A model generated the notes under the pieces. It was not told the origin of the DNA, searched no databases, and saw only the letters and a list, made by a program, of their open reading frames with translations. DNA of 64,000 nt from Salpingoeca rosetta. Its lineage: Eukaryota > Protista > Choanoflagellata. The stretch covers positions 2,177,774 through 2,241,773 of the forward strand of contig JAWQFM010000006.1 in assembly GCA_033442325.1 (NCBI GenBank), read 5' to 3'. The position numbers and the translations under genes were made by a program. This document shows, one piece after another, positions 1-64,000 of this stretch (the first letter of the stretch is position 1; each line of letters begins with the position of its first letter).

Positions 1-56
1 CACCATCCCCCCCCCCCTCTCATATCACAACATGTGCGCTTGCCGTTTTGCTTCAG

Positions 57-710
57 CGCCGCTCGTGCTGTGTTCGACGGCTGCCGACGAATGGGCACTC
101 CTTGACGGTGCGTGTGGCAACCCTGTGTGCAACGCATGTGTCATTGACACGTGGCTCTCCCTCCTGCCCACCTCTCATCTCTCTCACTCTCACACACATA
201 CACTCACACCATCATTCTCCCCCCATCTCCCCTCCCCCCAAACACACACTCCCTCTTCCGCCCATACATCTTTGCAGTGGTGGCTGGTGACCACGTGGCT
301 TCGGTGATTCCGCGTGACTATGCGGCACACACGCTCCAAGTCGTGTGCTCCTTATCTCCACCGCGTCTGTGCCTCCTCACAACCCTCAGCCAGGTATAGC
401 CCCATGTGAACCCGGATGAACCTTAGATGTAAGCATGCACATGCACGCGTGCTTCCTTGTTGATCAAGCGACACGGAACAGCGAACCCGCCGCTCACATT
501 CTCACTGACGCCGTTGTGCTGGTTGATAGGCGGTGTTGCTGTCCCCACAAGGTGTCATTCGCGTGATTTCACTCGCCCAACCGCCAGGCTCCCTCTATTG
601 TGCTTCCACTACCTTCATTCATCAGTCTACCCAGGAGGGCCTGACATGCTTCTCAGCGTCGACAGGGTGCGCGCGCGCGTGTGTGTATGCGTGTGTGCAT
701 GCGTGTGCGT

Positions 711-758
<48 letters not shown>

Positions 759-1689
759 GCGTTCATCCGTGCGGTTAGAAATAATTGCTGTTCCATACAG
801 TCTGCAGCTTGCAACATGCACTGCAACCTCACACGACGCCATGGCTGGCTGCTGCTGTACAGCACTACGTTGATACCAAGCGACACCATCCCTTCAGGAC
901 GCATCCTGTGCACCGGCCACACAGCAAATCTTGAAGCAGGCGTTTGCCTTTACTCACGGGGTCAGTCGGTTCAGCGCAATCAGAAACGCATGTGTCGCCA
1001 CCTCGCACCCAGGCAACCACGCTCTCACATCAACACACACACACACACACACACTCACTCACTCGCACGCTCACACACACACACTCTCTCTCTCTAACCC
1101 CACCCTCCAACCACCCACAGGCTCCATGCAGCCGATGCTGCTTCCGCTGTCCGCGCTGCTGCAGTGTGCAGCTGCACCAGTTTCGGCTGATGGGGAGTCA
1201 CCGCCATCACAGTTCCACGACGCCATCGCCCGAAAACTTGCCGTGGACCAGGACACGCTTTCACGCACGCGCACGCTCAACGCACGCAAGCAACAGCTCC
1301 TGGCGCAGGCATTTGACACGTCGCTGTGTTCGTCGTTGTCAGCTGATGCAGCACCTGCACGCGCATTTGTCCGCACAGCGGCGAGACGGACCGACACCAG
1401 GCCGCAACGAAGACAGCAGCAGTGGCAGGAGGCTCAGCTCGTTACGTGCAACGATGGCGATGTTGTGTCGGAGCGAACAAAGCAAGGCACATGGCGGGTG
1501 GGGGGTGGTGGACAGCGAGTGCATGGTGATGAACGACCGGATTTACTGCACAAGACGCGGACCACACAGGCAAGAAGTGTCATTCAAGTGTGCAAAGAGT
1601 TGAAGCATGGGCGAGTTCGAGGCAGTGCGCTGATAAAACTCTTGCGAGTTGCGCAAGAAGCAAAAGCCCAAGTAAAGGAACAACATTAA
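57..1689 (+). CDS. 3' part of a spliced hypothetical protein gene (5' end upstream of the window)
   Basis: Phase-consistent GT-AG exon chain ~57-107, 278-393, 530-666, 863-960, 1121-1689 (APLVLCSTAADEWALLD/VVAGDHVASVIP.../AVLLSPQGVIRV.../GTTLIPSDTIP.../GSMQPMLLP...KEQH*). No family confidently recognised. Confidence 0.5.
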
Positions 1690-1773
1690 CGGCAAGAACG
1701 ACTTGAACATGAAACAACAAAGTGTGGCACGAAAAGACACACAAGCGAAAACAAAACAACACTCAGAACGCAT

Positions 1774-4483
1774 TTAGGTCATGGTAAACTCTTCCAGGTC
1801 AACGCCAACAAGAGAAGCAATGAAGTTGCAAAACTCGACAAACAGAATCTGCCCGCCCCCGTTGCGGTCAATCTTCGCAAACTCAGCCTGCGCCTCGTCG
1901 TCGCTCAGCCGCGACCCAAGCTTCTCCATCCCTGCCTTGAACTCCCCAACGTCAATCCTGCAACAAAACAAACGCAACAAAACAAACGCGTCAGTATCAG
2001 CCCGTCCCCAGAGTGATCCACGATCCATCCAATCCACAACACACACACACACACACGCACACGCACATGCACATGCACATGTGCAACGCAACGCAACGCA
2101 ACGCAATGAAAGACGCACCGTCGGTCGTCGCCAGTGTCAATGTCATCAAACACATCCCACAGGCGGTCAAAGAAGAACATGTTGCGCATAAACGCCGCAA
2201 ACTCCTTCTTCTCAACCCACGCATCCCCGTCGCCGTCCTTCAGCGTCGTCTTCTTGTACGCGCGCATCAGCGCAGGCTTGCTGATGTTCCACCCCTTCTC
2301 AACAACAAGCTTGTCAAGCTCAGCAAGGCTCACAATCCCGTTGTTGTTGAAGTCAACCTGGTTCCACAGCGACTTCATCTGATCCTTGTCCTTGATGATC
2401 GCAAGCGCCTCCTTGCTCGCCTCGTCCAGCCCAAGCCGCGCAAGCAGGCCCTCCTCGTCTGTCACACATACACACACACACATGTACACAGTCGCATCAA
2501 CGCACAAGCAGTGGTGAGCAAGCCACACTCCGCATGATAACACAACACCACGCAACACCACGCAACAAACTACCGTCCACCCATGCACACACACACACAC
2601 AGCCAATGGCGCAGCACAGCCATCACCAACAAAACAAAACAAAAAAAACTCACTCAGGCCGTCCTTGGCAGCAACAGGGGCAGCAGCAGGCTTGGCTTCG
2701 CTGCCCTCAGCAGCACCCTCCTTCGACGCCTCCGTCGCACCAGCGCTGCCAGGCTTCTTCGCTGCCCGGTCCGTGTCCTCCTGGAACGCAGCCTTGTCGC
2801 CCTCAAGCGCCGCTCCAACGAGCCCAGCAACGTAGTGGCAGAACTCCTTGAACAGAATCTGCCCGCCCCCGTTGCGGTCAATCTTCGCAAACTCAGCCTG
2901 CGCCTCGTCGTCGCTCAGCCGCGACCCAAGCTTCTCCATCCCTGCCTTGAACTCCCCAACGTCAATCCTGCAACAAAACAAACGCAACAAAACAAACGCG
3001 TCAGTATCAGCCCGTCCCCAGAGTGATCCACGATCCATCCAATCCACAACACACACACACACACACACGCACACGCACATGCACATGCACATGTGCAACG
3101 CAACGCAACGCAACGCAACGCAATGAAAGACGCACCGTCGGTCGTCGCCAGTGTCAATGTCATCAAACACATCCCACAGGCGGTCAAAGAAGAACATGTT
3201 GCGCATAAACGCCGCAAACTCCTTCTTCTCAACCCACGCATCCCCGTCGCCGTCCTTCAGCGTCGTCTTCTTGTACGCGCGCATCAGCGCAGGCTTGCTG
3301 ATGTTCCACCCCTTCTCAACAACAAGCTTGTCAAGCTCAGCAAGGCTCACAATCCCGTTGTTGTTGAAGTCAACCTGGTTCCACAGCGACTTCATCTGAT
3401 CCTTGTCCTTGATGATCGCAAGCGCCTCCTTGCTCGCCTCATTCGGTGCAATCTTCCGCAACAGGGCCTGTTGATCTGCACGAACACCAGACAAGCAGAA
3501 CTTTGGTGAGAAAAGGTTTTGACCTGCTTAGTTTTTATCGCTGCCCTGACTTGCTTACCGTTTTGCACCCGGTCAGTGAACACACACACACGCACACAAA
3601 TTGACTCACGCTTTTACCCACGACCACAAAGTAATCATTGCTTACCAAACGTCAGTGGCGGCGGTGACGGCTTTGATTGCTTGGACTCAGGCTCGAGCAC
3701 GCTGGCTGTTGGCTTTTGGACTTCGTGCTCCGTCTGCGCAGGTGTAGCAGGCTTTTCCGGCTCCGTTTGGGCTGACGCTTGCGATGGGGGTGCTTGTGGC
3801 TTTGGTGGCAGTTGCGCTGCCTCTGGCGCCGGCTGTGCGGGTTTTGTCTCCATTGGGGGCGCGGATGCCTGGGCTGGGGTCGTCTGCACGCTGGAGGTTG
3901 TTTCAGCCTCCGTCGGCGTTTCTCGCACGATGGTGACGGGCTTTGGTGGGGGTGGTGCAGAAGGGTTCTCACGCTCGTTGTACGCGGCCCTGAAGTACTG
4001 TGCGCCATACTTGACAATGTCCTTTGGTTGATCCCGCAGGACCTGTTGGTCAACAACACCAAGCAATCGACAGTGTGCATGTGAGTGTGTGAGGAAGTGT
4101 GTGTGTGCGTGTGTTCGTATGAGAGTGAGGGTGTGCGTGAGGTGCGTGCTCGTATGAGAGTGTGTGTTCGTGTGAGAGTGTTTATGTGAGAGTGTGTGTT
4201 CATGTATGAGGGTGTGCGAGAGGCAGTAAGTGGGCAACGCACGCACAGTTTGTGCATGAAGCATTGGAAGTTGGAACAAAGGAACACATGTTTGAGCTAC
4301 AGAGAGGGAGGTGAGTGGAATCGTACAAACAAGGCAGGTGACAAGTTTCACTTTGCATGACAAGGTGCCACGCTCGCTCGCGCTGTGGCATGGCATGGAA
4401 CGAACCTCTTTTGCAAACGACCACAGGAGCTCCTCCAAGCCCTCTGGAGGCCTCAGCTTGTGGGGTGCATACGACATGGACAT
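1774..4483 (-). CDS. RIIa (PKA dimerisation/docking, SPA17/ropporin-type) domain protein with Pro/Ala/Thr-rich linker and two tandem calflagin/FCaBP-like EF-hand modules
   Basis: Exons 4483-4406, 4042-3646, 3475-3136, 2967-2654, 2458-2119, 1957-1774 join in phase. The N-terminus LRPPEGLEELLWSFAKEVLRDQPKDIVKYGAQYF fits the RIIa D/D pattern. EF-hand loops DFNNNGIVSLAE, DGDGDAWVEKKE, DTGDDRRIDVGE and DRNGGGQILFxE each occur twice, spaced as in trypanosome flagellar Ca-binding protein. Confidence 0.85.
1841..3440. repeat. Intragenic direct repeat: 1841-2423 versus 2851-3440 (exon-intron-exon), near-identical
   Basis: By eye the copies differ only by one extra CA unit and one extra CAACG unit in the intron (583 versus 590 bp). 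Confidence 0.9.
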
Positions 4484-4609
4484 GGTGGGTGACCTTGGTT
4501 CCTTGGTTCCCTGCCTCTTGTGGATCGAGCAAGTGAAGGTTGTAGGGTCGTGCTGTTTGTGCAGTCTTGGGTTGGTGGTCAAGCGTTGGAAGGATAAGTG
4601 CAAGCAAGC

Positions 4610-4622
4610 GTTGCCAAGCAAG
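4610..4622. promoter_or_regulatory. X-box/RFX-like motif GTTGCCAAGCAAG in the divergent promoter between the EF-hand gene and DDX41
   Basis: GTTGCCA half-site plus an imperfect second half, ~127 bp upstream of the ATG of a flagellar-type gene. Confidence 0.35.
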
Positions 4623-4810
4623 AACAGAAGGGGGAGAGCCACGAAAGAAAATTTACCGTTAGGTTACAACAGCATGAAATGATGTCTGAGTTGCAACGAC
4701 TGATTTCAGTTCCACAGCTGCCACATCCACGCAACGAACAAGCCAACCAAAGCAGCAGAGGAGAGAACGACCACAGACACACACGCACAACCACACACAA
4801 CCAAACGACG

Positions 4811-7161
4811 ATGGCGACGATGAGGGGTGGTGAAGGTGATGATGGCACGCTGCTGCCGAAGCGGGAGAAAGTGGAGGATGACGGTGGTGACTTGAAGGCT
4901 GAGGAAGAGGACGACTACGTGCCGTATGTGCCACTGCGGCAGAGGAAGAAGGACAAGGAGGAGAAGCGGCAGGCGAGGCGTCGCCACCAGCAGCAGATGG
5001 AGGAGGAGAGGCGGCGACGGAAGGAGCGGGAGCAGGCGGCGCCGCAAGTTGGCCCGCAGGCCAAGCAGACGCTGGTGCAGTTCCACGGCAAAAGCATGCA
5101 GGAAGGGCGCATCATCGAGCAATCGGATTTGGAGAAGCAGCTCACGCAGGAACAAGAGATTCTGCGCAGCATCCGCAACGCCAAGGAGCTCAAGTCCGTG
5201 GAGGAGTTGGCAAAGGGCATCTCATATGCAGAGCCAATCAGGACATCGTGGCGGCCCCCGCGACACGTCAGGCACAGAACAGAGCAGAAGAACGAGCGCA
5301 TTCGCAAGAAGTGGAACATTATCGTGGAGGGCCGTGACTGTGCACCCGCCGTCACCAACTTCCGTGACATGAAGCTGCCCACATGCCTCGTCGATTACCT
5401 TGACTCTCAAGGCATCAAGACCCCAACGCCAATTCAAATGCAAGGTGTGCTTGTTGTGGGTGTGTGTGCATGTGTTCGTGTTCGTGTGTGTGCATACGTG
5501 TGTGTGTGTATGTGCATGCGTGTGTGTATGTGCATGCGTGTGTGTATGTGCATGCGTGTGTGTATGTGAACGCGCGCGCGTGGGTGAACGTTTTCATGCG
5601 AGAGATGGGTGATAGGTTTTGGGCGCGATTTGTACCTGTGAGTTTGCGTTTGCGTTTGTGTGGGTGAAGCGTGTGACACTATGATTAAGTCAGTGCTCGT
5701 ACATAGCTGAGCACCCAGTTCATCACCCAACAATCATCTTTCTCACACACACTCTTACGCACCCCTTCCCCCCCCCCCGCCCCACGCACACACAACGCTT
5801 ATCATACCGCACAAAACAGGGCTTCCTGTTGCGTTGAGTGGACGAGACATGATTGGCATTGCATTTACCGGGTCCGGCAAGACGCTGTGCTTCTCGCTGC
5901 CGGCCATCATGCTGACCATGGAGCAGGAGATCAAGATGCCGTTCCAGCGCGGGGAGGGCCCTTACGCGTGCGTGCTGTGCCCCTCGCGCGAGCTTGCGCG
6001 GCAGACGTTTGATGCGGTTAAGGAGTATGCCGGCGTGCTGCACAAGGGCGGCATGCCCAAGCTGAACATTGTGCTGTGCATGGGTGGTGTGGACATGCGG
6101 GAGCAGCTGTACGAGTGCCACAACATTGTACACATTGCCGTGTGCACGCCCGGTCGCCTGATTGACATGCTGACCAAGAAGAAGTTCACCTTCAACGTGT
6201 GCCGCTACTTTTGCATGGATGAGGCAGATCGCATGGTTGATCTGGGCTTCGAGGAAGACGTACGCAACAATCGCTCACCTCCGTGTTTCTGTGTTTTGAT
6301 GTTTGGTGTTTGTTGTTGAGAAGTGGTGTGTTGGGTTGATTCACGAATGTGTGTGCGTGTGCGTGTGCGTGTGTGTATGTGTGCGTGCGTGTGTGTGGTT
6401 GTGCAAGTGCGCCTGTGTGCTCTCGCTTGGTTGTTCTGCCTTGGCCTTGATTCGTTTGTTCCTGTGTCCATATCTCACGTTACACGTATCTCCTCTCGTT
6501 TGTGGTTCACCATTCACCATTCACCATTCACCATCCAGATTCGCACCATCTTCTCCTTCTTCAACGGGCAGCGTCAGACCGTCCTTTTCAGTGCTACCAT
6601 GCCCACAAAGATTCGAGGTGTGTCTGTGTCTGTGTCTGTGTCTGTGCATGTGTGCGTGTGTGCGTGTGTGCGTGTGTGCGTGTGTGCGTGTGGGTGTGTA
6701 AATGAAGTCGTGTCGATTGTTGTGACTGGTCCATATGCCTTTTTTTTTTTTTGGTTGTTGTTTGCTATGATGGCTGCCGTGGCGTGGCAGTTTCGCAAGG
6801 TTTTCCTCACACATCACCACGTGCCCACCACCGCCTTGTTGCTGCTCAGACTTTGCGCAGAGTGCGCTCGTTGACCCGATTACGGTGAACGTTGGCCGCG
6901 CCGGTGCTGCGAGTCTGGACGTCGTGCAGGAGGTTGAGCACGTGCGACCAGAGGCGAAGATTGTGTACCTGCTGGAGTGTCTGCAGAAGACGCCTCCGCC
7001 CGTCATGATCTTCTCGGAGAAAAAGGCCGATGTCGACGATATCCACGAGTACCTCCTCCTCAAAGGTGCGCACTACAGCAGGAGGGGAGAGGAGTGTGTT
7101 GTGTCGTGTGTGTGTGTGTCTTGTGTGTGTCTTGTGTGTGTCTTGTGTGTGTGTGTGTGTG

Positions 7162-7217
<56 letters not shown>

Positions 7218-7903
7218 AATTGGGTGGTTGTGTGTTTGTATTTGCGTGTTCGTGGACACGCATATGCGTCAACCTATCACCATCGCATCACATCACACCA
7301 CATCACCGCCGATATACACACTGCACGCTCGCACACACATGCACACAAATGCTTCCGCCTCGTCCCGCATGTGCTGACTGCGGTTTCCTCTGTGCTCCCT
7401 GGCGTGGTGCAGGCGTGCAAGCTGTTGCGATCCACGGCGGCAAGGACCAGGAGGAGCGTGATATGGCCGTCAAGGCGTTCAAGAAGGGTCAGAAAGACGT
7501 GCTTGTGGCCACAGACATCGCAAGCAAGGGCCTCGACTTCAAGGGCATCCAGCACGTCATCAACTTTGACATGCCTGACGAGCTCGAGAACTACGTGCAT
7601 CGTATTGGGCGCACGGGCCGCAGCGGGCGCACGGGTCTTGCCACAACGTTCATCAACGACGAGGTGCCCGAGATTTCGCTGCTTGATCTCAAGTACCTGC
7701 TCAAGGAGGCCAAGCAGCGCGTGCCGCCGTTCCTGCAGAACCTGCGCTCGGAGCACGAGAAGTTCCTTGAGCACGGCGGGTGCGCGTACTGCGGCGGCCC
7801 TGGGCACCGCATCACGTCCTGCCCAAAGCTGGAGAGCGTGCAGTCGCAGCAGGTCAGCCGGGTCGGCCGCGGCGACGGCCTCGCAGGCGGCGACGAGTCA
7901 TGA
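4811..7903 (+). CDS. DDX41: DEAD-box RNA helicase DDX41/Abstrakt
   Basis: Exons ~4811-5444, 5820-6259, 6539-6618, 6850-7064, 7413-7903. Motifs [69 protein letters not shown], and C-terminal zinc knuckle [15 protein letters not shown]. Confidence 0.96.
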
Positions 7904-7967
7904 GAGAGGGAGTGGGAAGGAGAGGAGGAGAGATGGTGGAAAGGGTGGGGGGAAGGGAAGGAAGCTG

Positions 7968-8006
<39 letters not shown>

Positions 8007-8427
8007 GTGTGCGTCGTGTTGGGTGTGTGTCGTGTCGGGCGTGTCTGTGTGTCTCTGTGTTGGATGTGTCTGTGTTGGATGTGTGTGTGTGTGTGTGTGT
8101 CTGTGTGTGTGTGTGTCTGTGTGTGTGTGTGTGTCGTGTGTGTCGTGTGTGTCGTGTTGGGTGTGCCCAAAACAAAGTAAACAACGAGTGTCGTCATGCA
8201 TGCATGTTGCGCAATTTGCGCACTGCTGGAGGAAGAAAATCGGTCGAGTGTTCGACCACTTTTCTACAATGCACACCTCCAAACCAACAAACCCACGCAT
8301 CGTTGTGCATTCCCCCTCCAAGCTCCATCGCTTGGTCGCTTGCTTGCTTGGTTGTTGTTGTCACACACGCACACACATCCTCGCTTCCCCTCTCTCTTCA
8401 CCACCTCTCTCTTCACCACCCAGCAAG

Positions 8428-11069
<2,642 letters not shown>

Positions 11070-11172
11070 CACGCGCGTGTTTGTGCGATTGCACTTACCT
11101 GTGTATGTGTGTGCGTGCGATTGCATGCGCTTGTCTGTGCTTGTCTGGTTGCTCTTGTGTGCGGATGCGACC

Positions 11173-11236
<64 letters not shown>

Positions 11237-11338
11237 ATGTGTAATTGGCTTTGAAACAAGATGAAGATGATGCATTGATTGTCTGCTGTGCGTGATGATG
11301 TGTTGGCTAGTTCGTTTCTATTCCCTTCCCCGCCTCCC

Positions 11339-11394
<56 letters not shown>

Positions 11395-11586
11395 GTTACC
11401 GTGATGTTCGTTCACCCATTGAAAAACCATGCCCCTTGTGGCGAGCAGATTGTGTCGTAATGCCTCTTGACACAGCCAAACGAAAAGCCAAAGGCGGTTG
11501 CCCAATTCATTAACACTTCGCAACACCACTTGGTCGCTTTTGTTGCTGGTCGCGTTGCTGCTGGGGTGTGCACGAGGACAAGGACG

Positions 11587-13590
11587 ATGATGCGACGAGG
11601 TGCGCGTGTCGCAGTGGTGCGACGCACACTGGCCAGCTCCAGTGGCCGCGATCCCGCCGCGCAGCCGGCGGTTGTGTACCCTTCTCGGGATGAATGGTGG
11701 GGACGCCAGGCCGGGTCCGGCCACACCACCGTCAGAGCAGGTGCGCACGTGTGCTTGTGCATGCATGCGTGCTTGTGTATGCATGTGTGAGCATGCGTGT
11801 GTGTGTGTGCGCGCACGTGTATGTGTGTGTGTGTGTGTGCGCACGTGTATGTGTGTGTGTATGTGTATGTGTGTGTGTGTGTGTGAGCATGTGTGTGTGT
11901 GTGTGTACATGTGTGTGTGTACGTGTGTTGTGAGCACACATTTGTTGTCCGCTTTGCCTCGCTGCCACACACACACACATACACATGCACACACACACAT
12001 ACACATGCACACACACACACATACACATGCACACATACACATGCACACACACATACACACACATGCTCACACACGCGCGCACGCACACCACATGGAAAGG
12101 CGATGAGAGCGGGGAGGAAGTTGTGTTTAGTCAACTGCGAGCGGAGAACCAGGATGTGCTGTCCAAGATCCCGGAGGTGCGACAACTCAACCGGTTCCAT
12201 CATGACCTGCGCACGCTGCCGCACAGCAAGGATGACCTGTTCGCCCACGCGCGTTCCTTCGGCTCCAACCCGGAGCTGGAGGACGTGATCCTGTTCCACC
12301 GCACGTCCATGAGGGAGGCGGGCATTGACCGCGACGCCGTCCTGCGCATGCTCAAGGCCGGCATGATGACCTTCTGCAGCCACACGGAGGCGCGCGTGGC
12401 CTCGTTCTTCGGTCGGGGCTTCTACACCATCGGGCCCTGCGGCGAGGAGCTCATGGCCGCCGTGGGCGAACTCCTCCGCCCAACAGACTTCATCTGCCTG
12501 CACTACCGCCACCTCGCCACCCAGTTTGTTCGACAGATCCGCATGGGCCGCAGCCTGTCGGACTCGCTGCTCGCCCGCGCCCGCGCACACACCGTCTCCG
12601 CCTACGACGAGGTGACCGGCGGCGTGCACTGCGCCCTCGGCGGCGACGCCCACGACCCGTACTCCTTCATCGCCACCAGCACGCTCGCGTCTCAGTGCCC
12701 GCCAGCCGTCGGGCGTGCGCTCGGCAACGGGCTGGCGTCGCGGCTGGCTGCCGGCTTTGCGCCCGCGAGCGCCGTGAGCTACGTCAGCGTTGGGGACGGC
12801 TCCATCAACAACGCGCACTTCCTCACCGCCATCAACTTTGCCGAGTACGCCAAGTTCCGCGGGTACAAGTGCCCCGTCGTATTTGGCGTCACAGACAACA
12901 ACCTCAGCATCTCGCTCAAGGGATACAAGTGGTTCTCCGAGGGGTTTCTCTCGCACGTCAACATTGCGCGGTTCGTGGCTGACGGGCGGGACATGGCGCA
13001 GGTGTACACCGCGGCCAACAACGCCATCACCCACGCGCGGCGCAACAAGGAGGCCGTCATCTTGGCCGTGACAGACATGCCGCGGCGGTTTGGGCACGCG
13101 GCCACAGACCGGCAGGACGCGTACCTGACGCAGGAGGAGATGGACCTGCACGAGTACTCCAACCCGCTGCTCGGCGCGTGCTTGCAAGCAATTGACGAGG
13201 GCCTGGTGTCGCGGGAGGAGCTGGTGGCCATGCTTGATGAGGTGCACGGCGAAACGATCCGCGCGTTTGACACAGCTACGCAGGAGCCAAAGGTGTCACT
13301 GGAGAGCACGCTGCAGCGGCTGCACCGGTCTGCGCTGCCGCCGTGCGAGACATATGTGCAAGAGACGTCGATGGACCGCGTGCGGGCGACCAAGGGCCGC
13401 AAGCTCGTCATGCGCAAGGCAATGACGCGCGTCCTCGACGAAATCCTCAACACTTACGACGACGTGCGTACATGTGTGCGTGTGTGTGTGTGTGGGGGGG
13501 GGGGTAATGTGTGTGTATGTGTGTGCGCGTATGTGCGTGTGTGTGTGTGTGTGCGTGCGTGCGTGTGTGTGTGCGTGCGTATGTGTGTGC

Positions 13591-13639
<49 letters not shown>

Positions 13640-14585
13640 CGTATGTGTGTGTGTGTGTGTGGGATAGAGAGAGAGGTACGGATGAGAGCTCGCTGGTGTT
13701 GCGTTGAATTGTTCTGTGGTTACCACTGCGAACATTCATCATCACCACGACACTCCCCCTCCCCTCACACACACACACACACACACACACAAATGCAGGT
13801 TGTGTACATGGGTGAGGACGTGGAGCACGGCGGGTACTATCTGGTGACGGATGGGCTGGTTGACAAGTACAACGTGCGTGTGCGCGACTTCCCACCAGAC
13901 GAAACCATGCTCGCTGGTGCCGGGCAGGGCTTTTCCCAGGTCGGCCTCACCCCAATCGTCGAAATCCCTTACGCAAAGGTGTGTGTGTGCGTGCATGTGT
14001 GTGTGCGTGCATGTGTGTGTACGGTCCTGTACCTTCCTGTGCCTTCCCATGTGTGCACGGATTTACATGCACCTTTCATGTACCATGAGGTGTTAACCAC
14101 GCTCCTGCCTCTCTTGGCTCAACACACTGCAGTATCTCGACTGCGGCATGGACATGTTCCTGGAGACCATCTTCACCACGTGGTTGAGCAACGCCTCCCC
14201 CTCAAAGGGCATGATCTACCGCCTGCAGGGCTTTGACAAGGGCGTGTTTGGCGGCAACCACCACACGACCAACGTGCTGACGCTGCCGCCGGGGCTGGAT
14301 GTGGTGTGCTACTCCTGCGGCGAGGACTATGCGCGCGGCTGGCGGTTCCTGATCAAGCGGGCGCGCGAAGGGCGGGTGATTATGAGCGTGGACTCCACCA
14401 ACCTGCTGAACAAGCGGCACCTGCTGCAGGACGACGACGCCTGGCGCCGCACCTACCCGGGGCCCGACGAGGAGATGCACATGCACACCGTCATCCGCTA
14501 CAGCCCAACAGCTGCAAATGCAACAACAGCAGACGCAACAACAACTTCAACAACCCAGCAGTCACCCGAGGTAGACGCCACACCT

Positions 14586-14635
<50 letters not shown>

Positions 14636-14996
14636 GCGTGTGCTGTTGGTGACGTACGGCAACGGTGTTCCGACGTGTCTGGAGGCGGCCGAGGAGCTGC
14701 GGGCAGATGGGGTGGAGGCGACGGTGGTGGACACGCCGCTGATCAGCGAAGTACCGCATGGGCTGCGCGACATCCTGGCCAGCAAGGAGTTTGACCGCGT
14801 CGTGTTTGCTGATGTGTGTAAGCAAGGACAGAACCCGTACGCAGGGTTCATCTGCCAGCTGCAGTCGGAAGGCTACCTTCCCCAGCATTGGTACTGCGTC
14901 ACGGCTTGTCCCACCTACAACCCGCTTGGCAGCACCATCACCTTCCTCTCCAAGGAGGGTGTTGTGGCCGCTGCTCAGCGCCTTCTGACCGAATGA
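11587..14996 (+). CDS. ThDP-dependent 2-oxoacid dehydrogenase E1, alpha and beta subunits fused in one chain (bacterial-type), with putative mitochondrial presequence
   Basis: Exons ~11587-11740, 12100-13463, 13799-13978, 14133-14996. ThDP motif GDGSINN...TDNN. Alpha motifs [24 protein letters not shown]. Beta motifs [26 protein letters not shown]. Arg-rich, acid-free N-terminus [17 protein letters not shown]. Confidence 0.88.
14587..14637 (+). repeat. (CAG)n/CAA polyglutamine tract inside the E1 beta moiety
   Basis: About 17 consecutive Gln codons in a Thr/Ala/Gln linker before the C-terminal transketolase-like domain. Confidence 0.9.
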
Positions 14997-15407
14997 ACAC
15001 ACGGCCACGATGGAAACCCAACAGCCGACACCAACCACTAGCTCCATACACGTGTATGTCGTGTGTATCGTGTGTGTGTGTGTGTGTGTGCGTGTGTATG
15101 TGTGTGTGTGTGCGTGTGCGTGTGTGTGTGCCATGTATCGTGTGCCTCGTGTCACATCACGTCAAGCAAGTCAGTCTGTCTGTCAGGTCAGCCTGCACAT
15201 CAACAACAGACACAGCAAGAAGTGTCCACACTTTGGTGGGTTGAAAAGTGAGCGTCTGGACGAAAGATTTTCGACGGCGAGACTGCGAGCAAGAAGAAGC
15301 AAAGCAACAAAGAGAGAGGTGTGGATCGACACACAAACGGAAGCAGCAGCGCAGCAGCAGGCAGGCGCACTGGAGGACAGACTTGACGTGCACGCACGCA
15401 CAAAGGC

Positions 15408-21430
<6,023 letters not shown>

Positions 21431-21829
21431 AGCATGCTCAATTGAGCATGAGTGAGCGAATGATGTGGATGCGTGCATGTGTGTGTGTGTGTTGCATTGT
21501 GTGTGTATGTTGCATTGTGTGTGTGTGTGTGTGTTTACGTGTTGCATTGTGGATTGTGGATTGGATGTACACGTGTGGATGGTGTCAGGTCGTGTGCGTC
21601 GATTCGTTTGGCCAGCAGTCCATCACATCTGTCACATCACATGTCACATCAAGCCCCCCCCCCCTCCTCTCCCCCAAAAAAACAAGTTGCTTACGACACC
21701 ATAAAACGGGTTGCTCCAAATCCTCATCCATCATCGCCACGCCAAAACACACCAACCAACCAAACACACGCGTGCTGTGATTGTTGTTGTGCCGTCCATC
21801 CATCCATCCCACCCCCACCCAATCAACCC

Positions 21830-24702
21830 ATGATGACGGTGCTGCTGCGCCTTGCTGGCCTGGCTGTTGTTGTTGTTGTTGCTAGCTTGGCCTTGCTGGC
21901 ACCGCCATGCAGTGCTGCAGATTCCGCGGAGACGATTATCAACGTGTGGCCGCAGCCGGTGACGCAGACGTGCACGGGCCAGTCGCCACGCAAGCTCTGG
22001 CAGTCCTTCAGCATCACCAGCACGCAGGACAGCCTGAGCCCCATCATCGCGCGGTACACGCGCATCATCGCGGACATTGTGACTGACAAGGATGCGTGGG
22101 CGCCGAAGAAGAGCGCCAACTCCATCAACGGCATGGTCATCTCCGTGTCTCAGCCGGCGATCCCGGATCGCGAGCCCTCCGCAGAGTCGTACACCATCGC
22201 CACAAACGACAACACCATTGCCGTGCACACGCCGAGCATCGCCGGCGCCGTGTACGCGCTGGAGACCTTCACGCAGATTCTCATGGAGGGCCAGGGCGCC
22301 GTGCCCTGCGACAACCTCGAAGTGCGCGACTCGCCAACCCTGGCCAACCGCGGCCTCGTTGTGGACGTGGCCTCGCGCTACCTTGATCTGCAGACCATGC
22401 ACGAGCTCATCGACTCCATGGCCATGCTCAAGCTGAACACGCTCGGCATGCACTTTAGCGACTACGGCGCGTTCCGCGTCGCCACCCGCTACAACGAGCT
22501 CACCGATGACCTCAACGGCCTGTACCCTGGCCACGTCATGAGTAACCTGCAAGAGTACGCCAGCCAGCGTGGGGTGCGTCTGGTTCCGCACATGGAGCTC
22601 CCCTCCCACGCCTCGGGCTTCCAGCCCGCCGAGGACAACGTCTTCTTCTGCACCAGCGATGACGTGTACACGGAGAAGAGCGTGCTGAACAACGACGCCA
22701 GCACCCTTTCCTTCCTGGGCGACGTGATCACGGACGTGCTCACTCATTTCGACACGCCTTACTTCTTTGTTGGTGGTGCCGATGCTGCTGCTGCCGCGGG
22801 CAACTGCACCGTCGCCGATGTCAAGCGCGTCTTCCTCTCTGCCGTCTCCAGCGTCACAAAGCCCGGCACGAAGGCGGCCGTGTGGGATATGGCTGCTGCG
22901 GCGCTCACAAAACAGCTCCCCAAGGACACGCTTGTGTTTGCCACGCCAGGCTCCAAGCCCGTGGCAACAGCAGGCTCAACCATTGTCTCTGGCTACCGCA
23001 ACGTCAACGCCAGCATGCCGTCCCTCCCATTCGCGTACGTCTCACACCTTTTCTGTTCCGTTGTCGATGTGATACTGATGGAGGAAAGGGTAAAGAGTGT
23101 GTTTGTTTGTTTGTTTGTTTGTCTGTGTGTTTGTTTGTCTGTGTGTGTTTTTATGTCTGTGTGTCTGTGTGTATCCGTGTGTGTGTGTGTGTGTGTATTC
23201 GTGTGCGTGTGTGCGTGCGTTTGTGTGCACGTGGGAGAGAGAGAGAGAGAGAGAAACGAGCTGCGCATTACTACTTGCACGCGCTTCCGTGTGATTCTCA
23301 ACACCACGTTATTTTTGACTGCACTTGCTGTCGGCAGTGGCGAGGGAGCAAGCCAGGACTCCTACCGTGATTACGTGAGTTGGCCCATGACATTTGGCAA
23401 ACGTGCATCGCCACCATGTTCGTTTGGCGTGGTTGATACCCTCCGTGTTGTGGCGTGTTGTCGTTCTTTCAGTTAACCATGTAACACTACCTTCAATCGT
23501 TTCCACCTTCATATTGTAGACCGCCATGGGGCCGTCTGTCACCGGTGCCGCCGCCACCTTCTTCACAAACGCGTAAGCATCGAGAGAGCGTGTGTGTGTG
23601 TGTGTGTGTGTGCGTGTGTTGTGTGTGTGTGTGTGTGTGTGTCATGCGTCATGTGTGTTGTGTACGACTTTGGTTGCTTGATTATCTCCCCTGATGCATT
23701 TGTGTCTGTGAGCTCACACGTTTCTCCGGGTTCATGTTGCGCTCATTCGATCAATGGGTTGTCTCTGTTGCTTGATTGGAATCACCAGCATGTGCGAGGA
23801 GCAGCCGTGTGGGTCCAACAGCACAATCACGCCACCAGCAAGCTTCCTTGCTCCCCGTACTCAGGACAGGCCTGCACGCAACGCCACGCTCTCCTCCCTC
23901 TTTCCCCGCGTCACTTACATGGTGTGTGTGAAAAAGTGTGTGTATGTGCGCGTGTGTGTACGTGTGTGTGTACGTGTGTGCGCGTGTGTGCGCGTGTGTG
24001 CGCGTGTGTTTGCTTGTGCGCGTGTACGTGTGCATGTGTACGTGTATGTGTACATGCGTATACATACACGGGCGTGTACGTTGCTGGGAACGTGTGAGGT
24101 TTTTGCGCTGTTGGCGTTGTCTCTTGCTTGTGAACGGTCCTTCACTCACACTAACGCTGCTGCCGCTGCTGCTGCGTTTCTCCTCACTCCACCACCATCG
24201 ATCATCCATCATCGACCATCGACACGACTGCCATCAGGCCGGCGCTGCATGGAACTTCCGCAACATCACCGCCACTGATCTCCGCCAACGCGTGTACAAC
24301 TTCAACGCGTACGTGCACATCCGTGCTGTTGCGCTACGTGTTGGTGATACTGGTTTCATGGTTGTCATCCTCTGTTTTAGGGGCTGTACCTTTTTTGTCC
24401 CTCCCCCCCCCCAATCCTCGTTTTAATGTTGTTTGCTGCTGGCTGTGGGAACTTACGAAGCAAACACACGTGTGTACATGTGCGTTGCTCTGCCCAACAG
24501 GTTCATGGCGCTGCGCGGTGCACAGGTCTGCCCCAACTCATGCGAGTGTACACTGGAGCACTACTGCAAGGACAAGTACGAGCACTATGATGCGGAGATC
24601 AAGCTGTTTGAGGCCGGGTTCATCTTTGGCACGGTCCTCGCCACCACCGCCGCCGCCAGCGTCATCTTCCTGCAGATTCGCCGCTTCACATCCGCTCGCT
24701 GA
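21830..24702 (+). CDS. GH20 beta-hexosaminidase-like type I membrane protein with degenerate active site
   Basis: Signal peptide MMTVLLRLAGLAVVVVVASLALLA. GH20 hallmarks VWPQP, ESYTI, GAVYALETFTQI, RGLVVD, EYASQRGVRLVP, LPSH, FPR. C-terminal TM AGFIFGTVLATTAAASVIFLQI then RRF. Exons ~21830-23035, 23338-23374, 23520-23572, 23789-23921, 24238-24308, 24501-24702. Confidence 0.85.
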
Positions 24703-24952
24703 GCACCACCTGCCAATCCAATTGCTCCTTGTTCTGTGTGTAGTTGTGCGAGTCTGTGTGTGTGTGTGTATGTGTGTGTGTGTGTGTCTGCGTGCGTGAA
24801 AGTCTGTGTGTGTGTGTGTGTTTGGCGTTGCGTGTCGTTGTGGACATGGTGCAAGCTCTACACTGTATGTGGTGCAGCCCACACCTTTTCTTGTCCTCCT
24901 TTTCCTGTGATGTTGCTGTGCTACGTGGGCGTGGCTTGTCTACTGCAATGCA

Positions 24953-24983
<31 letters not shown>

Positions 24984-25530
24984 TGTCTTTGTTGTTTGTG
25001 TTTCGTCTGCCTCGTTAGTTCGCCTGAGAGCAATGCCTGCCACCCGTGCCATCACCGGTTCTGTTTGTCTTTGGTCTTGTTTCGTGTATTCGACCCTGTC
25101 GGGCAGGGACACAAATTGAAGCGTTTCCTGTCAGTTGTAACCAAGCTCGCACGCGCGAAACAAGCACGCAGAGCTCGTTGATTAAACATGTGTGACACAC
25201 ACACACACACATGCACACGAACATGCTCACGCACATGCACATGCACATGCACACTCAAATCCATGCATACAATTACGTTCGTGGGGTGTGCAGGCATGAC
25301 AGTTGAATTGAGCAGCAAGTGCATGCACATGCAAATAGCGGTTCTTCACACTTGATATTCGATCCAGAACAAGCTTCCTAAAATGTCTGTGATGTGGTGT
25401 GACCACAACCAACAAGGTGTCGCCTTGCACATCCAATCCCACAGGACGCAAGCATGCAACATCCACCCAAATCACAAGGTAATCACCACCACAAAGACGC
25501 ACCATCACCACGCTCCGTCATCACGGTACA

Positions 25531-27368
25531 TCACTCGGTGCTGAGCGCTGTCTTAATCTCTTGCAGAATGCCTGCGCCCCGCTGTTCAACATCACCATCG
25601 CTGACGTTTGCGTTCTTCCTACCACCGAGCGAGTGGCGGCGTGCGCTTGTATGGTGTCCGGCTTTGCCTGTTGCTGGCGGATGTGGCACAAGTGCTTCCT
25701 TCACCCCATCATTGCTGTGCCCAATTGTGTCATCGCCATCAGCCTGCACGTCTCCTTCCAATGCATCGCCATCAGCAAGTTGCGCGCCGTCCTGCAGCGC
25801 ATTTACTTCCCGCTTCAGCGACGCAATCAGAAGACTCTTGCTCCGGAGCCGCCGCATGGCATCAACCTGGCACGTGATCGGAAAATGAGTCGTGAGGTCA
25901 TGTAGGGTGTGTGACTGTGTGTGTGTGTCTGTCTGTGTGTGTGTCTGTGTGTGTGTGTCTGTGTGTGTGTCTGTGTGTGTGTCTGTCTGTCTGTCTGTGT
26001 GTGTGTGTGTGTCTGTCTGTCTGTCTGTCTGTGTGTGTGTGTGTGTCTGTCTGTCTGTCTGTCTGCATGTCTGTGTGTGTGTGTCTGTCTGTCTGTGTGT
26101 GTCTGTCTGTGTTCCTTTGTGCAAGCCTGGCAATAAAACCATGGACATGTTTTGCAGCGCACCTTCGTGGCGTGAAGTTGGGTCTCGAGCTCCTTGATGC
26201 GCTGTGCAGTCACCTGTTTCCCGCCCTCACTGAGCATCTGCTGCTGGCTCAAGCGCTCTGCCAGGCTGTGCTTGCTCCGCTCCTCCAGCATTTTGCTGCG
26301 TGATGTTGAAGTGTGTGTGTGTGTGTGTGTGTGTCAGTTTGGGTTGGGGAGACGAGGGATTGGGTGTGCGCATGTAACTGAAGAAGCGGGCGCATGAGCA
26401 CAATGACTGAGCACGCACGATACACCACCAAATCATCACCAGCCATCAAATCACACGCGGTCATTGCATCACCATACTTTGTGGATTGCAGTTGCTCCAC
26501 TTCATCCCGCGCAGTGCGTTCAGCGGCACGGGCGCGCTCAAGATGCGACTCGGCCGTCTTTGTCTGTGTGTCGAGGCGTGTTGTGCGGTATGAAGGAAAC
26601 ATGCGGGCGGTGTGCATGGGATGAGCGCGATGATGTTGAAACGGCAACACAAGATGAGCATGTGTCAACGGAGCAGGCAAAGCTTGTGTGTACAGAGCCA
26701 GCAGGGTGTAGGACGTGATTGCACCTCTTCTTTCGCCGCTGCAATCTCCTGCTTCAGCTTCTCTATGGTTGCCTGCCAATTACACACACACGTACGCACG
26801 AACACATTCACGCACGCACGAACACATTCACGCACGCACGAACACATAGTCAAACACACACAACATTGTTCATCACAGTTCACAGTGAGTGTCAAACAAG
26901 CCAAAACCAAAGCAGTCACAGAGAAGAAACACATATACAAGTGTAAAGAGTCGCACACACACACGCGCGCGCGCGCGGGGAAAAAACGCACTCCCGCAAG
27001 TGTGAGGATGTGTGTGCTAACATGACAAGCACCACAACACCCGTTTACACATGTACACATGCACAAACACAGACACAAACAAACAAACACACAAACACAC
27101 GTACACGCATACGCACCTCCAGTTCCTTGACGTGGGCGACGGTCTTGTCGTACTTGTCAAGGAGCGTTTGTTGCCGTTCCATCTTGGTGGCCATTGCATC
27201 GAGTGTTGCGCGATGCGACTTTTGCTGTCGCTCCAACTTCTTCGTCACACGCTCCTCTGCTTCTTTGATGAGCTGAGGAATTCCAGCAATTTTCTCGTCC
27301 TTGCGCTGCACTGTCGTGCAAATTGCCAGCTGCACCCGGTCCACACGCCGCGCCCATTTCTGCACAGC

Positions 27369-27461
<93 letters not shown>

Positions 27462-27478
27462 GTGTGTGTGTGTGCGTG

Positions 27479-27519
<41 letters not shown>

Positions 27520-28169
27520 GTGTTGACTCATGGGTGAAACTCTGCTGAATGTTCACATCACAATAACTGTTGTAATCCATGTGAAGCAAGGTCTGGGTAG
27601 CCAAGAAAATGGTGTTCCCACCACCACCACCACCACAGCAACAACAACTTCAACAACAACAACGCCAAGCGGTCCCCCATCTTTTCAAGACGCATGCTTA
27701 CCTGCTTCCTGCTGTCTAGCTCTTCGTGCTCGTCCGTCCACACATCAGTCTTGAGCACCTCAAACGTGGGGCCAATGACGGCTTTGCTAATGTCGTTGGC
27801 AAACGATGCAAACCCTTCGATCAGCTCGAGTCGCAACTCCCCATCCTCGCGCACGGTTTCCTCCTGCATGTGTGTGTGAACGTTCAAAGGGAGTTGCGGT
27901 GTGAATGCGCTTTTGCTCGCATGTGTGCATGCATACAGTGCATGCACACGACAAAGCACCTCACACAACTCCAACAGCACCGCACCAGCTGTTCGATGCG
28001 CTCCTTGTGCTCCCGAACAGCGGCATCCCGCTCCATCTGACTTGCTCGCAGCTTCTGCAGCGCCGCCGCGTCCTCCTCTGCCGCGGATTTCAAATCAGAG
28101 ATGACTCCACGCAGCTTCTTCACCGTCTCCTGCGCAGGCAGGGTTGCACACACGTGTACGTGGTGTGTG

Positions 28170-28212
<43 letters not shown>

Positions 28213-28221
28213 GTGTGTGTG

Positions 28222-28299
<78 letters not shown>

Positions 28300-30474
28300 C
28301 AATAACCAGGCAAGCGCCGACAGGTGCACGCACAATTAAACACGTACGCAAACACACACACACACACACATACGAGCGCACGCACACGAGCACACGCAAA
28401 ACAGCGCACAGCTCAACGCTCAATAAACGCATTCGTTCGCCCGTTGCCGCACCTGCAGCTCGCGTTCCCTGTCGTTGTTGGCGGCCGCTTCCTCCAGCGC
28501 ACGAATGCGGTCCTCCGCAATCTACAACAGGATCATGATGCTCCACCATGTGAGATGCTCAAAACACAACTTTGTGTGTGTGTGTGTGTGTGTCTATGTG
28601 TGTGTGTGTGCGTCTATGTGGGTGCACTGCCGCACCTTTACGAGCTGCTTCTGCTCGTCGACTTCGCCTTGCTTCAACTGCAGTTGGTCCTCAAGCTCCG
28701 ACACCCGCTCCTCACGCTTCCGGATCACAGACTCGAAATCTTGCGACTTGATGGCATCATACTGTGTGTGTGTGTGTGATATGTTGTGTGTGTGCGTGTG
28801 TGTGCATGTGTGTGCGTGCGTGTGCATGTGTGTGCGTGCGTGTGCATGTGTGTGTTCAAATGCTGTGAGTTTTCTCGAATTTATGAGCATGAGGAGTTGC
28901 AGGTATACATGAAACACTGTGACATGCAGCGCTGGTATGACATGGTGGTAAGTGTACATGCTGAGCGAAGATGAGACCTCACCTCGGCCTTGACGCCTTC
29001 AAGCTCCTTCTGCAAGCACGACACCTTGGACTTGAGCACCGAGATCTCCACGGCGTTGTCCTGTCGCGCTGCATCGCGCTCCATCTCCGTCGCTGTCGGC
29101 GCCGTACAGGGCGGTGGCGTTTGTAGTGGTGAGAGGGGGAAGGGTGGTGAGTTCGGGCAGTGGGAAGAGAGAGTGCATGAGTTTGTGTGTGTGTGTGCGT
29201 GTGTGTGTGTGTCTGTCTGTCTGTCTGTGTGTATTGTGAGTCCAATGCACATGCACGGTAAAAGTCAAGCAGTGCCAACGTGTGTTGCGGGTACAAATGT
29301 ACCTGAGATGGTGCTTTGAGCCGTTCTCAACTCTGCCTGTAGCGTGTGCACTTCCTTCACCAAATCCGAGTGCAATGACGCCTGTGTCATGGGCATGTGT
29401 GTGTGTGTGTATGTGCGGCATTACAAAGTGCAATGGATCACTCGAAGAAACTCTCGCAAGACCACACACACACGCGCGCGCGCACGCGCACGCAACTGTG
29501 TCGAGTTGGTCTCACCTTGAGATCCGACATGCGCGCCTTGGTGGATGCGAGTTCCGATTGAAGTTTGAGAACGCGTCGCTGCTGTTCGTTCAAGTTCTTG
29601 AGCGTTCCTTGCTCGTCAACGAGCGCCTGCAGCGATTGGATCTTCTGCTCGTTCTCTTGCTTCTTCTGCTTCAAGTGGACAATGGCAGCCGCCATCCTGT
29701 GCCAGGGCCGCAACCCATCAACAATAAAACACAAGGCCGAAGAAGCCAGGCAGCGCTCGTAAGCTTCTATCAAGGGTGCGACACGTGCAACAGCAGGTCA
29801 CAACATGCTCCGCAGCCACGTGCTTGCGTGTGTGCTGCGGCAACGGCATGGCTACAAGATAAGCACCGTTGACGCCACACCTGCTCTTCTCGTCGTCAAA
29901 TGTCGCCTGTGTCTCGTTGAATTTGCGCTGCAACTGCACTGCTTTGCCCTGTAGGTCCTGGATGGTGGCTTTCCGCAAACTCACTGGCAGGTGGTGCAGC
30001 CCCGGTGCGTGAGTACGAGCATCAGTGCGTGAAAATGAGAATGGGACGAGCAACACAAGAACGCCAACGCTTGGTACATGGGGCCACACGCGCGTGCGCA
30101 CTCATGTACGCCAATGCACGCACACAAACGTGGGCATGCATGACACAAACACGCTCACACGTGCGCGCGCCGGAACAAACACGTTCACATGCACATGCAC
30201 ACGCACACATGCTTACATGCACGCGCATCTTCAACCAAAAGGAACATGATCGTCACCTTCATCCTGCAGTGCTTCGACTATGGCTGACTGGTGCTGTAGT
30301 GCGTGGTCACGATCATTCAGCTCTCGTGCGAGCGAGGCATGTTGTGTCTGCAGCGATTGCACTTCCTCTCGCATGTGCTTGAGCTGTTCTGTCAAGTGCG
30401 AGCACTTTTGCTGCTGGGCTTCAACCTCCTGCACCAACAGACACGAGAGCAGCAGCGGCACGTGAGATCATGTG

Positions 30475-30530
<56 letters not shown>

Positions 30531-33296
30531 ACACATACACACACACATACACACACACGTACACAGCACGTGAAGCATGCTCGTGAGGAAGGAGCTCTCA
30601 ACAAAAGCATTGCAACGTGTAATAACCTTCACACTCACCGCTTCCTTGCTCTGCAGCTGATACTCCAGCCTCTCTTTGCTTTCCGTCACGGTCCGAAGTG
30701 CTTGATCATGTTGCTCCTTCAATCGCTGAAAAAAAAAGGCAACAAAACGTGCCAAAGTGAAAATGAGATGTCACGCGACTCAGGTGTTGCGTCGCACTCT
30801 GTGCACAAGGCGGCGTACATAAACAACCAACACCGCGTGTCCACAGCTGTTGTTGTTTAAGTTGTTGTTGTTGAAGTTGTTGAAGTTGTTGTTGTTTAAG
30901 TTGTTGTTGTTGTTGTTTCGGTGTGTACGTACCTCTCGTTCGTCATCCCACTCACGCGCTGCACGTGCTTGCTCCTGGTGCACACGTTCCAAGTCGGCGG
31001 CTGCCTCGTCCAAACGCCGTTTCACCTCCTCCAGCTCATGCTGTCACGCACGCCACGGAAATGACATGAAGACATGCGTGAGTAGGTGAGCGTGCGAGCG
31101 GAATATGTCAGTCAGGCAATCGCACATACAAACCCACAACACCAAGCACGCAGTCTCACACACGCGCAAGCGCACACATGCACAGACCTTGTGCTTGCGC
31201 TGAATGTCGTTGATGATGCGCTTGACAGAATGGGCAGGGTTGCCGCTGGTGCGCGCTGCTTTCTTTGTTGTGTTGCCGGACGCATGGGAGCCATTGTCAC
31301 CGTCTTCACCCCTTGCACGTGTTGTGTCGTCATCATTCCTCGCGCGGCCACCGCTCGCCACGACACCACCCTGTGCTGTATCTGCGATGCCATCTTCATC
31401 GTGCTGCTCTTCCTCCTCTTCCAACGCCGCTTCGTCAATCGCCTGCAAGTTCTTTGCCATCGCTGCGAGCTGGTCGCGTGTTGCGGCCCGATCCCGCTCC
31501 AGCGCTGCACATGTGTCCTTGAGCTCTTGTATCGATGCCGTGAGCTCGTGTTGTTTGCGCTCATTCTCTTCAGTTGCGGCCCGCATGGCATCCGTGTGCT
31601 GCGCCTCCATGGACGCAATGGTGCGCTGCACGCCAGCGAGTAGGCGGTCAAGCACACGCCACGCACGGTGCTGACATGTCACAAACAGGCCGTTGCGTGA
31701 GTGTGTGCATGAGGCAGGAACACGAGTGATGCGAAACTTGACATATGTCTCACGCCAAACCAGGGACATGACAGCCCTTTCTCGCAAGCCAACATCAGTC
31801 GATCTCACACACATAAGCACAAGGTACACACGGGCATAGGGCGCACACATGCACGCTCTTGCACACACGCGCACATACAATGGCTGTATCGTACCATGAG
31901 CGTGTGCTGCGGCGGCAGAGCAGCGTGTGCAGCAGCCCGTTGTTGGTCCTCGGAGGAAGAGGTGGGCTCGCCGTTCGTGTCGCTGCTGACCTGTTCCTCC
32001 GCCACTCCTGCCGCTGATGACGACTGTTGCTCCAGGCCTCGCACGTGCCCAACAACCGGCGCCAGACCCGTGAGCACGCTTGACGCCGCAGCCACGCCAG
32101 CGCCATCCCCCTCTGTGCCACCGCTGAAGAACACAGACTCAAGCATGGCCCCAACAGCCTGCAGGTCACGAATGCCTTCACGGGCAGCAGATGCCGCGGC
32201 TTGAGTCACGTGTTCGTGAGTTTGCTGTGTTGCCTCCAAGCTCTGCGCACGCACTGCAAGTGTTTTGACCTGGGCCTGTTCGCAGCATGTTTGCACATGT
32301 GTGAGAGTGTGTGTATGCGATCGGATGTGCACGTAAGTGAGCAAATTTAGGTGTGTGCGTGCGTGTGTGTGTGTGTGTGTGTGTGCGTGTGTGCGTGTGT
32401 GCGTGTGTGCGTGTGTGCGTGTGTGTGTGTGTGTGCGTGTGTGTGTGTGTGTGTGCGTGCGTGCGTGCGTGTGTGTGTGTGTGTGTGTAACTACTACGCG
32501 GTCAAGAAGAGGCACGTTGAACATGTCAAACTCATCCCACAACGCTACAGGCAGCCAAAAGGTTATAGGGATGCAAAGCAAGAGCAGCATGACCCACTCA
32601 CCACGATATGGTCCGAGGTTGGCTCTGTGTGGAGGACGGCCGCCAGCTGCTGTTGGAGTTGAGTCATGTTGGATGCTTGCTCGTCCGCCCGCTGTTGCTG
32701 TTGTGTCAACTGCGCCCGCAAGTCCTGCATGGCGTTATTGTGGGACGCTGCTGCCTCATCCATCGACGCTTGTAAGCTCTGCACCTCCTGCTGCAGCTCG
32801 TCACAGCGCGTGGACAGGTCTGTTTTCTCTGTCGACAGCGCTGCCACCACCTCCGCCTTGGCGTCGATTTCTGCTTGCAGCGCCGCCAATTCTCGCTGCT
32901 TCTCGTCCTCGCGTCTCGACTGTTCCTCGCTGTGCTCTCTGTGAAGCTACAACATGTGCATGCATGAGCATGCATAAGCATGTGCGTGTGTGCGTGTGTG
33001 TGTGTGAAATAAGACACGAACAACCAGCATGGCAGACAAAAACAGTACCAAGAACATGAGGGGTTGGTCATACACGGAAACGCAAGCCTGTAGCACACGC
33101 GCACGCGCGCGCACCTGTTGAATTGTTGATTGCGCTGCCTGGTGGTTGGTCTGAGCTTGTTGGAGTTCCGATTGCAAGTGTTGTACTTGCTGCTGCAGCT
33201 CGGCTGCGTTTGCATTCGCGGCCTCCAGCTCTTTACTGCGGTGCTGGTGGTCTGCCATTGTTGTCGAGTACGATGTGGCAAAGTGATCCCGCTCAG

Positions 33297-33369
<73 letters not shown>

Positions 33370-34785
33370 GAACGATTGCATCGCACGGCATGTGTGAGAA
33401 CTTTGTACAACACCACGACATGCAACGTAGAAGCGACAGAGATTCACGTCGCACCTGCAGCGTGGATGTGGACTGCTGCAACTGGTCAAGCTGCTGTCTC
33501 AAATGCTGCATGGACGCCTGCATGTCTTCCACTTGAGCGTCCTTTCGGGCTGCGGTCTCCAGTGCACGGTTGTACAGGTGCTCCCGTTGCTGATGCTGAT
33601 CCAGCGCCCGTTCCAACTGCAGCACTTTGATGTTCTGTACACCCACACGCGAACGTCAAATGGCATCATGGCATGGCAACAGCAGCAGCAGTGGTGAGAA
33701 CGACGAACAAATGTTGGAGTAGGGGTGGCGAGACTGAATGGGATGACAACATTGTAACAGCAGGGGACGGCGTAAGAATGACTTGTGCGTGTTGTGATGT
33801 GACACAACGACAGCAATGTGCGATGTGTGTGTATGTGTGGGTGTGCCAATGCACGCACACAAAACAAAAGTTAAAGCAAACAACACATCCAACCATGGGT
33901 AAACACGCAAGCACGCACATGCACACGCATGCACACGCCCACACCTGCTGCTCGAGTTGCTGTTGGTAGTAGAGGATATCGTCAAAGGCATTGCCAACGA
34001 GCTGACCAACATTGTGTGTTCTCAAGGGCTCTGCGGTCTGCGACGCTGAGATGCGTGCAGACACGGAGGCCATGGTAGCAGGCTGGCGATGCTGCAGTCT
34101 GGGAATCACAGCATTGAAAGAAGCAAAGCGAACGAACTTAGCACGCTATTTGGTGTCATACGTAGGTAGCCACGGCAGCAACAGTGAACAACGTACACGC
34201 GCACAATAACACACACGCACATACGCACATACATACATACATACACACACACGCACACGAGGACGATGCACACGCACGCACACGCACACGCACATACATA
34301 CACACACGCACACGAGGACGATGCACACGCACGCACACGCACACGCACACGCACACGCACACGCACACGCACACGCACACGCACACGCACACGCACACGC
34401 ACACGCACAAGCGTGTTCGAGCTGACCTGTGGTGAATTGGAGGCAGCCGCAACGTAGAGCCCAGGTCGCTACCGTGCGCCGTGGATGCAGCTGTCGGGTG
34501 CGGCGGCAGATGCTGCGGCAGATGTGCTGGTTGGTGATGGTGGCGGTGGTGCGGCTGGGAATGGTGGTCATAGCCGTACTGTGGTTGGTAGTTATGATGT
34601 GGCCGTTCAATCGTGGGAGGCGCCGCCGTCCCTGTGGTGGAATGAGCATAAGGGTGCGGGCGTTGCTGGGAATGAGACTGGGGCTGGGACTGGGACTGGA
34701 GTGTGCCTGGTTCTTGTGCTGGAAACATGCCCACGTCCCCGATCACGCTCCCAATCCCGCTGCCGTGAGCCTCTTGTGTCTCCAT
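25531..34785 (-). CDS. Large multi-exon coiled-coil protein of unknown family (start uncertain; a further exon with ATG at 35005 is possible)
   Basis: About 20 GT-AG bounded exons encoding heptad Q/E/L/K/A-rich sequence ([59 protein letters not shown]) ending ...EIKTALSTE* at 25531. N-terminal region is His/Pro/Gln-rich. Confidence 0.75.
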
Positions 34786-34989
34786 GAAGCTGGGTGTGTA
34801 TTCAGCTCTGTCTGCTACATGTACACCTGCACGTGAGGAAGTGAGGAAGGTCAGCAGATGCGTGGATGAAGCTTGGGAGTGATGGAAGGTGAAAGGATGA
34901 AGGTTGGAACGGTGTGGGAAGGTTTGGTAGGACACCTTCTGTCTCCTGCCTGTGTGCTGTGCGTCCTTGTTTGTGAAATTCGCAGCAGC

Positions 34990-35003
34990 GTTGCCAATGG
35001 AAC
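34990..35003. promoter_or_regulatory. RFX-like motif GTTGCCAATGGAAC in the short divergent region between the coiled-coil gene and the hydrolase-phosphatase gene
   Basis: GTTGCCA half-site in a ~300-bp head-to-head region. Confidence 0.3.
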
Positions 35004-35100
35004 ATTGTGGTGTCGTGAACCGCACTTGTTTCGCAACGACGACGAGCGGCAACGGTGAAGAACCACATCACAATCACCACCATCACCATCATCACGAACC

Positions 35101-38869
<3,769 letters not shown>

Positions 38870-39415
38870 GCCAGCAGTGAGGCACGAATACTGGCCACCA
38901 GAAGGTACATCGTTCCCATGCCGCTTGTGTTTGACCGGGTTAGAGGGCACGCTGATTTGGGTGGTTAGTGATGACTTTTGGTGCCTTTTTGAGTCGGTGG
39001 TTTAAGCAAGCTATTAAGTGGCTGAAGTAAGGCAGATGTAGTGATTGTGTGTATGATCGTGTGTGTGTGTGCGATCGTGTGTGTTTGTGATTGTGTGGTT
39101 CCTCTGCATCAGTACATGGAAGTAAACGCGTTTGAGATGACACAACGTCAGCCAGGCAGTGTGTGTGTGTGTGTGTGTGAAGCAAAGCAACGCTGAAGAC
39201 AAGCAACAAGAGAGCAACAAGAGGGAGGGGAGATGAGCCAACACACGCCGCCACCTCTTCACCCCACGAAGTGGAAGCAAGCATGCCAGCAAGCAAGGAA
39301 GAAGAAGAAGAAGAGGTAAACCGAACCAAGCCAAAGCAACAAGAGAAGGGAGAAGAGGGAAGTGAAGGAGAGACAGCAAGCGCCACAGCAGCCAGCCACA
39401 TGGAGAGAGAGAGAG

Positions 39416-39424
39416 AAAAAAAAA
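39416..39424 (-). terminator. RNA polymerase III oligo-T terminator of the 5S gene
   Basis: T9 run on the - strand ~10 nt after the 5S 3' end. Confidence 0.75.
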
Positions 39425-39433
39425 TGGAAGGGA

Positions 39434-39552
39434 GAGCAACATCACCCGTCATTCCCGCCTGGTCACCCACGGCAGTACTGAACGGGCCCAAACGGGCTTG
39501 GCTTCCGCGATCGGACGAGAGCGGGCGTGATCCCGTTGGTATGAACGTTGCC
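39434..39552 (-). rRNA. 5S rRNA: 5S ribosomal RNA gene
   Basis: Reverse complement GGCAACGTTCATACCAACGGGATCACGCCCGCTCTCGTCCGATCGCGGAAGCCAAGCCCGTTTGGGCCCGTTCAGTACTGCCGTGGGTGACCAGGCGGGAATGACGGGTGATGTTGCTC (~119 nt) has the eukaryotic 5S landmarks CATACC, CTCGTCCGATC, GAAGCCAAGC, AGTACT, GGGTGACC, GGGAAT. All five helices pair. Confidence 0.95.
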
Positions 39553-39574
39553 GACAGCAAAGCAAAACAAGCAA

Positions 39575-39580
39575 TTTATA
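39575..39580 (-). promoter_or_regulatory. TATA box of the 5S gene
   Basis: TATAAA on the - strand at -28 to -23 relative to the 5S 5' end. Confidence 0.65.
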
Positions 39581-39599
39581 AAGGCAGAGCCAGCAAGCA

Positions 39600-40338
39600 G
39601 CAAGCAAGAAGAGGAAGAGGAAAATCCCACACCCACCAAAAAACCAGCAGCAGCAAGCAGAAACGAGCAAACAACCGATTCTGCTTTCCAACCAACCAAC
39701 CAATCCACTTGCCGTTGCTTGCTTCATTCTTCTTCTGCGCAGCAGCTGTGTGTGTGCGTGGTGCTGGTGGTGGGAATGGTGATGGTGATCATGGTCGTCG
39801 TCGCTGCTGACAGGCAGGTGAGATGAGTTGAGGTGAAGTGAGATGAAGGAGAGGTGAGGTGATGTGAGGTGAGGAGGTGGGAACGTGTCATTGGTTCGTG
39901 CACACACACACACACACACACATTGGTGGTTGTGCGTGCCACCTTCCTTCCTTCTCTTCCCTTCCTTTCCTTCGTCGTCCTTCTCGCTGACGCATTCAAA
40001 CACACGCACGCACACGCACACATGTGCAGGGAGGGTGTGCGCACCGTCTCTCTCCCCTTCTCTCCCCTTCCTTCCTTCCATCCATCCTTCCATCGTTGTC
40101 CATTTTCTTCTCCTGTGATGAACCACGCACAACCAACCAGCCAACCAACCAATGACCACATGAATGACCCATCCATCGACAGGTGAGGGTGAGATTGAGT
40201 GCTCGCACTTCTTCCTCCTCCACTCCGTTCTCCTCCTCTTCCCCTTCTTCCCCTTGCACACTGCGCACAACAACAACAACCACCACCACCATCAACAACA
40301 ACACCAACACAGCGCACACTGTCATCGTGCACACACAG

Positions 40339-40388
<50 letters not shown>

Positions 40389-40816
40389 TCACCGTTGTGT
40401 GGTGACAGAACAACTGCCATCAGCCACCGTCATGCAGCGGCCACCTTGAGAATGGATCATGCAGCCTCTTCACCAGTGAGCAGCACACACATGAGAAAGA
40501 GGGGGAAATGACATCAACCAACATCACAGCCAATGTATGTGTGTGTGTGTGCACGGGGTTGCGTTCCTTCTCATCCTCCCCCTTCTTTCTCCTCCTCTCT
40601 GCCTGTGTCTGTGACACACGCTGCTCACTGCTGCTGTTGTTGCTTGCTTGTTTGTGGTGCGTGCAGATGGATGTATTCCATCATCATCATCAGCAGCAGC
40701 AGCAGCAGCAGGTGCTGGCTGATGCGTGAGGCAGTGGGCAACTCCCACCAACCAACCAACAAATGACTACATGCTGACGGATGACAGGTGATCGAACCAC
40801 TGCATCACCCAGACAG

Positions 40817-40855
<39 letters not shown>

Positions 40856-42763
40856 GACGTGTGTGTGTGTGTGTGTGTGTGTCTCGAGGTGCATGTTCTC
40901 TTCTCCACCACCCACACGCCATCATCACCGCCTCCTCATTTTCTTGTGTGTTTGCTCACATCCTTCCCTTCCCACTCTCAACACCACTATCACCTTCCAC
41001 GCTTGTTTCTCCTTCCTTCTGCTGTCGCCGCACAGACGGCCCTTGAATTAGCAGCTGTCACCCCCACCTCCTCCTGCACCAACCACCACTGCTCTGGTGG
41101 GATGAACAGACGGGCGCTGCCATGTGATGACCATCCAGCCACGCTGTATGCGGCTGTGGAAACAGCAACACCAACACACACCACACCACAAACAAGCAAG
41201 CGATGAGCAACGTGAGTGCATCACTGCTCGTGCGCATGCGTGTGTATGCTGCGCACCGCACCAGTGTGCGTGTCTGTGATCGTTGTCTCTGCTGCTCCTG
41301 TCTCCCCTTGTTGTCCCACATCAATGTGCATGCATGTGTGTGGTGCGGCTGCCTGTTTTGCCTTGCTTGATGCGCTGTCTCATTCGTCGTTCTCACACAC
41401 AACTGCTTGCACACCTGCACATTCTCCACCTTGCAGCCGCTGCTTATATTCCCCTCTCTTTCTCGCCCTCCCTCGCGGCCATCACAACAACAGCAGCAGC
41501 AGAGAATGCACCACCACCATCACTAGCTGCTGAACACATCCCCCAGCCAACCAGCCAACCAACCCATCGCCCGCTGCAGCTGCTGGCGGAAGCTGGCTGT
41601 TTGCTGCTGGGAACAGGTGGCGACAGCACAAGTTGCACTTTCGGCGGGAAGCAGCAGCAGCAGCAGAGGTGAGGGCGAGAAGAAGAGGGAAAACGGAGAG
41701 GAGATGTTTGTTGGCTGGTTGGATGGATGGATGAGGTGGGGTGGGGGATGCTGGGTGAGTGTGATGTGGTGTGGTGTGGTGTGGTGTGGCTGGCTGGTGA
41801 CAGAGGATGGTGGTGTGTGGTGGTGGTGTGAGGAAGAGGGATGGAAGGAAGGATGGGGTGCAGCATGTCTTGTTCCCTCCCTTCTGTTTTCAGTTGTCTC
41901 TCTCTTCCCTTTGTTCTTCACACCTGCATGCACAACACCAGCAGTGGCAGTAGCAGTGTGGCTGCGCACATATCCATACTCCCTCTTTCCCTCCCACTCA
42001 CTCACCGTGCTGGGGCTCGCACACAACCACACTTACAGGCGATGCGCACGCACAAGCAGCAGGATGAGGGAAATGTCGAGAAGACTTGCCACGCGTGCCA
42101 GGTGCACTCGCCTCACACATGGTATGTGGGTGGCGATGAGTGGTTGGTAGTGTGATGGAGTGTGGTGATGGGGTGAAGCGAACGAGGGAAGAGGGTTGAT
42201 GGAGAATGATGGTCACGCACCGACACACACACACACACGTACGTACACGTGGTGCGTGTGATGTCAATCCCTCGTTCTGCTGTGCTGACGTTGGCCTGCT
42301 GTCTGCCTGTTTGTGTTCTCTGTTCCCATCCATGGTGCCTGCAACCACACGCACACACACATATGCACAGGTGGTGAGGTGCCAGCACACATCACAATGG
42401 TGATGGAAGCGGGCTAGCATGCCGGCTGCTGCTGCAGCAACTCCCCTGATTCGGCTGCCGCTGCTGTGCTCATGCAGTGTTCCCACATGTGAGCAAGGTG
42501 AGCCCATCATGCATGCTTTGGTTGGCACATGGCGCTTGTGTTGCTGCTCTGGGTGTGCTTGGTGTTGCTGCTGCCGTGCCTCGTGCAGCAGTGTAGCTGT
42601 GCAGCTCACATGCCATGTGTGCTTGTGGCTGCAGGGGCGACTGCCTGAGGATCGTTGGAGGATGATGGGCGGTGCACACATGATAGATTGGGAGGAGCAG
42701 CTGTGGACACACACGTCCATGGTCATGGTGGGCACATCCAACCACAGCGACGCAGTCATGTGC

Positions 42764-42818
<55 letters not shown>

Positions 42819-45800
42819 GTGGGGCGATGAGGAGGAAAGCAGTGGAGGGACAGGAAGGTGAACACGTCTGCTGTGCTCACATGCCATACCTGTGCCTTGT
42901 ATGTGTTGATGTTGTTGTGTCTTGTCGTTGTGTGTTGGTTGCATGCGCACCAGGGCCACATCAGAGGAGGGAAAGGAAGCCGCCATGAACGACACATCGT
43001 CACCATCATCAACCCTTCCCCATTTCTTTCTCCTTTCTCGCTCTTCCACCTCAGCTCCTCTGTCACCGCCATCACCACCGTCACCATCATCGCCATCGAC
43101 TGCATAGCCGACATCACACTCCGGCTGACACCAGCTCCAATCTGGCGTGAGGAACACATTGCACATGTCACTCGCTCTCATGAAGAGGTGAGCAATGTGT
43201 GCGTGTGTGTGTTGTGGTGAGTAGGGACAACATGTGTGCGTGTGGATGTGTGTCAGTGCGGGTGGTTGGATGGGGCTGGCGTGTGGTTGATGATGCTTCG
43301 CTGTCAACCTCACCCCCGCATTCTCCTCTTCGTGCGTCTGTACACACACACGTTTCACAGCGTTGAGGAGGCGCATGAAGCGGTGGAACCAACGACGATG
43401 ACGATGACGAGTGATGCAGGTGAGAGGCCGACTGAGATGTGTATGTGTGTGTTGGTTGACACGCTGTGCTTCCTTCTTCGCCTCCCCTCTTTCCTGGTCT
43501 GTTCTGTCCACTCATGTGTCTTCTCTTCTTCTTCTCCCCTTTTTCGATTGATTTGGACACAGTGCCATGCATCCTGTCTCCGTCCAACCAACCAGCCAAG
43601 CAGCCGAGCGAGCGAGCAAATGGACACGGCGTGGCAAGGGGCCGTTTGTTTTCACCGTTTCCACCACCAGCAGCAACAACAGCTGATGTGTGGCTGTATT
43701 TTGGATGAACTGGCCTTCCGTCTCTTGTCCATCTCCATCTTCTCCCTCGTCGTTGTCGTCATTGGTCACCAACAGCAGCGGCTGCGGCCGTGGATGTGGA
43801 GGTGAGATGAATGGGTGGGGATTGTGGTGGTGATGTGTGATGTGTTGGGTGTGAACAACAGCATGTATGCGGGTGTGATTGTGCGGTGCTGGTTGGATGT
43901 CGTTGGGTCTGTTGGTGATGGCAATGGGGTTTGTCGTCGTTGATATCCCCATTTGTGACAACTCACCTCTTTCTCCACACGCACACACACAGGGTGTGAT
44001 GTGCGTCGATGTGCTGTTGCCTCGCATGACGACGACGATGATGGTGGTGAGTGGTTTGTGGTGGATGTGGACTTGCGCACGCACACGCATGTGCAGATGT
44101 GATGCTTGTGGTGGTGGTGGTGAGGATGTGACATGTGCGTGCACAGGTGATGATGTGGGTGATGTGAATGTAACAAAGGAGGTGGATGTGGTTTGTTTCT
44201 GCCATGCTGGCTCACTGCGTGGTGTGATTCTTGCTGATCCGGTTCTGTGCTTGCGCATGTCTACATGTGTGTGATTTGCACAGGACGATGGCCGTTCTCT
44301 TCCCAAGTCCTCATGACATGAGCAGGGCGATACACGCACACACACAACCGTGCGAGAAAAGAAGGCACAAGGTGAGAGGCTGCCGCTGTGTGTGTGTGTG
44401 TGTGTGGTGATGGGGTGGTAGTACTCATTCACACGCACGTACACGCATGTACACATGCATGCCAACACACCAGAGCAGTCATTGGCTGTGGGGTGGTTGC
44501 ACTGACGTGTGTCACATGAATCAATCTCACAACTCAAATGTGTGTGTGTGTGTGCGTGGCTGCAGGCGGACGTTGTGCGGGTTTCCCCGACCAAATTTCC
44601 TTCCTCCTTTTCCCAACCAATCGCCTTTGCTCTGTGTCATCATCATCATCAGCCTTCCCCATGTGATGTGGAGCTGTTGAGGCATGATCGAGACAGCGGC
44701 CAACACAGGTAATGCAGCAGTGGTGATGTGGTGGATGTGGTGGATGTGGTGGTGTTGTGTGCTGGGTGCTTGTTTCGTTGTTCTTGTGTGTAGGTGATGC
44801 ACCCGCCCACAACATGCTGCATAGTCCCATGCGTGGTCCCTTTGTGTCCCTCCTTTCCTGTCCTCACCATCACCGGTCATTGTTCGTCCCTTGTTGGTTT
44901 CTCCTTGCCTCACAGGCGGGCATGATGCTGCTGCTACTGCTGGTGGCTGCTGTGATGATGGCCGTGCGTGTGCCTGTGCGCTGTGCACCGTGTTTGGGGC
45001 TGCGCCGATGAAGACAAGGAAGGACACGGCCCGTGCCCACCACTCTTCCCCTTTCATCTCCTCTTTCTGCTCCATCAGCGATGACGATGGTGGCCGTGGC
45101 ATGTGATTGCGGTTCCTTTTTCTGGCTTTGCTGTGGCACATCGGCTGGCTGGCTGGCTGCATCAAGCACGGGTGAGGATAATCGTTGATGGTTGGTTGGT
45201 TGGTGGTGGGCTGAGTTGTGGAGTGATGGGAAGCAGGGGAAGGGGGAAGTAACACGGTGGTGCGACGTGGGAGTGCAGAGCGAAAGGAGGGAGAGGGAAG
45301 GGAAGTGATAGGAGGGCGATGATGTTGGTTGGGGGATGGGGGGTGCGTGTGCACATGCACGTGATATCGTGTGGTGGTGGTATCACATGACGAGACACAT
45401 ATCAGTGGCTCATTCCTTTTGCTGGCACCTGTGTGATTGTGATTGTGTGATTGTGGTTGTGATGATGACTGCAGCAGGCAACACACGGCGGTGGATGCCG
45501 GATTGGATTGGCTGGGGTTGACTGGCCATCGTGTCGTGTCGCCCATTTCTCTCCCTCCCCTTGCTCATCTCAACCGGGAACACACACGGCCATGTGTGCA
45601 TGTGTGCGTGTACATGTGTGTGCATCGCCATCAACCACGCCGACAGCGACGCGATGCACGAGGTGAGGGCACGCAATGGTGTGTGTTTGGTGGAAGGGAT
45701 TGAGGGGAAGTGGGAGGAAGGCGTTCATCATGGCCACCATCACCACCACGGCTGTGCACCTGGTCATGTGACCGTGCATTTGGGGGGATGGAGATGAGGG

Positions 45801-48800
45801 GAGAGATGTTGTCGTTGTAATGCTTGTGGTGGTTGTGTTTGCATTGCTGTGCATGGTGCATCGTCTCACTCTGCAATGCCATGTGTGACAGTGTGCGTGT
45901 GTGTGTGTGTGTGACTGCAGATGTGCGTGCGCGTGTGCGCATATGTCAGGCAGATGCGTTGATCGACGACGAGGTGTGTGTGATTGTGGTTGACCTTTGT
46001 GTGCTTGTGCCATCACAACTACGTACAACACCAAGCACATCATCACCGTTTCACCCCAGATGTTGTTGTTGTTCATTCATGCATGACATGCTCACATCCA
46101 CCGCCCTCCCCTTGCTTCTCCTTCTTCCTCTCTTCTGCTGCCACCCCTCCACTGTTTCCCACCACCCCCTTTTCACCCACACACAGAGAGGAACCCATCC
46201 ACATCCAACACCCATGCCCACGCCCACATCCACGCACGCATGCCATGCCATGGCGAGCTGTGCCACCTCAACCAACCCAACTCAACCCAGGCCGAGGAAA
46301 GGAAGAGGGGAAGCAAGGACAGAAGACGTTATGCTCCCAACAGATGTGTGTGTGTGCATGTTGATGGACGGTGTTCTCCCCCCCCCCTCCATCGCCTCGC
46401 CTCTTGCTTCCATGACGATCTGGCTGGGTGGCTGTTGCCCCCCTCCCCTTGTTTATGTTCTCTTCCAGCCTTTTGTGGCTGTTCGTTGTCTGTTGTGACT
46501 GTGAGGAGCGGAGGAGAAAGCGAAAAAGAGAAGAAGAGGGGGAGGAGAGGAGAGGAGAGGGGGTACATGCTGTCCACAACTCTGTGTGTGTGTGCGTGTG
46601 TGTTTGGCTGTTTCTTCTTTTCCAATCCCCCCTTCTCCCTTCCCTCCTCAGCCTGCAAGGCCTGTGAGCCTGCGTTGCATTCACACACACAGTGCTGTTC
46701 CCCCTTCTTCTCCTCCCTCTCCTTCTTCTGCACGCAAGTCCGCCCTTCAACAAGCAAACGCAGAAAGCAAACAGCAGTTGCCGCACAAACGCAGCAGTGG
46801 GCGATTATTTGTGGCATCTTCCACAAATCGCCCAAACACGAACCAACAAGACCAACACAACAAACAAGCGACAGGCGACACGCGAATCAAGGTGCGTGCA
46901 TGTGTGTGCTTGAGTGGGAGGTGGTGGCTTGCGTTGTTCGTGTGCGTGGCTGGCGCAGGGTTGGTGGAGAGGAGGGTGAGCGTGCGCGTTGTGACGGGCA
47001 CTCACTGGCGGTCCTGTTGTGGGTGATCTCGTTTGGTTCCATGGACTGTGTGGGGTGTGGTGGGTGATGGTGTGATGGTGAACAGTTGCAAGCAGAGAAC
47101 ACGCACAGCAGCGACCACACCATGGATGTGTGCAGGGCCAAAGGCATGCAAGGCGTTGCCCACGGTCAGTGAGGCTGACATATGTGCTGCACAGGCCCAT
47201 GCCACGCTGGCACCGTGAGTTTGGGTGAGTTCTGTCAATTGGTTTGACTGCTGTGTGGGTGCGTGTGATTGTGTATGTGAAGGAGGGAGAGTGGGACGTG
47301 GCTGTGGTGGGTGTTGTGACCTCACACGCTCTCCTGCTGCTGTGGATGCATTTGGCTCACACGCACAGACACACACACACACAGAGGGATGATGGGCTGC
47401 ATCGACCCACACACATGAGTGTGTGAACACACACGCACACACGCACACGCTGACAGGCAGTCTGATGCCACCTCACGGTGCGTTGCACTTGCATGTGTAC
47501 ATGACTGTGACTGTGTGCATGTCGTTCATGCTGTGTCTGCTTGTGATTCACACTGTGTGTGTGTGTGGTGGCTGCTTGCTTCCCTCTGTCTCACACACAT
47601 GTGTATGTGTTTGGATGGTGACACACACGCACACAGACAGACAGTGAGTGGGTGTGCAGACACACATGCCCACACAGCAAGGCAGGGCATACTCTTCCTC
47701 CTCTCCTCTCCCTCTCTCCCTCTCCTGCCACCACCGCTGGTGCATGGAAGGACCAGTGGATGCAAGGCGTGTTGGATGACGCTGGGCTGGCTGATGTCTT
47801 TCCCTTGGTGTGTGTGTGTGTGTGTTTGCAGCACTGCTGCTCTTGTTTCCCGCTGTTTGTGTCTGTTGTGTTTGTTGTGCGTTGCTGCTTCCTGTGTGTG
47901 TGTGTGTGTGTGTGTGTGTTCACCACAGCCACGTCGTGTGCGCCCATCACCATCGTCTGTGCTCACACACCTCCCATGTCTCCCTTTCTTCTTCTGCTCC
48001 CTTCCCTCGCTTCCCTCTTTGTCATATCCCCACACGCACATGCACATGCACACATGGACGCTTGTGCAGGGGAAAGTGCAGGCTGTTTGTTGGAACACAT
48101 GGCAAGGCACGCGCAACCAAGCAAGGACACACGAGCAAGCATGGACACAGGACAAGCAAGCAAGGCGTGGGGCTGCCATAGACCACGCACCCCGTTGGAG
48201 AAGGAGGGGAGCGTGAGCGCGTGGTGTTGATTGTGTATGCGTTGTGTTATTGTGTTCTGTTGTTGTTGACAGCGTGCACGTCTCTCTCCCCTGTATCCTT
48301 CCTCCCCTCCCTTTCTCTCCGTTCTCTCTGTTCTCTCTTGCCACAGTATGCACACTGCTGTTGCTGCTGCTGCTGTTGTTGTTGTTGGCTGAAGGTGATG
48401 ATGGCGGTTGATGGGGGAGTGAAGCGGTGTGGCGCAGCATGGAGCTGTCGCTTGTTGTGTGTGTTGTGTGTGTGTGTGTTGCTTGCAGTTGATATGGGGA
48501 TGCTTTCTCGCTTGTTCTTACCACCTGTGTGTGTGTTTGCTTGCTGTCGTGTTGTTGAAGTGAAGTGGAAATATACAATGCAACACGCATGTGCAGCTGT
48601 GTGTATCGTGTGATGCTGCTGGTGGTCGATGGTTGCGGTGAAGTAAACACAGTGTGTGTTGTTGTGATGTGACTTGGGTTAGTGGCGAGCTGGGCGTGTG
48701 GCTGTGTAGTGGGTGTTGCATGCAGGTGAGGACAGCAGCAGCAGCAGTGAACGAGGGAGTGGGGGCAAGGATGAAGCGAGTGAGTGATGATGGCAGCGAC

Positions 48801-49700
48801 TGGTGGTGGATGTGAACAGGGCTGATGTAGAAGAAGGCGACAGTGTGGGCTTGATGGGTTTATGATGTGTTGTAACACATGCAGCATGAAACATGAACGA
48901 GGCAGGAAAGGAAGGGAAGGCAGGCTCAAGGGAAGGAGTGGCGGCACAAAGTAGTGAACAGGGACAAGGGAAGGCATGCAAGCACATGGAAACAATAGCA
49001 GCAGTGGCAAGAATTGAAACAAGACAGGAGGAGGGGTGCGGTGACAAACAAGGCTTGTGGTGACAAGGTGGTGACAGAAGGGGATGAAGGGAAGCACAAA
49101 TACGCACAGTGGGTCGTGTTGTGGTGCTGTGTTGTGCTGTGTGAAGTGAAGGATGAGTGATGTTGTGTGGGGAGGTGCTGTGTGGCGGTGAATGGATGGA
49201 AGAGAAGGAGAGACAAGGGCGAATGAAGCATGTGGCAACAAGTGCAAAGCAACAATGCAACACATGGAATGTGGAACAGCGAAGGGAAGAGAGAAAGGCG
49301 CAAACGTGAGTGAAGGGTGGGACAAAGGGACAAAGCGGCACATGCATGGATGTGTTGTGCCGTGTTGTGTTGTGATTGTGGAGATGGAGCAATGGAAGTA
49401 GAAGCACGAACATTGCAAGCAGTAGCAAGCATGCACGAAGAGAGAAGGTAAAGTGGGAAGAGGAGAAGGCGATTGCAGCGAGCTTCTTACACATCCGATC
49501 ATATCGCTGGGGCGAGGGAGGAAGCGCAGGTGATGTTAGAGAGTGAATCCGAGAAGCGAGGCGATGCTGTTGGGTGAAGTGGAGTGAAGTGAAGTGAAGT
49601 CGAGAGGGTGACAGAGCGGTGGGTGAGTGATGGTGTGGATTGAGAAAGGGTCGATTGCAGATGCGTGCAGGCATGGTGGGTGATGCTGTGGCACAGTGGC
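39600..49700. other. About 10-kb low-complexity non-coding spacer
   Basis: No exon-like high-complexity segments. Dominated by GTG/CAC/GT/GA simple sequence. Intergenic gaps elsewhere in the window are only 0.3-0.9 kb. Confidence 0.65.
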
Positions 49701-50020
49701 GAGTGAGTAGACTGAGGAGCGTTGTGGAGTGAACAAGGTGGATGCAAGGGAAGTTGTGGGTGCTTGCAAGCAACACGCACAGAGCAAGCAAGCGTACACA
49801 CGAAGTGTCTGCAGTGAGTAGACGAGGGTGAATCCAATGGGAGTAGGGAATGTTGTGAGTGCTTGCGAGTGAGTAGACGGATGTGGTGGAGTGAATCCAA
49901 TGCAAGCAGGAGATGTTGTGAGTGCTTGCAGACGGATGTGGTGGAGTGAATCCCATGCAAGCAGGAGATGTTGTGAGCAGAGGATCGTTTTGCAGTGAAT
50001 CCTATGCAAGTAGAAGAACC
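49700..50020. repeat. Degenerate tandem subrepeats (50-65-nt unit, core GTGAATCCxATGCAAGxAGGAGATGTTGTGAGTGCTTGC)
   Basis: Core starts at 49828, 49891, 49946 and 49995, with weaker copies at 49729 and 49543. Confidence 0.85.
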
Positions 50021-50823
50021 TACCAATGTTTGCGAGCAACGCAGCAGCACTGTGCAATCGCATGCAAGTGTGTTTGCAGTGAGCAGAGGATTGCTACTCA
50101 TCCAATCCACTGAAACACGTTCCCGTGCCTGCAGGTAACAGCTACACACAAACGCATGCACACACACACGTGTACACGTGTCCTTTGCGCTGCTCCTCGT
50201 CGTTCTCTGCGTGATTGCTTGTCGCTTGTGCAATCACATGGAAACGAATCCGTCCTCGCTGCTCTACTCCTCAGTTCCTCTGCTTTGCTCCTTCTTACTT
50301 CAGCGCAGCGTGCCTGCAGGCAAGTAGAAGTGCGCACAGCGCGGTGTGCTCGCGTGCACGTGTGCCTGCAAGCCAGCCACGTGGTCTTGTGCGTGTTGCG
50401 GCAGCTCATGGCATGGTGCAGTGACGTTTGCTCGCTTGCTCATTTGATCATCGGAGTAGGGAGACTGGGGCGGTGAAGTCAAAAAGGGGGTGCAGAAAAA
50501 GTGCGATCATGTGATGAAAAAAGGCTGAAAACTGTCATGAGTAGTGTCTGAACACTGTGTCGCGATGCACCAGTGCAGCTGCAGCTGATGCAGCGTACGC
50601 GAAGCAAATTGCATGCATGCATGCAAGCATTGGTTGGTCACGGGCCAGGGGATTTTGGGGTGTGAGCAATGTGAAGAATCTTGATGCAGTGAAGCTGTGC
50701 GCACTCGCTAGATCCAGTCACAAATCTAGATCTAGCAGATTCACTGAATCTAGATTGCGGTGCCTGCAGGCAAAGTGCACGAGGACAAAGCAGCGATTCA
50801 AACAGCTGCCGCTCGATGGATTG

Positions 50824-51347
50824 GCATACATGAGAGGAAGGATGCAAATGAGCAAGACAAAAAAAAAAGGAAAAGAGAAGGCAAAGGCAAAGAGCCGCTG
50901 AGTAGAGGCGCAAGCATGAGAGCAAGGCGATTGTCGCTGAGCAGGATTGCTTGCGGGCACGAAAAGCCGCGTCTGCGCCCTTGCATACAACTTCTCTTTC
51001 TTCTTGGGTCTTTGTTCTCCTGTGTTCTGAGCGACCTCTCTCTTCATGTGTGTGTGTGTAGTGTGTAGTGTGTGAGTGCAGGCAGAGCGAAGCGACACTC
51101 TTATGTGTGTTGTGAGCAATGCTTGCACGAGCACGCATGCATGCACGGCACATGCAATGAGAACAGCACGGGCGTGTGTCTGTGTGTGGATGCTTGTGTG
51201 TGTAGTGTGATGCGTGAGCGATGTGTGTGGGTGTGATGAGGCACATGCGGGGAGGCGAGCAAGCGATTGTTCGTGTCTCTGTGTGTGTTCTTGTGATCAC
51301 TCGCATCATGAGCAAACGCATCTCCACTACACAGAAGCAAAAGCAAC
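50824..51347 (+). ncRNA. Highly structured non-coding RNA segment, candidate pre-rRNA 5' external transcribed spacer
   Basis: Three long stem-loops with many G-U pairs that form only on the + strand: 50824-51053, 51076-51128 and 51192-51338. The last is capped by GCGAGCAA-GCGA-TTGTTCGT (GNRA tetraloop). The segment ends AAAAGCAAC at the gap. Confidence 0.5.
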
Positions 51348-51447
51348 NNNNNNNNNNNNNNNNNNNNNNNNNNNNNNNNNNNNNNNNNNNNNNNNNNNNN
51401 NNNNNNNNNNNNNNNNNNNNNNNNNNNNNNNNNNNNNNNNNNNNNNN
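51348..51447. other. Assembly gap (100 N, true size unknown)
   Basis: Run of 100 n. Confidence 0.99.
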
Positions 51448-54400
51448 CAGACTACGTCGTGTCAAAGGACGTGGATTCGTTCGATGGGCAAGTGCCTGCC
51501 ATCTTCGTTCCTTCCAAGCCACCCTCCCTTTCCCCAATCGCCCTTGTCAACATTAATTTGGTGAACATGCTTCTGGGCAAGATGTTTCTTCGTCTTCCTC
51601 CTCTCCTGTCAAGCCCATCGGCTGCACACGGCGCTGCGCGCCGTGCCTGGCTCGAAACAGACATCCTCGAGGAAGAGGAGCTTGTTCGTGCGCTGCAACC
51701 CACGTCCGTTCTATATCGTCCAACCAGCAACTTGGCCTCGGGCGTGCTCCTTCAGCGTGAGCTGTTTTGTGGCTGGATGCTTCCGGGAACTCCAGATTGC
51801 CCTGCCTTTGTGCATGATGAGGTGCTGGCGTTTGCAGAGAGGACAGTTTCCCACACGCAGTGCAGCGACAAGCTCACTGTTGTGCCCGGGTCGTTGCTAG
51901 CCCGCGTGACGGTCGACTTGTACGCGACAGGCACCGACGTCTACGTTCGCAGCTTTCGTGCACAGACGACAGCGGCTGTGTCTTGCTCTGCGGTGACCTC
52001 AGGACCTTCCGCACTGGCCGTATCCCTTACCGTGACGTCTCCAAACATGCTCGACAGCCTCTGGCCTCACGATTTCTTCTCCAACATCCACTTGGCAACC
52101 CTCCCCCTACAGCTCGTTCAGGCCTTGAAAACGCACATCTCTGGAACTGTTCGTGGAACGCTTGGCTTGGGCACCGACGTGTCATCAACGCCGCCATCCG
52201 TGACCACGTTTCTCGATGGAGACGTGTTTGAGACATTTGAGATGCGTGGCACGCCACTCTCTGATGTCCTGTTCACGTCTGTGTCGGAAGCCGTCACGTT
52301 TCTGCAGCCAGTTGTGGACAAGCTGCACCAGGAGTTGCAAACGCACATTCCAGCCATCGATGCTGCTGTGGCCGAGGTCCTACCGCCACCACACCTGTCA
52401 GCCCTCGTCACAGCCTTTATGAAGGATGCCCTACATCCCACGGCTCTGAACTTCTGGCTGTGGTTCAAGCATCAGCGGCCGGAAGGATCTGTCCTGGTCG
52501 AAATTCTGACTTCAGGCAGGAGTAAGCGCGCGACCTCCGTATCCGGCGCTCCGGCCGAGGTTGCCCTGGGTGTCAGGCTTGGTCACGCAGGTGTTGGCGT
52601 CCCGGGTACAGCGGCAGCGCTGCAGCCGATTCTGGCCGCCGTTAACAGCGTCATCCAGGCGCTTCCATCGTCAGCGGCAGGATGCCTCCGCATTGACACA
52701 TGGTCCCCGAAGCCACTGCAAGTGAGCGATATCGAGGGCGCGAGCCTAGACTACATGGTGCGTGCTCGCACATTGTTTCCAGTGGCTCCCATCAGCAACA
52801 GCACGACTGTGGACAGCGAAGTTGCCGTCGCAGGCGCATGCTCGCTGAGTGGAATGTTGGGCTTGAAGGATGCAATCATTGGCGGTGTCGGCATGCTGGC
52901 TACATATGACCTGGCGTCTCAGACCGTTGCCTTGCACTTTAACACGACGCACGACTTGGCCGACGCGCAGCTGCTGTCTGTGCCCCCATCAACTCCCGAC
53001 AGTTTGCAGAAGCAGAGGTGTCTCAGCGCATTCCAACCGTTTTTTTGGCCCCGCCCCAGTGCCGCAGATGCCGTCAATGATGCGCTCAAGCAGGCGGTGG
53101 CAAGCATCGACACATTCCCTCTAACACTCACTCGCTGGCCCATCGTCCCCATCACCGGAGACGTGGTTGCGCGTCTTCGCGCAGCCCTGAACACTTACGA
53201 CGATGATCCTCCTGAGATCTTCCTTCCTGCCCTCGAAAATGCCATTGCGGGTGCGTCACACCCCTCGCAAGGACACTTCGTTTCTGCTTCGGCCACTGCA
53301 GCCCAAGAAGACCCTGGCGCGTGTGACATTTGGGTGCAATTGTCCACAACGCACAACATATCTGTGACGAACCATCAGTCCCCGTGGAAGTGGCTACTGG
53401 ACGCCAACAGGCTTTCGGCTGAACTAACGCTTGTGGGCAGCTTCCACATCCGTCTTCAGGACGGGTCGGCTAGTTTGGTTTCGTTTCACCTCGGCGGCAC
53501 CTCAAAGAGGCACAATTTCGTGCTGCCCTCACTCTTGTCCATGCAATCAGGCATCCCTTTGTCTTCTTCATTCGTTGCGGACGTCAATTTGCCTGATAGC
53601 ATACGCACTGAGCTCAAACTAAAGGTGCACACCACCTGGGGTGCAACGCCGGAGTTCGTCATTGGTGCCACCCATACCAGCTCAGAGAAGTCCTCCGGCA
53701 CAACAACGTTCCATATTCGCGACAACCCTGTGGAGCAGGCAGTGAGCCCGAGCAACGTCCTCACGGTCCTGAAGAACGGGTTGCTCAACATGATTCCGAG
53801 GGCCCTCTCAGGCTCTCTCAAGTTCAAGGTGTACCCTTACCAACACACCCTTGACGAGGTTGGTGACCTCGAGCACATCATCAAAGATGCGGCGTCTCTG
53901 CTCACCATCCCCAGTGACCCAAACCCCTCGTTGGCAACCTCGCCTTCCTGCCTTGCTGTCATGGAAAAGGAGCCACCTGTGACGCTCAACGTCGTGCTGT
54001 TCGACTCTCACAACAAACCGACGCCCTGCAAGCTCTCACCTCTCGACTACACCAGCTGGAAGACCTTCGAATCATCCTTCAACGCTGCGTTACAGCAGTG
54101 CGGGCTTTCACATTGGCTCAAGTTCGATGTGCTTCAAGACACAATTGGCGCCACCCACACAGGCGGGAAGCCTTGTGCAACGTGGGAGCTTCGTCCTGCA
54201 GTTCCAGGTGCTCTCACTTTTGTGTCCGTGAACTCCACACCAGCAAGGCAGAACCTGACCGTGCAAACCACGCAGAACGCGGCCAAGATACCCTTGTTTG
54301 GGCTCTATGAAGATTTTGTCGCCATTGTCCATGGCATCTTCATGCAGCAATTGCCCCGCCCCAAACTGAACACCTTGACCATTCCTGCCAAGGATGCGGG

Positions 54401-54905
54401 CATTCCTGAGGAGTTTGCAGCGGTGTACCCTGCGGAGCTGACCGCCGTGGGGTTCAAGTTCTTCACCGCGTACAACAAGAGCGTCACGACGACCACCCCA
54501 ATCGACGACAGCATTTCGGCGGCGCATGGACTGTTGAAAGCTTTTGTGCGCAACGGCAGCGCGTCTGCCGCCATCGAGGCCAGCATCAGCGCTGCCCTTG
54601 CATTTGCGTTTGACTGCCCCCCTCCCAAGCAAGGCTTGAACGTGACGGTGTGGTCGTCGCTCAACAGCTCGCAGACAATTGACAAGGTGACAGTGCCAGC
54701 AACACCGAAAAACACGTTGCAGGTCATCGTCGGCGGACAGCTCCGCTCTCCACCATCTCCTGTTGTTTCCAGCTCGGCACAAAACTCCAGCATTGTCGTC
54801 AAGCGCGTTCAACAGACATTTCTGGTGATCACGGTTCTTACGCCGGCCGTATCGTTTCGGGGTACGTGGGGTCAATGCAAAATCTTAGAGAGCTGGGCAA
54901 TGTAG
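51448..54905 (+). CDS. N-terminal visible part (~1,150 codons) of a giant extracellular protein; start lies in the gap
   Basis: Frame +3 is open from the gap edge (DYVVSKDVD...) to 54905. No introns or microsatellites. Many N-glycosylation sequons (NST, NTT, NIS, NLT, NKS, NVT) and scattered Cys. Confidence 0.85.
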
Positions 54906-54912
54906 TTAATAA

Positions 54913-57900
54913 AACTTCCTTCCAATGGAGGTCCATATAATAATACGTGTGGTCAACGACACAAGCATCGCACTTCCTCTGGCCAAGCCCATGATCAGTG
55001 AGGTTGATTTGCACGCAGAGGCGCATTTTGAGGCTGGTGCACAAGAAGTCGAAGCTGACGTGTCCATCATCGACGTCAAGGCCAGAGACATTAAAGGCAG
55101 CACAGACGTAACGATCGACATCGCGCTGCTTCCACCACCGACATCCGCCCACAGCGACGCGTTTTCGCATGAGGCTCAGCAGGCAGGCGCTCCGTGTTCG
55201 TCTGCTACTCTTTCGCATGAGCTTGCGCGCAGCGACGTGTTGCACCAGCCTGCAGCGCGCAGCCCCTGTCCACACCAACCTGGACAGCTGCACTACTCCG
55301 ACCTTTCAACCATTAATCACGCTCTGCGGCAGCCTGATTCGTTCTACTCTTTCTTCGTGGCCACGGTCGACCTGAACACGCACTTTCAGCTGGAGAACAT
55401 CTCCATTGGCGTCGATCATCTTGCGGTGGTGACGACAGGCGCTGGTATTGATCTCACGATGAAGGACAACTTCACCCTTCATGCTGGCTTCAACGTGCAT
55501 GACATGGTCAACCAATTTAAATTTCACCTCGCGTTCCATGGGAAGGAGAGCTTTGTCAGGGCGATGAACCAAGCCTTGTCCATCAACTCATCGAGTTTGT
55601 GCTGGTTTGCTGAGCAGCTACTCGAGCCTTCAAAGTCAGTCCATCGGAGCCAAGTCGGTGTCCACCCTCTGCCTTTTGCGAGCAAGGCCATTAAGGACTG
55701 GCTTGGGCCATACACTGATGCCGCTGAGAAGGCAGTTGAAGCTGTGTGCAATGGGGGTGCGCGAGCCGATATTGCTGTGCTTTGCGAGGTGCTGCAAGAG
55801 TCCTTCGGGCACCCAGTGTGCACGCACAGCGCCCTTCACGAGGATAAACTTGTGCTCCGCATCCAAGTTGACTTGGTCAACTCTTCAGCCAGGGACTCAT
55901 TCAAGTATGACTCCGTGCTGTTTGAGCCTGTGAAAGACAAGCCGGAGTTGTCCATTGGCGAATCAGCGTCTGGGACCCTTGTGTCAGCCGCCTCCGTTGT
56001 TGGTACCGCCACACTCGTCATCGATCTTTCTGGCACCGTGCCGATCCCCTCTGTCCGCAGCGCCAACTTGACAATGGCTGTCTCGGTCAATGGCCAAGGC
56101 ACCATCAAGGTCTGGTTTGGGCCTATGCCTGTGCCTTTCTCTGATGTGCAGTTGAAGATTGGCGACCCCGTCACTCTGAGCATTGAGTTTGGAGAAGATG
56201 CCGGTAGCGATGCGTCGTTCAGCCTACCTTCGCAACCATCGCCGACTTCGTCCGCATCTGAGACTGCGCTGAGTTCCACAACCTCAGGAACGCCAGTGGG
56301 CGCTGGGATCACGCTCCACGGCAAAGCTTCTCTGACAGCCAAGGTGAACATCCCCTTCACTCACCCCTGCCACCTTGATGTGGAGATTCCCAAGATTGCA
56401 GCGTTTCTTCTGGACCCGTCTTCTGACACGTTCCACTTCAGTACTCCGGGCTGTCCAGATGGTCTGTTGAGCAGTCTCTTGCGCGCTCTGCCCCAATTTG
56501 GATTCCAGCATGCATTGCAAGACTTTGGGCGATTGGTTGCTCAGTGGGAGCGTGAGTGGGAGGAGTTCCTTCGCTCAAAGCTTGGGCTAGGCGGCTTGCT
56601 GGACGGACTTCACATTCCGTTGCTTGACGGCAAGTGGTGGACGCACCACCTCCACGTCCATCTCGGCGACATCTTTGGGCCTGGCTTCTTCAAACGCCTT
56701 CTTGCATTCCTTCAGCCAAAGCTCCAAAGCCTAAACCTGAGCGGTATCGGGGCCAAGATTAAGGACATTGAAGAGAAGGTGCTGCACTGGTTCACAGAGG
56801 CAATTCACCTCCTCCTTCATCCGTGGCTGATACACTGGCCCAAGGTCCCGGACGTGGCTGACAAAACGTACAAGTGGAACCTCGACCTGCACGGAACGCT
56901 GAAACAAAAGCCCGATAAGCTTGCGTTTGACCTCGGCTCTCACGGCATCGCCAACCTCGACTTCAACTGTGAAGAGGAAGCCCAGTTTTACTGGCATGTG
57001 AACGTCACCGTGACCTGGTCACCGCAAAAGGGTATTCGCTTCCTGTTCAACGGCAACCCAGCGCTGGAGCTAAAACTTGAGCTGGACGTTCCAAAGTGCG
57101 ATCTCATTGGCAGCTTCTTGATTGCTGGCATCGACATTGGGGCAAACGCACTTGCCAAGGCGGAGATTGTTGTGACGCCGCCAAAGTTCAGCAAAACTCA
57201 CGCTTGGGACTTTGAGTTGGACGCTGATGGCAAGCTTGAAGGTGACGCCATCCTTGGTTTTGCGGGAATTTTCGACCAGCTACTCCACAAGGACACGCAG
57301 GACACAATTCAAGCGCTACCAAACTTCCACTCCCACCTAAATTGCAGCTTCCAATGCTCGATCAAGGGCTGCAGTAACGCACCGCGCTGCCATTTTGGCC
57401 GCCCGCGTTTGTGTGTGGGGCAGCTGTTGACGTATTTGCTGCACAACACCCTGAGTTTCACCAGGGCACAATACTTCCAGAACGTGGAGAGGGTAGTCGA
57501 CTTTCTCGAGCAGAAAGTTGACCTCTCGCCTGTCTTACCGCCCCAAGCCCTCATAGACTTGCTGCACCAGGTTGCTGACGCGTTTTGCCATGGCAAGTGT
57601 GATTTTGATGGAGTGTTTGAAACCGTCGAAAAAGTTGCCGCCGTCTTGAAGCTGATCGAGCGCTTACAAGCGCTTGCGGAGCACTTGGCTGACCCCACAT
57701 GTTCGAAGACCACCCACGAGATGCAGGAGTTCATCCTCGACTTTAGCAAGCCCGACCTGGCGCCAGAGCCACATGGCCCATCGTACCCGCCCAACCAGCT
57801 GAACACAAACGGCCTTGCCGCGGAGCACGCAAAGTCGGTGCAGGAGATTTGGAACAGCATCACCGTGGAAGGCTCGTTCAACGTCAAGCTTTTGTTCTTG

Positions 57901-60900
57901 GAGCATCCACTGGAAGACCTGCTGAAAATGTTGCTCGGACTCAATGTGCCGCTTGTGGAAGTGACCTTCCCCGAGCTCATCATTGACATTGGCACGTCGT
58001 GGATGGTGGGGCCAGTGTGGTTTGTACCTTCCGTGTACGTGGAACTGGATATTGGAGCCGTCGTTGTTCTGCAAGTGCCACCGATGGTGATGACGAACAA
58101 GTTTGTCATCACAATCTTTCAGACAAGGAAGATTGGCCCAGCCATGCGGAGCCTCAGCCTTCGGGTGACTGACCAGAAAACTCACGCTGCCTTGCCAGTG
58201 CTTCGAGCCTCTGTCACTGTGGGCGGCCATGTTGGCATTGGCGTGAGCATTGGTGTGGTGGGCTTCTACGGCGACTTGTACGTTGGCCTAACGGTGAGCG
58301 GCACGCTCAGCATTCCCAACGTGCATGGGACTGGGCTCGTGTCCATTGGCGACGTGCTCCACCTCGTTCGCCTCAACGGCAACGTGTTCGATGCCACAGT
58401 GCGAACGTACAGGCTCGTCATCACCCTTGGCTTTGGAATTCGCGGCTGCGTGAGCCTGTGGTTGAAGTCCTGGTGCTTCACCGTTGTCAGCATTCAAACC
58501 CACTTTGTGCCCTGGCAAGAAACCAGCAATCCCCGCATCTTCACGAGCCCAGGCTCTGGATCTGGCCTCATCAATCTCAACGCAGCCCAACCGGAGGTGT
58601 CCTCAAGTGACACTAGCCTGAGCTGCTCTGGCGAATGCGAGCGCGTGCCCACATTTACTCTAACACAGGCAAACAACGAAGTTGATGTCAGTGTGAAAAC
58701 CACTACCGACGGGACACGAGATCCCCCGCGTTCCATCTCCATGCCTGCACAAGGGGATTGCCTCAGATTTTCTGGCAGCACAGGAGGGTCAGAGTTTGTG
58801 GTGCGAGTCATTGGCGTGTTTCGCTGCGTACGGCTGCCTGGCGCCGCAAACATGGCCGTTATCGTGTCCATGGACGCATATTCACCTGGGAGCCCAGCAT
58901 CACACGCGGCAACGACGTTGCACACGCCACAAACAGGCCTGACCGGGGACCGCACGCTGACGGTACGCAGCCTGAAGCGAAACAGCACTGCCGGCTCACG
59001 ACCCTCGGTCCACCTGACCCCCACCGCTCTGGTGGCTGGCGGTGCTGCAGGCTTGTACTTTGGAGGCGACGGTGTGCCGCCTTGTCGCTCCCTGAACCTG
59101 ACACGTGCACTGTCCACTGCTCATGTGGAATTAACCGGAACACCATGCCCAACACACGTCAGCGTGAGCCCCTCGCAGGACGTGCGCTTGACAGGAACAC
59201 CGGGCGACTTTGATCTTGTGCTTGTGGGAAAGGCAGGCAACCTCACTGTTGACATGAACGTGACACAATTGGTGCTGAGGAACAGGTCCGTCGAACTTGA
59301 CGGCACGGCCATCGCTTTCACGCAACCACCGTTTTACCTAACAACACGCGCGCATCCGACGGGCAACGCCATGACCACGGTGGCGGTTGTGGCACCCTCA
59401 GCAGTTGTCACGTGCATCGGGGGACAAGGGAACAACACCTTCGTCGTGCCAGATCCTGCTCAGATCGAAGGTGCGCTGCAGATTCAGGGCGCACTCACGG
59501 ATTCCTCGAACCTGCTGCGCGTGCACAATGAAATTCAATCAGGCAGCGGGTCATTGACGTTGACCCCGACATCGCTGAGCTTAAACAACAGCCTTGGGTT
59601 CCACCACTTTGGTGTGACAAACATGGACTTCTTTGACATTCGGGTGCTCACGGCACGGGGAGCTTCGGTCCAGACAACTGTACTTGGTCCGGACCGCTTC
59701 ACTGTTGTGAACCTGCACTCCGTCACAGAAACAGGAGCAACTGCGGTTCATCGGCTGACGGGCTGCGTGGATGGTACGGTCGGCATTAAGATCACACTTG
59801 ACGGCAGCGGCAACCAGCAGGTCCTTGTTGGCTCGGGTAGTTTGGAAAACTTTAACTGCTTCGCCACCATTGCCGGGTCCACGAGGAAAGACAGGAACTA
59901 TACCATCATCGTGGATGCCGGGCAAGACAACCGCGACTTGCGCTGGTGGTTTGGGAATGGCGATCTCCACGTGAGGTCCACACAAGCCGACAGCACGCAA
60001 CTCCATTTGTCTTTGGAGTACATTGACCACGTGTACGTCACGTTTGGAAATGCAAGCAATACGGTTCAAGTCACAGGAGCAGATACGTACGCAGACTTTG
60101 TGTTTCAGTTCAAGGATGAAGCAACTGCCGGCACCCTTGCCGAGTTTGGCTCGACGCCCAATGCGGTTCTGTTGAAAGCCGTGGATCGTGGCATCGTGCT
60201 TGCTGGCTCCTACGACTTGTTACTGGCGGATCCAGCTGCCACAGACTACAACCCAATGCAGGAAATTCAGGGCAATGTCCTCAGCCTTGGTCCGGGAAGC
60301 AACCTGACAACACGAGTTGAACTGAAGGCGGGAAAGAACGTACCTCACGCTCAGGAGATTGTGCTTCATGGCACGTGCATCTCATCTGCAGAAGCCGGCA
60401 GCAGCAGCCCGCAGAAAGTACAAAGATCACCCTCGTCATGGCTGCGGATGCATGCAGCGGCAAGGGGCTGGGATCCCTCCACGAACGTATCACGATGCCA
60501 AGTGCTTCAGCACGGCAACGCAACCCTGACAGCATCCCTGTCACAGCTCAGCGACGCCGTGTACATGCGTGGCTTCACCATCCCCACGACCCTGGACCTG
60601 CTTGACGGTGATGATGTTTTCGAGCTGACGGACGGAGGTCAATCCCGCTTTGATGTGAGTGCTGGCGCCGGCTTGGACGCATTCAAGCTGCAGTACCCAA
60701 TGTTGGGGTCGTCCCTTAACTACGGCGACGACCAGGACCCAGACACACTCGTGTTCAACACAAACGGAGGCGTGATGGGGACTATCAGCGTTGACCGCAT
60801 TGGCCCTGTCAACAAGCGGGGAGACCCAGTGTTTCTTGAGATCATCAACAACCGGCCTGAGGACATCAACCGTGTCACGTGCGACGTTCGCAGTTTCAGC

Positions 60901-63900
60901 CCATCTTCACAGCTTTCTGAGACACAGGGGAGGAGATACTCGCCTCACCGCTCACAATCCACGCCCTTTCCAGGCGGTAACGCGGTCACGCACGTGTCGT
61001 ATCCATCGGAAGGACGAACCCTGCAACTGAAACCCGACACCAATGTCACGTACGTTGTCGATGCTTTGGGCTCAGACACAGTGCTTCAGTTTGACGGAAG
61101 GGTTTCTTCCGTTGCAGATGCTCCCCTTACAGCCAGCGAACGACGAAGGGAGACAGAACAGCAAGGCCCAGCCCTCAGGGTTAACTGGCAAGTCATCTGT
61201 TCTCTCGAAAGTTACAAGACGACTGGTCTTATTCAGGTTCTGGGCACGGCTGACAGCAACGCAACTGTGGGCATGGTTGCTCCCAAACACGGCTCTGCCC
61301 ACCTTGGGTTGCGTGGAGAAGGACAAACCGTGGCCAGGCTCACCTATGACACCATTGTCATGCGTGTTCATGACACCCAGCACGTGTTGTTCATCGCAAA
61401 CTCGAGTGCTGTTGTAGACTTACAGGCGGCCCCGTTCGTGACAGACATTGTCGTTGTTGCGGCTGCACACGCACAGGTCCTCACTGTGGGGGCGCACGCT
61501 CCCACAAAGCCACTCATGCTCGTGAACGCTTCCATGGACTTGGACGAGGACACTTTGTTGCAGGCGGGAAGCGTCGTTGCTGGTGGAAAGTCTTCCACGC
61601 TGGCAGCGTCGTTGCGTTCATTCTCGAGGGCTTCCTTGCATCGCGGCTGCTTGTCGTTGTGGAAGAACAAGACGCACACCCCGGAGACGCCGGTGAAGCT
61701 GTCACCTTGGATGCTGGGATGGGTTGGAAGCGCGCTACCAGCATCGCACGCGACAATCCTCAACGAGCGTCGCTGTTCCATGTACTTCTCCCAGATACGA
61801 AATGCCACCCTCGACCGTGTCTCGCATCTTGACTTGGAGGATGCCCGTGGCCACGTGAGCGTCCTTAGAGCAGTGAGCGTTGCGACCTTCAATGTTTCAG
61901 ACGGCACGGCCTTTTCTCAACTTGGTTTGCTGCCCGACGCTTTAAACGTCGACATTGACGAGGATGGCGGGTACATGGTGGCATTTGACGAGGGTCGCGG
62001 TGACACATCGCATGAGGGCACCCAGCTTCGGCAGGTCACGCTGTGGCAGCCCAAGTTCTCGCACCCACATGCATCCATCAAGGCAACCGGTGCCACTTGC
62101 ACTTCAGATTCTCAGACTTACTGGGAAACCGAATACGCAGCAGATGCACCCGGAAGAAGCGCAGCGCTGAACTTCACCGGGCGCGGGGTGACTGCAAACT
62201 TGGAGCTGCACGAGGTCGCAGGCCAAACATTCATGATCGACTTGGAAGGGGTTGCCTCATCCGCCCTTTGCGAGCAAGGCGTTGGGGACGCCACGCTGGT
62301 GCTTGATGGTAGTCAGCAGGTTGCAGTCAGCAAGCCCCTTCCTGATGCGGACACATTGCCAGTGAACGTTACGTCCAGGGCGGTGATGATTGGCGGCCAT
62401 GGATCATCACACACCACTCGCTATGCCATTAACCTCGGCAATACACACACCGCCTTCAACTTTTCGTTGCACCTTCAAGCTGGCAAGGCCGAGGTTCAGT
62501 TTCAGTCTGGGTGGGCGAGTGCATGGCCCATCCCGTTTGGCCTGGAGGTGGGTACGGCTGCGTCCGCTGATGTCTACATGCCGAAGGCAATGGGTGTCCG
62601 GTTTCCAACCCGGAGCGTTGCCGTGAGTTACAAGAGGCACACTTATGAAGCGGAAGGGCCAGTGGTTGCCGCTGGAGAAGGCTTCTTGCTGGTCCCCGAC
62701 GCTGACTGCTCTGCGACCGCGTTCGATCAAATCGAGATCAACCGCAAGGACAGATGCAAGCAGTCGGTGCACAGGAGCGCTGCAGGCCGGCAAAGTGCTG
62801 TGGCTGTGCGGTTACAGACGACACTTCCGTGTGTGTGCGAGCCACACGAGCAGCTTGACGAGGCGCGCATCGGTGTGGGTACCGCTGCGGCTAGTCATTC
62901 TGGCGTGAAAGACGTTGTGACGCTGCATGTGCTGTACGCGATTCTCTACGGCGTGTACTGCTTGATGCTTGGCGTCCTGTGGATGTGGAGTGCGCTTGAT
63001 GTGACACGCAACGCGAACGCTGTTTCTGCGACACGTTTGTGGCTGCGCTCAATTGCTGGTGCAATGTTTTACGCACCCGTTGCGCTGACCGGCTTGATGA
63101 GCCCCATACTCGGCAGTGGCAACAGCACGATTGCAAGAAAGCTGTTGCTGATTGCGTCAGAAGTTGTTACTTCCCTGTCCGGCATCGGAGACTCGTGCAA
63201 TGGAAATGAACGGAGTGACCGAGCGCCGCAAATTTCCCGCGCTGCTGTTTTGGTTGCCTGGGCGATTCTGGCTGTGACAGGCACCGCTATTGCACGCCAT
63301 CACCGGCACGCGATGAATCCTAAGCTTCGACTCGTGTGGCAAGCCGTACTGGAGGTAGCGGTGGTGGTTCTCCTGCCTTGGGCAGTGCATGCCACAACAG
63401 GAGCTATGTTCGCGTTTACAATCCTTGCATGTGGCTTGCTCCTAGTTGCTCGCAACTTGCATGCCCACATGCGTGCCCATCAAGGCGCTTTGGACCTGAT
63501 GAAGAACGCACTTCACCTTGACAGTGTCGCTCCTGCTCTCATTCTTGTTGCTGCCATTGTTTCCAGCGCGCAGATTGGTGTTGGTCGCACTGGCATGTTT
63601 GTGGCGATGCTATTTGCGCTTTGTGGCTGCACAGTCACTGCTGCCTATAGTTGCTGGAAATGGGCGCGAGGACCTCCAGCTGTCGTGGTTGGGCTGGTGG
63701 CGTTGCAGTCAGTCTTTGGCATCGCCTTCACTGGCACTATCCTCGATGCCAGGCATGACACCGCGGGTGTGATTGGTGCTCTCTTTCTTATCTGGGCCAT
63801 CGTGCTCCCCGTACTCACCCTCCTTGTGTTGTGGTGTCGTTTCGCGCCACGGCATGACTATGCACCGCTTGATGGTGATGCGCCTGACAACTTTAACGGC

Positions 63901-63918
63901 GATGTTAAAGGCGTCGAT

Positions 63919-63999
<81 letters not shown>

Positions 64000-64000
64000 C
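54913..64000 (+). CDS. Giant membrane protein, C-terminal part (>3,000 codons, open to the window end): large ectodomain with degenerate RTX-like motifs, ~9 TM segments, polyQ tail
   Basis: Frame +1 reads open from 54913 to 64000 (first ATG 54925). The ORF track lists no frame +1 ORF here, as expected if there is no stop. Motifs CIGGQGNNTFVV, LDLLDGDDVFEL, VSAGAGLDAFKL. Hydrophobic segments from ~62914 to 63837. Tail RHDYAPL...DQQQQ. Confidence 0.9.
63919..64000 (+). repeat. (CAG)9(CAA)n polyglutamine tract running off the window
   Basis: In-frame Gln codons after the last TM segment. Confidence 0.95.

What the first reader, a model, noticed from the sequence alone, without database searches (positions are those of the whole stretch)
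39416..51447. Possible rDNA array border with a linked 5S gene: 5S(-), 10-kb spacer, subrepeats, structured ETS-like RNA, gap
Seen, in order: an intact 5S gene on the - strand, an 11-kb gene-free stretch in an otherwise compact window, tandem subrepeats, a palindrome cluster, and a folded + strand segment ending exactly at a gap with ...AAAAGCAAC. Established: many eukaryotic 18S rRNAs begin AACCTGGTTGATCC or TACCTGGTTGATCC, rDNA spacers carry subrepeats upstream of the Pol I promoter, budding yeast has 5S in the spacer transcribed opposite to the 35S unit, and rDNA arrays collapse into gaps. Inference: this is the first unit of an rDNA array with yeast-like 5S linkage in a probable holozoan protist, and the final AAC may be the first bases of 18S.
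Basis: partly seen in the sequence, partly recalled or inferred. Interest (0 to 1): 0.75.

Follow-up and report, generated by a model that had tools for sequence, protein, structure and literature searches.

The report
Chromosome-end 5S and rDNA spacer module
This stretch is one of at least 40 copies of a chromosome-end block in a choanoflagellate (very probably Salpingoeca rosetta), with a 5S rRNA gene facing inward, about 10.5 kb of non-coding spacer, and the start of an rRNA unit facing the telomere; the assembly gap cuts it about 1.6 kb before the 18S gene.

Summary

The rDNA-border idea holds. Window 39092-51347 is colinear, at 80-96% identity, with the 5S-to-18S interval of five other scaffold ends that do run into 18S. 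The mid-spacer has at least 40 copies in the assembly, almost all at scaffold ends and with fixed polarity.

Two details fail:
- The final AAC is not the start of 18S. In the copies on C25, C23 and C3 the same ...AAGCAAC continues as transcribed-spacer-like sequence for another 1.57-1.59 kb.
- A long tandem array is not shown. On two other ends a single, broken unit is capped by TTAGGG repeats.

The two sides of the gap are not continuous. The right side is a single-copy internal fragment of a giant open reading frame, and it runs to the end of the scaffold.

The nearest published parallel is the subtelomeric rDNA plus 5S layout of Aurantiochytrium limacinum. This scan had already noted subtelomeric rDNA on other pieces of this genome. 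I rate it a new member of a known kind, of moderate interest.

The parts
39092..39433 (-). Centromere-side edge of the shared chromosome-end block. It is the 3' flank of the 5S gene and holds the Pol III terminator (9 T on the minus strand, 39416-39424).
   Evidence: Alignments to 20 other 5S loci start at 39092-39162. All 20 copies have a T run of about 8 or more. At least 35 other ends carry a further shared element beyond this point that the window lacks.
39434..39552 (-). 5S rRNA gene, transcribed toward the chromosome interior. It differs from the genome's main 5S sequence by two substitutions.
   Evidence: RF00001, 94.9 bits, model 1-120. Comparison with 19 other copies. By my reading of the alignment, both substitutions fall at unpaired model positions.
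39573..39582 (-). Conserved TATA-like box (TTTATAAATT, TATAAA at -28 to -23) upstream of the 5S gene.
   Evidence: All 20 copies have [GTC]ATAAAT at the same place.
39583..49706 (.). Non-coding spacer, rich in microsatellites, with a purine-rich tract (62-70% purine) at about 48.5-50.0 kb.
   Evidence: 80-92% identical and colinear with C25, C23, C19, C9 and C3. At least 40 copies in the assembly. No Pfam hit, no codon periodicity, and frame-breaking indels. 29 TG/CA microsatellites and the purine profile are.
49707..50026 (+). Tandem subrepeats (48-63 nt units with core GTGAATCC) just upstream of the conserved promoter-like region. Inferred to be enhancer-type spacer repeats.
   Evidence: TRF and the repeat finder. 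Copy number ranges from 2.8 to 6.9 among paralogs.
50100..51347 (+). Most conserved part of the block. Inferred to hold the Pol I promoter and the start of the 5' external transcribed spacer. It holds GTGCCTGCAGG(C/T)AA motifs at 50125, 50310 and 50760 and a palindrome at 50708-50753, and it folds strongly as RNA.
   Evidence: 88-96% identity to five paralogs, against 80-92% in most spacer bins. Six-way alignment with long invariant runs. Motif count is 5 against 0.27 expected. Fold z-score is -6.56. At least 28 long copies in the genome. The transcription start is not mapped.
51348..51447 (.). Assembly gap of 100 N, the smallest gap size seen in this assembly. It marks a discontinuity, not a short missing piece.
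   Evidence: Gaps in this assembly range from 100 to 3057 N. In at least five other copies a gap lies between the point matching 51295 and the 18S start. The left side matches rDNA paralogs and the right side does not.
51448..64000 (+). Unrelated terminal contig. It is an internal fragment of a giant single-copy open reading frame that is open into the gap and off the scaffold end.
   Evidence: Stop-free at 51450-54902 (1151 codons) and 54913-63999 (3029 codons). Single copy in the genome. The scaffold ends at 64000. The first stop-free stretch has no Pfam or Atlas match. No microsatellites.

Best explanation
Window 39092-51347 is the inner two-thirds of a repeated chromosome-end module of a choanoflagellate genome, very probably Salpingoeca rosetta.

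The module reads, from the centromere side outward:
- a 5S rRNA gene, transcribed by Pol III toward the chromosome interior, with its own TATA-like box and T-run terminator;
- about 10 kb of fast-evolving non-coding spacer;
- a variable set of 55-63 nt subrepeats;
- a strongly conserved region of about 1.2 kb, inferred to hold the Pol I promoter and the start of the 5' external transcribed spacer;
- in the paralogs, about 1.6 kb more spacer and then 18S-5.8S-28S, transcribed toward the telomere.

Shown: the homology, copy number, polarity, position at the scaffold end, the 5S signals, and the absence of coding signal.

Inferred: the promoter and enhancer roles, that this copy also continues into rRNA genes, and that the 12.5 kb contig after the gap was attached here by scaffolding rather than being the true neighbour. 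The gap therefore hides at least the rest of the transcribed spacer. The ending AAC is an accident of where the contig broke.
For: - 5S: 94.9 bits over the full model, with conserved upstream box and terminator.
- Homology: full-length colinear matches to the 5S-to-18S interval on C25, C23, C19, C9 and C3. 18S, 5.8S and 28S follow on those.
- Break point: window 51347 maps 1,571-1,586 nt upstream of the 18S start.
- 5S placement: 29 of 30 5S hits follow one rule, plus strand near low scaffold ends and minus strand near high ends.
- Copy number: at least 40 copies of the mid-spacer and at least 28 of the promoter-like region, with the same end-relative polarity.
- Scaffold end: C6 ends at window 64000.
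- Telomeres: TTAGGG repeats cap truncated units on C23 and C17.
- Conservation gradient: 5S is identical in 17 of 20 copies, 18S is 96.7-99.1% identical, the promoter-like region 88-96%, and the spacer 80-92%.
- Right of the gap: single copy and entirely one giant open frame.
- Literature: Fairclough 2013 reports shared subtelomeric repeats at most S. rosetta telomeres.
Against: - No 18S, 5.8S or 28S is present in the window, so whether this copy is complete cannot be shown.
- The assembler or scaffolder did place the giant-ORF contig next to it, with the minimum gap size.
- The window 5S has two private substitutions, one at a conserved loop base.
- This copy lacks the extra shared element found centromere-side of the 5S at 35 or more other ends, so it is an atypical, shortened copy.
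- The RNA structure has no covariation support.
- The Pol I start site is not mapped.
Confidence: 0.8

Rival explanations
1. Truncated relic. On this chromosome the module was broken inside the transcribed spacer and is physically joined to the giant gene. There are then no rRNA genes at this locus, and the scaffold end is not a chromosome end.
For: The assembly joins the two with a minimum-size gap. This copy is already shortened on its other side. Its 5S has two private substitutions. Broken units exist elsewhere in the genome. On C3, 18S is also followed by a gap and then sequence unrelated to rDNA.
Against: The right-hand contig is an internal gene fragment open at both ends, so it cannot start at the junction. 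The break falls in a zone where at least five other copies also have assembly gaps. Conservation of 50.1-51.3 kb is as high as in copies that have 18S. The 5S-to-scaffold-end distance of 24.5 kb fits the terminal pattern. Scaffolds in this assembly contain other end-to-end joins.
Confidence: 0.15
2. The gap starts exactly at 18S (AAC being its first bases) and hides a long collapsed tandem rDNA array of which this is the first unit, with the 5S linked as in yeast.
For: 18S here does begin TAAC. rDNA often collapses in assemblies. Some ends seem to carry two spacer copies about 35 kb apart, for example the low end of C17.
Against: Three paralogs continue past the same ...AAGCAAC with 1.57-1.59 kb of non-18S sequence. 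On C23 and C17 a single truncated unit is capped by the telomere. The 28S 3' flanks do not re-enter this spacer within 1-1.5 kb.
Confidence: 0.04

Closest known systems
Universal subtelomeric rRNA genes of the thraustochytrid Aurantiochytrium limacinum (bioRxiv 10.1101/2023.06.15.545109)
   Same: An 18S-28S cluster transcribed toward the telomere sits at nearly all chromosome ends. A 5S gene transcribed away from the telomere lies about 10 kb further in (13.3-13.7 kb here). The repeated spacers are shared between all ends.
   Different: The organism belongs to a different supergroup (a stramenopile, not a holozoan). Its telomere repeat is TTAGG, not TTAGGG. Its spacers are long 366-529 bp tandem repeats (LORE-TEARS), while here there are only 55-63 nt subrepeats and microsatellites. 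There the rDNA lies about 9 kb from the telomere; here several units are broken and capped directly.
Encephalitozoon cuniculi, one rDNA unit at each of 22 chromosome ends (PMC4704409)
   Same: There are single rRNA units next to telomeres on all chromosomes rather than one tandem nucleolar organiser.
   Different: It is a tiny parasite genome. [quoted passage not shown]
Linked (L-type) 5S-35S/45S arrangement, as in budding yeast, some plants, turtles and notothenioid fish (PMC3692318, PMC8789306, PMC10138776)
   Same: The 5S gene lies in the spacer upstream of the Pol I unit, on the opposite strand.
   Different: In those cases the 5S sits inside every unit of a long tandem array. Here it is 13.3-13.7 kb from 18S, on the inner side of a terminal block, and tandem repetition is not shown.
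Shared subtelomeric repeats of Salpingoeca rosetta (Fairclough et al. 2013, PMC4054682, Table S3)
   Same: This is probably the same sequence block: regions repeated on most telomeric supercontigs, which the authors used to telomeric ends.
   Different: The main text does not mention rDNA, rRNA or ribosomal genes, and the term hits in the supplementary files that were shown were gene-annotation entries. The content of the repeats was not described.

Membership tests
5S rRNA gene (Rfam RF00001) | Covariance-model score above the gathering threshold (38 bits) over the full length | tested here: met
   94.9 bits, model 1-120, not truncated
5S rRNA gene (Rfam RF00001) | Pol III terminator (T run) just downstream and conserved upstream element | tested here: met
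   T9 starts 9 nt after the 3' end and TATAAA lies at -28 to -23. Both are conserved in 20 of 20 copies.
5S rRNA gene (Rfam RF00001) | Expression and incorporation into ribosomes | not testable with these tools
   No RNA data. The window copy has two private substitutions relative to the sequence shared by 17 of 20 copies.
Linked (L-type) 5S-rDNA unit | 5S and 18S-5.8S-28S lie on one repeated unit | tested here: inconclusive
   Met on the paralogs C25, C23, C9 and C19, where 5S lies 13.3-13.7 kb upstream of 18S. In the window the rRNA genes would lie in or beyond the gap.
Linked (L-type) 5S-rDNA unit | The unit is repeated head to tail in a long array | tested here: not met
   On C23 and C17 one truncated unit is capped by TTAGGG repeats. 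The 28S 3' flanks on C3 and C8 do not match the spacer or the element next to the 5S. Collapsed arrays cannot be excluded from an assembly.
Universal subtelomeric rDNA architecture (Aurantiochytrium type) | rRNA unit near most chromosome ends, transcribed toward the telomere | tested here: met
   Most of the 18S hits lie at scaffold ends pointing outward. At least 28 promoter-region copies and at least 40 spacer copies have end-relative polarity.
Universal subtelomeric rDNA architecture (Aurantiochytrium type) | 5S gene further in, transcribed away from the telomere | tested here: met
   29 of 30 5S hits follow the rule, including the window copy.
Universal subtelomeric rDNA architecture (Aurantiochytrium type) | Long tandem spacer repeats (366-529 bp units) between the elements | tested here: not met
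   Only 55-63 nt subrepeats and microsatellites are found.
   Three paralogs align through ...AAGCAAC and continue for 1,571-1,586 nt before TAACTGGTYGATCC.
Pol I promoter / 5' external transcribed spacer | Mapped transcription start and precursor RNA | not testable with these tools
   Only indirect support: this is the highest conservation in the block, the subrepeats lie just upstream, and there is a plus-strand folding excess.

The most novel reading that the evidence does not exclude
Salpingoeca rosetta, a close unicellular relative of animals, may have no conventional nucleolar organiser. All its Pol I rRNA units and all its 5S genes would then sit in one shared module on most of its roughly 70 chromosome ends. 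This is the design described as novel in the unrelated protist Aurantiochytrium. It would tie nucleolus formation to telomere clustering, which Micro-C data report genome-wide in S. rosetta (PMC12221973). It would also explain the unusual 1-3% divergence between 18S copies as weak homogenisation between non-homologous ends.
Probability: 0.35. Interest if true: 0.65.

Novelty: new member of a known kind. Interest (0 to 1): 0.45.

Why it matters
For this window, the result shows what the 12 kb 'empty' stretch is. It also shows that the gap is a true discontinuity and that the contig after it should not be read as the neighbour of the rDNA.

For the genome, it gives content to the 'shared subtelomeric repeats' reported in 2013: they are 5S genes, rDNA spacers and rRNA units.

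If the module is the only home of rRNA genes, choanoflagellates join a short list of organisms whose ribosomal genes are spread over all chromosome ends (microsporidia, nucleomorphs, a thraustochytrid). That bears on how nucleoli, telomere clusters and concerted evolution work in the closest relatives of animals. It also matters in practice for scaffolding this model organism's genome from contact maps, because clustered, near-identical ends invite false end-to-end joins.

Tried and rejected
C6 beyond the window, C7, C4, C35 and C36 could not be read directly. The C6 length was obtained instead from the missing right flank of a search locus.
- A five-way MAFFT alignment of the 14 kb intervals timed out. 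It was replaced by chained pairwise BLAST.
- The first stop-free stretch after the gap has no Pfam family and no Atlas hit. I ran no further search on it, because it is outside the finding.
- Coding potential of the spacer was rejected.
- There are no canonical G-quadruplex motifs in the spacer.
- Covariation support for the ETS-like RNA was not found: 0 compensatory pairs, and 19 variant pair types kept against 17 broken. I did not send the typed 552-character structure to the count of structure pairs; I recomputed it in a script instead.
- I looked for signs of tandem arrangement. The 28S 3' flanks and the element beside the 5S are unrelated.
- Literature searches for choanoflagellate rDNA, 5S or subtelomere organisation found nothing specific. 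Two broad searches were uninformative.
- The idea that the genome is Aurantiochytrium was rejected: its telomere repeat is TTAGG, while here it is TTAGGG.
Full report
WHAT IS THERE

Rfam finds one RNA gene in the 64 kb window: a full-length 5S rRNA at 39434-39552 on the minus strand (94.9 bits). There are no tRNAs.

Read on the minus strand, the 5S gene is preceded by TTTATAAATT, with TATAAA at -28 to -23. A run of nine T follows nine bases after its 3' end. The finding's start coordinate, 39416, is the first base of that run.

From 39.6 to 49.7 kb the sequence is rich in microsatellites and low-complexity tracts. TRF and the repeat finder show 48-63 nt subrepeats at 49707-50026. Further on there are three copies of the self-complementary motif GTGCCTGCAGGCA (5 strand-wise matches against 0.27 expected) and a palindrome at 50708-50753.

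The last kilobase before the gap folds far better than shuffles. The z-score is -6.56 on the plus strand and -4.84 on the minus strand, against -1.36 for a spacer control.

THE GAP, TESTED FIRST

The left side (to 51347) belongs to a repeat family that elsewhere continues into 18S. The right side (51448-64000) matches nothing but itself in the genome and has no similarity to any rDNA locus.

On the plus strand the right side is stop-free from 51450 to 54902 and from 54913 to 63999. It is therefore an internal piece of a giant gene, open into the gap and off the end. A search with the last kilobase returned a locus with no right flank, so scaffold C6 ends at window base 64000.

Gaps in this assembly range from 100 to 3057 N, so 100 is a floor value, not a measurement. 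The two sides are not continuous and cannot be in frame.

The two stop-free stretches were handled apart, and only the first was searched, by reference.

WHAT THE LEFT SIDE IS

The window's assembly is 55.4 Mb in 68 pieces.
- At least 30 5S genes were scored. Of these, 29 follow one rule: plus strand within 4-60 kb of a low scaffold end, minus strand near a high end.
- 18S genes lie outside the 5S genes and mostly point outward.
- Window 39092-51347 aligns colinearly over its whole length with the 5S-to-18S interval on C25, C23, C19, C9 and C3.
- Substitution identity is 80-92% in most spacer bins and 88-96% in 50.15-51.35 kb.
- On those paralogs Rfam finds 18S, 5.8S and 28S downstream.
- The mid-spacer (44000-46500) has at least 40 copies, and the promoter-like segment (50150-51347) has at least 28 long copies. 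Nearly all are near scaffold ends, with polarity fixed relative to the end.
- TTAGGG repeats cap a unit on C23 about 250 nt into 28S. On C17, by coordinates, they cap a unit about 1.4 kb into 18S.

THE AAC

Window 51347 corresponds to these positions on the paralogs:
- C25:1066558, where 18S starts at 1068145
- C23:7793, where 18S starts at 6221 on the minus strand
- C3:1865276, where 18S starts at 1866861

That leaves 1,571-1,586 nt still to go. All three copies read ...AGAAGCAAAGCAAC at this point and then continue ACACGACATATGCG.... 18S here begins TAACTGGTYGATCCTGCCAG. The AAC is a coincidence of where the contig broke.

In at least five other copies an assembly gap falls in the same 1.6 kb zone. 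On C9 it starts at the position matching 51295, and on C3 it starts 193 bp later. This zone breaks repeatedly in the assembly.

IS THE SPACER REALLY GENE-FREE?

The ten longest ORFs have no Pfam match. Against five paralogs, their substitutions are spread evenly over the three codon positions, and 60-100% of indels are not multiples of three. The spacer is non-coding.

THE 5S COPY

Seventeen of 20 copies share one identical 119-nt sequence, although their flanks differ by 10-20%. This argues that the genes are kept functional.

The window copy has two private changes. By my reading of the alignment, one is at model position 54 (a conserved loop U changed to C) and the other at position 103 (an unpaired base). 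It passes the model easily, but its function is not assured. Its closest relative is the C14 copy, which is 95.8% identical over 1.2 kb.

HOW IT LIKELY WORKS

Shown: two rRNA transcription units face away from each other across a rapidly diverging spacer at the chromosome end. Conservation rises in the order spacer, promoter-like region, 18S, 5S.

Inferred:
- The variable 55-63 nt subrepeats act like the enhancer repeats of other rDNA spacers.
- Pol I starts somewhere in 50.1-50.4 kb, near the invariant GCGTGCCTGCAGGCAAGTAGAAG. That would give a 5' external spacer of about 2.6 kb.
- The plus-strand fold reflects that precursor RNA. The consensus fold is -175 kcal/mol on the plus strand and -116 on the minus strand.

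Variation among six copies gives no compensatory pairs, so the structure is only a thermodynamic prediction.

ARRAY OR SINGLE UNIT

The evidence favours single, often broken, terminal units (C23, C17). The 28S 3' flanks on C3 and C8 resemble each other but not the window spacer.

A further shared element lies centromere-side of the 5S at 35 or more ends. The window, whose homology stops at 39092, lacks it. This element is not found next to 28S either. A few ends seem to hold two spacer copies about 35 kb apart, so short arrays cannot be excluded.

ORGANISM AND ASSEMBLY

Several points match the S. rosetta tables of Fairclough et al. 2013:
- the genome size;
- the TTAGGG telomere repeat;
- gaps of estimated, variable length, as in a paired-end draft (the 2013 paper describes an Arachne hybrid Sanger/454 assembly);
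- two scaffold sizes that match at kilobase resolution: C8 ends at 2,024,178, against supercontig 7 at 2,024 kb, and the C17 telomere lies at 1,385 kb, against supercontig 18 at 1,385 kb with TTAGGG assembled at its 3' end.

C1 exceeds 3.14 Mb, which is larger than any 2013 supercontig. C3 contains two rDNA ends head to head. The assembly is therefore probably a later re-scaffolding. Kim et al. 2025 re-scaffolded S. rosetta with Micro-C and report genome-wide telomere clustering. Attachment of a 12.5 kb stray contig to a chromosome end fits that history (inference).

COMPARISON WITH WHAT IS KNOWN

The 2013 paper noted shared subtelomeric repeats but did not mention rDNA. I found no paper describing choanoflagellate rDNA or 5S organisation.

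The same layout was described as a novel configuration in Aurantiochytrium limacinum: the 18S-28S cluster faces the telomere, and a 5S gene lies about 10 kb further in, facing away. Encephalitozoon has one rDNA unit per chromosome end, but its 5S genes are not subtelomeric.

Earlier notes of this scan had already recorded telomere-capped rDNA units and 5S-18S linkage on other pieces of this genome. I re-derived these points independently here.

VERDICT

The 18S-start and array details are wrong or unproven. This is a new member of a known kind, of moderate interest.

Noticed in passing
window 51448-64000 (+): A giant open frame of at least 4,180 codons, nearly intron-free, broken only at 54903-54912. 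It is single copy, its first 1,148 codons have no Pfam or Atlas match, and it has no TG/CA microsatellites, against 113 in the rest of the window. It is cut by both the gap and the scaffold end.
   Followed up: partly
L001-L008 (18S copies on C23, C25, C30, C35, C36, C3, C9, C4): 18S paralogs differ by 0.9-3.3% from each other, which is unusually high variation within one genome. The C9 copy is 3,272 nt long, with about 1.18 kb extra that is partly an internal duplication.
   Followed up: partly
G000:C3:1866861-1886690 (L043, L045): 18S on the plus strand is followed after a gap by non-rDNA sequence, and then by a complete 28S on the minus strand 13 kb away. Two chromosome ends seem to be joined head to head inside one scaffold. 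Internal telomere repeats also occur on C1, C7 and C12.
   Followed up: partly
L010:2000-3119 and at least 35 other scaffold ends: A shared element of at least 1.1 kb lies just centromere-side of the 5S gene and has internal inverted repeats of about 100 nt. It is absent from the window copy and from seven other of the 20 loci compared.
   Followed up: partly
L045:1-1500 and L047:5873-6846: The 28S 3' flanks on C3 and C8 are 86.7% alike, G+T rich, and have subrepeats of about 115 nt. This is probably the 3' external or distal spacer. The flank on C30 is unrelated and starts with (CA)n.
   Followed up: no
G000:C24:6497-20605: This is the one 5S hit that breaks the orientation rule. It is a diverged copy (67 bits) lying on the telomere side of an rDNA unit and on the same strand.
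   Followed up: no
window 48500-50000: A 1.5 kb tract that is 62-70% purine on the plus strand (GC skew up to 0.52) lies directly upstream of the subrepeats. It has no canonical G-quadruplex motifs.
   Followed up: partly
L017 (G000:C14:2413-5531): The 5S-proximal 1.2 kb of the C14 end is 95.8% identical to the window copy, against 78-85% for the other ends. This points to a recent exchange between these two chromosome ends.
   Followed up: no

What the first reader, a model, noticed from the sequence alone, without database searches (positions are those of the whole stretch)
51448..64000. Hidden giant (>4,100 aa) nearly intronless surface protein: bacterial-adhesin-like ectodomain joined to a ~9-TM module and polyQ tail
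Seen: a 1,150-codon frame followed by a >3,000-codon frame that the ORF track misses because no stop occurs before the window ends. The product has many N-glycosylation sequons, paired Cys, long alternating beta-strand sequence and degenerate Gly/Asp motifs (GGQGNNTF ~59420, LDGDDVF ~60600, GAGLDAF ~60665). About nine hydrophobic helices follow (VLYAILYGVYCLMLGVLWMW ... VIGALFLIWAIVLPVLTLLVLW), then a YxxL sorting-type motif (DYAPL) and polyQ. Established: GGxGxDxF nonapeptides form Ca-binding beta-rolls in RTX adhesins. Inference: the mid-region (GLLDGLHIPLLDG, LAFDLGS, LLKMLLGLNVPLVEVTFP) reminds me of giant secreted proteins of planctomycetes/cyanobacteria. This may be an undescribed receptor/adhesin class that couples a bacterial-derived ectodomain to a polytopic membrane domain, possibly for prey capture or cell contact.
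Basis: partly seen in the sequence, partly recalled or inferred. Interest (0 to 1): 0.82.

Follow-up and report, generated by a model that had tools for sequence, protein, structure and literature searches.

The report
Giant choanoflagellate surface protein, 9-TM anchor
This stretch is most of one huge, single-exon gene of the choanoflagellate Salpingoeca rosetta for a cell-surface protein of over 4,200 residues. Its outer part shares a module and a calcium-roll fold with giant secreted bacterial proteins, its base is a new nine-helix membrane module, and the family has no name and no tested function.

Summary
Frame +1 of 54913-64000 has no stop in 3,029 codons, and a 1,148-codon frame precedes it. 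The genome is Salpingoeca rosetta. The gene is already in NCBI as PTSG_11386, a partial hypothetical protein, so it is not hidden.

The gene is cut at both ends by the assembly: a 100-N gap at the 5' end and a contig end inside a CAG/CAA repeat at the 3' end. The stop and +1 shift between the two frames are most likely a defect of the reference. Contigs from two independent runs replace 124 nt with 213 nt, which restores one frame and matches the paralogue's length.

The family has no Pfam or NCBIfam match. It occurs in choanoflagellates, Capsaspora, Thecamonas, Balamuthia and many environmental protists. The members I checked share a giant Cys- and sequon-rich ectodomain and a membrane tail of about 9 TM helices; a signal peptide is seen in the paralogue and several members with complete N-termini.

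The direction of transfer and the function remain open, and the YxxL motif is not conserved. The scan's notes on other pieces of this genome describe other giant surface proteins, none of this family.

The parts
51348..51447 (.). Assembly gap of 100 N. It hides the 5' end of the gene: the start codon, a probable signal peptide and about 205 residues.
   Evidence: Searches show the N run. The X1 contig runs 1,153 nt upstream of 51448. The paralogue PTSG_02609 has 205 residues, including a hydrophobic signal sequence, before the first aligned residue. No other place in the assembly encodes this N-terminus.
51448..54828 (+). N-terminal ectodomain region, about 1,120 codons in frame 0 and open from the gap edge. 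No known domain.
   Evidence: It is collinear with PTSG_02609 at 22-42% identity per 100 aa.
54829..54952 (+). Reference-specific 124 nt that carry the stop and the +1 shift. Contigs of two runs hold 213 other letters here.
   Evidence: one joint, seen in X1 (13,740-nt contig) and X4 (9,973-nt contig). The 89 extra nt put both frames in register. With 213 nt the spacing is 76 aa, against 79 aa in the paralogue. NCBI bridges the break with a 139-nt GT..AG intron, 54849-54987.
54953..56877 (+). Ectodomain region upstream of the shared module. It includes the helical-hairpin part of model 1, which begins at 56308.
   Evidence: Its last 160 or so columns show weak profile-profile similarity to the bacterial proteins (Prob 86, E 5e-6).
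56878..58620 (+). Core module shared with giant bacterial RTX and LEPR-XLL proteins. It consists of long helical hairpins and long antiparallel strands and holds a degenerate EF-hand-like loop at 58312-58353.
58621..60516 (+). Unmodelled beta-rich ectodomain region that holds GGQGNNTF (59419-59442).
   Evidence: It is conserved in the family and was not folded here.
60517..61497 (+). RTX-like beta-roll or beta-helix with four conserved Gly/Asp turns, including LDGDDVF, GAGLDAF and YGDDQDPD.
61498..62907 (+). Further beta-rich membrane-proximal ectodomain, partly modelled at low confidence, ending in a conserved Cys-rich stalk (about 62686-62844).
   Evidence: The stalk carries five conserved Cys and one conserved Trp.
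62908..63843 (+). Polytopic membrane module: 9 TM helices plus one amphipathic loop helix, with a conserved Cys in the first outer loop. The predicted topology is N-terminus outside and C-terminus inside.
63844..64000 (+). Start of the cytosolic tail: a conserved P-R-H-D motif, then a CAG/CAA (polyQ) repeat in which the contig ends.

Best explanation
Window 51448-64000 is the assembled part of one single-exon gene of Salpingoeca rosetta, PTSG_11386. It encodes a giant glycoprotein of about 4,450 residues plus a tail. From N to C it has: a signal peptide and first 205 or so residues lost in an assembly gap; an ectodomain of about 3,850 residues; a 9-TM module; and a low-complexity cytosolic tail cut off by the contig end. 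The stop and frameshift near 54.9 kb come from an 89-nt deficit in the reference, not from biology. The protein belongs to an unnamed family without a Pfam entry, found in unicellular Amorphea (choanoflagellates, Capsaspora, Thecamonas, Balamuthia) and in many environmental protists. Shown here: the architecture; homology of a core module of 550-900 aa with a module of giant secreted bacterial RTX and LEPR-XLL proteins; and an RTX-type beta-roll fold near the membrane. Inferred: the protein stands on the cell surface as a long stalk, probably stiffened by calcium, that presents the core module for binding to substrate, matrix, prey or other cells. The 9-TM module anchors it and may pass a signal or conduct something across the membrane.
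Against: The 213 letters could not be read, so their openness is inferred only from length and register. No run that holds the gene is on record as RNA, apart from one small share of 0.08, and two raw RNA runs gave 0 and 2 reads, so expression is low or specific to some condition. Calcium binding is not shown: no canonical GGxGxDx motif is present, and the EF-hand-like loop is degenerate in both S. rosetta copies. The eukaryotic origin of the unnamed family members is inferred from their architecture, not from taxonomy. The function is pure inference.
Confidence: 0.62

Rival explanations
1. The break at 54.9 kb is real. The locus is then either a pseudogene or two genes: a secreted protein of about 1,150 aa and a membrane protein of about 3,000 aa. 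A variant of this reading is a real 139-nt intron, as in the NCBI model.
For: The reference shows TAG at 54903-54905 and a +1 shift. NCBI bridges it with a GT..AG intron. The raw RNA runs hold almost no reads.
Against: Contigs of two independent runs both carry 213 nt instead of 124 nt, which brings the frames into register. The resulting spacing of 76 aa matches the 79 aa of the paralogue, whereas the NCBI intron deletes about 45 residues that align with the paralogue. The paralogue is one uninterrupted frame. Both halves are conserved collinearly across the family.
Confidence: 0.1
2. The protein is a divergent member of a described family of receptors with many membrane helices: adhesion GPCR, polycystin-1/PKD-REJ, or a Sib- or CRMP-like protein.
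For: The general layout is the same: a giant ectodomain, a Cys-rich stalk, a polytopic base and a cytosolic tail.
Confidence: 0.07
3. The polytopic module is the working part, for example a channel, transporter or lipid-handling unit gated by the ectodomain, and the ectodomain is a sensor or gate, not an adhesin.
For: Nine helices are more than an anchor needs. The module is kept in every full-length member checked. A Cys, a Pro and a Trp are conserved in it, as is a P-R-H-D motif after the last helix. There are weak, non-significant Foldseek rows to NhaA/SLC9 and APC transporters.
Against: Sequence conservation of the module is low (18-28% identity). There are no conserved charged residues inside the helices and no significant fold match.
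Confidence: 0.2
4. The locus is a recent bacterial transfer or a contaminant in the assembly.
For: The module is shared with Verrucomicrobiota and Chloroflexota giants, and the beta-roll has an RTX-like fold.
Against: GC content (0.55-0.58) equals that of the rest of the window. The protein has eukaryote-type features: sequon excess, 1.4% Cys, a 9-TM tail and a polyQ tract. Full-length homologues exist in four eukaryotic lineages. In the module tree, eukaryote-type and bacterial sequences are separated by one branch with support 99, and this gene is sister to its S. rosetta paralogue and then to S. infusionum. The held supplement of the S. rosetta HGT screen does not list it.
Confidence: 0.02

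Closest known systems
PTSG_02609 (S. rosetta paralogue); CAOG_08011 (Capsaspora); AMSG_10070 (Thecamonas); MONBRDRAFT_29887 and MONBRDRAFT_37486 (Monosiga); QOT17_000772 (Balamuthia). All are 'hypothetical protein'.
   Same: They are collinear over the full length: giant ectodomain, the same core module, the same Gly/Asp turns, a Cys-rich stalk and 6-9 TM helices in the last 700 residues.
   Different: Identity is 32% to the paralogue and lower to the others. This copy has a polyQ tail where the paralogue has an acidic and Ser-rich tail. Its EF-hand-like loop is degenerate, while the Capsaspora and Balamuthia loops are near canonical.
Giant secreted bacterial proteins annotated 'LEPR-XLL domain-containing' or 'calcium-binding' (Verrucomicrobiota NBB77971.1, Puniceicoccaceae TVP76127.1, Pelolinea HUV15397.1, and unnamed metagenomic RTX giants)
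   Same: They share a module of about 550 aa, up to about 900 aa, that no Pfam family covers (100-133 bits with a eukaryote-only profile). In both groups the module is followed by beta-roll or beta-helix segments.
   Different: The bacterial proteins have 10-30 canonical RTX nonapeptides or Beta_helix/NosD, PPC and Ig-like domains, little or no Cys in most (0-1.4%), and no TM tail. Downstream of the module there is no profile similarity.
RTX beta-roll of Bordetella CyaA (PDB 6sus, 7rah), Pfam PF00353
   Different: PF00353 gives no hit. The turns are about 22-25 residues apart and are not tandem nonapeptides. Sequence identity is 16%. There is no type I secretion signal, and the segment is followed by a membrane module.
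Adhesion GPCRs, polycystin-1 and apicomplexan CRMPs (giant ectodomain on a polytopic base)
   Same: The overall design logic is the same, and so is the likely role at the cell surface.
   Different: No shared domain or detectable homology. The helix count and the fold differ or are unresolved. The comparison with CRMPs rests on my own knowledge and was not tested.

Membership tests
Unnamed PTSG_02609 / CAOG_08011 / AMSG_10070 family | Full-length collinear homology, including the core module | tested here: met
   32% identity over 81% of the query to PTSG_02609, and profile hits at E down to 1e-225 in S. infusionum.
Unnamed PTSG_02609 / CAOG_08011 / AMSG_10070 family | C-terminal polytopic module of 6-9 helices after a Cys-rich stalk | tested here: met
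Unnamed PTSG_02609 / CAOG_08011 / AMSG_10070 family | N-terminal signal peptide | not testable with these tools
   The N-terminus lies in the 100-N gap. A signal peptide is present in the paralogue and in several homologues.
RTX proteins (PF00353 HemolysinCabind) | Tandem GGxGxDxUx nonapeptides recognised by the Pfam model | tested here: not met
   No PF00353 hit even at E <= 1, and 0 canonical GGxGxDx-hydrophobic motifs.
RTX proteins (PF00353 HemolysinCabind) | Parallel beta-roll fold | tested here: met
RTX proteins (PF00353 HemolysinCabind) | Calcium binding, and a C-terminal type I secretion signal | not testable with these tools
   Calcium binding needs an experiment. The C-terminus here is a membrane module, so a T1SS signal is not expected.
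LEPR-XLL domain proteins (NCBIfam) | N-terminal LEPR-XLL motif domain | tested here: not met
   No NCBIfam hit in P0001 or in the complete paralogue P0002. Our own N-terminus is missing.
Adhesion GPCR | GAIN/GPS domain followed by a 7tm_2 domain | tested here: not met
   No Pfam hit and no GPCR among the fold matches. The TM module was not folded on its own, so the fold evidence is weak.
Polycystin-1 / PKD-REJ | REJ, GPS, PLAT and PKD_channel domains with 11 TM helices | tested here: not met
   No Pfam hit. There are about 9 helices.
Sib (Dictyostelium integrin-beta-like) | VWA domain, a single TM helix and a talin-binding NPxY tail | tested here: not met
   No VWA hit. The protein has 9 TM helices, and the tail seen so far has no NPxY.

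The most novel reading that the evidence does not exclude
This is an ancient receptor class of amoeboid and flagellate relatives of animals, apparently not kept in animals or fungi. An adhesin-type ectodomain, exchanged once with bacteria, is wired to a new 9-TM module that transduces contact with prey, substrate or other cells, or conducts ions on contact. The core module would be a new ligand-binding fold shared by eukaryotes and PVC/Chloroflexota bacteria.
Probability: 0.22. Interest if true: 0.82.

Novelty: new variant of a known kind. Interest (0 to 1): 0.6.

Why it matters
Choanoflagellates, filastereans and apusomonads are the reference organisms for how animal cell adhesion and signalling began. 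This family is large, conserved across these lineages and Amoebozoa, and absent from every curated domain library. No paper in the searched library mentions the gene, its paralogue or the Capsaspora, Thecamonas and Monosiga members by locus tag.

It offers three things:
- A confidently modelled module (pLDDT 87) with no match among solved structures, shared between protists and giant bacterial proteins.
- A eukaryotic protein with an RTX-type beta-roll fold placed next to the membrane.
- A polytopic module with no detectable relative.

S. rosetta can be genetically edited (my own knowledge), so the function is directly testable. On the practical side, the reference assembly and the NCBI gene model of PTSG_11386 need correction: an 89-nt deficit, an artefactual intron and both gene ends missing.

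Tried and rejected
- **Family libraries.** Pfam on both frames, the paralogue, P0003, the Capsaspora and Balamuthia members and ten TM modules gave nothing above noise. NCBIfam gave nothing.
- **ESM Atlas feature searches.** The mid-region and the TM module gave no usable lead.
- **PDB sequence profiles.** The only result was a weak EF-hand match.
- **Foldseek against PDB.** Neither model gave a match at E <= 1e-3.
- **Word search from the Capsaspora module.** It found only the query itself, so it could not extend the named taxon list.
- **Profile-profile comparison downstream of the module.** No similarity to the bacterial giants. The idea that the whole ectodomain is collinear with a bacterial adhesin is therefore not supported by sequence.
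- **Literature.** The locus tags and 'LEPR-XLL' turned up nothing relevant. The held supplement of the HGT screen does not list the gene.
- **Reading the 213 replaced letters or the 1,153 nt inside the gap.** The reads tool reports their length only, and its single call was used.
- **First MAFFT run.** It timed out and was redone with a faster mode.
- **YxxL sorting motif.** Rejected as a family feature because it is not conserved.
Full report

Yes. Translating 54913-64000 in frame +1 gives 3,029 codons without a stop. The other five frames of the same stretch hold 59-133 stops. ORF 51459-54905 gives 1,148 codons. All quoted motifs are at the stated places.

The ectodomain carries 41 N-x-S/T sequons against 21 +/- 4.3 in shuffles, and none of 1,000 shuffles reached 41. 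The TM-and-tail part has one sequon.

**2. What the assembly hides**

- **5' end.** The stretch starts directly after 100 N (51348-51447).
- **3' end.** The window ends where contig C6 of the 55.4-Mb, 68-contig genome ends, inside a (CAG)n(CAA)n repeat. Both gene ends are therefore missing for technical reasons.
- **Upstream sequence.** A 13,740-nt contig of run X1 extends 1,153 nt upstream of 51448 and stops at about 63945, in the repeat.
- **Missing N-terminus.** The complete paralogue has 205 residues, with a hydrophobic signal sequence, before the first residue that aligns with this gene. No other contig encodes such an N-terminus.

**3. The break between the two frames**

The reference has a TAG at 54903-54905 and a +1 shift. 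NCBI's model (PTSG_11386, 3,878 aa, partial) bridges it with a 139-nt GT..AG intron at 54849-54987 and starts at an internal Met at 51582.

Laying contigs of public runs shows one joint only. In X1 (probably DNA) and in X4 (a different study), window 54829-54952 (124 nt) is replaced by 213 other letters. The 89 extra nt put both frames in one register.

With 213 nt, the distance between two blocks conserved with the paralogue is 76 residues, against 79 in the paralogue. The NCBI intron would remove residues that align with the paralogue. The paralogue on contig C4 is one open frame of 4,768 codons.

I conclude that the gene is a single exon and that the reference has a local 89-nt deficit. The 213 letters themselves were not shown by the tool, so their openness is inferred.

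**4. Identity and family**

The word search returns S. rosetta PTSG_11386 (99% identity), PTSG_02609 (32% identity over 81% of the query) and one metagenomic or metatranscriptomic protein, P0003. All three align over their whole length, TM region included. The genome holds only these two copies.

A profile of the best-conserved 1,195 residues was searched against 1.84 billion cluster representatives. It finds 194 proteins at E <= 1e-3 and 72 at E <= 1e-30.

Named members are:
- Salpingoeca infusionum, Choanoeca perplexa, Acanthoeca spectabilis and Monosiga brevicollis (two copies);
- Capsaspora owczarzaki CAOG_08011;
- Thecamonas trahens AMSG_10070;
- Balamuthia mandrillaris.

All of these are annotated 'hypothetical' or carry no descriptive name.

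Among the listed hits longer than 2,500 aa, the strong hits that are complete at the C-terminus share one architecture: 3,700-5,500 aa, 1.2-2% Cys, many sequons, and 6-9 hydrophobic helices within the last 700 residues. Many start with a signal peptide.

No Pfam or NCBIfam model hits any of the members I scanned. No paper in the searched library names them.

**5. The bacterial connection**

The weaker hits are a different kind of protein. They are 3,000-5,600 aa long, have no TM tail and carry 10-30 canonical RTX nonapeptides, or beta-helix, PPC and Ig-like domains. Most have little or no Cys, although three RTX giants reach 1.2-1.4%. Named examples come from Verrucomicrobiota, Puniceicoccaceae ('LEPR-XLL domain-containing') and Pelolinea ('calcium-binding').

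A profile built from 21 eukaryote-type full-length proteins only hits these bacterial proteins at 100-133 bits. The hits cover one region only, equal to P0001 1720-2300 or window 56878-58620. The alignment is convincing by eye, for example the block around LLKMLLGLNVPLVEVTFP.

The module holds an EF-hand-like loop. It is canonical in the bacterial proteins, near canonical in Capsaspora and Balamuthia, and degenerate in both S. rosetta copies.

Profile-profile comparison adds weak similarity just upstream of the module (Prob 86, E 5e-6) and none downstream.

A quick maximum-likelihood tree of the module separates the 38 eukaryote-type rows from the 11 bacterial rows by one branch (SH-aLRT 99). 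It places this gene with its paralogue (97) and then with S. infusionum (99). This fits a single old exchange or common descent, and it gives no direction.

**6. Structure**

*Model 1* covers P0001 1530-2400 with 49 aligned sequences. It has pLDDT 86.8 and pTM 0.71, and it consists of long helical hairpins followed by sheets of 13-20-residue antiparallel strands.
- Foldseek finds nothing in the PDB; the best E is 6e-3 with TM below 0.1.
- The ESM Atlas returns unnamed, mostly Planctomycetota, clusters.

*Model 2* covers window 60400-63999 with 26 sequences and has pLDDT 71.7.
They are four family-conserved turns spaced about 22-25 residues apart.
- A conserved Cys-rich stalk precedes the membrane.
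- The membrane part has nine TM helices plus one amphipathic helix in the first outer loop. The charged loops alternate in the way expected for an N-terminus outside and a C-terminus inside (and direct reading of the sequence).
- The membrane part matches no known fold convincingly.

**7. Expression**

No holder run is recorded as RNA, except one small share of 0.08. Two raw RNA runs gave 0 and 2 reads from about a quarter of each run.

Several runs from three studies hold the 3' end (61.5-63.9 kb) much more fully than the 53.5-56.5 kb part: 1.00 against 0.48-0.93, and 0.53-0.66 against 0.11-0.14. X4 has a 10-kb 3' contig at depth 54 but only fragments at depth 3 upstream.

That gradient is what poly(A)-primed RNA of a long mRNA gives and what DNA does not give. 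I read it as probable low-level transcription, not as proof.

**8. Mechanism**

- **Shown:** the architecture, the family, the shared module and the beta-roll fold.
- **Inferred, about 0.4-0.5:** the protein is a long, glycosylated, disulfide-bonded surface stalk. It is probably stiffened by the millimolar calcium of sea water through its beta-roll turns. It presents the conserved core module for binding.
- **Inferred, lower confidence:** the nine-helix base does more than anchor the protein.

All named hosts are wall-less phagotrophs or crawling or gliding cells with filopodia or microvilli. This fits a role in substrate, prey or cell contact, but it is only circumstantial.

**9. Comparison and novelty**

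The protein is not an RTX protein by sequence, not an adhesion GPCR, not a polycystin and not a Sib protein; the membership table gives the tests. It works like giant adhesion receptors on a polytopic base.

The gene is already in the databases as a hypothetical protein. What is new is the recognition of the family, its range, its two bacterial-type parts and its novel membrane module. I rate it a new variant of a known kind, with interest 0.6.

Noticed in passing
window 39434-39552 (-): A full-length 5S rRNA gene (Rfam RF00001, 94.9 bits) lies about 12 kb upstream of the gap. No other Rfam family reaches threshold in 38000-51400.
   Followed up: partly
window 50600-51347: The sequence just upstream of the N gap is non-coding and low in complexity: GCATGC runs, (GT)n-like tracts and an A-run. 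It does not encode the missing N-terminus, so the gap must hold at least about 1.15 kb.
   Followed up: partly
window 54849-54987: The 139-nt intron of the NCBI model of PTSG_11386 looks like an artefact introduced to bridge a reference error. The model also starts at an internal Met (51582) and stops at 63354, inside the TM module.
   Followed up: yes
L003:174-1901 and L003:1828-14283: On the JGI contig that carries P0003, a 575-aa ORF overlaps the start of the 4,151-aa ORF in another frame. This is probably one gene of about 4,700 aa with a frameshift in the contig, which would match the length of the S. rosetta paralogue.
   Followed up: no
window 58312-58353: The EF-hand-like loop of the shared module has lost most of its acidic ligand positions in both S. 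rosetta copies. It is near canonical in Capsaspora, Balamuthia and the bacterial proteins.
   Followed up: partly
G000:C4:587346-601700 (L005, L007, L008): The paralogue PTSG_02609 is one uninterrupted open frame of 4,768 codons. That is unusual in a genome whose genes mostly carry introns (my own knowledge).
   Followed up: partly
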